Positions 1-64,000 of a stretch of 64,000 nucleotides of DNA are shown here, piece after piece. The position numbers and the translations under genes are program-made. How positions within the stretch are numbered: the stretch's first letter is position 1; every line of letters begins with the position of its first letter. Source of the DNA: an uncultured Planctomycetia bacterium (lineage in GTDB: Bacteria > Omnitrophota > Gorgyraeia > Duberdicusellales > 4484-171); contig CAZHYN010000006.1 of NCBI GenBank assembly GCA_964536865.1, positions 6,674 through 70,673 of the forward strand, given 5' to 3'. The notes under the pieces are model-generated. The model had not been told where the DNA came from. It made no database searches and worked only from the letters and a program-made list of their open reading frames with translations.

Positions 1-723
1 GAAAAGAGAGGTGAGTGTTTATGGTGTAGTTACAAAGAGAGTTTAACTTCTCTCTGTAAAGTTTGTAATTCGGGATATATAACTACCTCAGGAGTAGGGA
101 TAGAGAGGTTAGCTTACCACCTTAGGCAATCTTTTCCTGAAGTGGATTTATCTTACTCTGAAGAAGTTAATCATTTGGTGAATTTAGCTACCTATTCCAT
201 TCTAGATTCACCTTCTTTGATAGGTAAACATATTGATGTAGCCTTTGTTTTAGGTAGCGACTGCTTTCTCTCTCGTGTAGATTTTGAAACAACTTTAAGA
301 TTGTATATATATTTAAAGAAGTTAGCAGGGTTAGTAAAAGAGAAAGTTTATGTATTATCTGAAAATCTAGAACATTATCTCTGGGAGTTGGTCAATAAAC
401 CTTGGGAGATATTCTATACTAAAGAGGTAGGTCTGCGTAAAGAAGCTCAACTTCCCCCCTATCGACACCTTGCTAAAATAACTATTCGTGGAAAAAATAG
501 AAATAGACTTTTAGAAAAAGCTAATCAGCTGTATAATTTACTAAAGGATAGTTCCTTAGAAGTATTCGGACCAGTGCAAGAGTTTCCTCCTAGATTGAGA
601 GGAAAGTTTTATTATTCGGTAATTGCAAAGTCAAAAAGTAAGTTGATATTAGGAAAGAAAGTGAGAGAGGTCTTAGAAGTGTTCCCTAAGACTAGTTATA
701 AGATAGCGGTATCTTTAAGATGA
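1..723 (+). CDS. priA: Primosomal protein N' (PriA), C-terminal part; the 5' end lies outside the window
   Basis: Frame 1 is open from base 1. It has a Cys-rich CxxC...CxxC zinc-binding segment (CLWCSY...CKVCNSGY), then a PriA-like C-terminal domain. The ORF track only reports it from an internal Met at 142. Confidence 0.55.
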   Translation, partial: EKRGECLWCSYKESLTSLCKVCNSGYITTSGVGIERLAYHLRQSFPEVDLSYSEEVNHLVNLATYSILDSPSLIGKHIDVAFVLGSDCFLSRVDFETTLRLYIYLKKLAGLVKEKVYVLSENLEHYLWELVNKPWEIFYTKEVGLRKEAQLPPYRHLAKITIRGKNRNRLLEKANQLYNLLKDSSLEVFGPVQEFPPRLRGKFYYSVIAKSKSKLILGKKVREVLEVFPKTSYKIAVSLR

Positions 724-1649
724 AAATTGTATACTTTGGGAGCTCTCATTTTTCCTCTCGAGTTCTTGAGGGAATTGTTAGAGAAGGCATAAGGCCTGTT
801 TTAGTAGTCACTGTTCCTGATAAGCCTCAGGGAAGAGGATTAAGAGTGTTACCTAATCCGGTGAAAGAACTCTCTTCGAAGCTGCGTTTAAAAGTTGAGA
901 GTGCTTCCAAATTAGATGATATTGATTTTCTTGGCAGGTTAAGAGCACTATCCTGTGATTTGTTTTTAGTGGTTAGTTATGGTAGAATCTTGCCGCCTTC
1001 ATTACTTTCTATTCCTAATAGATTCCCTTTAGCTTTACATCCTTCTTTACTTCCTCGTTATAGAGGGCCTGCTCCTATCCAATGGGTACTCATTAAAGGA
1101 GAAAAGGAGACAGGAGTCAGTATATTTAAAGTTACTGCAAGAGTAGATAGTGGTCCTATAATTTTACAAAAGAGGGTAGATATAAAGGATGAGGATGACT
1201 ATTTTTCTCTATCTGATAAGTTGATTAGTTTAAGTATTCCTGCAGTATGTGAAGCTATAGAACGGATAAATAGCGCTACCTACGAATTAATACCACAAGA
1301 TGAAGCTGAGGTTAGCTACGCTCCTAAATTGAGAAAGAAGGATGGGAGAGTTAATTGGAACAGTTCTGCAGTAACTATAAACAATTCAATAAGAGGATTA
1401 AAGGATTGGCCAGGAGTGTATACTTTTTATAGGGGGCTAAGGCTCAAAATATTAGAGGCTGAACCAAACCTTAGAGATACTAATTACCCTCCTGGTTCTA
1501 TTGTTGATTTGGATAAAGAAGGAATATATGTAGCTACCTTAGAAGGACTCTTAAAGATAAAGAAATTAAAACCTGAAGGAAAAAAGGAGATGTCTACAAA
1601 TAGCTTTATATGTGGATATAGACCAAAAGTGGGGGAACGATTTGAATGA
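720..1649 (+). CDS. fmt: Methionyl-tRNA formyltransferase
   Basis: The N-terminal formyltransferase fold (MKIVYFGSS..., HPSLLPRYRGPAPIQW) and the C-terminal Fmt domain are present, and the length is typical (309 aa). Confidence 0.85.
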   Translation: MKIVYFGSSHFSSRVLEGIVREGIRPVLVVTVPDKPQGRGLRVLPNPVKELSSKLRLKVESASKLDDIDFLGRLRALSCDLFLVVSYGRILPPSLLSIPNRFPLALHPSLLPRYRGPAPIQWVLIKGEKETGVSIFKVTARVDSGPIILQKRVDIKDEDDYFSLSDKLISLSIPAVCEAIERINSATYELIPQDEAEVSYAPKLRKKDGRVNWNSSAVTINNSIRGLKDWPGVYTFYRGLRLKILEAEPNLRDTNYPPGSIVDLDKEGIYVATLEGLLKIKKLKPEGKKEMSTNSFICGYRPKVGERFE

Positions 1650-1938
1650 GGCTAAAATAGAGAAGTGTTTACACATTTACTTTGAGGGAAGAGTTCAAGG
1701 AGTAGGATTTAGATACACAGCAAGCTACTTAGCCAGAAAGTACCAAATAAAAGGGTGGGTAATGAATCTTCCTGACGGAAGAGTTGAACTTATTGGTCAA
1801 GGTTATTCTCAACAGTTAGATAAATTTTTACAGGAACTTAAGAATGAATTTTCGGGGTATATAACTAAAATGAGTCTTCAAAAAATACCTCCTTCATCTG
1901 AATTTCACAATTTCCAGATACGCTTCTATTCTTACTAG
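1612..1938 (+). CDS. acyP: Acylphosphatase
   Basis: Carries the GRVQGVGFRY acylphosphatase signature at about 100 aa. The start may be the internal TTG near 1642, because the annotated ATG overlaps the fmt 3' end. Confidence 0.7.
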   Translation: MDIDQKWGNDLNEAKIEKCLHIYFEGRVQGVGFRYTASYLARKYQIKGWVMNLPDGRVELIGQGYSQQLDKFLQELKNEFSGYITKMSLQKIPPSSEFHNFQIRFYSY

Positions 1939-1943
1939 AGTTT

Positions 1944-2672
1944 ATGAAGTACTTAATATTTTCTGATATACATAGTAATTTAGAAGCTTTAGAGACTGCT
2001 TTTTCTTTTTTTGAGAAAAGCTCTATAGATAAGTTTATCTTCCTAGGAGATGTTGTAGGGTATGGAGCTAATCCTAATGAAGTTATTAAGCTTCTCAGGC
2101 GTTTATCTCCCCTGAATTGCTTGGCAGGTAATCATGATTGGGCAGTAATTGAGAAATTTCCTCTAACTTATTTTAACCCTTTAGCTTATGAAGCCATAAC
2201 TTGGACAAAGAGAATTTTAACTAAAGAAAATTTTGGTTTTCTTCATACTTTTCCTCTAATTTATCAAGAGAAAGATTTTGTATGTGTGCACGGAAGTTTA
2301 TTTGAGCCGGATAATTTTCATTATATAATGGATGCAAGAAGCGCTTATTTAAATTTTTCTCTTCAGAATAAAAAGATCTGTTTTATTGGCCATACTCATT
2401 GCAGGGAGATTTATATCTTAAAAGAAGATAAAATATATTTTTCTAGAGGTGACTATGTGGAATTAGAGGATGATGCTAAATACATATTCAATGTAGGAAG
2501 TATAGGCCAACCTCGAGACGGAGACAATCGATTATGTTTTTGTATTTACGATGATAAAGAGAAAGTTGTTAAATTTGTGAGATTAGATTACTGTGTAGAA
2601 AAGGCTGCAAAGAAAATTTTAAAAGTTGGCCTTCCTAGTTTCCTCGCTTCCCGATTGTATAGAGGTATGTAG
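1944..2672 (+). CDS. Metallophosphoesterase (YfcE/MJ0936-like calcineurin-type phosphodiesterase)
   Basis: Contains the DxH...GD...GNHD...GHTH metallophosphatase motifs. Confidence 0.7.
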   Translation: MKYLIFSDIHSNLEALETAFSFFEKSSIDKFIFLGDVVGYGANPNEVIKLLRRLSPLNCLAGNHDWAVIEKFPLTYFNPLAYEAITWTKRILTKENFGFLHTFPLIYQEKDFVCVHGSLFEPDNFHYIMDARSAYLNFSLQNKKICFIGHTHCREIYILKEDKIYFSRGDYVELEDDAKYIFNVGSIGQPRDGDNRLCFCIYDDKEKVVKFVRLDYCVEKAAKKILKVGLPSFLASRLYRGM

Positions 2673-2685
2673 AAAGGAGGAGGCT

Positions 2686-4698
2686 ATGGGAAGTTTAGAG
2701 AAGATAAAAAAAGAGATAGAGAAATTAAGAGAGGAAATTCGCTATCACGATTGGCGTTACTATGTTTTGGCAGATCCAGAGGTCTCTGATAAAGCTTACG
2801 ATGATTTAGTAAGGAGACTTAAAGAGTTAGAGGAAAAATATCCTCAGTTTATTACACCTGATTCTCCTACCCAGAGAGTTTCGGGAGCAGTATTAGAAGG
2901 TTTTCCTACGGTAAAGCACAGAGTGAAAATGTTATCTTTAGATAATACTTACTCCATAGAAGAGCTAAAAGAATGGGAGGAAAAGATAGAGAGAATTCTA
3001 AAGAGAAAAGTTAAATTAGATTACACTGTAGAGCTGAAGATCGATGGAGTAAGTTGTGCTTTAGTTTATAAGGATGGAAATCTTACTCTTGCAGCTACTC
3101 GAGGTGATGGAGAAGTGGGAGAAGACATCACCCCTAACGTACGCACAATAAAGTCTGTGCCTTTGAGGTTAATAGGTAAAGATTTTCCCAAGGTTATAGA
3201 AGTGAGGGGAGAAATATACATGAATAAAGTTGATTTTAAGAAGATAAATGAAGAAAGGTTAAAAAGAGGAGAGCCCCCCTTTGCTAACCCCCGGAATGCC
3301 ACCAGCGGCTCTTTAAAACTTTTGGATCCTAAGGAAGTTGGGAAGCGAAATCTTAAATGTTTCATTCACTCCTTTGGCTGGTCCCAGAATTACGCTTTCA
3401 ACAGTCAATATGAATTTTTAGAAAAAGTGAAAGAATGGGGATTGCGCACCAATCCTTATAATAAGTACTGTAGAAATCTGGATGAGGTTATAGCTTACTG
3501 TAACCAATGGCAGGAGAAGAGAGATAGTTTAGATTACGAAGTAGATGGAGTGGTAGTGAAAGTCAACTCATTTTCTCTCCAGAGGGGATTGGGGCAAACA
3601 CTTAAATCTCCTCGTTGGGCAGTAGCTTATAAATTTCCTGCTCATCAAGCTACTACTACTGTGAAAGATATTATTTTTAGTGTAGGTAGAACAGGGATTA
3701 TAACTCCTGTAGCAATACTTAATCCTGTGGAGTGTGGAGGTGTGACTATTTCCCGTTCTACTCTTCATAACTTTGATGAGATAAAAAGACTGGATGTAAG
3801 AGTGAAGGATACCGTATTAGTAGAAAGAGCAGGAGAGGTTATTCCCAAGATTGTTAAGGTGATTACTTCTAAAAGAAAAGGGAAAGAGAGAAAAGTTAAA
3901 GTTCCCCAGAGATGTCCTGTATGTGGAGGGGTAATTTCTAAAGAAAAAGAAGAGGAAGTTTATTTATACTGTATTAATCCTGATTGTCCAGCAAAACTTA
4001 AACAATCGCTCCTTCATTTTGCTTCACGAGGAGCCATGGATATAGAGGGGATGGGTGATAGTGTAGTGGAGGAGTTAGTTGAAAGAGGAATGGTGAAAAG
4101 TCTGGTAGATATATATAAACTCAAAAAAGAAGATTTCCTTGAGCTTCCTCTATTTGCGGAAAAGAAGGCATTCAATCTCTATCAAGCTATACAGAGGAGC
4201 AAGAACCATCCTTTAGCCAGATTCTTATATGGTTTAGGAATAAGACATGTGGGAGAGAAGGCAGCTATGGTTTTGGCTCAAAAATTTAGAGAGATTGATA
4301 AGTTTTTTACTTTAGGTAAGGCGGATTTAGAAAGCATTCCCGAGGTAGGTCCGGTTATGGCAGAGAGTGTGATTAAGTTCTTCTCTCAGTCCAAAGTGAA
4401 GAAGATGATTAAGGAGTTTAAAGAATTAGGTTTGAACTTAAAGGAGGAAGCAAAAGTTAAGAAAGATATTTTAAAAGGGAAAACAATTGTTTTTACTGGG
4501 GAGTTAAAGAGTTTTACTAGAACAGAAGCTCAGAGATTAGTAGAGGAGTTAGGAGGCAAGTGGTCTTCTTCAGTGAGTAGAAATACAGACTACTTAGTAG
4601 TTGGTGAAAATCCTGGTTCTAAGTATGAGAAAGGAAAGAAATTAGGAATCAGGATGATTAACGAGGAGGAGTTTAAGCGACTTATAAAGGAAAAATAA
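2686..4698 (+). CDS. ligA: NAD-dependent DNA ligase
   Basis: Has the adenylation KxDG motif (ELKIDGVS), OB fold, zinc finger (CPVCGG...C..C), HhH repeats and a C-terminal BRCT domain. The start at ATG 2686 follows an AGGAGG RBS; the ORF-track start at 2626 overlaps the previous gene. Confidence 0.9.
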   Translation: MGSLEKIKKEIEKLREEIRYHDWRYYVLADPEVSDKAYDDLVRRLKELEEKYPQFITPDSPTQRVSGAVLEGFPTVKHRVKMLSLDNTYSIEELKEWEEKIERILKRKVKLDYTVELKIDGVSCALVYKDGNLTLAATRGDGEVGEDITPNVRTIKSVPLRLIGKDFPKVIEVRGEIYMNKVDFKKINEERLKRGEPPFANPRNATSGSLKLLDPKEVGKRNLKCFIHSFGWSQNYAFNSQYEFLEKVKEWGLRTNPYNKYCRNLDEVIAYCNQWQEKRDSLDYEVDGVVVKVNSFSLQRGLGQTLKSPRWAVAYKFPAHQATTTVKDIIFSVGRTGIITPVAILNPVECGGVTISRSTLHNFDEIKRLDVRVKDTVLVERAGEVIPKIVKVITSKRKGKERKVKVPQRCPVCGGVISKEKEEEVYLYCINPDCPAKLKQSLLHFASRGAMDIEGMGDSVVEELVERGMVKSLVDIYKLKKEDFLELPLFAEKKAFNLYQAIQRSKNHPLARFLYGLGIRHVGEKAAMVLAQKFREIDKFFTLGKADLESIPEVGPVMAESVIKFFSQSKVKKMIKEFKELGLNLKEEAKVKKDILKGKTIVFTGELKSFTRTEAQRLVEELGGKWSSSVSRNTDYLVVGENPGSKYEKGKKLGIRMINEEEFKRLIKEK

Positions 4699-4736
4699 AT
4701 GTTGATTTTAACTTCCTTGATTATAAAATAACTTCT

Positions 4737-5285
4737 ATGAAGAGTAGAGTAGTAACTTTACCCCCAACCACAGAAAGCCATCCTTCTCTTTCAAGGAAAG
4801 GGCGGGGTAAGCCCGTGGTTTGGGGTTTACTGATTGTAAGTTTGCTTTTTGGACAGGGCTGTTATACTCTGAGAAAAAAATTTATACGTAAGAAAAAACA
4901 GCAAGAGGAACCCACCGTTTATATAGATTTTAAGGATTATCCTCAAAAACCTACCAAAGAAGTATACCAAGACTACTATCTTTTTGTGGAAGGATGGTTA
5001 GATGAACTTATTCAGTCTTTAGAGGAGGGAGGTAATCGTAAGAAACAGAAACAGGCAATTAAAGAAGCGATTGTCAATTTTAAACAGATGCTCTATTTTC
5101 TCAATGAGGAGGGAAGGAAGCAAGTAGGTTATCTTTACCAAGAGCTTCTAAAGGCAGAAAAACAGTTAACTTCTCCTTACTTTAATGAGACAAAAGCATC
5201 TCAAATAGCAAGGAAAGTAGAATATATAAAAAGGGAATTTTCTCGAAAATTACGATGGAGTCAAGCTTCTCTATGGATGGATTAA
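4737..5285 (+). CDS. Hypothetical Lys-rich protein with an N-terminal hydrophobic anchor
   Basis: Only ORF evidence. The hydrophobic segment (VVWGLLIVSLLFGQGC) may be a signal or lipobox. No recognisable domain. Confidence 0.4.
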   Translation: MKSRVVTLPPTTESHPSLSRKGRGKPVVWGLLIVSLLFGQGCYTLRKKFIRKKKQQEEPTVYIDFKDYPQKPTKEVYQDYYLFVEGWLDELIQSLEEGGNRKKQKQAIKEAIVNFKQMLYFLNEEGRKQVGYLYQELLKAEKQLTSPYFNETKASQIARKVEYIKREFSRKLRWSQASLWMD

Positions 5286-5905
5286 GAATAAAGAGTTTTA
5301 CTTTGGGAGATTTCTCTACTAACGCTTACTTAGTAATAAATCCTCAGACTAAAAATTGCATCCTTATAGATGCTCCCCAAGGAATAGAGAAAGTCAATAG
5401 TTTTTTAAAAAAGAATGGCTATAATCTTCTCTTTGTGATTCTTACTCACGGTCACATTGACCATATAATGGGTTTAGCCAAATTAAAGTTCCCCTTCTAC
5501 ATTCATCACGAAGATAGAGAATTTTTGACCAATCCTGAGTTGAATCTTTCTTCTTTTCTTTCGTCTCCTTTCAGTTTGAAAAAAATACCTCATCTCATAA
5601 AGGACAACGATAAACTACTTTTAGATACTTATCAATTTCATCTTCTTCACACACCTGGGCATACTCCTGGGTCTATCTGTGTTTTTGTAGATAATTTTCT
5701 TTTTAGTGGAGATACACTTTTTTTTGGTTCTATAGGGAGAGTTGATCTTCCTTATGCATCTTATGATTTAATATTAACTTCAATTAAAAATAGAATTCTC
5801 CCTTTAGGATATAAAGTTAAAGTATTTCCTGGCCATGGGCCCTCTACGGATGTAGAGAGGGAGGCTAAAAATAATCCCTTTTTGAAGGAATGCAGATATA
5901 CTTAG
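5255..5905 (+). CDS. MBL-fold metallo-hydrolase
   Basis: Carries the THGHIDH metallo-beta-lactamase motif and a downstream His/Asp pattern. Confidence 0.7.
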   Translation: MESSFSMDGLRIKSFTLGDFSTNAYLVINPQTKNCILIDAPQGIEKVNSFLKKNGYNLLFVILTHGHIDHIMGLAKLKFPFYIHHEDREFLTNPELNLSSFLSSPFSLKKIPHLIKDNDKLLLDTYQFHLLHTPGHTPGSICVFVDNFLFSGDTLFFGSIGRVDLPYASYDLILTSIKNRILPLGYKVKVFPGHGPSTDVEREAKNNPFLKECRYT

Positions 5906-6777
5906 AAGCTTTTCTTGATTATCTGAGAGTAGAGAAAGGACTTTCTCCTAATTCTATTCTCTCTTATCAGAGAGATTTAGCTAAGTATCTTAATTTTTTA
6001 AAAGCGCAAAAGATTGAAGATATTAAAAAAGTAACCAAAGAAGACATCCTTGATTTTTTATTTTCTCTTAGAGGAAAAGCTTGTTCTTCTACAGTTGCTA
6101 GGAATTTATCTTCCATAAAAAATTTTCATCGTTTCCTTCTTCGTGAGAAGATCATAAACAACGATCCCTCACATTTAATTGAAACTCCAAAGCTCGAAAA
6201 GAAAATTCCTCAAGTATTAAGTTTTGATGAGGTAGAAAGAATTATAAAGACTCCTAATCTTAAGAAAGTTCAAGGGGTAAGAGACAGAGCTATTTTAGAG
6301 CTTATGTATGCTAGTGGATTAAGAGTTTCGGAAGTAGCTTCACTGAAAGTGAACGATGTAAATAGGGAAGTGGGATTTTTGAGATGTCGAGGAAAGTCAT
6401 CTAAAGAGAGAATCGTTCCTCTAGGGAGTAAGGCTTTAAAGTTTTTAGAGAAGTATCTTAAAGAAGCACGTCCCAAGTTAGCTAAAGGAGGAGGTTCATC
6501 CTACCTTTTTTTAGCTCAAGGAGGCAGACCATTAACTCGCCAGACCATATGGAAGATGATTAAGGAGCTGGTGAAAAAGGCTGGGATTAAGAAGGGAGTA
6601 AGTCCTCATACTTTGAGACATTCCTTTGCTACTCATCTTATAGAAAGAGGAGCAGACCTAAGGAGCGTACAAGAAATGTTAGGGCACGCTTCTATTACTA
6701 CCACTCAAATATATACCCATATAAATAAGTTGAGATTGAAGGAGATTCACTTTCGTTTCCATCCTCGAGCAAAGTAG
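5890..6777 (+). CDS. Site-specific tyrosine recombinase, XerC/XerD family
   Basis: The C-terminal catalytic region (RHSFATHLIERGADLRSVQEMLGHASITTTQIYTH) includes the catalytic Tyr. Confidence 0.8.
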   Translation: MQIYLEAFLDYLRVEKGLSPNSILSYQRDLAKYLNFLKAQKIEDIKKVTKEDILDFLFSLRGKACSSTVARNLSSIKNFHRFLLREKIINNDPSHLIETPKLEKKIPQVLSFDEVERIIKTPNLKKVQGVRDRAILELMYASGLRVSEVASLKVNDVNREVGFLRCRGKSSKERIVPLGSKALKFLEKYLKEARPKLAKGGGSSYLFLAQGGRPLTRQTIWKMIKELVKKAGIKKGVSPHTLRHSFATHLIERGADLRSVQEMLGHASITTTQIYTHINKLRLKEIHFRFHPRAK

Positions 6778-6789
6778 AAAGGATTTTTT

Positions 6790-8052
6790 ATGGGAATTAC
6801 ATTATTGAAGAAGTTGCCTCTTTCCGTAAGGAAGTACTTACGTATGTTTTCTTCTTTGGCAGAGGCTTTAAATTATAAGATTTTCTTAGTAGGAGGTATA
6901 GTTAGAGATTTATTTTTGGCGAGAGAAAATCTTGATTTAGATATTGTAGTAGAAGGAGACGCTATAGAGTTTGTTAAGGCCTTATCTAAAAAGTTAAACG
7001 CAGAGTTTGTAAAGCATCACTCCTTCGGTACAGCCACTCTTTATCTTAATAATTTAAAGATAGATTTTGCAACCGCACGGAAAGAGTTTTATCCCTGCTG
7101 GGGAGCTCTTCCAAAAGTGGTAGCTTCTACTATAAGAGAGGACCTTTTTCGAAGAGACTTCACTATAAATGCTATGGCTATGAGTCTTAATAGAGAAAGT
7201 TGGGGTGATATTTTGGATTTCTATGGAGGGGTTAACGATCTTGATAAGGGTTTAATAAGAGTTCTTCATCCTGAAAGTTTCTTACAAGACCCTACCAGAA
7301 TTTTCCGTGCTATAAGATTTGAGCAGAGGTTTTCTTTTCGTATGGAGCCCTATACTCTTTCCCTTCTTAAGGAAGCTATCAGATTAGGTGCTCTGAGATG
7401 GATAGATGAACATCGTATAAGAGATGAACTGATTCTTATTTTAAAAGAACCTACCCCTTATCGCTACATAAGAAGAATTAATCAGTTGGTGGGGTTTTCT
7501 TTTATAAATGAAAAGTTGACTCTGAAGAAGAGTGATTTTTTGTTTCTCATGCGGATCCAAAAGTCCTTACATACCTATAAGAAAAAATTTAAAAAGTATA
7601 GAGAGCTCCAGGAGTGGATTATTTATCTTGCAGGAATTGTGTATAAGCTAAAGGAGGATGCGCTCTTTCAGTTTTTCTTACATTTTGGGTTAAGGAAAGG
7701 AGAAAGAAAGATTATTTTATCTATCAAAGACAATTTTTATAAAGTTCGTGGTTTAAAGAGAGTGAAATCTAAAGTAGGCATTTTTGAAATTTTAAACCCA
7801 TTAAGTTTTGAGGCAGTAGTATTTTTTTATGCCTATTTTAGAGATAAGATTATAAGGAAGAAGATATTCATCTTTTTAGAAAAGCTCGCTTATATTCGTT
7901 TAAAGCTAAAAGGAGAAGATTTAAAAAGAGCAGGATACAGAGATAAGACCAATTATGCAAAAATTTTCAAGAGGCTCCTTCATAAGAAAATTGAGAAAAA
8001 TATTTATACTAAGAGCCAAGAACTTAAGGAGTTAAAAAGATTATTAACATAA
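6790..8052 (+). CDS. cca: CCA-adding enzyme / poly(A) polymerase family nucleotidyltransferase
   Basis: Head domain GGIVRDLFL...DLDIVVEG, typical of the Pol-beta-type tRNA nucleotidyltransferase. Confidence 0.7.
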   Translation: MGITLLKKLPLSVRKYLRMFSSLAEALNYKIFLVGGIVRDLFLARENLDLDIVVEGDAIEFVKALSKKLNAEFVKHHSFGTATLYLNNLKIDFATARKEFYPCWGALPKVVASTIREDLFRRDFTINAMAMSLNRESWGDILDFYGGVNDLDKGLIRVLHPESFLQDPTRIFRAIRFEQRFSFRMEPYTLSLLKEAIRLGALRWIDEHRIRDELILILKEPTPYRYIRRINQLVGFSFINEKLTLKKSDFLFLMRIQKSLHTYKKKFKKYRELQEWIIYLAGIVYKLKEDALFQFFLHFGLRKGERKIILSIKDNFYKVRGLKRVKSKVGIFEILNPLSFEAVVFFYAYFRDKIIRKKIFIFLEKLAYIRLKLKGEDLKRAGYRDKTNYAKIFKRLLHKKIEKNIYTKSQELKELKRLLT

Positions 8053-8092
8053 TATTGATAACTATAAGAATCTAAGGTATAATTCCTTTTCT

Positions 8093-8371
8093 ATGTTTAT
8101 TGGGTATCTAAAGTTAGATATTTACATTCCTTATTGTCGTTCTCTGAAGGAGAAGCGGCAGATTATTGCTAGAATTAAAGAGCGATTGAGAAACAAGTTT
8201 AATGTTTCGGTAGCAGAAAAACCATCGGATAAGTGGCAGAGAAGCGAATTATCTTTTGTGTGTGTTAACTATACCAAAAGCTGCCTAGATGAGATTATGC
8301 TTAAAGTGGAGGAGTATATTCGTTTTCATAACGACTTGCATATTTTAGATACCCAGAAGGAGATTTTGTAG
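8093..8371 (+). CDS. DUF503 family protein (YlxP-like)
   Basis: Small conserved protein that classically sits just upstream of rbfA. Confidence 0.55.
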   Translation: MFIGYLKLDIYIPYCRSLKEKRQIIARIKERLRNKFNVSVAEKPSDKWQRSELSFVCVNYTKSCLDEIMLKVEEYIRFHNDLHILDTQKEIL

Positions 8372-8372
8372 G

Positions 8373-8723
8373 ATGTCTCTGCGTTTGGAGAAAGTTAATA
8401 AGGAGATTAAGAAGAGATTAATGGAGATAATTCAAAAGGAAGTCGACGACCCTAGCTTGGGTTTGGTAAGCATTACTCGAGTAGAAACTACTCCTGATTT
8501 ACATCAGGCACGAGTTTATTTTAGTATACTAAATGATAAAGATTTCCCTCGCATAGAGAAAACATTGAATACTATGAGAGGGTTTTTAAGGAGACTGTTA
8601 GGGAAAAAATTAAGGATAAAGATATTACCATCAATAAAATTTTTTCCTGATAGGAGCATAAAATATAGTGTAGATATTTATAAGAAGATAGAGGAGGTTA
8701 TGAGTGATAAAAAAGATCATTGA
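8373..8723 (+). CDS. rbfA: Ribosome-binding factor A
   Basis: Size and conserved core (ITRVETTPDLHQARVYFS) match RbfA. Confidence 0.8.
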   Translation: MSLRLEKVNKEIKKRLMEIIQKEVDDPSLGLVSITRVETTPDLHQARVYFSILNDKDFPRIEKTLNTMRGFLRRLLGKKLRIKILPSIKFFPDRSIKYSVDIYKKIEEVMSDKKDH

Positions 8724-9660
8724 GCTTTTGAGGGAGAATAAAAGATTTTTAATTACTGCCCATATGAATCTGGAGGGAGATGCCTTAGGTTCAGAGTTAG
8801 CTACCTATCTTCTTCTTAGAAAGATGAATAAGCAGGCTATTATCTACAACCACGATTCCACCCCCCAGGCTTATAGTTTTCTTCCTCATGTTAAAGTTAT
8901 AAAAAATGAACTGGATTCTTCCTATGCGTTTGATGTAGCTTTGGTTTTAGATTGTTCTGATTCTTTTCGTACAGGGAAAGTAAAAGATTATTTAAGTAGG
9001 GCAAAGATTATTGTTAATATCGATCATCATATAAGTAATACTTTTTTTGGAGACATAAATTGGGTGGACCCCAAGGCAAGCTCTGCCTCGGAGATGATTT
9101 ACCGATTATGTAGGGAGTTAAAAGTGATGAATAGAAAAATAGCCCTGTGCATCTATACGGGGATATTTACAGATACAGGTAGTTTCACCTATAGTAATGT
9201 TTCTTCACGGGTTCATAGGATCACTGCTGAATTATTTAGATACAAGATCTTACCCGATAAAATTTACGATTCCTTACATAGTTTTTGTCAGCTTAACGAT
9301 ATAAAGTTTATTGGCAAAATATTGTCTTCTATTAAAGCAGATCCTAGTGGAAAGATAATTTGGTCATTAATAAGGTACTGGCCAAAGAAGGATTACGATC
9401 TTACAGAAGTGATTTTCTCAATAATGCGGTTCTTAAGAGATGCCGAGGTTTTTTTATTGTTTAAAAAGTTAGGGAAAAATAAGGTTCGTGTAAACTTTCG
9501 CTCACGTTCTAAAGTAGATGTGAATAAAGTTGCTAAGTTTTTTGGAGGAGGAGGGCATAAACGAGCTAGTGGCACCACTATGTCTGGAAATCTCTCCTCG
9601 GTAGAAAAGAAGGTTATAACTTTCATTAGAAGATATACCAATGATAAGAAAAGGAAATAG
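8704..9660 (+). CDS. nrnA: DHH/DHHA1 phosphoesterase (NrnA-like oligoribonuclease/pAp phosphatase)
   Basis: DHH motif (NIDHH) and DHHA1 motif (GGGGHKRASG). Confidence 0.75.
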   Translation: MIKKIIELLRENKRFLITAHMNLEGDALGSELATYLLLRKMNKQAIIYNHDSTPQAYSFLPHVKVIKNELDSSYAFDVALVLDCSDSFRTGKVKDYLSRAKIIVNIDHHISNTFFGDINWVDPKASSASEMIYRLCRELKVMNRKIALCIYTGIFTDTGSFTYSNVSSRVHRITAELFRYKILPDKIYDSLHSFCQLNDIKFIGKILSSIKADPSGKIIWSLIRYWPKKDYDLTEVIFSIMRFLRDAEVFLLFKKLGKNKVRVNFRSRSKVDVNKVAKFFGGGGHKRASGTTMSGNLSSVEKKVITFIRRYTNDKKRK

Positions 9661-10324
9661 GGATGGTTTGATCTTAGTGAATAAGCCTCCTGGATTAACT
9701 AGTCACGATGTAGTTAACTATGTGCGTAAAAAACTTAACATTAGGAGGGTAGGACATGCTGGTACCTTAGATCCTCAGGCAGAGGGTTTGCTTGTTATTC
9801 TTGTAGGAAGATATACAAAATTTTTCTCCAGGTTTGTAGATTTTGATAAAGAGTATGAGGGGATTATGAAATTAGGAGAGACAACTACTACTGGGGATGC
9901 TCAAGGTGAGGTTGTAAAGAGAAGAAGTATAGAGAATTTAAATGAATCAGAAGTTAGAGATGTCTTTTCCTCTTTTGTAGGAGAGATTGAACAAATTCCT
10001 CCTATGGTTAGTGCTATAAGGGTAGAAGGGAAAAGATTATATAAACTAGCCCGCAGAGGTATAGTGGTAAAGAGACTCCCTCGAAAGGTAAAGATTTATG
10101 ATTTAAGGATTTTAAAAATTAAGTTTCCCTTTGTGGAGTTCTATGTAAGGTGTTCTAAAGGAACTTACATAAGGAAGTTAGCTGAGGATATAGGAGAAAG
10201 GTTAGGATGTGGGGCGCACATAACTTCTATTGTGAGAACATCAGTAGGTCCCTTTAGTTTGAAAGAAGCGGTAAATTTAGAAGATATCAATGTTGCCCAT
10301 TTAGGGGAGTATACCTTTGAATGA
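9641..10324 (+). CDS. truB: tRNA pseudouridine(55) synthase
   Basis: GHAGTLDP catalytic Asp motif. Confidence 0.85.
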   Translation: MIRKGNRDGLILVNKPPGLTSHDVVNYVRKKLNIRRVGHAGTLDPQAEGLLVILVGRYTKFFSRFVDFDKEYEGIMKLGETTTTGDAQGEVVKRRSIENLNESEVRDVFSSFVGEIEQIPPMVSAIRVEGKRLYKLARRGIVVKRLPRKVKIYDLRILKIKFPFVEFYVRCSKGTYIRKLAEDIGERLGCGAHITSIVRTSVGPFSLKEAVNLEDINVAHLGEYTFE

Positions 10325-11232
10325 TAACTCTTCGTTTTCCTCTTTTAAAACGAATAGAATGTGTTGCTACCGTTGGAGTATTCGATGGTCTTCATCTCGG
10401 CCACTTATTCCTTATTAGAAAATTAAAAAAAATAGCAAAAAGAAAAAAATTACCCTCATTGGTAGTTACCTTTTGGCCCCCTCCTCAGCGAGTTCTTTCT
10501 TCTTCCTTTTTGGGTTTTCTTACTAACTTGGAAGAAAAGAAGCAGATTTTAGCAAGAGAGGGAATTGATTACTTATTACTTTTTCATACTACGTCTGATT
10601 TATTGCATTTGAGAGGTGAAGAGTTTTTAGAGAAACTTATCTCATCTATAAAAGTAAACACTTTAGTAGTAGGTGAAGATTTTAGATTTGGATATAGGAG
10701 AGAAATCGGTGTTAAAAAATTGAAAAAGTTTTCAGGAGAAATGGGATTTGATGTAATAGTTTTGAAGAAAAAAAAATTAGGAAAGAGAATAATTAGTAGT
10801 TCTTATATAAGAAGACTGATAAAGAAAGCCTCCTTTCCTCAAGCTGAAAGATTACTCGCCAGGCCATATATCATAGAAGGCAAGATAGTTAAAGGCAAGG
10901 GATTAGGTTCTACAATAGGTTACCCTACTTTAAATGTAGATTGGCAAAATAAAATGATACCTAAACGGGGAGTGTATGTGGTTAAGGTATTTTTGAGAAG
11001 AAGGTGGCGCTTGGCTCTCTGTAATATAGGTTTTGCTCCTACCGTCTCAAGAGATAAAAAGATGAGTATGGAAATTTATATTTTACATCTCAAGAAGAAA
11101 ATCAGACCCAAGAAAGCCAAGATTATCTTTTTGAAAAGAATCCGTAGAGAAAGGAAATTTCCTTCTTTGGAAAAGTTGAAGGAGAGAATAGGTAAAGATA
11201 TAAGAGCTGTCCTTTCAAAATATAGTGGTTAA
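10321..11232 (+). CDS. ribF: Bifunctional riboflavin kinase / FMN adenylyltransferase
   Basis: N-terminal nucleotidyltransferase motif (GVFDGLHLGH) and a C-terminal riboflavin kinase domain. Confidence 0.85.
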   Translation: MITLRFPLLKRIECVATVGVFDGLHLGHLFLIRKLKKIAKRKKLPSLVVTFWPPPQRVLSSSFLGFLTNLEEKKQILAREGIDYLLLFHTTSDLLHLRGEEFLEKLISSIKVNTLVVGEDFRFGYRREIGVKKLKKFSGEMGFDVIVLKKKKLGKRIISSSYIRRLIKKASFPQAERLLARPYIIEGKIVKGKGLGSTIGYPTLNVDWQNKMIPKRGVYVVKVFLRRRWRLALCNIGFAPTVSRDKKMSMEIYILHLKKKIRPKKAKIIFLKRIRRERKFPSLEKLKERIGKDIRAVLSKYSG

Positions 11233-11287
11233 ATCGCTCCTCCCCCCCAATCTTTAGTGTTTCTCATAATAAATCAATTAAAATTTC

Positions 11288-11316
11288 TTGACAAATGTAG
11301 TTTGGTAAATTATATT
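11288..11316 (+). promoter_or_regulatory. Sigma70-like promoter of the dcw operon (TTGACA-17-TATATT)
   Basis: TTGACA at 11288-11293 and TATATT at 11311-11316, with a 17-nt spacer, just upstream of mraZ. Confidence 0.55.
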
Positions 11317-11322
11317 TATATT

Positions 11323-11350
11323 GTGGAATAAAGTGGAGTAAAGTGGAATG
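11323..11350 (+). promoter_or_regulatory. Putative MraZ operator: three direct GTGGA repeats with 10-bp periodicity
   Basis: GTGGAATAAA GTGGAGTAAA GTGGAATGTGG sits immediately upstream of and overlapping the mraZ start. It resembles MraZ-box direct repeats (GTGG with a 10-nt period). Confidence 0.5.
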
Positions 11351-11779
11351 TGGTATGGCAAATATTTTCATACCTTAGATTCTAAAGATAGATTTATCCT
11401 TCCTGCAAAGTTCCGAGAAAAAATGAAAAAGATGAAAAGCAAAGTCTTTTATCTTACCTGCGGCTTAGATGGATGTTTATTTTTATTTTCTCATGACACC
11501 TGGAGAAAGATGGAAGAAAAGTTGAAATCCCTATCATTTACTAAACAACAGTCTCGATATTTTAATCGATTATATTTTAGTGGGGCACAAGAGGTAGAAG
11601 TTGATTCTCAAGGGAGAATCACTATTCCCTCCTATCTTAAAGAGTTTGCAGAAATCAAAAGAGAGATAATAATTTTAGGGGTTGCCGATAGAATTGAAAT
11701 TTGGGATAGAGAAAAATGGGAGAAGTTTTATGTTGACAATAGAAAGAGATTCGAAGAAATGGCAGAAGGTCTCTTTTAA
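11348..11779 (+). CDS. mraZ: Transcriptional regulator MraZ
   Basis: Duplicated DXXXR-type MraZ fold and first position in the dcw cluster. Confidence 0.85.
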   Translation: MWYGKYFHTLDSKDRFILPAKFREKMKKMKSKVFYLTCGLDGCLFLFSHDTWRKMEEKLKSLSFTKQQSRYFNRLYFSGAQEVEVDSQGRITIPSYLKEFAEIKREIIILGVADRIEIWDREKWEKFYVDNRKRFEEMAEGLF

Positions 11780-12680
11780 CAAAGAGACAGCCCATTATCC
11801 GGTGATGTATAAGGAGGTGATACATTATCTTATTCCTATTGTAAGAAAGGTAATCGTAGACTGCACCTTAGGAGTAGGTTCTCATGCTTTAAAACTCCTT
11901 CCTCATCTAAAAGAAGGTGCTATTCTTATAGGGATTGATAAAGATGGAGATTCTTTAGAAGTAGCTCGTCAGAGATTAAGGGGCTTTAAAGATAAAGTAG
12001 TTTTAGTTAAAGATGATTTTCGCAATATAGATGTGATTTTAGATAGTTTAGGTTTCAATAAGGCAGATGCTTTTCTTTTTGATTTAGGGGTATCCAGTTT
12101 TCAACTTAGTGATCCTCAGCGAGGATTTAGTTTCTTAAGAGAAGGTCCTTTGGATATGCGGATGGATAGAGAATCTTTTCTATGTGCTTATGATTTGGTT
12201 AATAATTTAAGCGAAAGAGAATTAGCAATAATTTTTGAAAAGTTTGGCCAAGAGCGTTATTCTCGAAGAATAGCTCATTTTTTGGTGGAGGAAAGAAAAA
12301 AATCACTCCTTTCTACCACTGGGCAACTTAGAGATACGATTCTACGCGCTATTCCTAAAAGAAATACGTATCATAGGATTCATCCTGCTACTAGAATATT
12401 TCAAGCATTGAGGATTGCTGTTAATAGGGAGCTTGATTGTTTAAAAGAGGGATTGGAGAAAGCAATTCCTCGGTTATCCGGGGGAGGAAGAATCATAGTT
12501 ATATCTTTTCATTCTTTGGAGGATAGAATTGTAAAAAATACTTTTAGGAAATTCTCTGCCTCTAAGGTATTAAATATACTTACAAAGAAGCCTTTTGTGC
12601 CTACCTTGGAAGAAATAACAGAGAATGTTCGTTCTCGCTCAGCTAAGTTAAGAGCGGCAGAGCGAATTTTCTCTGAGTAA
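11682..12680 (+). CDS. rsmH: 16S rRNA (cytosine1402-N4)-methyltransferase
   Basis: The HYPVMYKEV N-terminal motif and SAM-binding motifs are present, and it follows mraZ. The true start is probably downstream of the ORF-track start, which overlaps mraZ. Confidence 0.85.
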   Translation: MPIELKFGIEKNGRSFMLTIERDSKKWQKVSFNKETAHYPVMYKEVIHYLIPIVRKVIVDCTLGVGSHALKLLPHLKEGAILIGIDKDGDSLEVARQRLRGFKDKVVLVKDDFRNIDVILDSLGFNKADAFLFDLGVSSFQLSDPQRGFSFLREGPLDMRMDRESFLCAYDLVNNLSERELAIIFEKFGQERYSRRIAHFLVEERKKSLLSTTGQLRDTILRAIPKRNTYHRIHPATRIFQALRIAVNRELDCLKEGLEKAIPRLSGGGRIIVISFHSLEDRIVKNTFRKFSASKVLNILTKKPFVPTLEEITENVRSRSAKLRAAERIFSE

Positions 12681-12692
12681 AGTTATTTAAAA

Positions 12693-13058
12693 ATGAAACG
12701 CGGAATTATTTGTTTAATAGGAATATTTACTTTTCTTCTTCTTTACCTCCATCAAAAAATTTCCCTCTATATTGAAGCTTATCGATTAGCTAAGAACTAC
12801 AAAATTTATAACGAATTAGTTGCTAAACGTGACGCTTTAATGTATAATTTTTATAGTAAAACTTCTCTGGAAAAACTTAATCAATGGGCAGAAATTCATC
12901 AGTTTATAATTCCTGAGGAAGAGAAGGTGTTAGCTTACCGTATTAAGAAAGCTGAAAGTGCTTACTCTAAAGCTGGATGGATGACTGTTTTAGCTCAGGT
13001 TAACCGTAGGATTTTTAACTTACCTCTACGTTCCCAAACTTTCGCTGAGGAGAAATAA
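12693..13058 (+). CDS. ftsL: FtsL-like small membrane cell-division protein
   Basis: A 121-aa protein with one N-terminal TM helix, sitting between rsmH and ftsI. Confidence 0.5.
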   Translation: MKRGIICLIGIFTFLLLYLHQKISLYIEAYRLAKNYKIYNELVAKRDALMYNFYSKTSLEKLNQWAEIHQFIIPEEEKVLAYRIKKAESAYSKAGWMTVLAQVNRRIFNLPLRSQTFAEEK

Positions 13059-13070
13059 CTTTTTTAAAGT

Positions 13071-14771
13071 GTGAAAGATGTAGGGAAAAATCTTAGAATA
13101 TATATCGTACTCTCTTTTCTAGCCCTCACTTTTTTTGCTATCTTAGGTAAAATAGCTTATCTTCAGGTGTTTAATAAGGAATTTTTCAAAAATTTAGCTT
13201 ATTCTCAGTACATTACAGTTATATCTCTAAATGGAGAAAGGGGGAAAATTTATGATAGGGAGGATAGAATTTTAGCTACCGACCTTACTACCTACTCTGT
13301 GTACGCCGATCCTCAATTAGTTGAGGATAAGGATAAGTTTTGTAAAGAGATTTCAGAAGTTCTAAAGATATATAGAGAGAAAGTTAAAGAGAATCTCGAT
13401 TCACCAAAGCGATTCGTATGGATTAAAAGAAAGATATCGTGGGAGGAGAAAGAAAAGGTTGAAAAGTTAAAATTGAAAGGTTTAGGATTTATAAGGGAGA
13501 AAAAGAGATTTTACCCTCACGGGACTCTTGCTGCGCATATTCTGGGAGGAGTAGACCTTGACAATCGAGGAATAGAGGGAATAGAACTCTTTTACGAAGG
13601 TTATTTACAAGGGAAAGAAGGTATCGCTACCGTTTTTAAAGACTCCTCAGCTTCTACTTTTACTTTTCATCCTCAGGTTTTTCATCCTCAGAAAGGGGCG
13701 GATGTTTTTTTGACTATAGATGCCCAAATTCAGTACTGGAGTGAGAGTTATTTAAAGGAGACTATAGAGAAATTTAAGGCAAAAGCTGGTTCGGTAATAG
13801 TAATGGATGCCTCTAATGGGGAACTATTGGCTTTAGCCAACTGGCCTACTTTTGATCCTAACAGGATAGGTGAGTTTATGCCGTCACAGATAAGAAATAG
13901 AGCGATTACTGATATATTCGAGCCTGGTTCGGTATTCAAAATAGTTACTTTGGTTACCGCTATCGCTGAGAAAAAAAATTCTCCTCAAAAAGTGATATTT
14001 TGTGAGAGAGGAAAGTATAAAATTCCTGGGAGTATTCTTCATGATTGGAAACCTTATGGAGAGCTTACTTTTAAAGAGGTATTTAAGAAATCTAGTAATA
14101 TTGGAGTAGCAAAAATTGCTCAAAGTTTGTCCCCTTTTTCTCTTTATGCTTATATGAAGAAGCTTGGTTTTGGAGTAAAAACAGATATAGATTTGCCAGG
14201 AGAGACCTCTGGGATTTTAAAATCTCCTAGAGAGTGGAGTAAAACCTCTTATTTTATTATTCCTATCGGTCAAGAAGTAGCAGTAACTCTGATTCAGTTA
14301 GCCTCAGCTATGGCTACCATTGCTAATGGAGGTTACAGAGTAAGACCTCATTTGGTGAGAAAGATTTGGTATGGTGAATCTTTCTGGGAGTTTAAACCTC
14401 ATAAGAAGAGGGTGTTACCTTCTAAAGTGGCAGAGAGTGTAAGAGAAATACTTAAAGAAGTAGTAGAGGAAGGAACAGGAAAGCTTGCCAGAATTGATGG
14501 AGCAGTAGTAGGAGGTAAGACAGGAACCGCTCAAAAGTTTGATGTAGAAAGGAAGAGATATTCCCATACAAGGTATCGAGCCTCTTTTGTGGGGTTTATT
14601 CAAAAAGATTCCCATCCTTTAGTTATAGCAGTAAGTGTGGATGAGCCTACTAAGTCTCATTTTGGAGGAGTAGTAGCTGCTCCTCTTTTTAAGAAGATAG
14701 GGGAAAATATTTTAAAGTATAGAGCAATAGTAGAGAAGAAAAGCGAAACTTTCCTAATAGAGAAGATGTAA
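13071..14771 (+). CDS. ftsI: Peptidoglycan D,D-transpeptidase FtsI (class B PBP)
   Basis: PBP dimerisation and transpeptidase domains with SxxK (SVFK), SxN and KTG (KTGTA) motifs. Confidence 0.8.
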   Translation: MKDVGKNLRIYIVLSFLALTFFAILGKIAYLQVFNKEFFKNLAYSQYITVISLNGERGKIYDREDRILATDLTTYSVYADPQLVEDKDKFCKEISEVLKIYREKVKENLDSPKRFVWIKRKISWEEKEKVEKLKLKGLGFIREKKRFYPHGTLAAHILGGVDLDNRGIEGIELFYEGYLQGKEGIATVFKDSSASTFTFHPQVFHPQKGADVFLTIDAQIQYWSESYLKETIEKFKAKAGSVIVMDASNGELLALANWPTFDPNRIGEFMPSQIRNRAITDIFEPGSVFKIVTLVTAIAEKKNSPQKVIFCERGKYKIPGSILHDWKPYGELTFKEVFKKSSNIGVAKIAQSLSPFSLYAYMKKLGFGVKTDIDLPGETSGILKSPREWSKTSYFIIPIGQEVAVTLIQLASAMATIANGGYRVRPHLVRKIWYGESFWEFKPHKKRVLPSKVAESVREILKEVVEEGTGKLARIDGAVVGGKTGTAQKFDVERKRYSHTRYRASFVGFIQKDSHPLVIAVSVDEPTKSHFGGVVAAPLFKKIGENILKYRAIVEKKSETFLIEKM

Positions 14772-14782
14772 AAAGACTTTAA

Positions 14783-16222
14783 ATGAAGCTGAGGGAGTTT
14801 TTCCCCAACCTTAAGTTAGAGGAAAGACTAGCCAACCTAGAGATAAAAAATATATCCAGAGATTCTCACACCCTTAAGAAAGGAGATATGTTTTTTATAA
14901 TCGAAGGTGCATCTTTTGATATTTTCAGTATCCTAAATCAGATAAAAGATAAAGTAGCAGTATTTGTAGGAGATAAAAAAAAGAAAAAAGTTATTGTTTC
15001 TGTCTTAAAAGAAGCACCTGTTATTTATGTTGATGACCCTTATAAAGAATTTAGAAAAGCAGTAGATAAATTGTATTCTCATTCTTTGGAGGGGTTAACT
15101 TTTATTGGTGTAACTGGTAGTAATGGTAAAACTACCACTGCCTTTGTAATTTATGAACTCTTAAAAATGTTTAAGAAGCCTACCTCTTTAATTGGTACAG
15201 TGGGCTACTACATAGAAGATAAAAAAATGGAAGCTACTTATACTACTCCTGATTATCTTTCTTTAAGAAAGCTACTTTCCCTAATAAAAAAAAGAAATTC
15301 TTATGTAGTAATGGAGGTTTCCTCTCATGCTTTACAACAAAAGAGAGTAGAGGGAATTGAGTTCTCTCAGTGCATCTTTACTAATCTTTCCAGAGACCAT
15401 CTTGACTATCATTCTACCATGCAAAGTTACTTTAAAGCTAAGGAAAGACTTTTCTTAGACAATCCCAAGGCTACGGCTTTAGTAAACATAGATAACTACT
15501 ATGGGCGGAAGCTTGTTAGTCAAATAGATAATCATTTGGTTACTTATGGATTTAAAAAGAAGGCTCATTTTAGGGCATACGATTTAACTATTTCCAAAGA
15601 GGGAAGCAGGTTTACTTTACTTCATCGAGAAAAAACTTACCCTATAAGGATAAAGCTTTTGGGGAGACATAATATCCTCAATATTCTTGCTGGATTTGCT
15701 TCTTTAGTGGAATTAGGATTTAATCCAGATGCGGTTGCTAAATTTTTACCCCAACTTAATTCTCCTTTGGGAAGACTTCAGTTGATAGATAGGGAGATCT
15801 ACGTAGACTACGCCCACACTCCTCAGGCTTTAAAAACTACTCTTGCTACTTTAAGGGAAGTAGGATACCAGAAGGTTGTGTGTGTATTTGGTTGTGGAGG
15901 AGATAGGGATAAGGGGAAAAGAGCTGTAATGGGAGAGGTTGCTTCTTGTCTTGCTGATTTTACTATCTTGACTTCTGATAACCCACGCAGTGAAGACCCT
16001 TATCAAATTGTCTCTCAGATAGAGAAAGGATTTAAAAGGGATAATTACACAGTAGTTTTAGATAGAAGGGAAGCAATAAAAAAAGCTTTAGAGATTGGAA
16101 GGAGACAGAAGTGTGCTGTTCTTATTGCCGGGAAAGGCCATGAGAACTATCAAATCATAAAGGATAGAAGGATTCCCTTCTGTGATACTTCAGTTGTTAG
16201 AGAGCTTCTTAAGAATGAGTGA
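14783..16222 (+). CDS. murE: UDP-N-acetylmuramoyl-tripeptide synthetase (meso-DAP or Lys adding)
   Basis: Mur ligase P-loop (GVTGSNGKTTT) and the DNPR motif. Confidence 0.85.
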   Translation: MKLREFFPNLKLEERLANLEIKNISRDSHTLKKGDMFFIIEGASFDIFSILNQIKDKVAVFVGDKKKKKVIVSVLKEAPVIYVDDPYKEFRKAVDKLYSHSLEGLTFIGVTGSNGKTTTAFVIYELLKMFKKPTSLIGTVGYYIEDKKMEATYTTPDYLSLRKLLSLIKKRNSYVVMEVSSHALQQKRVEGIEFSQCIFTNLSRDHLDYHSTMQSYFKAKERLFLDNPKATALVNIDNYYGRKLVSQIDNHLVTYGFKKKAHFRAYDLTISKEGSRFTLLHREKTYPIRIKLLGRHNILNILAGFASLVELGFNPDAVAKFLPQLNSPLGRLQLIDREIYVDYAHTPQALKTTLATLREVGYQKVVCVFGCGGDRDKGKRAVMGEVASCLADFTILTSDNPRSEDPYQIVSQIEKGFKRDNYTVVLDRREAIKKALEIGRRQKCAVLIAGKGHENYQIIKDRRIPFCDTSVVRELLKNE

Positions 16223-17561
16223 ATTTACGCTTTTAAAATTAACCAGGATATTAAAACCCAAGAGAGTATTAAATAAAAGATTTTTTAAACAACCAACAGG
16301 ATTTTCCATAGACTCACGCACCCTTAAGAAGGGGGAAGCTTTTATTGCTATTAAAGGGAAGTACTTTGATGGACACCAATTTATCGATGAAGCTATCCAT
16401 AAAGGAGCAGTTCTGATAGTAAGTGAGAATGGAAAAGAAAAGAAAAAAGAGAGAGTTTGTAGTTTTGTAGTTGAAAATACCATTTCCAGTTTAGAGAGAG
16501 TAAGTAAGTATATAAGGGAGAGAGCATCGCCTAAAAAAGTGATAGCTATTACAGGTTCTGTAGGGAAGACTACTACTAAGGAGATGCTTTTCTATCTTTT
16601 AAGGGAAAAATTTTCTGTCCTATGTAATAAGAAATCAGAAAATAATCTTCTGGGAGTATGCAAAACTCTCCTTAATCTTAAAGGAGAGGAGATACTCATT
16701 TTAGAACTCGGGACAAATTCTCCTGGAGAGATAAAAAGATTAACTGATCTTTGCCGTCCTCATATGGGAGTAATCACTTTTATAAAGTCTGTGCATCTAG
16801 AGGGGTTATCTTCTCTTAAAGGAGTGTTAGAGGAGAAAATAGCAGTTATAGCTAAAAACGCCGATACTATTGGCATACTTAACAGGGATGATTACCTTCT
16901 GCGGAGAGTAAACTTAGCTAATAGGATATTCTGGTTTGGTAGAAGTAGAGAGGCACATATTTATGCTAAACTTTTAGAGAAAAATGAGAGAGAAAGTATA
17001 TTTTCCATAAATGGTAGATATCTTCTTCGTCTTAAAACCTTTGCTTCCTTTTTTATCTACAATACGCTAGCTTCTCTCTTGGTAGCTGTCCTTTTAGGTT
17101 TAGATCTAAAAGAATGTATAGAGAGAATGAGTGAGTTTGAAGGCTTTCCTCCCATGCGTATGGAAAAAATAATAAAGAGAGGATTGTTATTTATAAATGA
17201 TGCTTACAATTCTAATCCTTTTTCTCTAAGAGAGTCGATAAGGACATTAAGTGTTTATTCTCTCCCCAAGGTTGCTGTGATAGCGGATATGTTAGAGTTA
17301 GGGAGGAGAGTTTATCACTATCATAGAAGTTTAGGGCATCTCTTAATCTCTGCTGGTTTTGATTATATAATAACTTTTGGTAAGCATGTTTACTTTCTGA
17401 AGGAAATGTTAGAGAAACTGGGTCATCCCCGAGTAATTCATTTAGATTCTCATGAGAAAATTGCTTCCTTTTTAAGGAAGCTAACTAAAAACAAAAAGTA
17501 CCTTATTTTTTTAAAAGGTTCTCGAAATATGAAGTTAGAGGAAGTTATTAGAAAGTTTTAA
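16182..17561 (+). CDS. murF: UDP-MurNAc-pentapeptide synthetase
   Basis: Mur ligase P-loop (ITGSVGKTTT) and position after murE. Confidence 0.85.
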   Translation: MILQLLESFLRMSEFTLLKLTRILKPKRVLNKRFFKQPTGFSIDSRTLKKGEAFIAIKGKYFDGHQFIDEAIHKGAVLIVSENGKEKKKERVCSFVVENTISSLERVSKYIRERASPKKVIAITGSVGKTTTKEMLFYLLREKFSVLCNKKSENNLLGVCKTLLNLKGEEILILELGTNSPGEIKRLTDLCRPHMGVITFIKSVHLEGLSSLKGVLEEKIAVIAKNADTIGILNRDDYLLRRVNLANRIFWFGRSREAHIYAKLLEKNERESIFSINGRYLLRLKTFASFFIYNTLASLLVAVLLGLDLKECIERMSEFEGFPPMRMEKIIKRGLLFINDAYNSNPFSLRESIRTLSVYSLPKVAVIADMLELGRRVYHYHRSLGHLLISAGFDYIITFGKHVYFLKEMLEKLGHPRVIHLDSHEKIASFLRKLTKNKKYLIFLKGSRNMKLEEVIRKF

Positions 17562-17562
17562 T

Positions 17563-18651
17563 ATGCTTTATCATTTTCTTTACCCTCTTAGCAAGTATTC
17601 CATTGTTTTCAATGTACTAAAGTACATTACCTTCCGAAGTGGATGTGCTTTTGTTACTTCCTTCTTACTTACATTCATTTTATGGAAGCAGTTTAAGAAA
17701 ATGAAATTCTTTGATAAGTTTGGCTTCTATGAAAAGATAGATATGTATGGTCACCCTCACTTGGAGAGTCTTTATAAGGATAAGAAGGGAACACCTACTA
17801 TGGGGGGGTTAATAATTATTATCTCCGTAATTACCTCTGTTTTTATTTGGATGAGATGGAATATAAGTTTGAGTTGGTATACTCTTATAGTTATGCTTTT
17901 TTTAGCAGGGGTAGGGTTTAGAGATGATTTACTTAAAATAAAAAAGGGGAAAGGGTTATCTAGAGGGGTAAAACTTGCTTCTCAAGTATTCATTGGTATA
18001 GTTGTCGGTTTGATTATCTACATTCGCAAAGATATTTCTACCAGGATCGATTTACCTTTCTTTAAGAAGATAGTTATAGATTTAGGCTATTTTTATATCT
18101 TTTGGGCTAGTTTAATAATTGTAGCTACCTCCAACGCAGTAAATTTTACTGATGGCTTAGATGGTTTGGCTATAGGAGGAATAATTTCTTCTTCTTTAAT
18201 ATTTGCAATTCTCTGTTATGTCTGCGGGAATATAAAGTTTTCCCATTACCTTTTTATTCCTTATATAAAGAATGCAGGTGAGCTTACAATACTGTGTGCT
18301 TCTATTCTTGGCGCTAGTTTAGGATTCCTTTGGTATAACTGTTATCCTGCAGAGGTTTTCATGGGGGATACTGGAGCCCTCTCCTTAGGGGGTCTCTTAG
18401 GAGCGGTTGCTCTTTTTATAAAGAAGGAATTTCTTCTTATTATCTGTGGTGGAGTATTTGTGGTGGAAGCTCTTAGTGTAGTGTTGCAAATTGCTTCAGT
18501 CAAACTTAGAGGTAAGAAAATGTTTAGAGCTGCCCCTCTTCATCACCACTTTCAGATAAGAGGAATTCCTGAAGCAAAGATAATTGTGAGATTTTGGATT
18601 ATCTATGCTATCCTTGCGGTAGTAGCCCTTCTTACGTTAAAACTCAGATGA
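17563..18651 (+). CDS. mraY: Phospho-N-acetylmuramoyl-pentapeptide transferase
   Basis: NAVNFTDGLDGLA motif and a polytopic membrane topology. Confidence 0.9.
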   Translation: MLYHFLYPLSKYSIVFNVLKYITFRSGCAFVTSFLLTFILWKQFKKMKFFDKFGFYEKIDMYGHPHLESLYKDKKGTPTMGGLIIIISVITSVFIWMRWNISLSWYTLIVMLFLAGVGFRDDLLKIKKGKGLSRGVKLASQVFIGIVVGLIIYIRKDISTRIDLPFFKKIVIDLGYFYIFWASLIIVATSNAVNFTDGLDGLAIGGIISSSLIFAILCYVCGNIKFSHYLFIPYIKNAGELTILCASILGASLGFLWYNCYPAEVFMGDTGALSLGGLLGAVALFIKKEFLLIICGGVFVVEALSVVLQIASVKLRGKKMFRAAPLHHHFQIRGIPEAKIIVRFWIIYAILAVVALLTLKLR

Positions 18652-19910
18652 AAATAGATAAATTCACTACTGTATGTGTGGTGGGATTTAAAAAAAGTGG
18701 GATTTCTCTATGTAGATTTTTTCTCTCTTTGGGCAAGAGGGTAAAGGTTAGTGAAATTTCTCCTTATAAGTGTATTTACCCTACTTATAGATTAACTATT
18801 GATCAACTTAAAAAAAGAGGAGTAGAGTTTGAATTTGGTGCTCATACCAAGAGTTTTTTAAAGGGGGTTGATCTTATTGCGTTAAGTCCGGGGGTAGATA
18901 CAGCTAACTCTTGTATCTGTAAAATAGCTAAAGAGTTAAATATTTTAACCGTGGGAGAACTAGAGGTGGCTAGTTGGCTTAACAAAGCCAAGATTATTGC
19001 TATTACCGGTACTAATGGGAAAAGTACCACAGCTTTTCTTGTTTATCTTCTTCTTAAGAGAAAGGGGATGCGTTGTCATTTAGCAGGAAATATAGGTATT
19101 CCCTTCTCTTCAATAGCCTTAAAAACAAAGGAAGAAGACTTAGTGGTTTTAGAGGTAAGCTCCTACCAATTAGAAAGTATTATAGAATTCAGACCATTCA
19201 TCTCTTGTCTCATTAATCTTGAGCCTGATCATTTAGATAGGTACAAAGAGTTTGCCTGCTATCGAAGAGCTAAGTTGAATATATTTAAAAACCAAGGAAA
19301 GAGTGATTATGCTGTTGTTAACAAACGTATATTTTTAAAAGATATACTCCCTACCATCCAAGCTAAACTGGTGTACTTTGATAAGGAGTTTAAAAATGAA
19401 AATTATTCCGCTGCTTATACTATCGTTTCTCTTCTGGGCATAGATAAGGCCTTCTGTAAGAGCCTTTTTTCTTCTTTCAGAGGTTTGCCTCACCGAATGC
19501 AGTTGGTGGGGGAAGTTAACGGTATAACTTTTATTAATGATTCTAAAGCTACCAATCCTTCTTCTACTGCTTATGCTCTAAGCGTAATTAAAAAGCCAGT
19601 TATCTTAATCGCTGGAGGTAGAGATAAAGGGATGGATTATTCAATAATTAAGCCCTTTTTAAAAAGAGTAAAGAAGATTAATCTCTTTGGGGAAGCTAAA
19701 GATAAGCTAAAGGAGTCTCTAGAGTTTTATCCTTATATGGAGACTTTTTCAAATTTGAGGGAAGCTATTATTGCTTCTTTTAAGGAAGCCAGAGAGGGAG
19801 ATGTGATCCTTTTTTCTCCTATGTGCTCTAGCTTTGATGCATTTTCCAGTTACATTGAAAGAGGTCATTTTTTTATTGCTACAGTTAAGCAGTTAGGTGA
19901 GCAAAATTAA
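18648..19910 (+). CDS. murD: UDP-N-acetylmuramoylalanine--D-glutamate ligase
   Basis: Mur ligase P-loop (ITGTNGKSTT). The ATGA start/stop overlaps mraY; the ORF-track start at 18594 is likely too early. Confidence 0.85.
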   Translation: MKIDKFTTVCVVGFKKSGISLCRFFLSLGKRVKVSEISPYKCIYPTYRLTIDQLKKRGVEFEFGAHTKSFLKGVDLIALSPGVDTANSCICKIAKELNILTVGELEVASWLNKAKIIAITGTNGKSTTAFLVYLLLKRKGMRCHLAGNIGIPFSSIALKTKEEDLVVLEVSSYQLESIIEFRPFISCLINLEPDHLDRYKEFACYRRAKLNIFKNQGKSDYAVVNKRIFLKDILPTIQAKLVYFDKEFKNENYSAAYTIVSLLGIDKAFCKSLFSSFRGLPHRMQLVGEVNGITFINDSKATNPSSTAYALSVIKKPVILIAGGRDKGMDYSIIKPFLKRVKKINLFGEAKDKLKESLEFYPYMETFSNLREAIIASFKEAREGDVILFSPMCSSFDAFSSYIERGHFFIATVKQLGEQN

Positions 19911-21006
19911 TAGAGAAAGAAGGATAATCTTTTTATTAGCTTTCACTTTTACTCTTTTGGGTCTACTGATGGTTTATGAGGCTTCTTCTATCTACGCCTG
20001 GAAAACTAAGCATGATTACGGTTATTTTTTTAAGAAACAGCTTATCTTTTTCATCTTAAGTATTCCTATATTTGTAGGGATGTTAAGCATAGATTTAGGA
20101 AGTATAAAAAAGCACGCCTTCCTTCTTCTTCTTTTTAATATTTTTCTTCTTGTATTGGTATTAATATTAGGAAGAAAAATAGGAGGAGCAAAACGATGGC
20201 TTAGTATTGGAGGGATAAATCTTCAACCATCCGAACTTTTAAAAGTGACATATCTAGTATGGAGTATAGATTACTTAGAACGTAAAGGAGCACTTATAAG
20301 AAATCTTAAGGAAGGAATTTTTCCTCTTTTTTTAGTAACAGGCATAGTGTTCTTTCTTGTTCTTTTGGAGCCAGATTTGGGCACTCCCTTATTTTGGACT
20401 CTATGGCTTTATCTTATGCTTTTTATCTTTAGGGCAAAGAAAAGGCACCTTCTTTTTTTTCTTCTTTTAGGAATAATCCTGGCAGGGATACTTATAAAAG
20501 TCTATCCTTATCGTTTTCATCGTATCATTGCTTACTTAAGCCCTTGGGAAGATCCCAAAGGAAGTGGATTTCAGCTGATTCAGTCCCAGATTGCTTACGG
20601 TAGAGGAGGGATTTTAGGGGTAGGTTTAGGCGAAAGTAGACAAAAACTACTCTTTTTGCCAGCCGCACATACAGATTTTATATTTTCTATTATTGCTGAA
20701 GAGTTTGGCTTTGTAGGTAGCAGTTTAATTTTAACTATGTTCTTCGTTTTTATCTTTAAAGTTTTCAAGTTAGGATTTTTTACTCACCAAACTTTTAGGA
20801 GAAATCTCTGTTTTGGTATAGGTTTAATTTTAGCTTTAGAAATATTGATAAATGTAGGAGTAAGTTGTGGCTTATTTCCTACTAAAGGACTACCTCTCCC
20901 CTTTATAAGTTATGGAGGTACTAGTTTAGTTATTCACTATGCTCTATTAGGGCTTCTATTCAACGCATCCAGGGAGGTAGGTAACTCTGCTGAGAGGGGA
21001 GTTTAA
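19897..21006 (+). CDS. ftsW: SEDS-family peptidoglycan glycosyltransferase FtsW
   Basis: Polytopic SEDS protein sitting between murD and murG. Confidence 0.85.
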   Translation: MSKINRERRIIFLLAFTFTLLGLLMVYEASSIYAWKTKHDYGYFFKKQLIFFILSIPIFVGMLSIDLGSIKKHAFLLLLFNIFLLVLVLILGRKIGGAKRWLSIGGINLQPSELLKVTYLVWSIDYLERKGALIRNLKEGIFPLFLVTGIVFFLVLLEPDLGTPLFWTLWLYLMLFIFRAKKRHLLFFLLLGIILAGILIKVYPYRFHRIIAYLSPWEDPKGSGFQLIQSQIAYGRGGILGVGLGESRQKLLFLPAAHTDFIFSIIAEEFGFVGSSLILTMFFVFIFKVFKLGFFTHQTFRRNLCFGIGLILALEILINVGVSCGLFPTKGLPLPFISYGGTSLVIHYALLGLLFNASREVGNSAERGV

Positions 21007-21015
21007 AGTTTAGTA

Positions 21016-22086
21016 ATGAGGATTCTTTTAGTAGCGGACAGGAGTGCTGGACATATATATCCTGCTTGGATACTAGCAAAAGCTTTTAAGGAGAATAATA
21101 AGGTTTATATTTTTTTGACTTCTAATTATTTTAAAAATTGGTTAAGAAAGGAAGGGTTTTTGGTTCTAGGAAGGGAGTTGCCTTTCAGGAATATAGTCTT
21201 GGAGATGGCTTATCGAGTTATTGAAGGATTAGTAGTGTTTTTAAAAACCAGACCACAGAGAGTTATTGGTTTTGGGGGGAGAGCTACCATTTTTCTTATT
21301 ATTCTCTCTAGCTTCTTTTCTTGTACCGCTATCTATGAGCCCAATTCTACTATTGGTAAGGCGAACAGCGTCTTAGGATTTTTTGTAAAGAAGATTTATT
21401 GGGGGTTTAATCCTTGGGAAATTTCTAAAATGATAGAAAGGAAAACTATAAAAGTAGGGATTCCTATACGTTCCTGCTGTAAAAGATGGAGTAAGGAGGA
21501 AGCAAGAAAAATATTAGGCCTTCATCCTTGGAAACCTGTGGTATTCTGTTTTGGAGGTAGTCAAGGTTCTAGATTCATTAATAATGTGTTTAAGAGATTG
21601 TTGGAAGAAAGCAAAATAGATTTTCAAGTAATTCATCTAACTGGGCAGAGAGATTACTCCTATTTTAAAGATTTTTATGGTAAAATATTTAAAAAAAATT
21701 ACTTAGTAAAAGATTTTTCTTGGGAGGTAGGATTGTTTTATTCTGCAAGTGATATTTTAATATCTCGAGCAGGAGCCTTGACCTGTGCGGAAGTTTCCTA
21801 CTATAAAATTCTCCCTCTCTTTATACCCTATCCTCAATCTTCTCAGCACCAAGAGAAAAATGCTCTTTATTTTGTTCAACACAGAGCAGGATACTCATTT
21901 TCACAAAGAAATTTTTCTTTTCAAAATTTTAAGGTGGCTTTTGAGAAGATTTTAACTGATTCTCTATTACAGAAGAGGGTAAAAGAAAGGTTAGGGGCTC
22001 TTAATTTATGGGTGGATGAAAGTGAATTCTGTAATAAATTTTTGCCTTTTGTTGCTAATATCCAAGAGCCTTGCTCAAACTCATGA
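21016..22086 (+). CDS. murG: Undecaprenyl-PP-MurNAc-pentapeptide-UDP-GlcNAc GlcNAc transferase
   Basis: GT28 fold with the GGSQGSRFIN motif. Confidence 0.8.
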   Translation: MRILLVADRSAGHIYPAWILAKAFKENNKVYIFLTSNYFKNWLRKEGFLVLGRELPFRNIVLEMAYRVIEGLVVFLKTRPQRVIGFGGRATIFLIILSSFFSCTAIYEPNSTIGKANSVLGFFVKKIYWGFNPWEISKMIERKTIKVGIPIRSCCKRWSKEEARKILGLHPWKPVVFCFGGSQGSRFINNVFKRLLEESKIDFQVIHLTGQRDYSYFKDFYGKIFKKNYLVKDFSWEVGLFYSASDILISRAGALTCAEVSYYKILPLFIPYPQSSQHQEKNALYFVQHRAGYSFSQRNFSFQNFKVAFEKILTDSLLQKRVKERLGALNLWVDESEFCNKFLPFVANIQEPCSNS

Positions 22087-22126
22087 TTTAAGTGTATTAA
22101 AATGACTATCAAGATTTTAAACGGTT

Positions 22127-23515
22127 ATGGAAGAGATTCTATCTAGAATAAGGAAAATTCATCTTATAGGTGTTGGAGGCACAGGGATGAGTGGCTTGGC
22201 TATGCTTCTCAAAGATAAGGGTTACTTAGTTAGTGGTTCGGATGTTAAAGAAAGTTTCTACTTTAGAAAAGTAAAAGAAGCAGGAATAGAGGTTTTTTTG
22301 GGGCATAGTGAGAGAAATCTGGAGGGGGTAGAACTTGTATGTTACTCTTCAGCAATAAGAGAGGATAATATTGAGATTATGACTGCCAAGAAGAGAGGAA
22401 TTCCTTTAGTGAAGAGAGGTAAGCTATTGGGAGAGATCTCTAAGGATAAGAAGGTTATTGCGGTAAGTGGAAGTCATGGTAAAACTACCACCAGCGCACT
22501 TCTAACTCATCTTCTTAATTTTCTAGGGTATCAACCTTCTACTTTCATAGGAGCTCAGCCCATTGGTTATTTTAAATCTTCCTGGTGGGGGAAAGATTAT
22601 TTTGTAATTGAAGTTGATGAGAGTGATGGTACAATTCTTAACTACTATCCGTGGATAGCTATAATTACCAATATCGATAATGAACATATTGATTTTTATG
22701 GAGATAGAAAAAATTTAGATAAAGCATTTAGAGAATTCGCTTATCGTACTAAAGAATTAGTTATAGGATGGGCAGACTTTGATCCGCTAAAGTCTATCCT
22801 CCAAGGAGTAAATTCTTTGAAGTATGGCTACACCAAGGGGGTTGATTTATTTGCAAAAGAGATAAATTTTGATGGAAGATTTACCTCTTTTAGTCTAACT
22901 ATTAAAGATAAAAATTACTCAAAGGTAAAGATTCCTCTCATAGGTGAACACAATGTTTTAAATGCCTTAGCAGTAATAGCTTTCTTTTACTATTTAGGAG
23001 AAGATATGGAGAAGGTTTTCTCTGCTTTCCTTTCTTTTAAAGGGACGAAAAGGAGGTTTGAAATTAAGAATAGAGTAGAAGGGATAACTTTCTTAGAAGA
23101 TTATGCTCACCACCCTACAGAGGTTAAAGCTACTATAAAGAGTGCCAAGCTTCTTAAACCTGAAAGATTGGTGGTGATTTTCCAGCCTCATCGTTACTCT
23201 CGCTTATCTTATCTTTATCAGGAGTTTGCTCAATCCTTTTCTTTGTGTGATGTTTTAATTCTTACAGATATTTACTCTGCAGGAGAAATAAAACCACCGG
23301 ATTTTGATGATGAAATTTTATGGAAAGAAATTAAACAAAATTTCAGTAAAGAATGTTTTTATTTTCCTAAAGCTCACTTGGTAGAGGAAGTATTAGCTCT
23401 CTTAAAGGAGGGAGATTTAGTTTTGGCTTTGGGGGCAGGAGATATAAATATTTTATTCAATGATATTATCGAAGAGTTTAAAAGGAATAAGGCTAAAGTA
23501 TTACCCTCTCAATAA
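22127..23515 (+). CDS. murC: UDP-N-acetylmuramate--L-alanine ligase
   Basis: Mur ligase P-loop (VSGSHGKTTT). Confidence 0.85.
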   Translation: MEEILSRIRKIHLIGVGGTGMSGLAMLLKDKGYLVSGSDVKESFYFRKVKEAGIEVFLGHSERNLEGVELVCYSSAIREDNIEIMTAKKRGIPLVKRGKLLGEISKDKKVIAVSGSHGKTTTSALLTHLLNFLGYQPSTFIGAQPIGYFKSSWWGKDYFVIEVDESDGTILNYYPWIAIITNIDNEHIDFYGDRKNLDKAFREFAYRTKELVIGWADFDPLKSILQGVNSLKYGYTKGVDLFAKEINFDGRFTSFSLTIKDKNYSKVKIPLIGEHNVLNALAVIAFFYYLGEDMEKVFSAFLSFKGTKRRFEIKNRVEGITFLEDYAHHPTEVKATIKSAKLLKPERLVVIFQPHRYSRLSYLYQEFAQSFSLCDVLILTDIYSAGEIKPPDFDDEILWKEIKQNFSKECFYFPKAHLVEEVLALLKEGDLVLALGAGDINILFNDIIEEFKRNKAKVLPSQ

Positions 23516-24341
23516 ACTATCCTTTTTTAAAGTAGGAGGAAGGGCAAAGAATTTTTTCCTCCCCTCCCAGAAAGAAGATTTAATTCTTTTACTTAGAGAG
23601 TTAAATAAACAAAATATCCCCTGTTATGTTTTAGGGGAAGGCTCTAACGTTCTGATAAACGATGAGGGAATTATTAACTCGGTAGTAGTAAAGTTAGGGA
23701 AGGGATTCTTCTTTATAAACCGAATCGATAGTCTGACTTTAGAGGTAGGGACAGCTACTCTCTTTAGAGATTTGTTAGATTACTGTGTAAAAAATAATCT
23801 GGGAGGGTTGGAAACATTCGCTGGTATTCCTGCTACTGTGGGAGGAATGTGTGTAATGAATGCTTCTAGTTTTGGGAGGGAATTTTTCTCTTTCGTGGAA
23901 GAAGTAGAGGCAGTCTCTTTTCAAGGAGAAGTAATGATTTTGAAGAAACATGAAATTAACTACGGATACAGGTATACCTCTCTTAGAGATTATATAGTTA
24001 CCAAAGTGAAGCTGGTTTTAGAGAAAGGAAAGTCACTCAAAGAGAGGGTAAAAGATTTCTTGAGAGAAAGAACAGAAAAGCAGGATCTTTCCTATCCTAG
24101 CTTAGGATGTGTATTTAAGAATCCTCCTGGGATGTGGGCAGGGAAGCTTATCCAAGAGTGCGGGCTTAAAGGATTTGGTATTGGTTCTATCTTTGTGTCA
24201 GCTAAGCATGCAAATTTTATTTTAAATAAAGGGAGGGGTTCCTTCAGAGATGCTTTATCTGTGATAGAGAGAATAAAAAGAGAGGTTTATCAAAGATTCT
24301 CTGTAAAGTTAGAGGAAGAGATTGTAATATGGGAGAGTTGA
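23460..24341 (+). CDS. murB: UDP-N-acetylenolpyruvoylglucosamine reductase
   Basis: FAD-binding domain (GEGSNVLI) with a MurB C-terminal domain. The true start is probably internal. Confidence 0.8.
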   Translation: MILSKSLKGIRLKYYPLNKLSFFKVGGRAKNFFLPSQKEDLILLLRELNKQNIPCYVLGEGSNVLINDEGIINSVVVKLGKGFFFINRIDSLTLEVGTATLFRDLLDYCVKNNLGGLETFAGIPATVGGMCVMNASSFGREFFSFVEEVEAVSFQGEVMILKKHEINYGYRYTSLRDYIVTKVKLVLEKGKSLKERVKDFLRERTEKQDLSYPSLGCVFKNPPGMWAGKLIQECGLKGFGIGSIFVSAKHANFILNKGRGSFRDALSVIERIKREVYQRFSVKLEEEIVIWES

Positions 24342-25276
24342 ATTTAAAAGAGATTTGTGTAGGAGTGCTCCAAGGAGGAATTTCTGAAGAGAGAGATATA
24401 TCTCTTTTGTCGGGAGAACAGGTTTATCTTTCTTTAGAGAGACAGAAGATAAATGCCAAACCTATAGATATTTTTACTACCGATGAAAAAATAATTAGGA
24501 AGATAATCTATGAAGCAGAGATAGAAGTTGCTTTTATAGCTCTTCATGGAAGGTTTGGGGAAGATGGAGGGATACAGAGTATTTTAGAGAGAATGGATTT
24601 GCCTTACACAGGTTCAAAACCGTTAGCAAGTTATTTAGCTATGAACAAAATTGCTGCCAAGAAAAGATTTAAGAAAATAGGTGTTCCTACACCAGAGTTT
24701 TTAGTTATTAAAAGAGGGGATAGGGTAAACAAAAGTTTTAGTTTCCCCCAGGTTGTAAAACCTTACTTTAGTGGTTCTAGTCTGGGAGTTTCTATTGTCT
24801 ACAATAAGTATCAGCTCAACCACGCCCTTGATAAGGCATTTTCCTTGGGAGAGAGGGTAATTTTAGAGAGTTATATCGAGGGAAGAGAATTTACCGTAGG
24901 GATACTAGAGGAAGAACCTTTGGGAGTAGTGGAAATTGTTTCCCAAAGTAGGTACTTTGACTTTACTACTAAGTACAGTGATAATTTAGCAGAATTTCTT
25001 GCCCCTGCCCCTTTAGATAAAGGAGTTTACTCTTGCATTCAGAGAGTAGCTTTAGAGGCACATAAAGCTTTAGGTTGTGAACACTTCTCCCGTGTAGATA
25101 TAAGATTAAGCAGGGATAATACTCCTTTCGTTCTTGAGGTAAATTCTATTCCGGGGCTTACTCTCCACAGTTTGCTTCCCCTTTCAGCAAGATGTTATGG
25201 TATAGACTTTGACAGTTTGATAAAAAAAATGATAGTTTTAGCATTAGAGAGAGGAAGGGTAAAGGTTAATCAGTAG
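24329..25276 (+). CDS. ddl: D-alanine--D-alanine ligase
   Basis: ATP-grasp fold and the Ddl N-terminal domain. Confidence 0.85.
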   Translation: MGELNLKEICVGVLQGGISEERDISLLSGEQVYLSLERQKINAKPIDIFTTDEKIIRKIIYEAEIEVAFIALHGRFGEDGGIQSILERMDLPYTGSKPLASYLAMNKIAAKKRFKKIGVPTPEFLVIKRGDRVNKSFSFPQVVKPYFSGSSLGVSIVYNKYQLNHALDKAFSLGERVILESYIEGREFTVGILEEEPLGVVEIVSQSRYFDFTTKYSDNLAEFLAPAPLDKGVYSCIQRVALEAHKALGCEHFSRVDIRLSRDNTPFVLEVNSIPGLTLHSLLPLSARCYGIDFDSLIKKMIVLALERGRVKVNQ

Positions 25277-26035
25277 ATGAAGAAAAGAAGGAGAGAGATT
25301 TCTAAAAGATTTCTTTCTAAAAAAGTATGGATATACATTTTGGCTATAACTGTTTTTACTGGGGCAATTTTATGGGTTAGATCTTTCTTCTATAAGGGAG
25401 AGAGAATAAAAGAAGTTAGACCTTTTCAAGTTAAAGAAGTAAAAGTGAAACCCCAGGAAAATAGGTTTCTAAAACATATTGAAAGATTAGTAAAAGGGAA
25501 GTCACTTCTTTTTCTTAATCTAGAGATGGTTCGTCAGCATTTATTGAATTCTTATCCGCAAATTAAAGAGGTAAAGATAGTAAAAAAGTTTCCCCATCTT
25601 TTATTATTTGAGATAGAGACACGTGTTCCTTTCTTTCAAATAAAATGCGGAAGTACTTTCTATACTGTGGATAATCAATTCAGAATTATCGCAAAAGAAG
25701 ATATTGTGTCAAAATCTCTAATCATTGTAGATATCGGCAGTTGTCCTTCTGGATCAGAAGAAGGAGAAGTTATTCAAGATCAAAGAGTTAGGAGAGCAGG
25801 AGAGTTAATAAAGATACTAAAAAATTTTAAATTTAAGGCAAATGCTATTATAGCTAAAGACTTGGAGAGTTTATCTTTTATCTGTAATGACACAAAAATC
25901 ATTTTAGGTAGCAGTGATTTTCAAAAAAAATTAAAGCTTCTTACTTTACTTTTGAAAGACAGATTTAATAATACTTTATCTTCCCTAAGGTACATTGACT
26001 TAAGATATGATAAGGTATTTATTAAGAAAAGATGA
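25277..26035 (+). CDS. ftsQ: Cell division protein FtsQ/DivIB-like (POTRA)
   Basis: N-terminal TM helix and a POTRA-like domain, sitting after ddl. Confidence 0.6.
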   Translation: MKKRRREISKRFLSKKVWIYILAITVFTGAILWVRSFFYKGERIKEVRPFQVKEVKVKPQENRFLKHIERLVKGKSLLFLNLEMVRQHLLNSYPQIKEVKIVKKFPHLLLFEIETRVPFFQIKCGSTFYTVDNQFRIIAKEDIVSKSLIIVDIGSCPSGSEEGEVIQDQRVRRAGELIKILKNFKFKANAIIAKDLESLSFICNDTKIILGSSDFQKKLKLLTLLLKDRFNNTLSSLRYIDLRYDKVFIKKR

Positions 26036-27183
26036 GAGGCTTATGCGGATTAGGGATAGAAAAAAATGTCCTAAAATTTCTTTTAATTTCCTATAATCGC
26101 AATAATTTTTTTCCTCTTTATCAAGGAGAAATTCCTTCCTCTTCCACTGGACTGGTGGAAATCATCAGAGGAAGCATTGATTCTTTAGAGGAGATATTAA
26201 GAAGAGAGGAAAAAAAGTATTCTTTAGGGATAGAGAGAATCTATCTTCGTTTACCTATAAATTTAGCTACAGTAAAGATAATCGAAGATATTGTTCCTCT
26301 TTCTTCTTTTGGGAAGAAAATAATTACTCGTAAGGTTATAGATTCAGCTAAACAATACATAGAGAATGCAAATTTGGAGTTAAATCATTTCTGTATTCAC
26401 CATATTATTTTAGAATATAAAGTAGATGGGAAGACATATTTTGATTTGCCTCCCAGCTTGGAGAGTCATAAAATGAACGTCAAAAGTTATATTGTTTATA
26501 CAGAAAGAAAACTGCTTACTCAGCTAAAAGAAATTTTTGAGAATGTAGGAAGAAAACTTTCAAGGGTAGTATTTGCTCCTATTGGAGATTTAAGTGTAGA
26601 ATTTGGTAAAAGAGATTATTCTTCATTGTTGGCTACAGTAAACATAGGGGAAGAAGATACTCTTATTTCACTGTTAGTAGAGAATAGAATTGACTTTAGT
26701 GTTTTTAGGTTTGGAAGGGAGGATTTAATAAAAGAGATAGAGAGAAGTTTTGCTTTTTCTCCTGGAGTCTCTTCCGAAATTCTTAATTGTTACCTGTCTT
26801 TTTCCAGCCCATCCTTTAGTAAAGAGATAGTGATAAAAAAGGATGAAGAAAAATATATGAATGTAAGTTTGGAAAGTATAAACTCTACTATTAAGAAAAC
26901 AATGACGGAGAAGTTGATACAACTCCTATCCTTTTTAGAAAGATCCTCCTCCAAGAGTAGAAAGGTTTTATTCTTAGGGAAAGTTCCTTCCCTAAGGGGA
27001 TTCTATGAATTTATCCAGAAGTGTTTTCCTACAATAGAGATAGTTATACCTCAATTTAGGTTACCTAATTTAGCTTTATTAGGGGTGATAAAGTATGGAA
27101 TTAGGAGATTTCTGGAAAATGTTGACTATCCTGGTCAATCTGTGTGGAGTAGGCTTCTTCAATTATACAGGGAATACTTTTAA
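26032..27183 (+). CDS. ftsA: Divergent FtsA-like actin-family protein
   Basis: Loose actin-fold phosphate-2 and adenosine motifs (LATVNIGEEDT..., GREDLIKEIE), sitting after ftsQ. The match to FtsA is divergent. Confidence 0.5.
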   Translation: MRGLCGLGIEKNVLKFLLISYNRNNFFPLYQGEIPSSSTGLVEIIRGSIDSLEEILRREEKKYSLGIERIYLRLPINLATVKIIEDIVPLSSFGKKIITRKVIDSAKQYIENANLELNHFCIHHIILEYKVDGKTYFDLPPSLESHKMNVKSYIVYTERKLLTQLKEIFENVGRKLSRVVFAPIGDLSVEFGKRDYSSLLATVNIGEEDTLISLLVENRIDFSVFRFGREDLIKEIERSFAFSPGVSSEILNCYLSFSSPSFSKEIVIKKDEEKYMNVSLESINSTIKKTMTEKLIQLLSFLERSSSKSRKVLFLGKVPSLRGFYEFIQKCFPTIEIVIPQFRLPNLALLGVIKYGIRRFLENVDYPGQSVWSRLLQLYREYF

Positions 27184-27264
27184 AGACACTCCATATAAAA
27201 CCTCGTTGCTCTTCCAACTAAATTGTGTTAAAATACACTCTCTATAAAATAAATATTTTGAGTC

Positions 27265-28275
27265 ATGAAGGTAAGTAAGATTCGGTTAAGGAAAGTCTTT
27301 AGAAAGTGGAAAAGTAAAAGAATTCTTGTGATAGGTGACCTTATCTTAGACCATTATATTTTTGGTCAAGCAGAGAGAATTTCTCCTGAGGCTCCTGTTC
27401 CAGTAATCCGTGTTAGCCAAGAGAAATTTTTAGGAGGAGGTGCGGTAAATGTAGCATTTAATTTAATGGATTTAGGAGCCAGGGTAACTCTCTGTGGAAT
27501 AGTGGGCAAAGATTATTTTGGCAATACCCTCCTGTCTCTCCTTAAAAAGAGGAGGATGGATACCAGTTTAATTTTTACAGATAAATACAGACCTACAACT
27601 TTGAAAGCAAGAATTATAGCTCAACATCAACAGGTAGTAAGAGTGGATTGGGAGACTAAAGAGTCTCTTCATTTAGAGCTTACCGGTAGAGTTTTAAAGA
27701 AAATAAAAAAAATAGTGGATATGGTGGAGGGGATAATAATAGAAGATTACGGTAAAGGCATGATAAATTCCTATCTGGTAGAAAATTTAGTTAAGTTGTG
27801 TAAGAGGAGAAAGAAGGTAATTACAGTGGATCCTAAGGAAGAACACTTTAGCTACTATGAAGATGTAACTGCCTTAACTCCTAATTTAAAAGAGGCAGAG
27901 ATAGCCGCTAATATGCGCCTTAAATCTAAGGAAGAGATAAATCTCTTAGGAAGATTAATTTTAGATGAGCTAAGGCCACAAGCTCTCCTTATCACTTTAG
28001 GAGAAGAAGGGATGAGGTTGTTTTTAAAAGAAGGAGGAGTTTATCATATCCCCACCTATGCTTTGGAGGTTTATGATGTTACAGGAGCAGGGGATACAGT
28101 GATAGCAGTTTTTACTTTAGCACTTCTTGGGGGAGCCTCTTTTTTGGAAGCAAGTATAATTTCTAATCTTGCTGCAGGAGTGGTAGTAGGAAAGTTAGGA
28201 GCTTCTACCACTAGCTGTTCAGAACTTATTAGAAAAATGAATAATACAGATATCAAAATTTATAAGATAAAGTGA
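27265..28275 (+). CDS. PfkB-family sugar kinase, RfaE domain I / HldE kinase-like (heptose-7-P kinase)
   Basis: Ribokinase-like fold with the TGAGDTV anion-hole motif. The HldE adenylyltransferase half is not fused. Confidence 0.65.
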   Translation: MKVSKIRLRKVFRKWKSKRILVIGDLILDHYIFGQAERISPEAPVPVIRVSQEKFLGGGAVNVAFNLMDLGARVTLCGIVGKDYFGNTLLSLLKKRRMDTSLIFTDKYRPTTLKARIIAQHQQVVRVDWETKESLHLELTGRVLKKIKKIVDMVEGIIIEDYGKGMINSYLVENLVKLCKRRKKVITVDPKEEHFSYYEDVTALTPNLKEAEIAANMRLKSKEEINLLGRLILDELRPQALLITLGEEGMRLFLKEGGVYHIPTYALEVYDVTGAGDTVIAVFTLALLGGASFLEASIISNLAAGVVVGKLGASTTSCSELIRKMNNTDIKIYKIK

Positions 28276-28278
28276 TAT

Positions 28279-29019
28279 ATGGAGGTAATTGGGGTAATTC
28301 CTGCAAGACACTATTCTCGGAGATTGCCAGGAAAGTTATTGAAACTACTTTTGGGTAAACCTTTGTTGCAGTGGACATGGGAAAGTGCTAAAAAATCTTC
28401 TAGTTTAGATAGACTTATCATTGCCTGTGATAGTGAAGAAATAAAAAATGTTGCTCAAGGTTTTGGCGCTGAAGTTGTACTTACTTCTGAGAAACATACC
28501 TCGGGCACAGATAGAATAGCTGAAGCAGTGAGAGATATTGACGTGAATTTTGTAATAAATATCCAAGCAGATGAACCTTTAATTCATTACTCAGCTATAG
28601 ATACCTTGGTAGAGGAGTTAAAAAATAACCCTAAACTAGTAATGGTCACTCTAAAGAAAGAAATTAGCGAGGGGGGAGAAGTTAATAATCCAAATGTAGT
28701 TAAAGTAGTTACAGATAGAGAGGGTTTCGCTCTTTATTTCTCCCGATTTCCTATTCCTTATAGAAGAGATAGTGAAGTAACTCCTACCTACTATAAACAT
28801 ATTGGGATTTATGGTTACGCTAAAGATTTCTTATACATTTTTAAAAATCTTCCTCCCTCTTCTTTAGAGAATGCAGAAAAGTTAGAGCAGTTAAGAGCGT
28901 TAGAAGCAGGGTATAGAATTAAGGTAGTCACTACTCAATTTGATTCGTGGGGGGTAGATACTGAGGAAGATTTTAAAAAGGTAGAGTGGATACTTACTCA
29001 GAGAGGTTACCGCCCATAA
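28279..29019 (+). CDS. kdsB: 3-deoxy-manno-octulosonate cytidylyltransferase (CMP-Kdo synthetase)
   Basis: VIPARHYSRRLPGK N-terminal motif. Confidence 0.85.
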   Translation: MEVIGVIPARHYSRRLPGKLLKLLLGKPLLQWTWESAKKSSSLDRLIIACDSEEIKNVAQGFGAEVVLTSEKHTSGTDRIAEAVRDIDVNFVINIQADEPLIHYSAIDTLVEELKNNPKLVMVTLKKEISEGGEVNNPNVVKVVTDREGFALYFSRFPIPYRRDSEVTPTYYKHIGIYGYAKDFLYIFKNLPPSSLENAEKLEQLRALEAGYRIKVVTTQFDSWGVDTEEDFKKVEWILTQRGYRP

Positions 29020-29031
29020 ATAAACCTTGAG

Positions 29032-29814
29032 ATGAAAAAGTTTATTCTTATCGCAGGGCCTTGTGTAATAGAGAATAAAAGTATTACTTTAGAAATAGCT
29101 AGTTACCTTAAAGAAGTTACTTCTAAGTACCCTTTGAGTTTCATTTTTAAGGCAAGCTTTGATAAAGCAAATCGTACTTCTCTCAAATCTTATCGAGGTC
29201 CTGGTCTTAAGAAGGGAATTAAGATTTTAGAAGAGGTAAAAAAGAGATTTTCTGTTTCTATTTTGAGTGATGTTCATTGTCGGTATCAGGTAAGAGAGGT
29301 AAAGGATGTTTTAGATGTAATTCAGATACCTGCTTATCTTTCTCGCCAGACAGACTTAATTTTAGAAGTAGCAAAGGCAAAAAAGAGAGTAAATGTCAAG
29401 AAAGCGCAATTTATGTCTCCATATGATATCAAATATGTTATAGAGAAGATTACCTCTGTGGGTAATAATAAAATTTTCCTCACCGAAAGAGGAAGTTGTT
29501 TTGGTTACAATAATTTAGTGGTTGATTTCCGTTCTCTTCTTATTATGAAGGAATTTGGTTACCCTGTAATTTTTGACGCTACCCATTCTTTGCAGAGACC
29601 TTCTGCCAAGAGAGGAATTTCGGGAGGCGATAGAAAATTTGTTTTACCTATGAGTTTAGCTGCTATTGCCTGTGGGTGTGATGGTCTTTTCTTAGAAGTT
29701 CATCCTCATCCCCAGCGTGCTCTCTCAGATAGATATACTTCTTTTCCTTTAAATCGTATTGAGGATCTTATAAAAAAAGTTTTAGAAGTTAGGAGGGTAA
29801 TAGGTGAGAAGTAA
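29032..29814 (+). CDS. kdsA: 2-dehydro-3-deoxyphosphooctonate aldolase (Kdo-8-P synthase)
   Basis: DAHP-synthase-like TIM barrel (LIAGPCVIE...). Confidence 0.85.
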   Translation: MKKFILIAGPCVIENKSITLEIASYLKEVTSKYPLSFIFKASFDKANRTSLKSYRGPGLKKGIKILEEVKKRFSVSILSDVHCRYQVREVKDVLDVIQIPAYLSRQTDLILEVAKAKKRVNVKKAQFMSPYDIKYVIEKITSVGNNKIFLTERGSCFGYNNLVVDFRSLLIMKEFGYPVIFDATHSLQRPSAKRGISGGDRKFVLPMSLAAIACGCDGLFLEVHPHPQRALSDRYTSFPLNRIEDLIKKVLEVRRVIGEK

Positions 29815-30784
29815 GAAAGATAAAAGTATTCTAAAGTGGGCAGAAGAAGTTCTTTCTATAGAGGGAAAAGCTCTGTACTCCTTAAAGAAATCATTAAGTA
29901 GAAGGTTTATTAAGGCTGTAGAATTGGTTTCTAAGTGTTCAGGAAGGGTGGTAGTTACAGGTATGGGCAAAGCAGGTATTATTGGTCAGAAATTCTCGGC
30001 TACTTTAGCAAGTTTTGGGTTCTCTTCTTTCTGGCTTCATCCTGCAGAAGCAGTTCATGGAGATTTAGGAAGGATAAGGGAAGACGATGTAGTGGTGGTA
30101 CTTTCCTATAGTGGAGAAACAGAAGAGATAAAAAACTTAATACCTTTTGTTAAAAAAATTGGAGCAAGAGTGGTAGCTATTACAGGAAATGAAAGATCTA
30201 GTTTAGCAAAATATTCCGATGCTCTCATAAATACAAAAGTAGAGAAGGAAGCCTGCCCCTTAGGATTAGCTCCTACTACCTCTACCACAGCGATGCTAGC
30301 TATTTGTGATGCTATTGCTGTAGTGCTACAGAAGTTGAAAGGATTGAAAGAAAAAGATTTTGCTTTCTTTCATCCTCAAGGTTCACTGGGTAGGAAACTC
30401 CTTCTTAAGGTGAGAGATATTATGAGGAAAGGTAAATTTAATCCTATAGTTAAAGAAGATGCTTTAATAAAAGAGGTGTTAATAAAAATAACTTCTTCTC
30501 ATGCAGGAGCAGCTTCAGTGGTAAATAAAGATAAGAAGTTAGTGGGGATATTTACTGATGGTGATTTAAGGAGACACTTAGAAAGAGATCCTTATATTTT
30601 AGAGAGAAGAGTTAAAGAAGTTATGACTAAAAATCCTGTAGTAGTGAAAGATGATGATTTAGCCAGTAGTGCATTAAAGGTTTTAGAATCAAAAAAGATA
30701 GATGAGGTTCCTGTTGTTGATAGCCAAGGTCGATGTGTAGGAATGCTTGATGTTCAGGATTTAATATCTGCAGGATTAATTTGA
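29804..30784 (+). CDS. kdsD: Arabinose-5-phosphate isomerase (SIS + tandem CBS)
   Basis: SIS domain (VVVTGMGKAG) followed by two CBS domains. Confidence 0.85.
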   Translation: MRSKKDKSILKWAEEVLSIEGKALYSLKKSLSRRFIKAVELVSKCSGRVVVTGMGKAGIIGQKFSATLASFGFSSFWLHPAEAVHGDLGRIREDDVVVVLSYSGETEEIKNLIPFVKKIGARVVAITGNERSSLAKYSDALINTKVEKEACPLGLAPTTSTTAMLAICDAIAVVLQKLKGLKEKDFAFFHPQGSLGRKLLLKVRDIMRKGKFNPIVKEDALIKEVLIKITSSHAGAASVVNKDKKLVGIFTDGDLRRHLERDPYILERRVKEVMTKNPVVVKDDDLASSALKVLESKKIDEVPVVDSQGRCVGMLDVQDLISAGLI

Positions 30785-31320
30785 TGAGTAAAATATTAGA
30801 AAGATTTAAAAGAGTTAAACTTCTTGTTTTGGATGTCGACGGGGTCCTAACAAAAGGAGAGATAATCTATGACAATCAAGATAAAGAGTTGAAGATTTTT
30901 AATGTTAAGGATGGTTTGTCCGTTTTTTTGTTAAATAAAGTAGGTATAAACACGATTTTTCTTACTGCTAAAAATAGTAAAGTGGTAAGAAAGAGAGCTA
31001 AAGATATGGGAGTAAGAGAAGTAATAGGAGGAATCCTTCCTAAGAGTAAAGCCATAGAGAAAATCAAGAAAAAGTATAAGCTTAAAAAGGATGAAATATG
31101 CTTTATAGGCGATGATTTAATAGACATGAGTGCGATGAAAAGAGTGGGATTACCTATAGCAGTAAGAGACGCCCCTGGAGAGGTAAAAAGGTGTGCTTTG
31201 TACGTAACTAAAAATAGAGGAGGAGAGGGAGCGGTAAGAGAAGTAGTGGAGTGCATCCTTAAGGCGAAGAACCTTTGGAAGAAGATAGTAGGAGAAATAG
31301 ATAGTCTTATAGATAGATAA
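30781..31320 (+). CDS. kdsC: Kdo-8-phosphate phosphatase (HAD)
   Basis: HAD motif I (LVLDVDGVLT) and KdsC-like size. Confidence 0.8.
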   Translation: MMSKILERFKRVKLLVLDVDGVLTKGEIIYDNQDKELKIFNVKDGLSVFLLNKVGINTIFLTAKNSKVVRKRAKDMGVREVIGGILPKSKAIEKIKKKYKLKKDEICFIGDDLIDMSAMKRVGLPIAVRDAPGEVKRCALYVTKNRGGEGAVREVVECILKAKNLWKKIVGEIDSLIDR

Positions 31321-31464
31321 TAGATGTTTATCTATCCCATATCCATATTGATGAGTTAGTATGTTTCCTATTAAAAACAGATCAAGAGGGTCTATTCTGA
31401 TAAAAAGTTTTATCTTCCCTTTCTTGAAAAATTTTTAAAATTATGGTTTATATTAAAAGGGAAT

Positions 31465-31809
31465 ATGAGAAATGTAGCCTTTCTTTTAATTATAATTTTG
31501 TTTTTGTTCGCAGGGTCTCTACCAAGCTTTTCTCAAGAAGAGAATATACTTCTTTTAAAATTAAATCTTTTTGCTTCTAATCGGAATGGAGAAGATTTTT
31601 TAAATCTACTCATTACTCTATTTGGACCTCCCCAGAAGGTATTTAATTATCAGGGGTTAGACGTTTGGTTTTATCAGGAGTTAGATACTGCTCTCTTGAG
31701 TGAACCTATGGAAGAGGTATATTTACTTTTTCAAGGAAGAAAGCTTATCAAGATAGAGAAAGCCACCTCCCCCTTAAATCCTTACAATCAATTTGCTGTT
31801 TATCCTTAA
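31465..31809 (+). CDS. Hypothetical small secreted protein
   Basis: Signal-peptide-like N-terminus. ORF evidence only. Confidence 0.4.
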   Translation: MRNVAFLLIIILFLFAGSLPSFSQEENILLLKLNLFASNRNGEDFLNLLITLFGPPQKVFNYQGLDVWFYQELDTALLSEPMEEVYLLFQGRKLIKIEKATSPLNPYNQFAVYP

Positions 31810-31914
31810 GCTTCTACTCTCTCCCAAAATTTTGATTTTTCAAGTTCTCTATTTAGTGCTATAATTAAATGCTTTAAGAGTGAGATAAGAGAAAGATTTC
31901 ATTCCTATTCAGGG

Positions 31915-33897
31915 ATGGCGAAAAATACACAAAGGATGCTCAGGATTATAATGGATAATATAGCGATAGGTGTTTCTTTGATAAATCCCAAGATGCAGAT
32001 AATCTGGGTGAATAAGACCCTTAAGAAATCGTTTTCTAATATTGATGTGAGAAAAAAACCTTTTTGTTATCGTTCTTTCTACTATCCTCCCAAGAAAGAA
32101 ATGTGTGAGTATTGTCCTACTGCGAAAGCATTTTCTACGGGAAGGATGCACTCCTCGGAGACAGGCCTGTGTAGGGACAAGAGGATATATAGGATAACAG
32201 CTGTTCCTATAAAGAGCAGAAATGGGAAGGTTGATTACGTAGTTGAGACGATGGAGGATATTACTCAGATAAAGAGAAAAGACGTGGCTATCATAGAGGA
32301 ACAGCTGAAATATCGTACCCTAGTAGAACAATCTTTGCAAGGAATCGTGGTTGCTCGTGGTTTATCTCCCCGAATAATTTTTGCTAACTCTACTATGGAG
32401 AAGATTCTTGGTTATACTCCCCAAGAGCTACTCTCTTTTTCTCCTGAGAAGGTTAGAAAGTTAGTCCATCCTAAAGATAGAAAAGTCTTTTTTGATAAAA
32501 TCAGGAAGCAACTTCGAGGAAAGGTCTATCGGTCACAATATAAGATGCGAGGAGTTAAGAAAAATGGAGAAATTGTTTGGGTTGATGTTTCTTTAGCTAG
32601 AATTATTTATCAAGGTAAACCTGCAGTTCAAGTAACTTTTATAGATATAACTGAGAAGAAAAAAATCCAAGAACAACTTCAACGACTCAATAGAGAACTC
32701 CTGAAGTCAAATAAGCGTTTAAATCAATTGGTTTTAAAAGATTCTCTTACTGGGGTTTATAACTACCGCTATCTTGAGGAAGTAATTGAAAGAGAGTTTT
32801 ATCGTGCTAAAAGATATGGGCATCCATTTTCTGTAATAATGTTAGATATAGATTACTTTAAATCTATAAATGAGATTTATGGGCAGAAATTCGGAGATTT
32901 AATATTAAAGCAGGTTGCAGAACATCTAAGGAAACTCGTACGTCGCTACGATATTGTTGTCCGATTTGCAGGGGAGGGATTTGTTATTGTATCTTCAGGT
33001 ACAGATAGAACTACAGCAATGAATTTGGCTTGGAGGATTCTAGATAGTTTTCGTATTTCTAATTTCGGTACCAAAGATAATTCTATAAAACTAAAGTTAA
33101 GTATAGGAGTTGTTTCTTATCCTGAGAATTCAGTAGTGAAAGGTTTTGATTTAATTAATTTTGCTGAGAAAGTTTTAAGTAAAGCTAAGGAGGATGGAGG
33201 CGATAGAGTATATTCATCTGAAGATTTAGAAGAGAAAGGAGAAGAGATTTCTGGAGAAGAGGCAGAAGGAAAAGAGGTAAAGGATGTTGAGATTCTAAAG
33301 GAGAAAATAAAGAAACTTACTAAGGAGGCTAATCAGAGTCTGATAGAGGCAGTTTTTGCCTTTGCTCGCACGATTAAATTAAAGGATAGTTATACAGGAG
33401 AACATGTAGAAAGTACGGTTTACTACGCTACCGAGATTGCTCGTAAGTTAGGTTTATCATCTCGAGAAGTAGAACTTATAAGGCAGGCAGCAATTTTGCA
33501 TGATTTAGGGAAAGTAGGTATAAGTGAAAGGCTCCTTCTTAAGAATGCTAAGTTTACTAAACGAGAGTTGAAGCAAATTAGAAAACATCCTCAGATTGCT
33601 ATAGATATTATAAGGCCAATCCATTCTTTACATGATATCATTCCTTTTATTCTTTATCATCACGAGAGATGGGATGGAAAAGGTTACCCTAGTGGTTTAA
33701 AAGGGGAAGAGATTCCTCTGGGAGCAAGAGTTATTGCTGTTGCCGATGTATATCAAGCTTTGATTTCTAATCGTCCCTATCGAAAAGCTTATCCTAAAAA
33801 GAAAGCTATTCAGATAATTAAAAAAGGAAGAGGCACACAATTTGATCCTCAGGTAGTAGATGCGTTTTTAGAGATTCTTCATAAAGAGGAAAGGTAA
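31915..33897 (+). CDS. PAS - degenerate GGDEF - HD-GYP signalling protein (probable c-di-GMP phosphodiesterase)
   Basis: PAS region. GGDEF domain with a degenerate active site (RFAGEGF instead of GG[DE]EF). HD-GYP domain with HD (ILHDLGK) and GYP (WDGKGYP). Confidence 0.75.
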   Translation: MAKNTQRMLRIIMDNIAIGVSLINPKMQIIWVNKTLKKSFSNIDVRKKPFCYRSFYYPPKKEMCEYCPTAKAFSTGRMHSSETGLCRDKRIYRITAVPIKSRNGKVDYVVETMEDITQIKRKDVAIIEEQLKYRTLVEQSLQGIVVARGLSPRIIFANSTMEKILGYTPQELLSFSPEKVRKLVHPKDRKVFFDKIRKQLRGKVYRSQYKMRGVKKNGEIVWVDVSLARIIYQGKPAVQVTFIDITEKKKIQEQLQRLNRELLKSNKRLNQLVLKDSLTGVYNYRYLEEVIEREFYRAKRYGHPFSVIMLDIDYFKSINEIYGQKFGDLILKQVAEHLRKLVRRYDIVVRFAGEGFVIVSSGTDRTTAMNLAWRILDSFRISNFGTKDNSIKLKLSIGVVSYPENSVVKGFDLINFAEKVLSKAKEDGGDRVYSSEDLEEKGEEISGEEAEGKEVKDVEILKEKIKKLTKEANQSLIEAVFAFARTIKLKDSYTGEHVESTVYYATEIARKLGLSSREVELIRQAAILHDLGKVGISERLLLKNAKFTKRELKQIRKHPQIAIDIIRPIHSLHDIIPFILYHHERWDGKGYPSGLKGEEIPLGARVIAVADVYQALISNRPYRKAYPKKKAIQIIKKGRGTQFDPQVVDAFLEILHKEER

Positions 33898-34140
33898 AAT
33901 ACTAAATTAAATTTAACCACTTCTTGTGGGAGTCCTCGCAAGCCATTTTATAAAGAGAGTAGAAATATTTTTGGATAATCAAGAGGAGCTTATAGTGTAT
34001 AAGTTTTTCTTTTAATGAGGAGATTGTAAAAAATTACAGGAGGCTTTTTAGAAAAAGAGTTTATCCTTTGGAAATTGTCTTCTCAAGAACATCCTGTCAG
34101 CTCTAAATAATTATGCACCTTTTATTAAATTACAAAATTC

Positions 34141-34168
34141 TTGCCTAAATATTTTTCTATGTTATAAT
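34141..34168 (+). promoter_or_regulatory. Sigma70-like promoter upstream of the tRNA-Phe locus (TTGCCT-16-TATAAT)
   Basis: TTGCCT at 34141-34146 and TATAAT at 34163-34168, about 20 nt upstream of the first tRNA-Phe 5'-half copy. Confidence 0.45.
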
Positions 34169-34188
34169 TTTCTAACAATTTAGTAAGT

Positions 34189-34222
34189 GCCGAGGTAGCT
34201 CAGGAGGTAGAGCGAGGGACTG
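34189..34222 (+). pseudogene. Orphan 5' half of tRNA-Phe (positions 1-34, identity stops inside the anticodon loop), followed by a three-hairpin structured segment
   Basis: 34187-34222 is identical to the 5' 36 nt (including the 2 upstream nt) of the complete tRNA-Phe gene 135 bp downstream. It diverges sharply after G34. 34226-34275 forms nested hairpins: gtgat[ctccgac-gtta-gtcggag][ttgccc-gaa-gggcaa]atcac. Confidence 0.7.
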
Positions 34223-34323
34223 TATGTGATCTCCGACGTTAGTCGGAGTTGCCCGAAGGGCAAAATCACATCCAGTTATTACTTTTGCTTAATCGAAAAA
34301 CTTTTGATTAAAAATAAAACTGT

Positions 34324-34396
34324 GCCGAGGTAGCTCAGGAGGTAGAGCGAGGGACTGAAAATCCCTGCGTCGGGGGTTCGACTCCCTCCCTCGGCA
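34324..34396 (+). tRNA. tRNA-Phe (anticodon GAA), CCA not encoded
   Basis: Cloverleaf read by hand: acceptor gccgagg/cctcggc, D-arm gctc/gagc, anticodon stem aggga/tccct with loop ctGAAaa, T-arm ggggg-ttcgact-ccctc, discriminator A. Confidence 0.9.
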
Positions 34397-34505
34397 CTTT
34401 TATCTCTAATTTATAAGTTTATTCTCCTCTCTGTGCGTCTTTAAGTGTTCCTAGGCAATGTCGGATCCAACATATAAATACTTTGGTTTCACCAAAGGTT
34501 GGATA

Positions 34506-34523
34506 CGACTCCCTCCCTCGGCA
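34506..34523 (+). repeat. 18-nt perfect copy of the tRNA-Phe 3' end (T-loop C56 to discriminator), preceded by a hairpin
   Basis: cgactccctccctcggca is identical to 34379-34396. The hairpin tccaac...ctttggt-ttc-accaaag...gttgga abuts it upstream. Confidence 0.85.
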
Positions 34524-34630
34524 TAGTTTATCCTCACATTCATTAACTTCTTTTTTAAGCTGGAAGTTAGCTCTGAGACGAAAGTATCGTCGGAACAAAT
34601 AAGGGAAAATCGCCTTTGGCGAATTTGTTA

Positions 34631-34648
34631 CGACTCCCTCCCTCGGCA
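34631..34648 (+). repeat. Second 18-nt perfect copy of the tRNA-Phe 3' end, preceded by hairpins
   Basis: cgactccctccctcggca(c) is identical to the tRNA 3' end. The upstream spacer carries hairpins gacga-aagta-tcgtc and tcgcc-tttg-ggcga. It lies 125 bp from the previous copy. Confidence 0.85.
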
Positions 34649-34725
34649 CTTTTTGTTTTTAAAGTCAGAATTGGAGATATTTTATTTCTGAAGTTACTTC
34701 CTACTTTATTATCTTATTAGTGTTC

Positions 34726-35109
34726 CTATTTTGATAGAAAAGATATGATTTTAGGGAAAAAGAGGATTAAGCCAATAATTATTGCTCCTAAAGAGGAGAG
34801 GAGAACTGCTGCGGATGATATATCTTTAAGGAGCTTTATTTTAGGATCATTTTGAGGCTGGATCATATTAAGAATATACTCCACAAGAGTATTAAAAACT
34901 TCACATACGAAAACACCAACAGTAACAATTATCAATATAACAAGTTCATCTGGAGAGAGTTTAAAAATGATACCGAACACAATTACTATCAAGCCAATGA
35001 GGAATATAAGACGCGCATTTCTTTCCGTTGCAAGTACAACTTTTAATCCTTTTAAAGCTCCCAAAAGACTTTCTCTTATGTTTCTATGTTTCCAAATTTT
35101 ATTAGCCAT
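34726..35109 (-). CDS. dgkA: Diacylglycerol kinase (prokaryotic DgkA family)
   Basis: A roughly 120-aa three-TM protein with a DgkA-like conserved core. Confidence 0.7.
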   Translation of the reverse strand: MANKIWKHRNIRESLLGALKGLKVVLATERNARLIFLIGLIVIVFGIIFKLSPDELVILIIVTVGVFVCEVFNTLVEYILNMIQPQNDPKIKLLKDISSAAVLLSSLGAIIIGLILFFPKIISFLSK

Positions 35110-35138
35110 TAATTTTCTTTGCTATTCTTTATGCAATA

Positions 35139-38100
35139 TCAAAATGGTAAACCAAATCCTCCATGGAGACGTGAGCGAGTAGTATCTTTATCTGCTCCTA
35201 TCTTAAATCCATAGTCTAATTTTACAAATCCCCATTTTGTTCTAAATCGCAATCCTATCCCACCTCCGCTTTTAAATTTATTCAAAGAAAAATCATTCGC
35301 TTCCTCTATTAGAAATCCTGTATCCAAAAATGCAGCTCCATAGAGTAGATTCTTATACAAAGGAAATCTAAATTCTATATTGATTACACCAAAAAAATTC
35401 CCTCCTAACGGAAGAAGATTGTTATCTAGCATTCCTACTTTTCTTCCTTTGTACCCTCTTATAGTAGAAGAACCTCCTATATAAAACTTTTCAAAAAAAG
35501 GAACTTCATTAGTTCCCCCAAAAGCATCTAAATATCCCCATTTAGTTCTGAGTACAAACACTCTATCTTTTTTAAGATTATAATAACGGCGGTAATCTAA
35601 TTGAATTCTATAGAAATCAAAATCTGAACCAATAATTTGAGAAGAGATGTCTTGTTGAATTTTAAAGTAGGTTCCACTGGTAGGATAAATTTTATCATTA
35701 GTAGTTTTTCTTAGAAATTTTATGAATAAGAAATCTACTTTAGGTTTTCCATAATAACTTTTAATTTTGACAGGTGCAGAAGGGTCTAAATCATAAATAC
35801 TATACTTATAGGAGGAAAATCCTAAATAGATTTTACTATTTTGTGTAAAATATGTTCCCAGATAGAGATCGTACATAAGTTTCCCTTTCAAATTATATCT
35901 TGAATCTGATTCCCATCGTCCCTTAAATGAGAGGCCACCAAAGAATATACTGTTCAATATTTCATCCTTTTCAAAGCCTAATTTTAACTTCTTTTCATAA
36001 GAGGAGTATTTACCTCCAAAAATACCCTTAAAGTTCTTATGTTCATACTTTAGGTGTGCTTTTTCTCCAGTAGGTGCGGATATTTTTAGTTCTCCTATTC
36101 TTTGGATTTTCTTTTCCTCTTTTAAAGTAAGATTAAGAAATTCTAAAATTTTATTTTCGACGTATCCAAAAGATAAGTAAGAACTGAAGTGCCCCTCCGG
36201 AAGCCAAATAATGCGGGGATATTCCAGAGAACGCCATAGACTCACGCTACACTCAGAGGGCATGTCCTTGTCAAATAGAGCATTTATCATAAGGATAGTT
36301 TTGTTTTTGGCTTTAAAAGAAAAATTTAAAGGATCGATAATATTTACCTCTTCTAGGATTTTCTGTATCTGTTTTTCTTTAAGTTTTAATCTATATTTTT
36401 TAAGTAATCTACTCTTTAGTATAAACTTTTCGAAATCTGCACCCCCAAGGAGAAATACACCTCTGTTTATCGTTGCATCTTTGCCTAGAAGAGTTCCTGC
36501 AATGATAGCTCCTAGACTTAATCCTCCCAGAGCTATCCTATCATTATTTATAAAAGATTGTCTCTTCAGCCACTCTAAGGTATTTCCCCCTTCAATAGTT
36601 AGTTCTTTTATTAGATCTGTATAAATTTTTACTCTTTTTTGAAGGGATATATTCCTTAGTCTATCTTTATGTTGATGGTAAAATTTTTTTGCACCTAGTT
36701 CTAAAGTTACAAAAGCAAAATTATTCTTCGTTAAGAATTTTCCTAAATTTTCTTCAATGAATTTACTTACCCCTCCAGAGTGAGGGAGGAAAAATAAACA
36801 AGGATATTTTCCCTTCTTATTAGAAAGGAAGAGATAGATAAAAATATATTTGTTAGGTAATTTTAAATCTAATTTGCTTTCATAAACAAAAGTTAATTTT
36901 CTATAGTATTTTTTATTTTCTTCTTTTTCTAAAATAGGAAATATTTCTCTTTCATTTTCTTTCAAAAATCGATAAGGATTTTTAGTAGTTTTTGGAGGCA
37001 ATTTTTTGCCAAATTCTTTTTCTAGGGAAAAATCAATTTCTTTTTCAGAGAGGAGGAAATACAGTCTTAGTTCATCAGGAACGAACAAGACACTTTGTAA
37101 AGTTCCCCCTCCTTTCCCTATAGGTGGTGTTCTTAATAAATTAAATGTACTTTTTAAATCAAACTTTTTATTGCCTCTCGCAGTTTTCTTGAACTGAACC
37201 AATCGCTTATACGAACTAGTTTCTTCTAATTTTGTCTTTGGATACACCGCTTTCATAGTTTGGAATAGTCTTTCTGTGAGATAGTGATTTACAGCAATAA
37301 GATACTTATCTTTTGGAAAAATAATCTCGTACATTCTTGCTGAGACTTCTGCGACAAATGCACTGTTCGTTTTCCCATCAGTTATAGTTATGGTATATCC
37401 CCTCATTCTTTTTGATTTAGATATTTCTCTTAGAGCTTTCCATAGATCAGGAGAATATTGGATAATTTTCCTTAAAAGGAACATAATCGGGATTCCAGTT
37501 TTTGATAAATCTTCAGTTCCCACTCCAGTTTCTCCTAAAGATATTCTATTTGCATTCATACCAGTTAACACTCCACACATTCCTGGCCAGCCAATGTGCA
37601 CAAAAGGAAAGCCATTGTCGGGTTCTACGAAAAAGATTACCCTATTTTTAAATAGATTTTTTCGTGGAGCAAAACCTAGATTTCTTCCATGAAAAAGTTT
37701 GTTACTTTGAGTTAATTCAGGCAAAAGTACGAAATTAGTACATGTTTTTTTAATTTTTCTTAAGAGAGGCATAACATCTAGAAAGGTATGCATCAGAAGA
37801 ATTTTTTGATAAGATAGACCGCTTCCTTTAGCCACTCCTCTCATTTCTTCCCTAAATTCAGAAGGGATATATTTTTCTAATTGTCTCGATTTAAGTTTAA
37901 AGTACTGCAAGATAATCCACCGTTTTAATTTTGAATGAGAAGAACTTTGGAGAAGCTCTTTTAAGAAGTAATTATTATAAAGTTGACGAATTTGGTTTCT
38001 TAAAAGATATCCGTGCTGAAATCCTCTTATAAATGGAGAACCTTTAAGATGAACTACAAGAATTCCATTTGTATTTTTTAAAGACGCTCCTTTTAGATAG

Positions 38101-38177
38101 TTTACTTTAGGTGAAGTGGAAGAAGGAAGGATAAAGAAAATAGTAATAGTAAAAATCGAAACAATAAATTTCTTCAC
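35139..38177 (-). CDS. Secreted multidomain protein: signal peptide - peptidase C45 (acyl-CoA:6-APA acyltransferase-like Ntn hydrolase) - alpha/beta hydrolase - POTRA/Omp85 (D15 surface antigen) beta-barrel
   Basis: N-terminal signal (MKKFIVSIFTITIFFILPSS). The C45 region has a putative nucleophile Cys (KTCTNF) and a GRNLGF motif. The alpha/beta hydrolase region has GLSLG (GxSxG) plus downstream Asp/His. The C-terminal roughly 300 aa is rich in alternating aromatic beta strands and ends in a terminal F, matching a BamA/TpsB-type barrel. Confidence 0.6.
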   Translation of the reverse strand: MKKFIVSIFTITIFFILPSSTSPKVNYLKGASLKNTNGILVVHLKGSPFIRGFQHGYLLRNQIRQLYNNYFLKELLQSSSHSKLKRWIILQYFKLKSRQLEKYIPSEFREEMRGVAKGSGLSYQKILLMHTFLDVMPLLRKIKKTCTNFVLLPELTQSNKLFHGRNLGFAPRKNLFKNRVIFFVEPDNGFPFVHIGWPGMCGVLTGMNANRISLGETGVGTEDLSKTGIPIMFLLRKIIQYSPDLWKALREISKSKRMRGYTITITDGKTNSAFVAEVSARMYEIIFPKDKYLIAVNHYLTERLFQTMKAVYPKTKLEETSSYKRLVQFKKTARGNKKFDLKSTFNLLRTPPIGKGGGTLQSVLFVPDELRLYFLLSEKEIDFSLEKEFGKKLPPKTTKNPYRFLKENEREIFPILEKEENKKYYRKLTFVYESKLDLKLPNKYIFIYLFLSNKKGKYPCLFFLPHSGGVSKFIEENLGKFLTKNNFAFVTLELGAKKFYHQHKDRLRNISLQKRVKIYTDLIKELTIEGGNTLEWLKRQSFINNDRIALGGLSLGAIIAGTLLGKDATINRGVFLLGGADFEKFILKSRLLKKYRLKLKEKQIQKILEEVNIIDPLNFSFKAKNKTILMINALFDKDMPSECSVSLWRSLEYPRIIWLPEGHFSSYLSFGYVENKILEFLNLTLKEEKKIQRIGELKISAPTGEKAHLKYEHKNFKGIFGGKYSSYEKKLKLGFEKDEILNSIFFGGLSFKGRWESDSRYNLKGKLMYDLYLGTYFTQNSKIYLGFSSYKYSIYDLDPSAPVKIKSYYGKPKVDFLFIKFLRKTTNDKIYPTSGTYFKIQQDISSQIIGSDFDFYRIQLDYRRYYNLKKDRVFVLRTKWGYLDAFGGTNEVPFFEKFYIGGSSTIRGYKGRKVGMLDNNLLPLGGNFFGVINIEFRFPLYKNLLYGAAFLDTGFLIEEANDFSLNKFKSGGGIGLRFRTKWGFVKLDYGFKIGADKDTTRSRLHGGFGLPF

Positions 38178-38187
38178 AAAATCTATT

Positions 38188-39585
38188 TTAATACTTCAGA
38201 ATATACTTTTCAATCTTTTGCGGAGAGTCTAAATCTCTGTTAATTTCTTTCCAGACGTCTTTGCTCTCCATGCATAAATATATAGGTGTTTTTGTGTCGT
38301 ATTTTCTTATCCAGGATATCGTTTTTTTATAAATTTCAATTCTTAAAAATGCAGGATACCTCAATTTTTTATCTTCTCCTAAAAAGAGCTCTCCATAGAA
38401 TATCTTACTTTCTGGAAATCTTTGCTCAACAATATCTTTTAACTCTCTCGGACCACGAAGAGTTCCTAGGCTGATCCATTTAAAAGGAGGGTTTAAGGTG
38501 CGATACAATTCATCTATTATCTTCCTATAAGAATTTTCCCATCCCTCAAAATATATTATAGGATCGAAATGAAATCCTAAAGAAAAGCCCTTCCTCTGTA
38601 CCTCTTTAGCTGATTCAATCCTTTCTTCTAAAGTGGAAGTACCTATCTCTTCTTTTTCTATGATTTCCCAGGGATTGAGAGACCAAGAAATGACTATATT
38701 AGGAGAGGCTTGACATTCTAAGAGATTGTTTATTTTTTTACTCTTTGTTTTTAACTCAAAATATAGATTTTTATCTTTAAAAAAATTAATTAAAATTTTG
38801 CTATACTCAGTGATATCATCTAAAGCTAAAGAGTCACAGAACTCACCTGTGCCAATTCTTATTGGTTTTTTTAATTTTCTGTAGAATTCTTTAAATTTAC
38901 TAAAAAAGTCGTCCAAATTTGAAGGGAGGATGACGCCAGGAAAGTTAGAGTAAACTTGAAGGTAACAGTAAGTACAATCAAAGGGACAGCCAAAACCTAA
39001 GTTAAATATCCAATAGTTACATCTCAATACATTTTTTGTGCAGGGGCAGGGCTTTAAGAAGTCCCACCTTTCCTTTACTACAAAAATAATTGGTTTTTTA
39101 AAATCTGCTAAGCTGAACTTATGTGTTTTTAAATATTCAGCATAGTAGGGGATCTCGCAAATTTCTATATAAGGAAATTTCTTTTTTATCTTCTTTATAA
39201 GATAACTACATTTAGCCTCTTTTTCTACAAATACCTTTTGAGGAATGATACTTTCTTGATGTGGAGAGGGGTGATAACAGTTTCGGAGAGGTTCTTTTAA
39301 AGATGAGAGGTAAATAGTTTTTGTATCAATTTTAGAGAGCCTTGCTGTGAGGGGGAATCTTAAATTTATCAGGTTTTCCTTTAAAACGAAGAATTTATTT
39401 CTTCCACCTGTTTTTCTTATTCTGGGATTATTCTTCAATTCTTCTATTAGAGTGTAAGGTTGTATATCTTTAATAATACATATTTCATATATTAAACGCT
39501 GTAAGTCTCTGAGCTGATTGCGGTTAGGAGAGAAAGCAACTTCCCTTTCTAAAATAGATTTTAAATTTTTTAGAGCCTCTTGCAT
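38188..39585 (-). CDS. Radical SAM enzyme, SPL/'DNA repair photolyase'-like family (COG1533-like) with a roughly 190-aa N-terminal extension
   Basis: GCPFDCTYCY CxxxCxxC cluster in the context typical of spore-photoproduct-lyase-like radical-SAM proteins. Confidence 0.65.
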   Translation of the reverse strand: MQEALKNLKSILEREVAFSPNRNQLRDLQRLIYEICIIKDIQPYTLIEELKNNPRIRKTGGRNKFFVLKENLINLRFPLTARLSKIDTKTIYLSSLKEPLRNCYHPSPHQESIIPQKVFVEKEAKCSYLIKKIKKKFPYIEICEIPYYAEYLKTHKFSLADFKKPIIFVVKERWDFLKPCPCTKNVLRCNYWIFNLGFGCPFDCTYCYLQVYSNFPGVILPSNLDDFFSKFKEFYRKLKKPIRIGTGEFCDSLALDDITEYSKILINFFKDKNLYFELKTKSKKINNLLECQASPNIVISWSLNPWEIIEKEEIGTSTLEERIESAKEVQRKGFSLGFHFDPIIYFEGWENSYRKIIDELYRTLNPPFKWISLGTLRGPRELKDIVEQRFPESKIFYGELFLGEDKKLRYPAFLRIEIYKKTISWIRKYDTKTPIYLCMESKDVWKEINRDLDSPQKIEKYILKY

Positions 39586-39727
39586 AAGTTAACCCAAAAT
39601 TTGCACCAGAGTTTTGAAAAACTCTCTAATCATTCAAAATGTTATAGTTTACAGTAAAGCTTTACACCAAAAAGATACAAAGGCAAATTCCAGCCCATTT
39701 TTAATGGGCTGGGTTAACCCAGCCCTT

Positions 39728-40651
39728 TCAAAAGAAAGGGCTTCTCCTTTTTAGACAAATTTTTCTAATGAAAAATTTGGGGTTAAATTTTTCCATCAAC
39801 TCTTTATAAAATTTTGCCTCTTCGTTTTTACCTCTTTTTAATGCGCCCTTTATATAGATGCTACATTTTTTCTTTAGCTCTTCTATAGCTAAATTCCTTT
39901 TTTCCTCATCAAGAGTATTGTTTTCAAGTAATTTTTTTATAGCATATATTCTATATTTATCTAAAGCAGGATACTTTTTTGATTGTTGGTCAGGATGTCC
40001 TCCTTCTTTGATAGTTAAGTACTCAGGAATAAGCTTCACAGGGTATTTAGAAGTTACTCTCAGCCAAAAATCATAATCTTCACATACCGGCATATTTTCA
40101 TCAAACTTTCCAATATCTTCAAATATACTTTTGTGAATGCAGGCAGTAGAGATGCTAATGCAACAGAGCCTTAAAGCATATTTAAAAACTATTCCTTGAG
40201 GTTTTTTGTGGTATTTCTTTTGAGGAAGAAGTTTTCCGTTTCTGTACCATATCTCCTCGGTATGGAATATCTTACAATCAGGATATTTTTTTATATAACT
40301 ATAAGTAATTTCTAGTTTATGATGAAGAAATCTATCGTCGGAATCAAGGAAGCAGATATATTTCCCTTTGGATTCGTTTATTCCCTTATTTCGTGCTGAA
40401 CCAGGTCCTCGATTTTGCTGATAGAAATAGCGTATAGTTTTTAGGGGATAGCGTTTAGTGAAATCTTCTATTATTTTTTCTGTATTATCTGTAGAGCCAT
40501 CATCTACAATGATTAATTCAAAATCTTCAAAAATTTGATGGAGTACACTTTCTACAGCAATTTTAAGGAAATAGAAGCGGTTGTAAGTAGGGATGATTAT
40601 ACTAAAAAACGGCATTTTCATAGGTAATTTTAGAATTATAGAATTTATCAA
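39728..40651 (-). CDS. Family 2 glycosyltransferase
   Basis: FSIIIPTYNR...IIVDDGSTD GT-A/GT2 N-terminal signature, followed by a DxD-like motif. Confidence 0.75.
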   Translation of the reverse strand: MINSIILKLPMKMPFFSIIIPTYNRFYFLKIAVESVLHQIFEDFELIIVDDGSTDNTEKIIEDFTKRYPLKTIRYFYQQNRGPGSARNKGINESKGKYICFLDSDDRFLHHKLEITYSYIKKYPDCKIFHTEEIWYRNGKLLPQKKYHKKPQGIVFKYALRLCCISISTACIHKSIFEDIGKFDENMPVCEDYDFWLRVTSKYPVKLIPEYLTIKEGGHPDQQSKKYPALDKYRIYAIKKLLENNTLDEEKRNLAIEELKKKCSIYIKGALKRGKNEEAKFYKELMEKFNPKFFIRKICLKRRSPFF

Positions 40652-41450
40652 AATCAGGCCTAATAAAGTAAAGTTTAAACTTATATTTTTTGTTCACTTG
40701 GAGAGCAGTCTCTTTTAATTTTTCTGAAAAATTATAGTAACTTTCCTTATCTCTGTAAATGTTTTCAATACTTTTACCAAGGCTTTCATCTACTTTCTTT
40801 ATTTTTTCTAAAATCTCAAGAAAATTCCCCATTTTGCTATGGTAAAGTTCTATATTTACCTCAGTAGTTAATCCTTTCATAAGAGGAAAAATTTCTTCTA
40901 GAGAGCTAAGGTAAGGAATAAATGGACCAATGTGAATTCTTAAAGGTATACCTGCTCTTTTTATTTCTCTAATTACCGCTATTCTTCTTTTAAGAGAGGG
41001 CGAATTTTCCTCTACCAGAGATTTTATCTTTTCTTCAGAGAAATTGAAGGTAAAAAAAATACGATTTTTTTTGTTAACTTTAATGAGAGAGAGGTATTTT
41101 CGTATTAAAGGAGATTTGGTTAGAATTGTATAAGAAATATTGTTTTTGTTCAAGATTTGGATAATCTTTTTACTAATACCATAGGTTAATTCTGCGTAAG
41201 TAAAACATTCACAGCTAGAGCCCAAAATTACTTTCTCTACATTCCGGTATTTTAATTCTTTTTCCAGAATTAAGGGAGCATTAATTTTTATTCCCAAAGT
41301 TTCTCTATCTCTTTGAGCGGTTTTGGTGAATCTAGTATAACAGTATAAGCATCCGAATTCACATCCTCGGTAAGGGTTAATACAGAAAGGAGCTAGACTA
41401 ATTTGAGTAGGAACTAGAACCTTTTGAGTTTTGATAAGTTTAATTTCCAT
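40602..41450 (-). CDS. Radical SAM enzyme, SPL/'DNA repair photolyase'-like family (short paralogue)
   Basis: NPYRGCEFGCLYCY CxxxCxxC motif, very similar in context to the 38188-39585 protein. Confidence 0.65.
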   Translation of the reverse strand: MEIKLIKTQKVLVPTQISLAPFCINPYRGCEFGCLYCYTRFTKTAQRDRETLGIKINAPLILEKELKYRNVEKVILGSSCECFTYAELTYGISKKIIQILNKNNISYTILTKSPLIRKYLSLIKVNKKNRIFFTFNFSEEKIKSLVEENSPSLKRRIAVIREIKRAGIPLRIHIGPFIPYLSSLEEIFPLMKGLTTEVNIELYHSKMGNFLEILEKIKKVDESLGKSIENIYRDKESYYNFSEKLKETALQVNKKYKFKLYFIRPDFDKFYNSKITYENAVF

Positions 41451-42699
41451 CTCTGTAAAAAAGATTGTTGATAAAACTTTTCGTATGGGGAATTTTTTCT
41501 CTTTCTAAGATAGAAATTAGTTTTTTTACTCTAAAGAGTGTTTCTCTAGGTGGAAGATAGTTAGAAGAAAAGTAATCAATATAAGGGTTAATTTGAGCTA
41601 TCTTAGGGATAAATTCTTTATTCTTTACTATGAATTCAGCTGTTTCCTGAAAATCTTTCTTTTCTTCTTGAGGAAAGCCAACTATCAAACTTACCTCAAA
41701 GTGCAAGTTTTCTTTTTTTAAAATCTTAAATAGCGCTAAGGCTTCTTCTTTAGTAAATCCTTTATTCATTGCTTCCAATACTTTATTAGATGCACTTTCT
41801 AACCCAATAAAAAGGTTAAAACATCCACTCTTCTTTAACAGTCTGGCTAAATCTTTAGTAAAATCCCTCTTTACTATTAGCTGAGCTTCCCAACTTATCT
41901 TCAGATTCTTTCTTAATATGAGACTACAGAACTCCTCTAACCAATTTAGGTTGCCATTGATGAGAGAATCCTGAAAAACGAAATTATTAATTTTGTATTT
42001 ATCAACCAAAAAATTTATCTGTTCTGTCAAATAGAGAGGAGAATGTTGCCTGAACTTAACGGTGAGAAATTTTTCTGCACAAAATTTACACCTCCTTATG
42101 CATCCTCTTGAAGAATAAAGAGGTAGCATCGATGAGTAAAATTCTATATTGCAATCATTAAATTCACAGAAGGGAATTTCATCCAGATTTTCTAACTCAT
42201 CATGGATAATTATCTTTTCCTTGGAGGAGTTTAAAATTCTTTCTATAGATTTCTCACCTTCTCCTATCACCCAGCTAAAATTATCGTTTAAATATTCTTT
42301 CCTCATTTTCATAAAAAGAACTTCCGGCCCTCCAATGACTATTTTTTTCTTAGGGTAAGCAGATTTTACTTCTTCTATAAAGGAGAAAGTAAAAGGTCTA
42401 TTTCTTTTATAAAGAGAAAAGCCAATCAGATTTGCATTCTTTAATTTCTTGAAGATATTCTTTATGATTTGAGGGTGTTTTCTCTTTATTAAGGAGAATA
42501 AATTCTCTTCAAACTTTTTATCTAAGGATAGCCAAGTTCTTTTGTCTGTGCCCAGGAGTTTGTAACAGAGGATGTTTAAATCTATTATTTTTACTTCAAT
42601 CTTTCTTTTTTTAGAATAATTTTTAATAAACTCTAAACCTAAAGGGGGTGTTTTAATCCAATGAGGGGGGCAGAGAAGGCAATAGACTAAAGCTTTCAT
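41440..42699 (-). CDS. B12-binding-domain radical SAM enzyme (class B rSAM)
   Basis: N-terminal cobalamin-binding Rossmann-like region (LVYCLLCPPHWIKTPPLGLEFIKNY...IIDLN), then the radical-SAM cluster CIRRCKFC. Confidence 0.75.
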   Translation of the reverse strand: MKALVYCLLCPPHWIKTPPLGLEFIKNYSKKRKIEVKIIDLNILCYKLLGTDKRTWLSLDKKFEENLFSLIKRKHPQIIKNIFKKLKNANLIGFSLYKRNRPFTFSFIEEVKSAYPKKKIVIGGPEVLFMKMRKEYLNDNFSWVIGEGEKSIERILNSSKEKIIIHDELENLDEIPFCEFNDCNIEFYSSMLPLYSSRGCIRRCKFCAEKFLTVKFRQHSPLYLTEQINFLVDKYKINNFVFQDSLINGNLNWLEEFCSLILRKNLKISWEAQLIVKRDFTKDLARLLKKSGCFNLFIGLESASNKVLEAMNKGFTKEEALALFKILKKENLHFEVSLIVGFPQEEKKDFQETAEFIVKNKEFIPKIAQINPYIDYFSSNYLPPRETLFRVKKLISILEREKIPHTKSFINNLFYRDGN

Positions 42700-42727
42700 C
42701 TTATTATAATATTAAATTGAAGCAATT

Positions 42728-43840
42728 ATGATGGGTTATCATCTGTATATTCACATTCCCTTTTGTAAAAGTAAATGTCCTTACTGCGATTTCTACAGTT
42801 TACCTTACGAGGAAAGTCTAGCTCGTCAGTATATAGATATTTTATCTAAAGAAATCAGAAATTTAAATATAAATGTGACAACAACCTACATTGGTGGTGG
42901 TACCCCTACAGTGTTAAGTCCTAATCTATTAGATTCTCTACTTAAGAGTATGGAGAGGATAATTAGAAGATCCAAAGAAGTCACAATTGAGGCAAATCCT
43001 GAGAGTTTAACCGATGATAAACTAAAGTTATTCTTAAAAAAAGGAATAAACAGAATAAGCATTGGAATTCAATCTTTAAGAGAGGATAAATTGAAGTTTT
43101 TAGGAAGAATTCACTCTACTGGAGAGGGAATAGGTGCGGTTTATAAAGCAAAAAGAATTGGTTTCAAGAATATAAGTGTGGATTTAATCTATGGAGTACC
43201 TTATGAAACCTTAGAAAGTTGGCGCAAAGAACTTAAAGCTATAGTAAAGTTGCCCGTTACTCATATATCTTGTTATAGTTTAACACCGGAAGAATCTACC
43301 CCTTTCTATAAATTTAAAGAAGAGATAGATGAAGATACTGTTGCTCAGATGTTCCTCTACAATATGAATTATCTTCCTCGTAAGGGGTTTTATCATTACG
43401 AGGTTTCTAATTTTGCCAAAAGAGATTATCAATGCAAACATAATTTAGCTTATTGGGATAACGCTCCTTATATTGGGTTAGGTCCGTCGGCGGTATCTTT
43501 TATAGAGGGAAGGAGAGTTAAGAATGTAGAGGATATCCAAAGATATATTGAAGGTAAAAACTCAAAAAAATACTTGATAATAGAGGAGAGACTTTCTCCT
43601 TTCCGTAGAGCTAAAGAAACTGTCTGTTTAAATTTGAGAAGGAAAGTAGGTGTGGAATTTGTCAGGTTTAGAGAAAAAACAGGTTTCGATTTTTGGGAGA
43701 TAGAGGATAGAGATGTAGTAAGAAGATTAATCAAAAATGGCTTTCTTCGTTATAAAAAAAGAGGAAAAGAGATTATAGGGTTGTTTTTGACTAAAAAAGG
43801 ATTTCTCTATGCTGATGAGGTATGTTCTGAATTAATTTAA
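42728..43840 (+). CDS. hemW: HemW-like radical SAM haem chaperone / HemN-family (oxygen-independent coproporphyrinogen-III oxidase-like)
   Basis: YIHIPFCKSKCPYCDF signature and HemN-family length. Confidence 0.8.
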   Translation: MMGYHLYIHIPFCKSKCPYCDFYSLPYEESLARQYIDILSKEIRNLNINVTTTYIGGGTPTVLSPNLLDSLLKSMERIIRRSKEVTIEANPESLTDDKLKLFLKKGINRISIGIQSLREDKLKFLGRIHSTGEGIGAVYKAKRIGFKNISVDLIYGVPYETLESWRKELKAIVKLPVTHISCYSLTPEESTPFYKFKEEIDEDTVAQMFLYNMNYLPRKGFYHYEVSNFAKRDYQCKHNLAYWDNAPYIGLGPSAVSFIEGRRVKNVEDIQRYIEGKNSKKYLIIEERLSPFRRAKETVCLNLRRKVGVEFVRFREKTGFDFWEIEDRDVVRRLIKNGFLRYKKRGKEIIGLFLTKKGFLYADEVCSELI

Positions 43841-43954
43841 TAATCCTATAATTTATTTTGCTACCACACAATTATTTGTTATAATTTGTGGAAGTTTGTA
43901 TGCAAAGATAGAAATGCTAATATAATTCAGTTGGCAGAGTAATTCTGTATCTTT

Positions 43955-44026
43955 GCCGGGATAGCTCAGTGGTAGAGCAGGTGCTTCGTAAGCATCAGGT
44001 CGAGAGTTCGAATCTCTCTCCCGGCT
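43955..44026 (+). tRNA. tRNA-Thr (anticodon CGU)
   Basis: Cloverleaf read by hand: acceptor gccggga/tcccggc, D-arm gctc/gagc, anticodon stem ggtgc/gcatc with loop ttCGTaa, T-arm gagag-ttcgaat-ctctc. A TTGCTA-16-TATAAT promoter lies about 65 nt upstream. Confidence 0.85.
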
Positions 44027-44052
44027 TATAAATAGAGATACCAGATAACTCA

Positions 44053-44076
44053 GAGGTTCAAATCCTCTCTCCGGCT
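44053..44076 (+). repeat. Degenerate copy of the tRNA-Thr T-arm + 3' acceptor strand, 27 nt downstream of the gene
   Basis: gaggttcaaatcctctctccggct versus the tRNA's gagagttcgaatctctctcccggct. It runs into the RBS of the downstream MFS gene. Confidence 0.5.
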
Positions 44077-44087
44077 AAGGAGATGAG

Positions 44088-45347
44088 ATGTTTGTATCTT
44101 ACTTTAAGGTCTTAAAAAGGAGAAATTTTTTTCTTCTATGGTTTGGTCAGGTAATTTCTCAATTTGGAGATCGTCTCACCCAGATGGCCCTGATAGGTTT
44201 AGTGTATGAGCTTATGCCTCATTCCTCTATGAGTTTAGCTAAGGTTATGAGTTTACCTGTGTTGGCGGTACTATTAATTTCCCCAGTAGCAGGAGTTTAT
44301 GTAGATAGATGGCAAAAAAGAAAGACTATGTATGTAAGTGATTTCTTAAGAGGAATATGTATAGCCCTTATTTTCATTCTGATTTTTAAGTTTAAAACAA
44401 TGATTTTTATCTACTTCCTTATTTTTCTTTCTTTTTGTGTAGGTAGATTTTTTATCCCTGCTAAGATGGCTATAATTCCTACTCTAGTAGATCAAAAGGA
44501 TCTCCTCTTAGCTAACTCATTAGTTTCAATTACTGCTATGATTGCTGCTATTTTAGGTTTTGGTTTAGGGGGGATAATTGTAGAAAAGTTAGGTGTAAAA
44601 GTAGCTTTTTTAATAGATAGTGTGACTTTTTTCCTTTCTTCCTTAGCAGTACTTTCTATGAGGGTACAAGAAAGAGGGTTATTTAGTCCGAAGGATTTTC
44701 TTGATTTAAGTAAGCAAGCTATTGAAGAGGTAAAACGTTCTTTTATATTTGAGATGAAAGAAGGATTAAAGTATCTTCTTAAAAGTAAAGAGACCCGTTA
44801 TGCTGCCCAGGTATTTTTTCTTCTTTTTTCCTGTTTAGGCTCTCTTTATGTAGTATTCATTGTTTTTATTCAAAATACCCTTTCTTCAGTTACTTTAGAT
44901 TTAGGATACCTTGCTGTAGGTCTGGGCACAGGGTTATTTGTGGGTTCTTTAATTTATGGAAAGATAGGTAAAAGGTACCCTTTTAAAAAATCAATAAATG
45001 TATCTTTACTCATCAATAGTATTTATTTAATATCATTTGTTACTGTACTGAAGTTTCACCCCTCTAAATTTTTTGCTTTCTTTTCTTGTTTTCTTCTAGG
45101 AGGATTTTCATCTCCTGTTGTGGTGGGAATTAATGCTTTAATTCATAGTGAAAGTCAAAATATTTTTTGGGGTAGAATTTTTAGTTCTCTGGAAGTAGTG
45201 ATGCATTTTGCATTTATAGCTTTTATGTTTTTATCTTCTTATCTAGCAGGATTTTTTTCTCCCTTTACAATAATTGTGAGTGTAGGTATAATTATATTCT
45301 TTTTTTCCTCCTTTAGATTACTTAATGAGCCTAAAGGCAATGATTAG
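44088..45347 (+). CDS. MFS transporter
   Basis: Twelve predicted TM helices with an MFS-like loop 2-3 motif. Confidence 0.7.
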   Translation: MFVSYFKVLKRRNFFLLWFGQVISQFGDRLTQMALIGLVYELMPHSSMSLAKVMSLPVLAVLLISPVAGVYVDRWQKRKTMYVSDFLRGICIALIFILIFKFKTMIFIYFLIFLSFCVGRFFIPAKMAIIPTLVDQKDLLLANSLVSITAMIAAILGFGLGGIIVEKLGVKVAFLIDSVTFFLSSLAVLSMRVQERGLFSPKDFLDLSKQAIEEVKRSFIFEMKEGLKYLLKSKETRYAAQVFFLLFSCLGSLYVVFIVFIQNTLSSVTLDLGYLAVGLGTGLFVGSLIYGKIGKRYPFKKSINVSLLINSIYLISFVTVLKFHPSKFFAFFSCFLLGGFSSPVVVGINALIHSESQNIFWGRIFSSLEVVMHFAFIAFMFLSSYLAGFFSPFTIIVSVGIIIFFFSSFRLLNEPKGND

Positions 45348-46626
45348 AGTAGAGGAATATAAGTTGCCTCAACATGATTTACCTTCAGAGAAATTTTTAC
45401 ATCCCAAAAAGGTATATCTTCCTTTAAGCCAGCATATAGGCAAACCTTCCAAAGAATCGGTAGGTTTAGGAGACTTAGTTGATGAAGGGGAGCTTATTGC
45501 TAAACCGGGAGGAAAAGTTTCAAGTTCCCTCCATGCTCCTAAGAAAGGGAAGATTGTAGCCATAGAGTATTTTCCTCATCCTGTATTAAAAAGATATAAA
45601 GGTATTACAATTGAGTGTCAAGAGGAGGAGAAGAAATACTTTAGGACAAAAGACCCTTCTCTTTTGGACAAAGAGAAGATTTTACAGATTATAGAGAGTG
45701 CAGGAATAGTAGGAATGGGGGGAGCAGGATTTCCCACTCATATAAAGTTAAACCCTCCTAAAAAGATTGATACTTTAATTATCAATGGGTGCGAATGCGA
45801 ACCTTACTTAGCTTGTGATTATCGATTGATGGTAGAAAATACTCAAGGGGTATTTGGAGGAGTAGAACTTATCTGTAAAATATTACAACCAAAGAGAGTT
45901 TTTTTCTGTATAGAAGAGAATAAGCCTGAGGCGATAAAGAGATTTAATTCTTCTATAAGTATCAAAAAGTATGACCTTCCTTCTCCTCAGATAGTAGTGT
46001 TAAAATCTTACTATCCTCAGGGAGGAGAAAAGCAACTTATCTATAAGGTGACTAAGAGGAAAGTTCCTTCAGGAGGGTTTCCTTTCGACGTGGGGTGTTT
46101 AGTTCAAAATGTTGCTACTTGTTTTTCTATTTATCAAGCAGTCTATTACTCTAAACCTCTCATAGAGAGATTGGTAACTTTCGCAGGAGACAGTCTCCTT
46201 AATCCTAAGAATATTTGGGTAAAGGTAGGAACTCTTATCAGTGAACTTTTTAAACAAGGTATTCTTCAATTTAAAAAAGAGCCTAGAAAAGTAATTTTGG
46301 GAGGACCAATGATGGGTATTGCTTTGGATAGTTTAGATTACCCTATTCTTAAAACTACCACTGGGGTGCTTTTTCTTTCCCAAGATAGAATAGACCAAGA
46401 GCCGGAACAAGAATGTATTCGTTGTGCAAGATGTGTGGATGTCTGTCCTATGGGCCTTTTACCTTTAGAATTTGTTAAAAGAATAAAACGAGGGGAATTT
46501 GAAAAGTTAGATGAAGTTTTTATAAAAGATTGTATTGAATGTGGATGTTGTAGTTGGGGTTGTCCAGCAAAAATTCCCATCGTTCACTACATAAAGGTAG
46601 GTAAGTTGTATGGAACTCATAGTTAG
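45325..46626 (+). CDS. rnfC: Rnf electron-transport complex subunit C
   Basis: GMGGAGFPTHIKL NADH/FMN site and two 4Fe-4S ferredoxin motifs (CIRCARCVDVCP, CIECGCCSWGCP). Confidence 0.85.
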   Translation: MSLKAMIRVEEYKLPQHDLPSEKFLHPKKVYLPLSQHIGKPSKESVGLGDLVDEGELIAKPGGKVSSSLHAPKKGKIVAIEYFPHPVLKRYKGITIECQEEEKKYFRTKDPSLLDKEKILQIIESAGIVGMGGAGFPTHIKLNPPKKIDTLIINGCECEPYLACDYRLMVENTQGVFGGVELICKILQPKRVFFCIEENKPEAIKRFNSSISIKKYDLPSPQIVVLKSYYPQGGEKQLIYKVTKRKVPSGGFPFDVGCLVQNVATCFSIYQAVYYSKPLIERLVTFAGDSLLNPKNIWVKVGTLISELFKQGILQFKKEPRKVILGGPMMGIALDSLDYPILKTTTGVLFLSQDRIDQEPEQECIRCARCVDVCPMGLLPLEFVKRIKRGEFEKLDEVFIKDCIECGCCSWGCPAKIPIVHYIKVGKLYGTHS

Positions 46627-47542
46627 TGTTGCTCCTCATCAACGTTCAAAAATAAGTATTCATTGGGCTATGCGTCAAGTTATCACCGCTTTAATCCCTG
46701 CTATTTTAGCTTCTATTATTCTTTTTAGAGAGAAAGCATTATTTTTAATTCTTAATTGTTCTCTTAGTTGTCTCTTAACTGAAGAGATAATTCTGAGGAT
46801 AAGGAGAAAACCTTCGCAAGCTAAAAATTGCAGTGCTGTATTAACGGGGATCCTTCTAGCGTTGGTTTTACCTCCTTCTACGAAGTGGTACGCGGCTACC
46901 TTAGGGAGTGTATTTGCTATTTTTATAGGTAAACAAGTATTTGGAGGGTTAGGGCAAAATATTTTTAACCCTGCCCTGATAGGAAGGGCTTTTCTTGTAG
47001 CAGCTTATCCTAAGATGATGACTACCTGGATAAGCCCTTTTACTCTAGATGCAATAACCAAAGCAACACCTTTAGCTTTAAGGAAATTTGACCAAATTCT
47101 TACTCCCCTTAAAGACTTATTTATAGGTACGGTACCAGGGAGCTTAGGAGAGACTTCTGCTTTAGCTTTGATTATAGGAGGTATTTATTTGCTGATAAGG
47201 AAGGTCATTGATTGGCGTATACCTTTAACTCTTCTTCTTACTACTGTGATAATTTCTTCCATTTTTTACTTTATCGAACCTCTGAATGGTTCTCCTTTAT
47301 TTCACATCTTTAGTGGCGGTCTTCTTTTAGGTGCTTTCTTTATGGCTACCGATCCAGTTACAACTCCAGTTACCAAGAAAGGGAGGTATATTTTTGGTGT
47401 GGGATGTGGTATACTAATAATGATTATTCGTTACTTCAGTGGATTGCCTGAGGGTGTGATGTATTCTATCATTTTTATGAACGCTTTGGTTCCTCTCTTA
47501 AATAGATACACTCTCCCTAAGCCCTTTGGTTATGAAAGATAG
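46610..47542 (+). CDS. rnfD: Rnf complex subunit D
   Basis: NqrB/RnfD-like polytopic membrane protein with a covalent FMN-binding Thr context (FMATDPVT). Confidence 0.85.
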   Translation: MELIVSVAPHQRSKISIHWAMRQVITALIPAILASIILFREKALFLILNCSLSCLLTEEIILRIRRKPSQAKNCSAVLTGILLALVLPPSTKWYAATLGSVFAIFIGKQVFGGLGQNIFNPALIGRAFLVAAYPKMMTTWISPFTLDAITKATPLALRKFDQILTPLKDLFIGTVPGSLGETSALALIIGGIYLLIRKVIDWRIPLTLLLTTVIISSIFYFIEPLNGSPLFHIFSGGLLLGAFFMATDPVTTPVTKKGRYIFGVGCGILIMIIRYFSGLPEGVMYSIIFMNALVPLLNRYTLPKPFGYER

Positions 47543-48104
47543 TTTAAAATATAATCTAAGAGTAATTTTTGTTTTGACTTTTATTTCCTTGATTTGTGGA
47601 TTTATTTTATCTTTTGTATTTAATTCGGCAAAAGCAAAGATTAAAGAGAATCAGAAAAAAGATATTTATCGTGCGATATACCAAATCGTAGATGATTGTA
47701 AAAACGTGGAGGAGAAAAGTATAAATGAAGAAACAATCTATTGGCTTTTTAACGATAAGGGCGAGCTAATCGGTTATGCTTACCTTTCTCAAGGTCAAGG
47801 TTATCAAGGAAAAATTAAAATTCTTTTTGCTATTGATAAAAGTATGGAGAGATTGTTAGGGATAGAAATTATAGAGAATGTGGAAACGCCAGGTTTAGGA
47901 TCAAGAATTAATGAGGAAAGTTTTAAGAGCCAATTTAAGAATCTGAAGACCAACGTTCCTGTTGAATGTGTGAAATTCTTCCCTCAAAAGAAGAATCAGA
48001 TTCAAGCTATTACCTCTGCGACTATCTCTTCCCGAGCAGTGGTCGGTATCCTTAACAAAGGGATACAAAATTTAAAGAGTCTTATTGAAGAAAATGATAG
48101 GTAG
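47526..48104 (+). CDS. rnfG: Rnf complex subunit G (FMN-binding)
   Basis: N-terminal TM helix and an FMN-bind domain (AITSATISS). Confidence 0.8.
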   Translation: MVMKDSLKYNLRVIFVLTFISLICGFILSFVFNSAKAKIKENQKKDIYRAIYQIVDDCKNVEEKSINEETIYWLFNDKGELIGYAYLSQGQGYQGKIKILFAIDKSMERLLGIEIIENVETPGLGSRINEESFKSQFKNLKTNVPVECVKFFPQKKNQIQAITSATISSRAVVGILNKGIQNLKSLIEENDR

Positions 48105-48681
48105 AATCTTTAAGGAAGGTTTGTGGACAAATCACCCTATATTTAGACAGCTTTTGGGTATGTGTCCTACTTTAGCTGTCACTACTACTGTTTTAAATGG
48201 AATATCTATGGGATTAGCAGTAATCTTTGTACTTTTCTTTTCTTCGTTGGTAGTTTCTCTATTAAGAAAGGTGGTGCCTCATCAAGTTAGAATTGCTGTT
48301 TATACTATAATTATTGCTACTTTTGTTACTATAGTAGATATATTTTTAAAAGCAAATTTTCCCCAGATAAGTAAAGCTTTAGGACCTTATGTACCTCTAA
48401 TTATCGTCAACTGCATTATCCTGGGAAGGTGTGAAGCATTCGCTTCTAAAAATAGATTAAGTTTAGCTCTTCTGGATGCTTTGGTGATGGGGGGAGGCTT
48501 TTTTTGGGGTTTAGTTACTTTAGCCTCAGTTAGAGAAATTTTAGGTCAGGGTACTATTCTGGGATATAAGATTTTACCCCCTAGTTTTAATCCCTTAATA
48601 GTTATGGTTCTTCCCCCAGGAGCATTTTTGGTATTAGGTACTCTGGTAGCAATCATGAATAGATTAGAAAGAATAAAATGA
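48085..48681 (+). CDS. rnfE: Rnf complex subunit E
   Basis: NqrD/RnfE-like membrane protein. Confidence 0.85.
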   Translation: MKKMIGRIFKEGLWTNHPIFRQLLGMCPTLAVTTTVLNGISMGLAVIFVLFFSSLVVSLLRKVVPHQVRIAVYTIIIATFVTIVDIFLKANFPQISKALGPYVPLIIVNCIILGRCEAFASKNRLSLALLDALVMGGGFFWGLVTLASVREILGQGTILGYKILPPSFNPLIVMVLPPGAFLVLGTLVAIMNRLERIK

Positions 48682-49259
48682 AAGAATTAGTTTTAATATT
48701 TATTTCTACAGTCCTTATTAACAATTTTGTCTTGACCTACTTTTTAGGAATCTGTCCATTCTTAGGTGTTTCTGGTAGGCTTTCCTCAGCTATAGGAATG
48801 GGATTTAGTGTTATTTTTGTAATGACTTTTGCTTCTAGTATAGTATGGTTAATATATCATCTTATTCTAGTGAAACTTAATTTAGTATTTTTAGAGTATA
48901 TAGTCTTTATCCTGGTCATTGCTAGCCTAGTTCAAATAGTAGAGATGTTTGTAAGGAAGTATTCCCCCTCGCTTTATCAGGCTTTAGGAATTTATTTACC
49001 TTTAATTACTACTAATTGTGCTATTTTAGGATGTGCTCTCTTTATGGTAGCAAGAAATTATAATTTTTTAGAAGCGGTTGTTTATGGATTTTCTGCAGGA
49101 TTAGGATTTACTGTGGTTCTTTTGGTTATGGCAGGGATAAGGGAGGATCTTAACTATTGTGAGGTTCCTAAAGTATTTAGGGGAGCACCTATTACTCTTA
49201 TTACCGCAGGGCTGCTAGCTTTATGTTTTATGGGATTTTCAGGGCTTATAAGAGCTTAA
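48678..49259 (+). CDS. rnfA: Rnf complex subunit A
   Basis: NqrE/RnfA-like membrane protein. Confidence 0.85.
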   Translation: MKELVLIFISTVLINNFVLTYFLGICPFLGVSGRLSSAIGMGFSVIFVMTFASSIVWLIYHLILVKLNLVFLEYIVFILVIASLVQIVEMFVRKYSPSLYQALGIYLPLITTNCAILGCALFMVARNYNFLEAVVYGFSAGLGFTVVLLVMAGIREDLNYCEVPKVFRGAPITLITAGLLALCFMGFSGLIRA

Positions 49260-49262
49260 GTT

Positions 49263-50069
49263 ATGAATGAGATAATAATTAAAGGCTTAGCAGTAATGGG
49301 AGGATTAGGATTAGCTTTTTCTGTTACTTTAGCCTATCTTAGTCATCGCCTGAAAGTAGAAAGCAATCCTTTGGTAGAGAAAGTATTAGACATCCTTCCA
49401 GGTATAAATTGTGGAGCATGTGGGTTTTCCAGCTGTCGAAATTTTGCCGAAGCAATAGTAGCAGAGAGAAAACCTTTTACTTGTATTCCTGGGGGAGAAG
49501 ATGTAAATAGAAAAGTGAGTCAACTTTTAGGTATTCAAAGCCAAGAAGTTAAGAGAGTAAAGGCAGTAGTTCATTGTGGAGCAACTAAAGATGAGAAAAA
49601 AGTAAGTTCATTCTATGTCGGTCCTACCAGTTGTGCTTTTGTTGATATAACATTAGGAGGCTTAGATTGCAAATACGGATGTATTGGTTTAGGAGACTGT
49701 GTAAGTGTGTGTCCTGCAGGAGCAATTAGTATTAAGAGAGGAAAAGTGGTTATAGATATCAAAAAGTGTATTGGCTGTGGCAGGTGTGCTAAGGTATGCC
49801 CTCGTAATCTTTTTGAGTTAGTTCCTTGGCAGGGAGAATCGAAAATTTACTTTGTTGCTTGTAATAACGAGGAAAAAGTAGGCTACGTAAAAACTGTATG
49901 TGAGAGAGGTTGTATTGGTTGTGGGATATGTGTTAGGATAAAAGATTCCCCCTTTTATTTACAGAATAATCTTTCTCATATAAATTATCAACAAATTTTC
50001 AATCAAGAGATATTAGAAGAAGCAAAAAATAAATGTCCCACTAAGTGTATTCAGGAGTTAGATGCTTAA
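49263..50069 (+). CDS. rnfB: Rnf complex subunit B (polyferredoxin)
   Basis: N-terminal membrane anchor and multiple CxxCxxCxxxCP ferredoxin motifs. Confidence 0.8.
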   Translation: MNEIIIKGLAVMGGLGLAFSVTLAYLSHRLKVESNPLVEKVLDILPGINCGACGFSSCRNFAEAIVAERKPFTCIPGGEDVNRKVSQLLGIQSQEVKRVKAVVHCGATKDEKKVSSFYVGPTSCAFVDITLGGLDCKYGCIGLGDCVSVCPAGAISIKRGKVVIDIKKCIGCGRCAKVCPRNLFELVPWQGESKIYFVACNNEEKVGYVKTVCERGCIGCGICVRIKDSPFYLQNNLSHINYQQIFNQEILEEAKNKCPTKCIQELDA

Positions 50070-50460
50070 CCGAGAAGTAGCTCAAATAGTAAAGATAGAT
50101 ACCAATAAGATTAAAATAAGATTTACAAAAAAATCTATGTGTAGTCATTGTCGTTTGAATTTCCTTTCTTCTTGCGGAGAAAATACTCTGATTTTATCTT
50201 GTCCTGATAAGCTCTTCTTAAGGGTAGGAGATAAGATAGAAGTAGGAGTGGAGGAGGAAAAGTTTTTGTTTGCCAGCTTAGTTTTGTTTTTTCTCCCTAC
50301 TTTAGTTTTTATCTTCTCTCTGATGGTACTTAGGTATCAACACGCAGTAATATCTTTTCTGGGAAGCCTGTTTTTTCTAGGACTATACTATGTTGTATTA
50401 AAGTTAATTCTAAAAAAATTAAAGCTTAATCTAAGTGTTAAGATTCTAAGGAAACTATGA
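50062..50460 (+). CDS. RseC/MucC-like small membrane protein (SoxR-reducing-system-associated)
   Basis: Cys-containing N-terminus (CSHC...C) plus two TM helices. It is encoded immediately after rnfB, as in rsx/rnf operons. Confidence 0.5.
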   Translation: MLNREVAQIVKIDTNKIKIRFTKKSMCSHCRLNFLSSCGENTLILSCPDKLFLRVGDKIEVGVEEEKFLFASLVLFFLPTLVFIFSLMVLRYQHAVISFLGSLFFLGLYYVVLKLILKKLKLNLSVKILRKL

Positions 50461-51062
50461 TGAATATAGCTATTTTAGCCTCAGGAAGGGGAAGTAATTT
50501 CCAAGCAATAGTTAGAGCAGTAAAAAGAAAAAAACTTAAAGGAGCAAAAGTTAAACTTCTTATAACTGATAAGGAAGATGCTTACGTAAGAATAAGAGCC
50601 AAAAGGTTAGGTGTGAAAGATATCTTTGTGGATCCTAAGAAGTTTAAAACACGCCAGGATTTTGACAGAGAAATAGTAAAGATTCTAAATAAAGAAAGAA
50701 TCGAATTGGTAGTTTTAGCAGGGTTTATGAGGATTTTAACACCTTCCTTTGTAAGGAAATTTAAAAATAGAGTATTGAATATCCACCCCGCATTACTCCC
50801 TGCTTTTAAGGGCACAGATGCTATACAGCGTGCTTACAATTACGGTGTAAAGGTTACAGGAGTTACTATTCACTTTGTTGATGAGAAAGTCGATCACGGT
50901 CCAATAGTTATGCAGAAAGCTCTAGAGATAAAAGAAGGAGAGAGTTTAGAGGAGTTGGAGGAGAGAATCCATCGTTTGGAGCATAAGATGTATCCAGAGG
51001 TTATTTCTCTTTTTATTAAGGGCAAGCTAAAAATAAGGGGTAGGCATGTTAAGATTATTTAA
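50457..51062 (+). CDS. purN: Phosphoribosylglycinamide formyltransferase
   Basis: IAILASGRGSNFQAI N-terminus and a formyltransferase core. Confidence 0.85.
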   Translation: MMNIAILASGRGSNFQAIVRAVKRKKLKGAKVKLLITDKEDAYVRIRAKRLGVKDIFVDPKKFKTRQDFDREIVKILNKERIELVVLAGFMRILTPSFVRKFKNRVLNIHPALLPAFKGTDAIQRAYNYGVKVTGVTIHFVDEKVDHGPIVMQKALEIKEGESLEELEERIHRLEHKMYPEVISLFIKGKLKIRGRHVKII

Positions 51063-51471
51063 TTTACTTTTAGTGTCAAATTTAATTTTTGGATGTGCCT
51101 TTTCCAAAGCAATAGTTAAGGCGAAGTTAAGTAGAAATGAGGTTCGTACAGGAGAAAGTTTCACCTATGTAGTAAAAATCGAAGGAGATTTTTCTTCTCC
51201 TCGTTTAGAATTGCCAGATTTCGGTGAACTAAAAATAGTTTCTCAAAGTCAAACGAGAAATTACCTATTTAAGGGGGGAAAGATAATTTTGAGGATTAAG
51301 TTAACTTATCAGCTCCTTGCACCTCGTCCAGGAAGGTATACTATAAAAGGTGTGAAAGTGATAGATAAGGGAAAAGTTTATGAATCGAGGGAGTTAGTTG
51401 TAAAGGCGGTAGGTAAACCTCTTAAGAAGAGGAAATTTAAAGATTTTATAGAGGGAGCAGTTAGTATTTAA
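51046..51471 (+). CDS. Hypothetical secreted/lipoprotein
   Basis: Signal peptide with a Cys (LIFGCAF). ORF evidence only. Confidence 0.4.
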
Positions 51472-51484
51472 GCTGGGAGGAGGT

Positions 51485-52756
51485 ATGGCTAAGATAAAAA
51501 GAGTATATGCAAGAGAAATTTTAGACTCTCGGGGCAACCCTACTGTTGAAGTAGAGGTAGTTTTGGATGATGGGAGTTTAGGAGTAGCAGCAGTACCCAG
51601 TGGAGCTTCCAAAGGAGAGCGAGAAGCTTTGGAGTTGAGAGATAATGAGAAGAAGAGATATTTAGGAAAGGGAGTTAAGAAGGCAGTAGATAATGTGAAT
51701 CAAATAATTGCTAAAAAGCTAAAAAGAGAGGAAGCAGACTTTGTTAGGATAGATAAAATTCTTATTGATTTAGATGGGACGAAAAATAAGTCTCATCTGG
51801 GAGCAAATGCCATTTTGGGGGTTTCCTTAGCAGTAGCTAAAGCTTCTGCTGCATCAAAGAGAAAATCTTTATATGAGTTTTTGAATAGAAAAGCGAATTT
51901 GTTACCCGTACCTTTTATGAATATTTTAAATGGAGGAGTTCATGCTGATAATAATTTAGATATTCAAGAGTTTATGATTGTTCCTTTAGGATTTTCTACA
52001 TTCAGAAGGGCTTTACAGGCAGGTTCTGAGGTTTTTCATACTTTGAAAAAAATTTTGAAGGCAAAAGGACTTTCAGTAAGTGTAGGAGATGAAGGTGGGT
52101 TTGCTCCCAACTTAAAGCATAACGAAGAAGCATTAAAATTAATCCTCTTAGCGATAGAGAAGGCAGGGTATAGACCTTTAAAAGAAGTAGCATTAGCTTT
52201 AGATGTTGCTAGTAGTTCCTTTTTTAAAGGGGACAGATATTTTTTTGAAGAGAAGTTTAGAGACTCTGATTATTTAATTGATTTTTATTCCCGCTTGGTA
52301 AAAAAATACCCTATAGTTAGCATAGAAGATGGTCAAGCGGAGAATGACTGGGAAGGTTGGAAAAAACTTACTGCCCGGTTGGGAGGAAAAATACAGATAG
52401 TAGGAGATGATATCTTTGTTACCAATAAAGAATTCTTATTGCGGGGGATAAAAGAAAAAGTAGCAAATTCTATTCTTGTAAAAGTAAATCAGATAGGTAC
52501 ACTTTCTGAAACTTTGGAAACAACAAAATTAGCGTTAGTTAACAATTACACAGCGATAATTTCTCACCGCTCAGGAGAAACTGAGGATACAACTATAGCC
52601 CACCTGGCAGTAGCTACGGGTTGTGGGCAAATTAAGACAGGGAGTGTGTCTCGAACCGATAGAGTAGCAAAATATAATGAACTCTTAAGAATTGAAGAGA
52701 AGTTGGGCAAAAAGGGAATATATGCGGGTAAAATTATTCAACGTAGATTCGTTTAA
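51485..52756 (+). CDS. eno: Enolase
   Basis: [15 protein letters not shown]-terminus and the enolase signature. An RBS GGGAGGAGG lies upstream. Confidence 0.9.
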
Positions 52757-53018
52757 ACTCTGGAGACTCATTATTGGTTTTATCATTCTCTTAATAGGAG
52801 TTGGGATTGTATATTTACCTTCCTATTTGCGTCTTAGGAGATTAAGAAAAGAGAATCAAAGGGTTATAGAAAAGATTGCTCATTTAAAGAAGGAGATAAA
52901 GACCTTAGAGACCGATGTAGAGAAACTTCAAAGTGAGTCATCTCTTTGGGAGAAGTTAGTACGGGAAAAATTAGGGGTAGCGAAAAAAGACGAAATAGTT
53001 ATTGACATTAAGGATTAG
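52692..53018 (+). CDS. ftsB: FtsB/DivIC-like septum formation initiator
   Basis: TM helix plus coiled coil, with the classic position downstream of eno. The start is probably internal. Confidence 0.5.
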
Positions 53019-53049
53019 ATTGGTAAAATTAAATCCGCATTTGTAATCA

Positions 53050-53126
<77 letters not shown>

Positions 53127-53243
53127 CCCGCAACCATTTCTATTAATCTTAATCTATGTTATGTAATCTTTATCTCGCTTACTATGCAAAAGCAATTTTG
53201 GATGCAATAAATAAAAGACTCCGCCTCTGGCGGAGATTGCATA

Positions 53244-53264
53244 CAAATCGGCCCCCCGCAACCA
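53244..53264 (+). repeat. 21-nt perfect copy of the tRNA-fMet 3' end (T-loop C56 through CCA), preceded by a 7-bp hairpin
   Basis: caaatcggccccccgcaacca is identical to 53106-53126. ctccgcc-tct-ggcggag (53221-53237) abuts it upstream. It lies 138 bp from the original. Confidence 0.85.
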
Positions 53265-53361
53265 TCTAAATTTCTACCCGAGCTTTAAGAGATACTACTT
53301 TTATATTATAGGCGAGCGTAATTTTGATGTGATAAATATGTGAACGTTTCAACTTAGGGAA

Positions 53362-53378
53362 GGTTGCACACAAATCAC
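53362..53378 (+). repeat. Degenerate third copy of the junction unit (ttgcaCacaaatc), lacking the tRNA-derived part
   Basis: Shares ttgca[t/c]acaaatc with the junction at 53236-53249. It lies 128 bp downstream of copy 2. Confidence 0.3.
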
Positions 53379-53494
53379 TTATCTATAACTCCTCCTTAAT
53401 ATTTTTTTTATCTTGTTGATATTTTTTAGTTAAGTTAAAGAGAGAGTAAAAAAATATTGCTTTTAATAAAGGATTTTGTTAAAATTTAAACTAA

Positions 53495-56179
53495 ATGAGA
53501 ATTTTTTGCTTTTTTTTAATTCTTTTGCTTTTATTTGTACCCTTAGGGGCAAAAGCTTCTTTAGGAAGTAAATACTGTGTAGAATTAGGAAGGAATTATT
53601 TAAAGAAAGGAGATATATATCAAGCAGAGATAGAATTTAGAAAAGCCCTTCTTATAAATCCTTCTGAAGAAGAAGCAAAGAAATTTTTAGAAGAGATAAG
53701 AAGAGAAAAGATTAAAAAAACTCTGGATTTTTACTCTAAAGGCAAAGTTTCCCCAAAAGTGGTTTCTCCTCCGCCAAAAGAGAGTTTTTCCCCTGAGCCT
53801 TCTCCTCCTAAGAAAGAGACTAAAAGTGAATGGAAATTAGAGGGAGTATATCAGACAGGATTTGGAATAACTAATGATAGCTTCATCTGGAAAAGGGCTA
53901 ACTGGGATTTGAACGAGGAAGATTGGCGAATTATCTCGAGTAAAGCTTACGATAATAGAGCAAATACTTTCGACCCAGCGATATTTACTCAAGTTAGGTT
54001 TCAATTAGATTCTCCTTCTCTAGAGGGGTGGAAATTCCATACTAATATTGATGTTAGTCCTTGGAGTTTTGTGGGTAAAAGCAACAAAGTTACTATAGAA
54101 GGAATTGATACTGGGACAGGTTTAGTTAGCGATAGAGTAGAGATTCAGTTAAAATACTGGGCAAATACAGGTTATACCGTAAATGAAACTTACTATACTC
54201 TAGAAGATGGAGCGCCTCTAGGATTACCGGAAATAAAAGTTGTGAGAGGGAGAACTCTTCCTATGGAGATTTCTGGTATAGATTGGGGAGGCGATGGCAT
54301 TCCTGACTATACTTATAATCTTCCTGAGTTAGATATTCACCGAAGATTCTGGCCGTTAAGGGAGCTTTGGTTTGATTACAATTCGTATAATTTCAATTTT
54401 CGTCTCTTCCCTGTAGCTTTACAAAACCAGGCTTATACCTCTGACGATATATTAGGACTCTCCAATCATATTATTTGGTGGGAGGAATCTCCTTGGTTAG
54501 ATATTTGGCAACCTGGACATGTAGATACAGGGACAGAACCTTTGGATTTCTTTAAAGGTTACTGGGATGATTCTTTAACTTGGCTTGCTAGAGATTCGCA
54601 AGGAGTTCGTCTTACCAATTTAAGAGGTTTTTCTTTCTCTTGGAACCAAGATAGTACCAGCTGGGATTTTACTTTCGCTTCTCCCAAAACATTATGGCAG
54701 GATTATGATGAGTTTAATACCTATGTAAGTGCTTTGAGAGGTAAGTATTTTCTCAATGATAACTTTTGGATAGGAGGAATTTATACTTGTAAATTAGGTT
54801 ATAATAAGGGTAGTCGAGATGCTACTAACCAGGCTGTAGGAGTAGACCTTACTTATGGAGTTTCCAGTAATACCAAGGTGAGTTTAGAACTAGCTACTTC
54901 AAAATCTGTAAAAGACAAAATCTCTTCTTACAAGAGTGACTATCGAGGTAATGCGGTAAAGTTTAGCATCATTAGTTCGTCTGAAAGTGATATTTTTGAT
55001 ACTGACTATTTTGGGATAAATCCCCCTAAAGATTCTGAAGCTCCCTTCTATAAGTTAAGGATAGAACTTACCCATATGGACGAGGGATTTGAGGCAGGTT
55101 TGTCCAGTTTCAGAGAAACCAGGGATGATATGTTCTGGTCACGACACCTCCATTTTAGAGAACCATTCAGATATTACTATGCTGGGTTATACGAACCTAC
55201 ATTAACTTGGGATGACATAAGACCTTTCAGGATAGGAGATGGTATTGATTACGGAAGGGATGTGATAGGTTTAAGGATAGAAGGAGTTAACTTTCTAAAA
55301 GGAAAATGCGATTGGTTGTTTGATATAAGGAATATTCATTACACTAACGGTAAATATTTAGAAACGGTATCTCGCTTAGAGTCTACCTATAGAGCTACTT
55401 CTAAATTAACGACTAAATTTTTAGGGATATACCATCATAAACCTCATACTGTGGGAGGTATCGATCCTTTTGTTTTTGATGTAGATACTGATATTTTTTA
55501 TCTTAATAGGATTATTGAGGATGGGAAAGACCCATCTTTAAAGACAGTCTCCTTAGGGGCAGAGTATAAACTTTCTCCTGAGATAAAACTCTACGGAATA
55601 TGGGAACACACAAATGATTCTACAGTAGCTTACGATAACTTTCCTAGGTCTATCTTAAGAGATTCTAGTATGACTTCCTACTTAGAAGAGGGAACTCGAT
55701 ATCGAAGAACATCACCTTTTCTTTACAGTCAAGAAAATTTTCCTCAACCCCCTTATCCCTATTTTAATATATTTAAAGCAGGATTAAGTTTTATGGTGAA
55801 TGATAAAACTAGCATAGGACTTGATTGGACACACAATGACTATAAGTATGCTGGTCAGATAGATGATAATATAAACCATATTGGATTTGAATTAGAATAC
55901 CTTCCTTGGGAAAAACTCTCTTTTTACTTCAAGTACGTTTACTCTAAATGGAATGATGTAAACAGACTTATAAGTGGGGAAGCTGAGCTTTGTCGGGGTC
56001 ATCATAATTTCTTTACCGAATTACGGTATAGAGCAACTTCTAATGATGAATTTCTCTTTCAATATGGAGTGACCTCTAGAGGATTAATAGGTGAGTTGAT
56101 TTATGATCCTTATGGAGGAACCTTAGCCGTTTTAGATACCCAGCATATTTTTAGGATGTTCTATCGGAGGAAGTTTTAA
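53495..56179 (+). CDS. Large secreted protein: signal peptide, TPR-like N-terminal segment, Pro/Ser-rich linker, large aromatic-rich C-terminal domain ending in F (probable outer-membrane beta-barrel)
   Basis: Only ORF-level and compositional evidence. The C-terminal ...FYRRKF is consistent with an OMP C-terminal signature. No family recognised. Confidence 0.45.
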   Translation: MRIFCFFLILLLLFVPLGAKASLGSKYCVELGRNYLKKGDIYQAEIEFRKALLINPSEEEAKKFLEEIRREKIKKTLDFYSKGKVSPKVVSPPPKESFSPEPSPPKKETKSEWKLEGVYQTGFGITNDSFIWKRANWDLNEEDWRIISSKAYDNRANTFDPAIFTQVRFQLDSPSLEGWKFHTNIDVSPWSFVGKSNKVTIEGIDTGTGLVSDRVEIQLKYWANTGYTVNETYYTLEDGAPLGLPEIKVVRGRTLPMEISGIDWGGDGIPDYTYNLPELDIHRRFWPLRELWFDYNSYNFNFRLFPVALQNQAYTSDDILGLSNHIIWWEESPWLDIWQPGHVDTGTEPLDFFKGYWDDSLTWLARDSQGVRLTNLRGFSFSWNQDSTSWDFTFASPKTLWQDYDEFNTYVSALRGKYFLNDNFWIGGIYTCKLGYNKGSRDATNQAVGVDLTYGVSSNTKVSLELATSKSVKDKISSYKSDYRGNAVKFSIISSSESDIFDTDYFGINPPKDSEAPFYKLRIELTHMDEGFEAGLSSFRETRDDMFWSRHLHFREPFRYYYAGLYEPTLTWDDIRPFRIGDGIDYGRDVIGLRIEGVNFLKGKCDWLFDIRNIHYTNGKYLETVSRLESTYRATSKLTTKFLGIYHHKPHTVGGIDPFVFDVDTDIFYLNRIIEDGKDPSLKTVSLGAEYKLSPEIKLYGIWEHTNDSTVAYDNFPRSILRDSSMTSYLEEGTRYRRTSPFLYSQENFPQPPYPYFNIFKAGLSFMVNDKTSIGLDWTHNDYKYAGQIDDNINHIGFELEYLPWEKLSFYFKYVYSKWNDVNRLISGEAELCRGHHNFFTELRYRATSNDEFLFQYGVTSRGLIGELIYDPYGGTLAVLDTQHIFRMFYRRKF

Positions 56180-57145
56180 ATGGAAAAGAAGTATGCTATT
56201 GGGATTGGTTTTAATCTTTTTGGAGGCCAAGCTCATCTTTTAAGGGAAGACGGTAAGATAATGGCTACTGCTCAGAAAAAGAGAAAGTTTGTTGATGCTA
56301 ATGAAACTATAGGAGTTTTACTTTCTCTTTTTGAAGAAATAGTTAAGAAATCTGCTAAATATAAAGATGGTATTATCGGAGTTGGTCTTGCTCTTGGAGG
56401 AATAGTGAATAAGAAAAAAGGAGTGGTATATTGGCCGCAGAAGCAAAACGATAGCTGTGTTTATATTTCTCTTCCTTTTAAGCAGTACCTGGAGGATAAG
56501 TTTAAATTACCTATATTCATTGAGAATGATGCCAATGCTTCTGCCTTTGCTGAATATAAGTTAAATTATTCAAGCTATAAAAATTTAATTTATATGTTTT
56601 CTGGCGTAGGATGTGGTATTATTATTGAGGGTAAACTTTACAGAGGAAAAGATGGAGGTGCAGGGGAGTTGTTTGTAAATCCGCAAAGAGTAATGGCTTC
56701 CTCTTTGGGAGAGTTTATCTTCCTTTCTCAATGGCCCCAGGATTTAGGAGTAGTAAAAAGAGCGAAAGAGTTGATCTCTTTGGGTAGGAATACTTCTCTA
56801 ATTAGAAGAGTAGATTCTGTAGGCAATCTATCTTTAGAAAGTATTATTGAGGAGGCGAAAGAAAAGGATAGAATTTCAAGAGAGATATTAAAAGAAGCAG
56901 CCTTCCCCTTAGGAGTTAAAATAGCTTTTCTTATAAATTTTTTAAATCCAGAGGTAGTTATCATAGGAGGAGGCTTTGAGGAAGCAGGAAATTTCTTTTT
57001 AGAAGAAATTTTAAAAACTATAAGAATTTTTTCTTTTAGTGCTTTGAGTAAAAACTTAAAAATAAGTTTCTCCTCTTTAGGGAGAAATGCGGCATCTTTA
57101 GGAGTAGCCTACTTAATTTTTGAAGAAAAAGCTTTACACTCCTAA
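56180..57145 (+). CDS. ROK-family protein (sugar kinase / NagC-like)
   Basis: ROK glycine-rich motifs (GIGFNLFGG, GCGIIIEGKLYRGKDGGAGE). Confidence 0.65.
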   Translation: MEKKYAIGIGFNLFGGQAHLLREDGKIMATAQKKRKFVDANETIGVLLSLFEEIVKKSAKYKDGIIGVGLALGGIVNKKKGVVYWPQKQNDSCVYISLPFKQYLEDKFKLPIFIENDANASAFAEYKLNYSSYKNLIYMFSGVGCGIIIEGKLYRGKDGGAGELFVNPQRVMASSLGEFIFLSQWPQDLGVVKRAKELISLGRNTSLIRRVDSVGNLSLESIIEEAKEKDRISREILKEAAFPLGVKIAFLINFLNPEVVIIGGGFEEAGNFFLEEILKTIRIFSFSALSKNLKISFSSLGRNAASLGVAYLIFEEKALHS

Positions 57146-57201
57146 GAAAAAGATGTTATAATTAAAGCTGTTATAATGAACTTAAAGAAAGGAGGGGAAT
57201 A

Positions 57202-58401
57202 ATGGGGGCAAAGAATATACCCTTGATAATTCTCCTTGTTTTGTTATTGGTAAGTGGTTTTATTGCTATGAAATTTTATTCAGAAGCACAGAGGCTTTCT
57301 GAGAAGAATAGAAGTTTAGAGGAAGATATTGCTAAGTTAGTGCAGGAGAGGGAAAGTCTTTTAGATGAAAATGCTCGACTTGATAAGCGAACTAGAGAAT
57401 TAGAGAGTAGATGGCGTGATATTCAGGAGGAGCTTTTCAGGGTAGAGAGGGAAAAAGAGTCTTTGAGAAATAAGTATGAGCTGATAAGAAAAGAAAAGGA
57501 GGTTTTAAAGAAAAAATTAGAACAGTTATCTCGAAGAGAGGTATACCCAAAAGAGAGAGTTCAACAACCACCTCAGTCTCAGTACTGGGAAGATGTGGTA
57601 AGAGAGAAGGCAGAACTTCAGGCTAAGTTAGAAAAGTTAAATAAAGAGCTTCTTGGAACTAAGGCAAGGATAAATGAATTAGAGAATGAAAATAAAGAGT
57701 TAAGTATCAAAATAGATCAACTTTCCCAAGATAAGGAACGGTTAGAGAATGAGGTAGCTTTTAAAGAAAGAACTATCCAACTTATGAGTAAAGATTTAGT
57801 GAATGAAAGAGAAACACGTCACGCTGTCTCTAAGGAATTAGCTAAGTTACGAGAAGAGAATATGGATCTTAAACAAGAGATAATTTTAGTTAGAAAAGAA
57901 CAACTTCAGGTTCAAAACAAACTTAAAGAAACTATGGAGGAAAAAGTAAAACTAGAAGAAAAGGTGTCTCAGATAGAAAAAATTCTAAAAGAGAAATCCC
58001 TAGTTTTTGAGCAATTAAAGGAGGAGTTAATTAAGGCTTTAAAAGGAGTTAGAGAAGGAGAGTCTGTAATCCAGCTTCCTCCTATTGTAGTAAAGCCTCA
58101 TGAAGAAGGTGTTTCTAAGGGAGAAGTTTCTCAGACTACGAAGACTTCTACTATCTCTGGTGTAACGGTTCCTCTTAGGGGATCTATTCTCACCGTGAAT
58201 GAGAAAGAGCGGTTTGTAGTAATTGATCTAGGACAAAGTTCAGGGGTAAGAGTAGGAAGTAAATTTGATGTATTTAGGGGTGAATCTCTGATAGGTAATA
58301 TAGAAGTTGTAGAAACAAGAGAGGAGATTTCTGCCGCCGATATTAAAAATGTAGTTAAAGGATATTCTATCAAAGAGGGCGATTTAGTAGTTTCTAAATA
58401 A
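57202..58401 (+). CDS. Membrane-anchored long coiled-coil protein with a small C-terminal beta-rich domain
   Basis: N-terminal TM helix, then roughly 250 aa of heptad-rich E/K/L sequence, then a C-terminal region VVIDLGQSSGVRVGSKFDVF...GDLVV. Confidence 0.4.
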   Translation: MGAKNIPLIILLVLLLVSGFIAMKFYSEAQRLSEKNRSLEEDIAKLVQERESLLDENARLDKRTRELESRWRDIQEELFRVEREKESLRNKYELIRKEKEVLKKKLEQLSRREVYPKERVQQPPQSQYWEDVVREKAELQAKLEKLNKELLGTKARINELENENKELSIKIDQLSQDKERLENEVAFKERTIQLMSKDLVNERETRHAVSKELAKLREENMDLKQEIILVRKEQLQVQNKLKETMEEKVKLEEKVSQIEKILKEKSLVFEQLKEELIKALKGVREGESVIQLPPIVVKPHEEGVSKGEVSQTTKTSTISGVTVPLRGSILTVNEKERFVVIDLGQSSGVRVGSKFDVFRGESLIGNIEVVETREEISAADIKNVVKGYSIKEGDLVVSK

Positions 58402-58424
58402 TGAGATAAAAAACGAAGAAATCT

Positions 58425-59429
58425 GTGTCTTCATCAAAAGTTACTATAAATGAAGTTGCCCGGCAGGCAGGGGTATCTATTGCTACTGTTTCACGTTTTT
58501 TGTCCCATCCCTTTTCTGTAAAAGAAAAAAATAGAAGAAAGATAGAAAAAGTTATAAGGGAGTTGAATTATCATCCTCTCATTTATGCTCGCAAGTTAGC
58601 AGGAGGAAGACTGGGGGTTTATGGGCTGATTATTCCAGGATACGAAGGAATATTTAACTCTTTTTATGCTTTAGAGTTGATAAAAGGAGTGGGGTTCAGC
58701 TTAGAGAAAAAAAATATAGATGTTTATCTTCATATATTTTGGAGTAAAGATAGGTTTAATACATCTTTAGTAGATGGTGTTATTTTTGCTGATATTATCA
58801 CTAACCAGGAGCAATTGAAGAGAATATTGAGAGAAAAATTGCCTTGTGTAGTAATAAATAGAAAAATAGAGGAGTTTGATGCCAGTTTCGTAGCAGTGGA
58901 TAATTTTAAAGGTGCTTATCAAGCTACAGAGTATTTAATAGCTCAAGGACATAAAAGAATCGCTCACCTTGCCGGTGATTTGCAAGTTCAATGTGCCCGG
59001 GAAAGAATAGAGGGTTACAAGTCCGCGTTGATAGAGAATAAAATCAGAGTTAGCGATAATTATATAAAGGTGGCAAATTTTTCTTATCTAGAGGCAAGGA
59101 AGTGTTTAGAAGAGCTTTTCGCTTCTTCTAGACCTCCCACCGCTGTGTTTGCTGCTAGCGATGAGATGGCTGAAGAGGTAGTTAACTTTGCTAACCGTTA
59201 TAAAATAAAAGTTCCCGAACAACTTTCGGTTATTGGATTTGATGATAATCCCCTATGTATTCAAGGTGAGATTAAACTTTCCACAGTGAGGCAACCTTTA
59301 AGAGAAATGGCCTCCTTAGGAGTAGACATCTTGAGAAAACAAATAGAGAAAAAAGAAGGCGTGAAGAGAATAGTACTTCCTTCTCAGTTAGTAATAAGAG
59401 AGAGTGTTGCTCCTCTTAGGAGAAGCTGA
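58425..59429 (+). CDS. LacI-family transcriptional regulator
   Basis: N-terminal HTH (VTINEVARQAGVSIATVSRFL) and a periplasmic-binding-protein-like sugar-binding core. Confidence 0.8.
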   Translation: MSSSKVTINEVARQAGVSIATVSRFLSHPFSVKEKNRRKIEKVIRELNYHPLIYARKLAGGRLGVYGLIIPGYEGIFNSFYALELIKGVGFSLEKKNIDVYLHIFWSKDRFNTSLVDGVIFADIITNQEQLKRILREKLPCVVINRKIEEFDASFVAVDNFKGAYQATEYLIAQGHKRIAHLAGDLQVQCARERIEGYKSALIENKIRVSDNYIKVANFSYLEARKCLEELFASSRPPTAVFAASDEMAEEVVNFANRYKIKVPEQLSVIGFDDNPLCIQGEIKLSTVRQPLREMASLGVDILRKQIEKKEGVKRIVLPSQLVIRESVAPLRRS

Positions 59430-59518
59430 TTGAAATTAGTGTAGTTCTTTTAAAATTGGGGTTAAATGAATGTCTTTTTACCCTCTTTTTTTCTACATTT
59501 TGTATCTTGTTTAGAAAA

Positions 59519-59537
59519 ATACTACTATATATGGTAT
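59519..59537 (+). promoter_or_regulatory. Near-palindrome ATACTACTATATATGGTAT adjacent to a TTGACA -35 box upstream of nrdJ; NrdR-box-like
   Basis: Imperfect palindrome with a TATATAT core and AC...GT arms, immediately upstream of TTGACA (59544-59549). Confidence 0.25.
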
Positions 59538-59610
59538 TTTTTCTTGACATTTCTCTATTTGGTGGTAAATTAAAAATTGTTCTTTCTTAAATTATAAGAA
59601 AGGAGTTAAG

Positions 59611-61890
59611 ATGGATGATACGCTCAATTTTTCTCCCAATGCCTTATTGGTTTTAAGAAAACGATATCTTAAGAAAGACAAAGAGGGGAAGGTAGTAGAG
59701 ACTCCTTATCAGTTAGTAGCAAGAGTAGCTAAGGTGATTGCGGCTGTAGAGAAGAGATACGGAGCTAGTAAAGAGGCAGTAAGAGAGGTAGAACAGGCTT
59801 TCTTTAGTATGATGGCAAATCTAGAGTTTATGCCTAACTCTCCTACCCTTATGAATGCGGGAAGAGAATTGGGTCAACTTTCTGCCTGTTTTGTAGTACC
59901 CGTAGAAGACTCTATGGAGTCTATATTCGATGCTATAAAAGCTACTGCTTTAATCCACAAAACAGGAGGTGGTACAGGGTTTAGTTTCTCTAGATTGCGT
60001 TCTAAAAATAGTGTAGTAAGATCTACAGGTGGAGTTGCTTCAGGACCAGTTTCTTTTATGAGAGTTTTTGATTCAGCAACTCAAGCAGTAAAGCAAGGAG
60101 GTACTCGACGTGGAGCAAATATGGGTATTTTAAGAGTTGATCACCCTGATATATTAGAGTTTATCAGATGTAAGGAAAAAGAAGGAGAGATTTCTAATTT
60201 TAATATATCTGTAGCAGTAACTGATGAATTTATGGAGAAGGTATTTAAAAGTGAAGAGTATAACTTGATCGATCCTCATACTAAAGAGGTAAAGGGAAGA
60301 TTAAGTGCAAAAGAGGTATTTGATCTGATAGCTACTTATGCTTGGAAAAATGGAGAACCGGGGATCGTCTTCATAGATAGAGTTAATAAATTTAATCCCA
60401 TTCCTCACTTAGGAGAAATTGAGTCTACCAATCCTTGTGGAGAGCAGCCCCTTTTACCTTATGAGAGTTGTAATCTGGGATCGATAAATTTAGCTAAGAT
60501 GGTTAAGAATAAAGGAGATCAATTTGAGATTGATTGGGATAAGTTAGCTAAAATAAGTCGCCTAGCTACAAGATTTTTAGACAATGTTATAGATGCTAAT
60601 AAATTTCCTCTTCCTCAGATAAAGGAGAATACTTTGAAGACAAGAAAAATTGGTTTGGGAATAATGGGTTGGGCAACAATGTTAGGATTTTTGGGGATTC
60701 CCTACGATAGTCCTCAAGCTTTAGAGTTAGCAAAAAGACTTATGAAGTTTATCTATGACAATGCTAAAGAGGCCTCTGTTCTTCTTGCACGAGAAAGAGG
60801 GGTATTCCCCAGTTGGAGGAAAAGTGTTTGGGAAAAACAGGGGATAAAAATAAGAAATGCTACCCTAACTACTATTGCTCCTACCGGCTCAATAAGCATT
60901 ATTGCCGGTCCTACCTCTACGGGGGTTGAACCTTTCTATTCTCTGGTTTACTTTAGAAATATCTTAGACGGAGAGAAACTTATGGAAATAGAACCTAGTT
61001 TTGAGTACGTTGCCAGAAAAAGAGGTTTCTATTCACAAGATTTAATGGAGAGGATAGCCAAGGGAGAAAGTATTCAGAGGATGGAGGAGGTTCCTAAAGA
61101 TGTGAAAGAGATATTTAAAACTGCTTTAGAGATAGAACCGCTTACTCATGTAAAGATGCAAGCAGCTTTTCAGGAGTTTACCGATAATGCTGTGTCTAAG
61201 ACTATAAATCTTCCTAATCAAGCTAAAGTAGAGGATGTAAGAGAAGCGTTCCTCTATGCTTATAAGTTGGGATGCAAGGGTATTACCCTCTATAGAGATG
61301 GTTCAAGGAAAGTTCAAGTTTTAACTGTAGAGAAGGAGAAGAAGGAGAAAGTGTCTTCTAAAGTTGTAGTGGCTCAACTCAAACCTCGTCCAGAGGTAAT
61401 TGTGGGAACTACTACTAAGATTACTACTGGGTGTGGAAACCTTTATGTTACTGTTAATCAGGACAATGAAGGTAACTTGTTTGAGGTTTTTATTCAGATG
61501 GGCAAAGCAGGGGGATGCGCTGCTTCTCAGTTGGAAGCTATCGGAAGACTTATCTCTTTAGCTCTAAGGGGAGGAGTGGATATAAAAGTTATTATTGAGC
61601 AACTAAAAGGAATAAGGTGCCCTTCACCTAATTGGGCTAATGGAAAAAGAATCTTTTCCTGTGCTGATGCTATCGCTCGAGTATTAGAGAAAAGAGCAGC
61701 CGACCAAAAAGAATTAGTGAAAGTAAAGATGCCTGTATCTCAACCAGTAGCAGCAAATTTAACTACTTCCTCTTTTGACAATTCAGATTTATTACCTACA
61801 GTTATTGGAGTATGTCCTGATTGTGGTTCTGCTTTACGACATCAGGAGGGTTGTGTAGTCTGTGATAGTTGTGGATATTCTAAGTGCTGA
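59611..61890 (+). CDS. nrdJ: Adenosylcobalamin-dependent (class II) ribonucleotide reductase
   Basis: Active-site TNPCGEQPL, a roughly 760-aa single chain, and a C-terminal Cys4 zinc ribbon (CPDCGS...CVVCDSCG). Confidence 0.85.
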   Translation: MDDTLNFSPNALLVLRKRYLKKDKEGKVVETPYQLVARVAKVIAAVEKRYGASKEAVREVEQAFFSMMANLEFMPNSPTLMNAGRELGQLSACFVVPVEDSMESIFDAIKATALIHKTGGGTGFSFSRLRSKNSVVRSTGGVASGPVSFMRVFDSATQAVKQGGTRRGANMGILRVDHPDILEFIRCKEKEGEISNFNISVAVTDEFMEKVFKSEEYNLIDPHTKEVKGRLSAKEVFDLIATYAWKNGEPGIVFIDRVNKFNPIPHLGEIESTNPCGEQPLLPYESCNLGSINLAKMVKNKGDQFEIDWDKLAKISRLATRFLDNVIDANKFPLPQIKENTLKTRKIGLGIMGWATMLGFLGIPYDSPQALELAKRLMKFIYDNAKEASVLLARERGVFPSWRKSVWEKQGIKIRNATLTTIAPTGSISIIAGPTSTGVEPFYSLVYFRNILDGEKLMEIEPSFEYVARKRGFYSQDLMERIAKGESIQRMEEVPKDVKEIFKTALEIEPLTHVKMQAAFQEFTDNAVSKTINLPNQAKVEDVREAFLYAYKLGCKGITLYRDGSRKVQVLTVEKEKKEKVSSKVVVAQLKPRPEVIVGTTTKITTGCGNLYVTVNQDNEGNLFEVFIQMGKAGGCAASQLEAIGRLISLALRGGVDIKVIIEQLKGIRCPSPNWANGKRIFSCADAIARVLEKRAADQKELVKVKMPVSQPVAANLTTSSFDNSDLLPTVIGVCPDCGSALRHQEGCVVCDSCGYSKC

Positions 61891-61969
61891 TAGTTCTTAA
61901 ATCTTACATTAAATTTCTCTAAGTTAATAAAAATTAACCATCAACATCAAATAGTAAGGAGGAAAACCA

Positions 61970-63244
61970 ATGAAGAAGATTTTTTATGTGATTTTAGATG
62001 GCATAGGAGATTTACCCATTTCTGAATTACAGGATAAGACTCCTTTAGAAAGTGCCTCTACTCCTTATATGGACTATTTAGCTAAAGAAGGAGTGCAGGG
62101 AGTAATTTATCCTGTAGGTAAGGATGTTGCTCCTGAGTCAGATATCGCTGTTATTTCTCTCTTAGGTTATGATGCTCAAAAAACTTATACAGGTAGAGGT
62201 CCCCTTGAGGCCTATGCTACTGGAGTTAAAATAAACGATGGTGACTTAGCGTTGAGGGTAAACTTTGCTACTGTAGAGATTACTTCTAGAAAGATTCTCG
62301 ATCGTAGAGTAGGACGATCACTTTCTAGCGAGGAAGCGAAATCTTTAGCAGAGGAAATTAATCAGAAAGTAAAATTAGAAGATGCAGAATTTATATTTAA
62401 GAGTACGGTGGGACACAGAGGAGTCTTAGTAATTAAGAGAAATAAAGACTTAAGTGGGTTTATTACTAATACCGATCCTGCTTATGGAAGAGAAGGAGTT
62501 TTTGGAGTTGCCTTAGAGGAATTTATCCCCTACCTCGCTTCTGCAAAGCCTATGTCTGGGTACGAAGAGGATGAAAGAGCACAGTTAGCAGCCAAATTAG
62601 TTAATGAGTTTACAGAGAAATCAATGAAAGTTTTAAATGATTCTTCAGTAAATATAGAAAGAAGAAAAAAGGGATTATTACCTGCAAACGTTATTCTTTC
62701 CAGGGATGCGGGAAGCAGTTTACCTAAATTTAAACCTATAGAAGAGTTGACTTCTCTTAAATTTGGTTGTTTTGTTCAGATGCCTGTAGAGAGAGGCATC
62801 GCTTTATTGTGCGGTATGGATGTGGTAGATGTTCCTCTTCCTTCAGGAGATTTAAAAAAGGACTATATCCTGTGGGCAGATTTAGCTTTGGATAATATTC
62901 AGAAATTTGATGCTCTTTACATTCACATAAAGGGACCAGATGAACCGGCACATGATGGAGACTTTTTGAAGAAGAAAGAGATAATTGAACTAATTGATAA
63001 ATATTTTTTTAAAACTCTACTAGGGAGGATAGATAAAAATACCTGTATTATTTGTGTTACAGGAGATCATTCTACTCCTTGCAAGCTGAAAGCCCATTCT
63101 GCCGATCCTGTTCCTGTCTTGGTCTATGGGAAGGAGAAGGATTCTACAGTTTCTTTCGGTGAAACGGAAGCAAAGAAAGGAATTTTAGGTCATTTTTTAG
63201 GGAGAGAGTTGATTTACAAACTCACAGAATTTGCTAAGCAGTAA
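61970..63244 (+). CDS. apgM: Cofactor-independent phosphoglycerate mutase, archaeal-type (ApgM family)
   Basis: MKKIFYVILDGIGD N-terminus, metalloenzyme-superfamily Asp/His pattern and ApgM-like length. Confidence 0.8.
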   Translation: MKKIFYVILDGIGDLPISELQDKTPLESASTPYMDYLAKEGVQGVIYPVGKDVAPESDIAVISLLGYDAQKTYTGRGPLEAYATGVKINDGDLALRVNFATVEITSRKILDRRVGRSLSSEEAKSLAEEINQKVKLEDAEFIFKSTVGHRGVLVIKRNKDLSGFITNTDPAYGREGVFGVALEEFIPYLASAKPMSGYEEDERAQLAAKLVNEFTEKSMKVLNDSSVNIERRKKGLLPANVILSRDAGSSLPKFKPIEELTSLKFGCFVQMPVERGIALLCGMDVVDVPLPSGDLKKDYILWADLALDNIQKFDALYIHIKGPDEPAHDGDFLKKKEIIELIDKYFFKTLLGRIDKNTCIICVTGDHSTPCKLKAHSADPVPVLVYGKEKDSTVSFGETEAKKGILGHFLGRELIYKLTEFAKQ

Positions 63245-63245
63245 A

Positions 63246-63367
63246 ACCCCGAACCACGCCTTTCCAGGCGTGGCTTTGGGACACCCTTTGGGTTTTTTGA
63301 TATACATTCATCCACGCCTTTACCCCGCCCTTTCCTTAAAAGAGGGATGGCTTTCTGTGGTTCGGGG
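63246..63367 (+). other. GC-rich structured element closed by an 11-bp long-range inverted repeat, with internal hairpins and a T-run
   Basis: ccccgaaccac (63247-63257) pairs with gtggttcgggg (63357-63367). There is an internal hairpin ccacgcc-tttccag-ggcgtgg and a direct repeat of ccacgccttt. It is followed by ...ctttgggttttttg and is markedly GC-richer than the flanking sequence. Confidence 0.4.
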
Positions 63368-63679
63368 TGAAAAACATCTTAGTTAGCTCTGGTGAAGTAA
63401 CAGAAAGGAAAATTTTTTAAATCATCCCTATCATAATATAGAAGATCCTAGATTATGTATTAAACTTCCCCTGCACAATCGATGAGACATTTAAAAGAGT
63501 GTTTGATGAGAAGACTAGTTTAGCAAAATTATTTAGCTATATTAATATTTGATTAAATTAATAGTTAATATTATTAAATATATGAGCACCATTAAAAAAC
63601 AGCAGAGGAAATTATTCATCTTATCCCAAAGTTTATTGTAGGAATACGTACATCTTTTTTTGAAGTAGAAGAGTGTTAC

Positions 63680-63727
63680 TACTACGTCAAGATGTTAAAT
63701 TTTTACTACGTAAAAATGTTAAATTTT
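63680..63727 (+). repeat. Two tandem 24-bp direct repeats (TACTACGTCAAGATGTTAAATTTT / TACTACGTAAAAATGTTAAATTTT)
   Basis: Read directly. The second copy overlaps the stop codon of the reverse-strand ORF that runs off the window. Confidence 0.6.
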
Positions 63728-64000
63728 AAACACCACATAATCGGTATTCTCTCTGATTAAGAAACCTTTCTATTCTTTTCTTAGATTTATAGATTTTGTT
63801 GTTCTTTGATAATTTGGTAGCATGAATTAACTCTTCCTGATAAAAGATGTAAATTCTTCCATCCTCAAGTAAACAAACCTTAACTACACATTTAGCAAAA
63901 GATAGCCTATATTGAGTAGGAGGAAGTTGTATAATTTGACCTTCAAATTTAATAGTATTGTCAAAGTTAATCTTTCTTGTATATTTCTTACAAAAGATAA
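63726..64000 (-). CDS. Partial reverse-strand ORF (C-terminal roughly 90 aa; the N-terminus lies beyond the window end), function unknown
   Basis: The minus-strand frame is open from the window edge to a TAA stop at 63726-63728 (...NKIYKSKKRIERFLNQREYRLCGV*). The ORF track omits it because it is incomplete. Confidence 0.35.
   Translation of the reverse strand, partial: IFCKKYTRKINFDNTIKFEGQIIQLPPTQYRLSFAKCVVKVCLLEDGRIYIFYQEELIHATKLSKNNKIYKSKKRIERFLNQREYRLCGV

Follow-up and report, generated by a model that had tools for sequence, protein, structure and literature searches.

Hairpin-bearing units at tRNA genes of an Omnitrophota chromosome, best read as miniature tRNA-gene-targeting insertion elements

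Why is a single tRNA-Phe gene preceded by a copy of its own 5' half and followed by two perfect copies of its own 3' end? The locus lies in a 64,000-nucleotide stretch of DNA, here called the window, which is core chromosome of a diderm bacterium, with a dcw cluster, rnf, kdsD/kdsC and an Omp85-domain protein (Pfam); an enolase 93% identical to those of Candidatus Omnitrophota MAGs assigns it to Omnitrophota. We find that the array is real and that its structure is reproducible. The most plausible reading is that of insertion elements directed at tRNA genes, in a miniature variant equipped with a guide-like hairpin; the main rival to this reading is a domesticated or host-functional role.

The tRNA-Phe array

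The array consists of the following parts.

34141..34168, plus strand: sigma-70-like promoter TTGCCT-16-TATAAT with an upstream TG, identified by its match to the consensus only (10/12)
34187..34222, plus strand: displaced tRNA-Phe 5' fragment, a 2-nt leader and positions 1-34, identical to 34322-34357
34223..34323, minus strand: inverted unit, 101 nt of non-tRNA DNA which, read on the minus strand, is an AT-rich part and then a hairpin
34219..34276, minus strand: hairpin of the inverted unit, ACTG-G-ATGTGAT-[two GC hairpins]-ATCACAT-A-CAGT, found by an architecture scan
34324..34396, plus strand: intact tRNA-Phe(GAA), CCA not encoded (ARAGORN; Rfam tRNA, 67.7 bits)
34397..34523, plus strand: unit Phe-1, a 63-nt AT-rich part, a hairpin, A, and an 18-nt copy of the tRNA end at 34506-34523
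34460..34509, plus strand: Phe-1 hairpin, GTCG-G-ATCCAAC-ATATAAATA-[CTTTGGT ttc ACCAAAG]-GTTGGAT-A-CGAC (z -6.5; 11/11 Watson-Crick)
34524..34648, plus strand: unit Phe-2, an AT-rich part, a hairpin, A, and an 18-nt copy of the tRNA end at 34631-34648
34589..34634, plus strand: Phe-2 hairpin, GTCG-G-AACAAAT-AAGGGAAAA-[TCGCC ttt GGCGA]-ATTTGTT-A-CGAC (z -4.1)

A preliminary description of the locus had listed the gene, the 5' half, two perfect 18-nt copies, their spacing and the promoter, and every one of these is present. The 18-mer CGACTCCCTCCCTCGGCA, which runs from C56 to A73, stands at 34379, 34506 and 34631 with 0 mismatches and at spacings of 127 and 125 nt; these three occurrences compare with an expectation of 0, and none was seen in 100 shuffles. 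At the other end of the array, the orphan 5' fragment shares 36 nt of identity with the gene, ends after G34 in the anticodon loop and lies 135 nt upstream of the gene copy. The promoter, which lies upstream of the orphan fragment, is probably the original tRNA-Phe promoter.

The 5' half had been regarded as a misfit in the array, and the DNA behind it as a three-hairpin structure. The hairpins are present, but what they form is the common unit in the opposite orientation, inserted at the anticodon loop on the antisense strand, with two inner hairpins and a separate AT hairpin that comes after them. The hairpin of this inverted unit folds as DNA at -21.8 kcal/mol (z -7.95), and its CAGT is the complement of tRNA-Phe positions 31-34. 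Units are therefore present in both orientations.

The fillers within the Phe array are unrelated in sequence (neither B1 versus B2 nor B2 versus B3 is significant). They were first said to have only ctttgg in common; they also share GTCGGA, a loose G-Y-A-A-T just 5' of GTCGGA, and the stem consensus. A resemblance of the left part of Phe-1 to the native flank (common AGTGTTCCTA) was dropped as not significant, being equalled in 128/2000 shuffles. The small antisense ORF at 34419-34649 spans the repeats and has no Pfam match, and its dismissal as an artefact of the array is plausible. We also note that two Logan contigs begin at 34645, inside the last 18-nt copy, which may reflect population heterogeneity at the edge of the array.

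Hairpin architecture and tetranucleotide covariation

The same kind of unit is found at a second tRNA gene of the window, that of the initiator tRNA.

53060..53136, plus strand: intact initiator-type tRNA-Met(CAT), CCA encoded (ARAGORN, Rfam)
53137..53264, plus strand: unit Met-1, an AT-rich part, a hairpin, and a 21-nt copy of the tRNA end including CCA (53244-53264)
53197..53247, plus strand: Met-1 hairpin, TTTG-G-ATGCAAT-AAATAAAAGA-[CTCCGCC tct GGCGGAG]-ATTGCAT-A-CAAA (z -4.9)
53265..53376, plus strand: decayed second Met unit, TTTG-A-TGTGAT...GTTGCAC-A-CAAATC (direct reading and alignments)

The 21-nt fMet copy starts at C56, at a spacing of 128 nt after tRNA-fMet. The decayed unit retains no more than 6 nt of the tRNA end, 127 nt from the previous copy, and its stem pairing is incomplete. 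No unit accompanies the tRNA-Thr gene at 43955, where all that is found, 24 nt downstream, is a diverged T-arm/acceptor fragment.

Read 5' to 3', the hairpin is composed of a tetranucleotide (N4'), G, a 7-nt strand, an A-rich stretch of 9-10 nt, a GC hairpin, the returning 7-nt strand, A, and a second tetranucleotide (N4). The inner GC hairpin has 5-7 bp and is stacked directly on the returning strand. N4 is formed by the first 4 bases of the tRNA-derived copy and is complementary to N4', and a G·A mismatch lies between the N4 pairing and the stem. That a stem-loop abuts each copy had been recognized from the start; the relation is closer than mere adjacency, since the opening four bases of the 18-mer belong to the hairpin, whose foot covaries with the tRNA at three loops. 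DNA folds recover the hairpin design with z from -3.7 to -8. When the window was scanned for the architecture, all four intact tRNA-fragment junctions matched (two Phe, Met-1 and the inverted unit), the only other match was an AT-only site within a gene, and there were 0 matches in 40 shuffles. In the four window units 11/11 stem pairs are Watson-Crick, while the stems themselves differ (ATCCAAC, AACAAAT, ATGCAAT and ATGTGAT).

The N4'/N4 pair is GTCG/CGAC at the Phe T-loop, TTTG/CAAA at the fMet T-loop and ACTG/CAGT at the Phe anticodon loop on the antisense strand. All five intact units have an N4' complementary to their N4, with three different tetranucleotides, in a small sample of five intact and two decayed units from one window and a few metagenomic contigs; the chance of such complementarity is ~1/256 for each independent tetranucleotide. 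No conserved left-end hairpin is found in the AT-rich left parts of the units; the tRNA arm itself might take its place.

Each period measures 125-137 nt, of which ~101-115 nt is the unit's own DNA. On the sense strand the breakpoints fall in the T-loop, between positions 55/56, and on the antisense strand in the anticodon loop, between 34/35, which bears out the earlier claim that the identity boundaries lie in tRNA loops and link the array to att-type duplication. The copied length tracks the tRNA and reaches the gene end exactly: it is 18 nt for Phe, 21 nt for fMet and 36 nt for the 5' fragment. Likewise, CCA is absent from the Phe copies and present in the fMet copy, each as in its gene, and all displaced fragments (two 3' and one 5' of tRNA-Phe, one 3' of tRNA-fMet) are co-oriented with the gene, which is restored at both loci. 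Duplications that run to the gene end, with CCA as in the gene, argue for DNA-level copying that preserves the gene.

Origin and possible function of the units

Among relatives in Candidatus Omnitrophota the units are patchy, their number varies, and their decay goes along with loss of the partner; wherever a copy is present, it corresponds to the tRNA of that locus. The preliminary description had suggested comparing relatives for copy variation, with uniformly conserved DNA as the sign of an old, inert duplication; presence and number of units turn out to differ. L128, whose enolase is 93% identical, has the Met-1 unit at its eno-divIC-tRNA-fMet locus; L129, grouped with the same relative, is cut at 5686, short of the hairpin. 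The sister contig L127 carries the Met unit, and its identity to L128 and to the window stops exactly after A-CAAA, the hairpin foot, a natural breakpoint after CAAA that is a single case. In a lineage of 75% identity (L136, L138 and L140), a 136-nt Met unit has another stem sequence within the common design, and its 21-nt copy matches that lineage's own tRNA T-stem. The left part of the L136 unit is homologous to the native trailer behind the displaced copy (33/43 identical, 0/2000 shuffles), which fits an element that captured a tRNA end and trailer from such a locus. Three lineages (L132/L133, L141/L142 and L143) have a plain tRNA-fMet without the unit. In L123, whose Omp85-domain ortholog is 65% identical, one decayed unit stands beside a decayed tRNA-Phe, followed by a strong terminator; this tRNA-Phe is no longer called by ARAGORN and has no 5' fragment, and the tRNA end and its copy carry common derived changes.

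We propose, with about even confidence, that the units are a family of miniature, non-coding, non-autonomous insertion elements, site-specific for tRNA-gene loops, which restore the gene. The tRNA-Phe locus would then hold three copies of the element and the tRNA-fMet locus one or two more. We infer mobility from the distribution of the units only, and the single-strand mechanism and the enzyme are similarly put forward as parts of a model. According to this model, the element would carry or create a replacement for the tRNA part that it displaces, leaving the intact gene on one side and the displaced copy on the other, and repeated insertion at the regenerated site would yield a tandem array. 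The active end would be the folded hairpin, recognized by a trans-acting recombinase, and the N4'-N4 pairing would set both the cleavage and the target tetranucleotide in single-stranded DNA, where tRNA-gene loops may be exposed. The cut would fall 3' of N4, insertion would take place 3' of a matching tetranucleotide in an exposed tRNA-gene loop, and only elements whose left end bears the remaining tRNA end would survive. The breakpoint in L127 and the trailer homology in L136 both agree with this model.

What enzyme could act in this way? Within the insertion explanation we lean slightly, by analogy, towards an HUH-like mechanism with the guide logic of IS200/IS605-type Y1 enzymes, against which count the lack of a recognizable left-end hairpin and of a Y1 gene among the scanned ORFs. 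A tyrosine integrase or Xer-type enzyme is a less probable candidate; the DNA bordering the identity block on its left does not form an inverted core half-site, which counts against it. Some other mechanism is unlikely.

The Pfam scan of the window covered most ORFs of at least 150 aa and a few shorter ones beside the tRNA-Phe locus. It found no transposase or integrase in or beside any unit, and no Y1 HUH transposase (TnpA or RAYT) among the scanned ORFs; the sole integrase-family gene in the 64 kb is Xer-like (PF00589, 5890-6777) and lies 28 kb from the tRNA-Phe locus. Within the 125-137 nt units there is no ORF of a known family, nor any integrase pseudogene or island debris, and Rfam at gathering and permissive thresholds recovered only tRNA and no family for the units. 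A BLAST search of phages and plasmids, as the preliminary description had proposed for the fillers, gave no match to the two Phe units. An exact viral scan with three hairpin/tRNA junctions found nothing, and the same scan with the 18-mer found two tRNA-Leu genes. Most matches to the 18-mer in a metagenome scan were genes for tRNA-Leu, Cys and Met from unrelated organisms, the sole close relative being a plain tRNA-Phe (L015). A scan of a genome collection with the Omp85-domain protein (window 35139-38177) gave only an unrelated Hyphomicrobium locus. No autonomous copy, same-species empty-site allele or circular junction was observed among these data.

The strongest alternative is that the hairpin is kept as a host-functional structured element of the tRNA locus, a rather unlikely explanation in our estimate and one that may coexist with an origin by insertion. 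Such an element could be, for example, an intrinsic terminator that blocks antisense or convergent transcription into the tRNA gene, an element for the processing or stability of the tRNA precursor, or the terminator of a small antisense RNA bearing the complement of the tRNA 3' end. A comparison of the window with L128 gives 0/51 substitutions for the Met-1 hairpin and 4/55 for the AT-rich part, at a background of 9-10% in enolase and the intergenic flanks. At the background rate the chance of 0/51 is ~0.006, and a host-level function accounts for such conservation more easily than a selfish single-copy relic does. The inner GC hairpin and the T-run behind it score as a terminator in three units, in each case on the opposite strand, and at Phe-2 this minus-strand, terminator-like hairpin faces the convergent dagK-Omp85 operon. 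The inverted unit, placed between promoter and tRNA-Phe, lacks the T-run and carries another GC hairpin in its stead, as expected if a terminator were lethal there; and the distal Met unit, having lost its tRNA copy, is decaying in both the window and the L128 lineage. However, the outer 12-bp stem and the pairing of the foot with a tRNA-derived tetranucleotide are superfluous for a terminator, the genes downstream of tRNA-fMet are co-directional and hence leave no convergent transcription to stop, three related lineages lack the unit, and the units match no Rfam family. A conserved small-RNA gene on the minus strand was rejected, since the promoter predicted on that strand of the window is not kept in L128.

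The insertion and host-function explanations can be combined. It is possible, though we hold it only tentatively, that the units are minimal mobile cassettes with a single hairpin, which a 4-nt guide at the hairpin foot would direct to exposed tRNA-gene loops in single-stranded DNA; they would spread by taking along a tRNA end and its trailer, so that every insertion mends the gene that it splits, and at least the tRNA-proximal copy would now be selected by the host, for example as an insulator or terminator.

Could the units instead be decayed tyrosine-integrase islands or prophages at the anticodon loop and T-loop, of which only the att-proximal ends are left? We think this unlikely. The boundaries do lie in the two classical sublocations within loops, a regenerated gene stands next to the displaced fragment, islands are known to form tandem arrays and, rarely, to leave 5' fragments (PMC4383910), the attB of Ms6 lies in a T-loop (PMC1762012), and the 18-mer is also found as an orphan fragment in unrelated metagenomic contigs. 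But random deletion would not yield five independent units of near-equal size (125-137 nt) and one hairpin design. Moreover, the lack of an integrase pseudogene and of other island debris weighs against island remnants, as does the sequence left of the identity block, in which the right core half-site is not repeated in inverted form; there is no phage, plasmid or viral match; and the DNA of the L136 unit is homologous to the local trailer, not foreign. A classical tyrosine-integrase att core, as first suggested for this array, also fails to predict the covariation of foot and tRNA, and no integrase lies in or next to the units. Among the three interpretations offered at the outset, that of miniature att-flanked cassettes comes closest to the insertion elements proposed here, and a repeat-spacer arrangement found no support.

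Local tandem duplication, by slippage or template switching at the hairpin, with gene conversion keeping the tRNA part identical and with no mobility, is in our judgement very unlikely. The near-constant periods, the resemblance of the L136 left part to the native trailer and the derived changes common to the L123 tRNA end and its copy are all in keeping with it. Such duplication leaves unexplained why one architecture stands at two tRNA genes and, inverted, at another loop with its foot re-matched; nor does it sit well with fillers that are unrelated in sequence within one array, or with the patchy occurrence among relatives.

The remaining candidates were rejected: a CRISPR array, because what recurs is simply the end of the tRNA at each locus, not constant from one locus to the other and of a length set by the tRNA (18, 21 or 36 nt), one unit is inverted, and no cas genes were found by Pfam among most ORFs of at least 150 aa outside the dcw cluster, or anything by Rfam; an integron cassette array, as only the Phe-1 stem (ATCCAAC/GTTGGAT; 1/5) fits RYYYAAC/GTTRRRY, the fillers are non-coding and there is no intI; a retro-copy of mature tRNA by 18-nt primer-binding-site logic, given that CCA follows the gene and that the boundary is C56, not 58/59; an archaeal split or intron-containing tRNA with a bulge-helix-bulge, since the structure has 4 bp and 7 bp on either side of a 1x1 G·A mismatch, in a bacterium with an intact gene present; and a fixed-stagger target-site duplication (DDE transposase, casposase), the lengths being 18, 21 and 36 nt and always reaching the gene end.

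Comparison with known systems

CIMEs such as those related to ICESt1/3 of Streptococcus thermophilus are non-autonomous, att-flanked remnants of integrative elements, kilobase-sized and with recognizable island genes. The units resemble them in being att-flanked, in having no recombination genes of their own, in a mobilization that would take place in trans and in tandem accretion at the 3' end of a tRNA or other gene; in contrast to CIMEs, they have a guide-like hairpin. CIMEs have been reviewed together with IMEs (PMC5704250).

Islands in tRNA genes have their crossovers within the anticodon loop or the T-loop; the gene is regenerated, a 3' (rarely 5') fragment remains as the displaced part, and tandem arrays can form (PMC4383910). 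The units are like the tRNA/tmRNA islands of tyrosine integrases (Islander principle, Williams 2002) in splitting a loop, regenerating the gene and displacing a fragment. Of the features by which Islander recognizes an island, we find an intact tRNA gene with a co-oriented cognate fragment and identity boundaries in the anticodon-loop and T-loop sublocations, two of the three accepted for crossovers beside the T/acceptor junction, and no integrase gene inside the units. Unlike islands, the units comprise ~101-115 nt of their own DNA rather than kilobases, lack an integrase, cargo and an inverted-repeat crossover core, and add a conserved hairpin, paired at its foot with the 4 nt that open the displaced fragment. 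Annotation calls for caution here, as island finders based on tRNA fragments, and assemblers too, will misread such arrays.

Integron attC sites and the CTX-type att, both folded from single-stranded DNA, have a folded hairpin with conserved mismatches and a foot sequence that is exchanged with the target. The units differ from these in having no intI, attI or cassette ORF, and their 12-bp stem is too short for a dif-like Xer site.

Finally, the ends of IS200/IS605 elements have a guide tetranucleotide 5' of the hairpin foot that interacts with the terminal and target tetranucleotides (PMC6006769), and the units, too, have a tetranucleotide in the guide position 5' of the foot of a subterminal hairpin, as in IS200/IS605 and REP-RAYT systems. 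Like IS200/IS605 elements with their miniature derivatives and REP/RAYT (Y1 HUH; PMC6006769, PMC5934647), the units are small and non-coding, and their target choice could be set by 4 nt and altered by changing these; their basal stem, bulge and second stem resemble the 'long' REP hairpins. In contrast to IS200/IS605, only one hairpin end can be recognized in the units, the pairing is plain Watson-Crick and directly flanks the stem (1-nt spacers, G·A mismatch), and the units are accompanied by duplication of the tRNA end, occur in low copy in 64 kb and are confined to tRNA genes. The tetranucleotide specificity of IS200/IS605 elements is reprogrammable, and IS608 has been retargeted in this way (PMC5934647), which lends practical interest to a 4-nt guide; its covariation with the target makes it directly testable.

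If mobile, the units would be the smallest known elements to use the split-and-restore strategy at tRNA genes, and a handle on mobile DNA in Omnitrophota, a phylum that is almost uncultured. Single-hairpin cassettes guided to tRNA loops in this manner would perhaps, as a tentative suggestion, constitute a class undescribed so far. Mobile units of this kind would join the att-type regeneration of a tRNA gene, as in the islands, with targeting by a hairpin and guide tetranucleotide, as in IS200/IS605, two ideas that have been separate so far.

Hairpin units at tRNA-fMet

The hairpin unit, a non-coding element of about 125-135 nt beside a duplicated tRNA end, is not confined to tRNA-Phe but extends to a second tRNA gene, tRNA-fMet:

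53060-53376, tRNA-fMet region with a unit of the tRNA-Phe kind: unit at 53137-53264, then another one in decay, reaching about 53376

Two metagenomic relatives at the eno-divIC-tRNA-fMet locus, contigs L127 and L128, encode an identical enolase protein, and their DNA from the Met unit to the downstream TetR gene differs (L127 4407-4720 versus L128 5763-6330). In L127, a small zinc-ribbon-like ORF lies immediately 3′ of A-CAAA, the foot of the Met-unit hairpin, where CAAA is the first four nucleotides of the tRNA-end copy; L128 has the 21-nt copy in full, together with another unit that has decayed and hairpins rich in GC.

At both tRNA genes, units contain inner hairpins that are predicted by score to be intrinsic terminators for transcription of the non-tRNA strand:

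34610-34622, minus strand, inner hairpin
34481-34497, minus strand, inner hairpin
53219-53235, minus strand, inner hairpin

The convergent dagK gene has its stop codon about 100 nt before the first of these, a predicted terminator that may serve dagK.

The tRNA-Phe array edge and its relative

Two independent Logan assemblies, L134 and L135 (SRR7517633/4), are 100% identical to the window from 34645 onward, and both break at that position, within the last copy of the 18-mer (tRNA-Phe C56 to A73). The 23-nt shared repeat seems too short, alone, to explain this break; strains may differ from one another at the edge of the array.

In the syntenic region of L123, a relative at the Phe locus (9560-9990, minus strand; 9384-9460), an apparent transposase remnant with a broken frame lies upstream of tRNA-Phe. 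The L123 tRNA-Phe is no longer called by ARAGORN, and manual reading of its sequence indicates disruption of the D-stem and of G53-C61 pairing.

Recombinase gene and tRNA-Thr fragment

The window contains a single tyrosine-recombinase gene, and its neighbourhood is housekeeping:

5890-6777, plus strand, Xer-like tyrosine recombinase (PF00589 plus SAM-like N domain, 295 aa)

Separately, a diverged T-arm and acceptor 3′ strand, AGAGGTTCAAATCCTCTCTCCGGCT, lies 24 nt past tRNA-Thr(CGT), at 44027-44072. Its stem changes are compensatory, and the hairpin unit is absent from this fragment, which may be what is left of either another tRNA-Thr gene or a classical att site.

Matches to the 18-mer in other contigs

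Five matches to the 18-mer (L006, L023, L042, L078 and L119) share a conserved ...GGGGGTCGAGGGTGCGAAGCC..CGGAGGCG-CGACTCCCTCCCTCGGCACCA with a tRNA-acceptor-like end; ARAGORN calls no tRNA in this sequence, which may be the 3′ end of tmRNA or of another tRNA-like RNA. Orphan copies of the 18-mer, besides those of the window, occur in unrelated metagenomic contigs:

L007, 3640-3891 and 7230-7470
L076, 2210-2461
L111, about 7210-7300

Here, the 3′ half of a tRNA-Leu has a second C56-to-end copy 170-190 nt after it. L007 carries this module twice, on either side of about 3.4 kb and adjoining GTGTGAC iteron-like repeats. In L111 a 27-nt insertion falls precisely between T55 and C56 of a tRNA-Leu 3′ half. 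The hairpin design in these three contigs differs from that of the tRNA-Phe and tRNA-fMet units of the window.

Follow-up and report, generated by a model that had tools for sequence, protein, structure and literature searches.

Proteins of the Omp85 superfamily are textbook protein insertases and translocases, and both ends of the Omp85 barrel are located at the outer membrane's periplasmic side. One known enzyme-bearing subfamily is that of PlpD ("type Vd secretion"), which was recast in 2024 as a lipid-homeostasis enzyme of the periplasm: the enzyme domain was found experimentally in the periplasm, has been implicated in outer-membrane lipid homeostasis and, in the revised model, acts on the phospholipids of the outer membrane (PMC11116518). 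In the "Metallo"-Omp85 proteins, the barrel lacks POTRA domains, and the enzyme domain is linked to it directly (PMC4104836), and in the "noNterm" proteins, the POTRA-less barrel carries no cargo (PMC4104836; for the Leptospira paralogs, PMC11358297).

Here we analyze a gene from an uncultured Ca. Omnitrophota bacterium, located in a stretch of DNA of 64,000 nucleotides (hereinafter, the window), the product of which resembles all these proteins in part. As in PlpD and FplA, an enzyme of the lipolytic type at the N-terminus is joined to an Omp85 barrel at the C-terminus and, as in the "Metallo" and "noNterm" proteins, no POTRA intervenes. However, the protein contains neither the single POTRA nor the patatin domain with a Ser-Asp dyad that are characteristic of PlpD; instead, two catalytic domains, a Cys-dependent Ntn-hydrolase of the C45 family and an alpha/beta-hydrolase with a Ser-Asp-His triad, take the place of the "Metallo" cargo and are attached to the barrel through a much shorter link than that in PlpD. 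A single polypeptide thus starts with a Sec signal, continues with the Ntn domain and the alpha/beta-hydrolase, and ends in an Omp85 barrel devoid of POTRA. We propose that this protein is an outer-membrane-anchored, periplasm-facing N-acyl amidase and O-acyl esterase, a reading to which we assign a probability of about one half.

Architecture, relatives and genomic location

The following features of the fusion gene were identified (coordinates are those of the window).

35139..38177, minus strand: complete fusion gene (GTG start, TAA stop), 1012 aa, C45 domain, alpha/beta-hydrolase and Omp85 barrel
38112..38177, minus strand: Sec-type signal peptide, aa 1-22 (MKK, 14 hydrophobic residues and PSSTS, read from the sequence)
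37002..38096, minus strand: peptidase C45/Ntn-hydrolase domain, aa 28-392 (NF040521, Foldseek, profile comparison with PDB)
37740..37742, minus strand: Cys146, predicted N-terminal nucleophile (aligns with IAT Cys103)
37671..37691, minus strand: HGRNLGF, aa 163-169 (Arg165 kept; Gly168 at the position of IAT Asp121)
36120..36941, minus strand: carboxylesterase-like alpha/beta-hydrolase, aa 413-686 (AF2 strand and helix order, PDB profile matches)
36516..36518, minus strand: Ser554, nucleophile in GLSLG, invariant
36270-36272, minus strand: Asp636, triad acid, invariant
36189-36191, minus strand: His663, triad histidine, invariant
36093..36119, minus strand: disordered linker, aa 687-695 (pLDDT below 50; would reach aa 706 should the weak first strand prove spurious)
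35142..36092, minus strand: Omp85-type beta-barrel, aa 696-1012 (PF01103, AF2, Foldseek), ending in the beta-signal ...HGGFGLPF
35451..35462, minus strand: IRGY of extracellular loop 6, aa 906-909, invariant, one half of the lid-lock
35316-35330, minus strand: FLDTG (FxDxG), aa 950-954, pairing with IRGY as the Omp85 lid-lock

At 32% GC, the chance of 1012 stop-free codons is about 1e-35, and this open reading frame is a real gene. The original prediction, made from the sequence alone, had described it as a fusion of a signal peptide, a C45 domain, an alpha/beta-hydrolase and a POTRA/Omp85 barrel. This order proved largely correct, and the motifs KTCTNF (aa 144-149), GRNLGF and GLSLG (aa 552-556) as well as the terminal aromatic residue (...GLPF) are all found in the translation where they had been placed; HMM scores, AF2 models and family profiles show that the three-domain fusion is real. 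The N-terminus, MKKFIVSIFTITIFFILPSSTS, reads as a typical Sec signal without a lipobox cysteine, and the homologs all begin at the same start with an equivalent basic and hydrophobic segment. In the comparison of nine homologs, the C45 domain shows an identity of 0.53-0.57, the alpha/beta-hydrolase 0.44 and the barrel 0.55, compared with 0.31-0.33 for the linkers; purifying selection acts on each of the three domains.

The fusion is of a very rare type: full-length homologs number nine in 5.8 billion protein clusters, and those with a named source come from Ca. Omnitrophota. The predicted non-patatin cargo indeed falls outside the published classification of Omp85 proteins, in which the combination of C45 and alpha/beta-hydrolase is not among the ten subfamilies (PMC4104836). 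The same phylum encodes proteins of ~640 aa (MCM8766396.1, HPN65979.1) with a homologous esterase, linker and barrel but without the C45 domain; these are annotated as "BamA/TamA family outer membrane protein" or "dienelactone hydrolase", in a phylum with almost no experimentally characterized proteins. Conversely, exported C45-alpha/beta-hydrolase didomain proteins share both catalytic domains with the fusion, in identical order and with the same catalytic residues, but have no barrel, and some of them are apparently lipoproteins. Because 26 of the 30 barrel-less didomain proteins have signal-peptide-like N-termini, some with lipoboxes, an extracytoplasmic, membrane-proximal module is favored. 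In two clusters of ~1100 aa that were scanned with Pfam, a neutral ceramidase domain at the N-terminus (PF04734, 102-107 bits) is joined to the didomain, and three more clusters of this size match the didomain along the same C-terminal stretch. The nearest barrels outside the family belong to stand-alone signal-peptide-plus-barrel proteins of the noNterm type, with BamA-like proteins also among them. The fusion looks like the result of joining the widespread exported C45-esterase didomain to a noNterm-type, POTRA-less Omp85 barrel.

Comparison with related genomes delineated the following surroundings of the gene.

34698..38183, no strand assigned: 3.5-kb strain-specific segment with the fusion gene and dgkA (blastn against related contigs)
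34726..35109, minus strand: dgkA, prokaryotic diacylglycerol kinase, 127 aa (PF01219, 90 bits), 29 bp downstream of the fusion gene
34324-34397: tRNA-Phe, ~300 bp from the 3.5-kb segment

Four related Omnitrophota contigs lack this segment and contain ~75 bp in its place, and both flanks of the indel show 91-93% nucleotide identity to these contigs (blastn); the fusion gene and dgkA form a small accessory segment in this strain. Of the two neighbors that the original prediction had brought up, dgkA, a lipid enzyme and in this respect in line with the role proposed below, shares the indel with the fusion gene and is the only gene that co-occurs with it there, whereas the link to a radical-SAM/GT2 cluster does not hold, given that the relatives keep this cluster without the fusion gene. 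No conserved gene neighborhood was found among the homologs of the fusion, with dgkA adjacent in this strain only; because the neighborhoods vary, the genomic context provides almost no functional support.

The two catalytic domains

The C45 domain is recognized by the NCBIfam model NF040521 (175.4 bits against a cut-off of 85, aa 45-372) and by the Pfam AAT model (PF03417, 37.1 bits against 23.2). Its AF2 model, with pLDDT of ~80-95 across most of aa 30-390, has the alpha-beta-beta-alpha fold of Ntn-hydrolases, and Foldseek search identified IAT (2x1d, E 6e-13, TM(target) 0.75) along with acid ceramidase and NAAA; the same three proteins were recovered from PDB with the family profile (2e-23, 9e-13 and 2e-10, respectively). 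They have in common with the fusion the Ntn fold, the helical alpha segment preceding the Cys, and the Arg and Asn positions; once they have undergone self-cleavage, these enzymes break or transfer acyl-amide bonds, and they are not fused to a barrel. In the fusion protein, the helical alpha part spans aa 28-145 and the beta part starts with Cys146; this residue, the first of the beta chain, is aligned with IAT Cys103 and is invariant in the family, in support of KTCTNF as the site of the candidate nucleophile. A Cys occupies this position in 73 of the 78 C45-only relatives and in 40 of the 43 relatives that combine C45 with the alpha/beta-hydrolase; Cys146, Arg165 and Asn208 are conserved across the fusion family and its relatives. 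The Thr145/Cys146 bond, just after a low-pLDDT loop (aa 136-142), is the predicted autoproteolytic site.

In acid ceramidase and NAAA, the conserved Asp belongs to the RxxD motif, which in the C45 family is adjacent to the nucleophile. The originally predicted GRNLGF motif is present and retains Arg165, but it is a degenerate form of the G-R-N-L-D motif of the family, with Gly168 in place of the canonical Asp (Asp121 of IAT) and no acidic residue standing in for it (N166, G168). In the alignment of 16 barrel-fused sequences, this position is occupied by Gly or Ser in 15 and by a gap in one, and never by Asp, whereas the Asp is kept in ~85% of the relatives without a barrel (68/78 C45-only and 36/43 didomain proteins). 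Because of this replacement in the barrel-fused members, the processing or activity of the C45 domain may be altered, or another residue, such as the invariant Glu216, may be used. Since the periplasm is not known to contain acyl-CoA, an IAT-like CoA-dependent transfer is unlikely. Since the domain matches acid ceramidase and NAAA by both sequence and fold, we favor a role in lipid-amide turnover; together with the neutral ceramidase fusion of the didomain, these matches make the acylated lipid substrates suggested originally plausible.

In the alpha/beta-hydrolase, the GxSxG elbow is G552-L-S554-L-G556, and the elbow, the acid and the His follow strands beta5, beta7 and beta8 (in the AF2 model, 543-553, 627-632 and 656-658), so that Ser554, Asp636 and His663 come in the canonical triad order; the triad is at least 93% conserved in each architecture class. 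At Pfam cut-offs, the domain of the fusion protein itself is below the threshold for every family (e.g., 14.3 against 22.6) and cannot be assigned to DLH, AXE1 or Peptidase_S9, whereas some of its homologs pass the cut-offs of these three families. The family profile retrieves esterases from PDB, starting at 2e-16, including carboxylesterases, lipases, cutinases and acetyl-xylan esterases, which, along with the fold order and the invariant triad, supports the predicted hydrolase around GLSLG. There is also weak similarity to S9 and S15 peptidases, from which a peptide substrate is conceivable.

This similarity bears on a different reading, namely that the protein is a periplasmic proteolytic or peptide-processing factor, with the C45 "peptidase" and an S9/S15-like serine domain held at the barrel for envelope quality control or for processing of peptidoglycan stem peptides or lipoproteins, along the lines suggested for the "Metallo"-Omp85 subfamily. 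C45 is indeed counted as a peptidase family for its autoproteolysis, a gene for PCMT (protein repair) adjoins the homolog consisting of the alpha/beta-hydrolase and Omp85 at two of the loci, and Heinz and Lithgow proposed periplasmic quality control for enzyme-Omp85 fusions (PMC4104836). However, the best matches of the serine hydrolase are carboxylesterases, lipases and cutinases rather than peptidases, and the S9 beta-propeller is missing; the characterized relatives with the C45 fold detected here (IAT, acid ceramidase and NAAA) all cleave non-peptide acyl-amides, and the ceramidase-fused forms of the didomain are indicative of lipids. A proteolytic function appears rather unlikely.

The barrel and the orientation of the enzymes

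The C-terminal region is an Omp85 barrel, as originally predicted. PF01103 matches aa 721-1010 with 133 bits (cut-off 24), covering model positions 12-323 of 325, and the AF2 model (pLDDT 85.2, pTM 0.82) is similar in Foldseek to the barrels of BamA and TamA, with TM(query) of 0.71-0.78 (for TamA, 4c00, rmsd 3.1 over 308 columns). Against the 16 strands of Omp85 barrels, it contains 15 confident strands, five of these after L6 as in BamA, and a weak but conserved N-terminal strand, ELKISA (aa 696-701). The L6 (V/I/L)RG(Y/F/W) and FxDxG motifs make up the lid-lock (PMC11358297), and R907, G908, Y909, F950, D952 and G954 are invariant in the family, as is the terminal Phe.

The IRGY, FxDxG and beta-signal are hallmarks of functional Omp85 insertases, and BamA-like proteins are among the nearest barrels outside the family. 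The barrel could accordingly still be an insertase or translocase of the BamA/TamA type, with accessory or partly inactive enzymes; the C45 domain, devoid of the RxxD Asp in the barrel-fused members, would then be a pseudo-enzyme, a binding or scaffold module replacing the POTRAs. Nevertheless, the scores for BamA, TamA and TamL fall far under the NCBIfam cut-offs (TIGR03303, 112.9 against 297; NF047950, 80.5 against 625; NF052279, 62.7 against 400), strict conservation of Cys146, Arg165, Asn208 and the Ser-Asp-His triad is unexpected for pseudo-enzymes, and the gene is dispensable, being missing in close relatives. We regard this possibility as quite improbable.

The POTRA included in the original prediction was not found: PF07244, PF08478 and PF08479 do not match the fusion protein, and as a positive control, the same POTRA HMM detects 2-6 POTRAs in the next-nearest barrels. 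There is no room for such a domain because the last helix of the esterase ends at aa 686 and the barrel strands begin at aa 696-707 (AF2), leaving a linker of ~9-20 residues that is the least conserved segment of the fusion. POTRA being a defining type Vd feature (PMC6555100), the type Vd-like label is not supported; the patatin model PF01734 does not match the fusion protein either, its domains being C45 and a classical alpha/beta-hydrolase.

The original prediction further suggested that the hydrolases may act at the cell surface on acylated substrates, such as lipids, acyl-homoserine lactones and compounds resembling beta-lactams. In this type Vd-like reading, the barrel would export both domains, which would then be displayed or released and could also attack the membranes of prey or host. 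The layout, with an N-terminal enzyme and a C-terminal barrel of the 16-strand type, is that of PlpD and FplA as first described (PMC6555100; PMC4104836). Such a location would be in keeping with the predatory or epibiotic way of life that has been proposed for Omnitrophota, which are discussed as predatory bacteria in a preprint (bioRxiv 10.1101/2023.11.21.568195); like many offensive factors, the gene is also accessory and varies between strains. Yet, apart from the missing POTRA, the linker has no predicted helix and is too short, or at best marginal, for the barrel lumen; the barrel preserves the lid-lock (L6 IRGY/FxDxG) found in closed barrels of the BamA/TamA type; and the cargo consists of ~660 residues in two globular alpha/beta domains rather than a beta-helix. 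The passenger of PlpD itself was found in the periplasm, and export of a folded domain was considered energetically unfavorable (PMC11116518). The absence of POTRA, the short linker, the preserved lid-lock and the PlpD precedent thus favor the periplasmic orientation, and surface exposure of the enzymes seems unlikely.

Proposed role in the cell envelope

The host makes Kdo/heptose LPS, with kdsA, kdsB, kdsC, kdsD and hldE all above curated cut-offs, and therefore has an outer membrane and lipid A. As a periplasm-facing amidase and esterase, the precursor would be exported via Sec, after which self-cleavage at Thr145/Cys146 would free Cys146 as the N-terminal nucleophile, with the helical alpha fragment remaining associated, as it does in IAT, acid ceramidase and NAAA. 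Because the barrel termini are periplasmic and the linker is so short, both catalytic domains would hang directly below the inner leaflet of the outer membrane. In this position, the C45 domain could remove or transfer amide-linked acyl chains of envelope lipids, and the serine hydrolase could take off the ester-linked ones; candidate substrates with both bonds are lipid A, ornithine/amino-acid lipids, N-acyl-PE and lipoprotein N-termini. The barrel would anchor the protein in the membrane, and might also be a scaffold that perturbs it, rather than serve as a secretion pore, similarly to the revised model of PlpD. The enzymes PagL, LpxR and OMPLA, which are embedded in the outer membrane and deacylate lipid A or phospholipids, would be functional analogs of the fusion, with the active site in the barrel itself; they are not known to be Omp85 proteins or to be related to the fusion in sequence.

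The broader proposition that Omnitrophota turned a POTRA-stripped Omp85 scaffold into the membrane platform of a bifunctional enzyme deacylating envelope lipids from the periplasmic face or, more boldly, into a surface weapon with which these putative predators dismantle prey membranes, is speculative, and we give it a small but appreciable chance. If true, the deacylase would strip acyl chains in amide as well as ester linkage, with lipid A, amino-acid lipids and lipoproteins as possible targets, and, together with PlpD, would make "Omp85-tethered lipid enzymes" a general class apart from secretion and assembly. If the fusion arose independently, it would be a second, unrelated case of a barrel anchoring lipid-active enzymes, which would lend support to the reinterpretation of PlpD and extend the functional repertoire of the Omp85 superfamily. 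The fusion also provides a first functional handle on the exported C45-esterase didomain, through the ceramidase fusions and the likeness to acid ceramidase and NAAA, and points to envelope-lipid remodeling as a strain-variable trait of Omnitrophota.

Domain organization of the fusion protein

The fusion gene is present exactly as the original prediction described it (35139..38177, minus strand, 1012 aa, GTG start), and the random odds of 1012 stop-free codons at 32% GC are about 1e-35. The GTG start is supported by the full-length homologues, all of which begin at the same position with equivalent sequence. The N-terminus (MKK, 14 hydrophobic residues and PSSTS, with no lipobox) shows the typical pattern of a Sec signal peptide, as had been proposed, and all the motifs reported for this protein were recovered, namely KTCTNF (aa 144-149), HGRNLGF (163-169), GLSLG (552-556) and the C-terminal HGGFGLPF. 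Promoter-like sites occurred in the scan at background frequency (20 observed vs 18 expected), and neither a TTGAAA-17-TAAAAT site directly before the GTG nor terminator-like hairpins were given evidential weight. Two antisense ORFs, 36211-36624 (+, 137 aa) and 37390-37692 (+, 100 aa), lie inside the conserved coding region and are most likely spurious.

The assignment of the N-terminal enzyme to the C45 family holds: the NCBIfam profile NF040521 (C45 family autoproteolytic acyltransferase/hydrolase) matches aa 45-372 with 175.4 bits (cut-off 85), and Pfam AAT scores 37 bits. In the full-length AlphaFold2 model (9-sequence alignment; pLDDT 70.5, pTM 0.63), both the C45 and the hydrolase domains are confident. 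A Foldseek search of the PDB retrieved isopenicillin-N acyltransferase (IAT) as the top match (E 6e-13, TM(target) 0.75), with acid ceramidase and NAAA next; a profile of bacterial C45 relatives matched IAT (2e-23), acid ceramidase (9e-13) and NAAA (2e-10). The proposed KTCT nucleophile, Cys146, aligns residue-for-residue to the nucleophile Cys103 of Penicillium IAT ('KT|CT' vs 'DG|CT'). The GRNLGF motif exists but proved to be a degenerate version of the family G-R-N-L-D motif from which the Asp has been lost. The position of IAT Asp121 is occupied by Asp in 68 of 78 C45-only relatives and in 36 of 43 relatives combining C45 with an alpha/beta-hydrolase (ABH), whereas Asp never occurs there in the 16 aligned barrel-fused sequences, 15 of which have Gly or Ser and one a gap; the residue in the window protein is Gly168, alongside Asn166. 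The protein's score, fold and nucleophile place it in C45, but it lacks one of the defining catalytic residues, and its C45 catalytic machinery is non-canonical. Such a loss might be expected if the function centred on the barrel and the C45 domain were accessory or pseudo-enzymatic. Against this possibility, which we consider very unlikely, C45 is the best-conserved portion of the protein (mean pairwise identity 0.53-0.57), and all nine full-length homologues share Cys146, Thr147, Asn148, His163, Arg165, Asn208 and Glu216; the domain is not decaying.

For the ABH domain (aa ~413-686), all Pfam matches of the window protein are sub-threshold. The prediction of an alpha/beta-hydrolase with a GLSLG motif is supported by the AlphaFold2 model, in which the order of strands and helices is canonical and Ser554 (in the GxSxG elbow), Asp636 and His663 follow the expected strands. 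This triad does not vary within the family, and its conservation is 93% or higher in each of the related architectures. In the PDB, the ABH profile reaches carboxylesterases, lipases, acetyl-xylan esterases and cutinases, at best with 2e-16.

The C-terminal barrel, also part of the original prediction, is a bona fide Omp85 superfamily member: Pfam Omp85 scores 133 bits over model positions 12-323 of 325, and a second AlphaFold2 run on aa 690-1012 (22-sequence alignment; pLDDT 85.2, pTM 0.82) gave a model whose TM(query) to BamA and TamA barrels is 0.71-0.78 (TamA 4c00, rmsd 3.1 over 308 columns). No variation is seen among the homologues in IRGY (906-909), FLDTG (950-954) or the terminal Phe (for definitions of the Omp85 lid-lock motifs, see PMC11358297). 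The model contains 15 confident strands, and loop 6 is followed by five of these, as it is in BamA; the 16th (ELKISA, aa 696-701) is weakly predicted, and this segment is kept in related stand-alone barrels. Identity as BamA or TamA itself was ruled out by scores under the curated cut-offs.

The POTRA part of the predicted architecture is absent. No POTRA HMM match was found in the fusion protein, whereas the identical HMM does detect POTRAs (2-6) in the next-nearest barrels that have them. The final ABH helix ends at aa 686 and the barrel strands begin at 696-707, leaving 9-20 poorly conserved, disordered residues. A POTRA domain requires about 75 residues, and on these combined grounds one at this junction was rejected. 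The features that define type Vd systems are a barrel of 16 strands, a single POTRA and, as passenger, a patatin with a Ser-Asp dyad (PMC6555100); because two of these three features, the POTRA and the patatin, are missing, the fusion protein should not be classed as type Vd, and the type Vd-like architecture first proposed for it is not retained. The published Omp85/TpsB classification comprises ten subfamilies (BamA, TamA, BamA-like, Lipo, Patatin, WD40, Metallo, noNterm, FhaC and Hmw1B; PMC4104836), none of which, unlike the fusion protein, carries C45 or alpha/beta-hydrolase cargo. Literature searches for Omp85-hydrolase, Omp85-esterase and Omp85-C45 fusions and for bacterial C45 function yielded nothing relevant. 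The fusion is real and rare, with most of the earlier domain reading standing, and it joins the already known enzyme-bearing Omp85 proteins with a new cargo.

Distribution and relatives

Full-length homologues are few: a search of 5.8 billion 90% clusters yielded nine, with 37-100% identity, all metagenomic. In a set of 1.84 billion 50% representatives, only two clusters show the three-domain architecture, and one more has it with a divergent C45; a limited two-pattern scan of 185,579 species genomes identified one close locus, in a MAG with a 992-aa ORF. The few relatives bearing source names are all Omnitrophota: OQX87058.1, a partial 'hypothetical protein', and ABH-Omp85 proteins of about 640 aa, labelled 'BamA/TamA family outer membrane protein' or 'dienelactone hydrolase'. 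The housekeeping proteins of the window share 90%-identity clusters with Candidatus Omnitrophota MAG proteins. For one ABH-Omp85 homologue (P0016), a gene for protein-L-isoaspartate O-methyltransferase (L016 7210-8004, L018 366-1160) overlaps the start by 4 bp, suggesting that the two are co-translated in this lineage.

The C45-ABH didomain without a barrel is common (43 among the fetched sequences; ~30 separate 50% clusters in the top 150 profile matches), and 26 of the 30 such proteins examined have signal-peptide-like N-termini, with lipoboxes in a few. In five clusters of ~1100-aa proteins, the didomain match covers the C-terminal ~700 residues; the two that were Pfam-scanned (P0019 and P0051) contain an N-terminal neutral ceramidase domain (PF04734, 102-107 bits), and precomputed matches list the same family for a third, P0070. 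The closest barrels are stand-alone proteins consisting of a signal peptide and a barrel (noNterm type), with POTRA-bearing BamA-like proteins next in similarity. Given the common didomain and these nearest barrels, the fusion protein looks like an exported two-enzyme module joined to a POTRA-less Omp85 barrel.

Genomic neighborhood and a strain-specific segment

The relevant features of the window are as follows.

27265-31320 (+): LPS-core precursor cluster (hldE kinase domain, kdsB, kdsA, kdsD/kpsF, kdsC), above curated cut-offs
34324-34397: tRNA-Phe
34726-35109 (-): dgkA, prokaryotic diacylglycerol kinase, 29 bp downstream of the fusion gene
38188-43840: radical-SAM (rSAM) cluster, four rSAM genes and a GT2 gene

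The proposed link between the fusion gene and the rSAM/GT2 cluster is contradicted by four contigs of closely related populations (L019-L022; 91-93% nucleotide identity on both flanks) that carry the B12-rSAM, rSAM, GT2 and SPL-like rSAM genes without the fusion gene. About 75 bp past the cluster, these sequences resume at what follows dgkA in the window, so that a 3.5-kb segment (34698-38183) containing only the fusion gene and dgkA is a presence/absence polymorphism, located ~300 bp from tRNA-Phe. Its junctions showed no flanking direct repeats; the ~75 bp that replace it contain a terminator-like hairpin. The argument from genomic context likewise fails among distant homologues, whose neighborhoods (L001, L003, L004, L015 and L016) have nothing in common, and that from a conserved operon was dropped. 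A lipid role would be consistent with the co-inheritance of dgkA, which is found in this strain only.

The surroundings of tRNA-Phe also vary. Beyond it, L019 carries a gene for a 1573-aa helicase-like protein (6638-11359; DUF4011, AAA_11, AAA_12, MTES_1575) where the window and L020 have a PAS-GGDEF-HD gene, which suggests a variable hot-spot. In L020 (2285-3069, vs window 34035-34697), the 3' part of tRNA-Phe (34377-34396) is matched at two places ~106 bp apart; this 20-bp direct repeat could be the remnant of an integration event. The rSAM/GT2 cluster is conserved among relatives independently of the fusion gene; the top match of its B12-binding rSAM, sub-threshold, is 'lipid biosynthesis B12-binding/radical SAM' (TIGR04072), and among the other rSAMs two are spore-photoproduct-lyase-like and one is divergently transcribed. 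Two distant homologues, the three-domain P0009 and the ceramidase-C45-ABH protein P0070, each have a gene for an ECF sigma factor immediately downstream (L001 14579-15196 and L015 11481-12161, respectively), which may hint at an envelope-stress link or reflect coincidence. Across 1-64000, GC skew follows gene orientation: it is strongly positive (0.13-0.32) where genes are on the plus strand and negative only in the minus-strand block at ~34.7-42.7 kb, where GC is slightly lower (0.31-0.34). Two large ORFs, 53495-56179 (+, 894 aa) and 57202-58401 (+, 399 aa), have no Pfam match at 1e-5.

Predicted function at the outer membrane

With hldE, kdsB, kdsA, kdsD and kdsC over curated cut-offs, the organism makes Kdo/heptose LPS and is a diderm. 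The analysis establishes how the fusion protein is built and how well its parts are conserved, and the steps that follow are predictions. The fusion protein would be exported by Sec, its barrel would be inserted by BAM, and the C45 domain would cleave itself at Thr145|Cys146, like other C45 and Ntn enzymes. Both catalytic domains would then sit at the periplasmic mouth of the barrel, given that Omp85 barrels start on the periplasmic side, that the linker is too short for the lumen and that the lumen is presumably capped by L6. For the same reasons the earlier interpretation as secretion, with the enzymes as cell-surface cargo, is not upheld, and true surface display of the hydrolase domains seems unlikely.

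The C45-fold relatives that have been characterised cleave acyl-amide bonds, and the substrates of two are lipids. Together with the esterase-like partner domain and the didomain-ceramidase fusions, this points to lipids as substrates; we regard a peptide or protein substrate as improbable. The most economical reading, to which we assign a probability of about 0.5, is that the fusion protein acts as an outer-membrane-tethered tandem N-acyl amidase and O-acyl esterase, located beneath the outer membrane and working on lipids of the envelope. The placement predicted here parallels the revised model of PlpD, whose patatin domain has been shown to be periplasmic and whose deletion changes phospholipid levels (PMC11116518). 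The fusion protein would provide independent support for Omp85 barrels as possible anchors of periplasmic lipid enzymes, which is relevant to outer-membrane biology.
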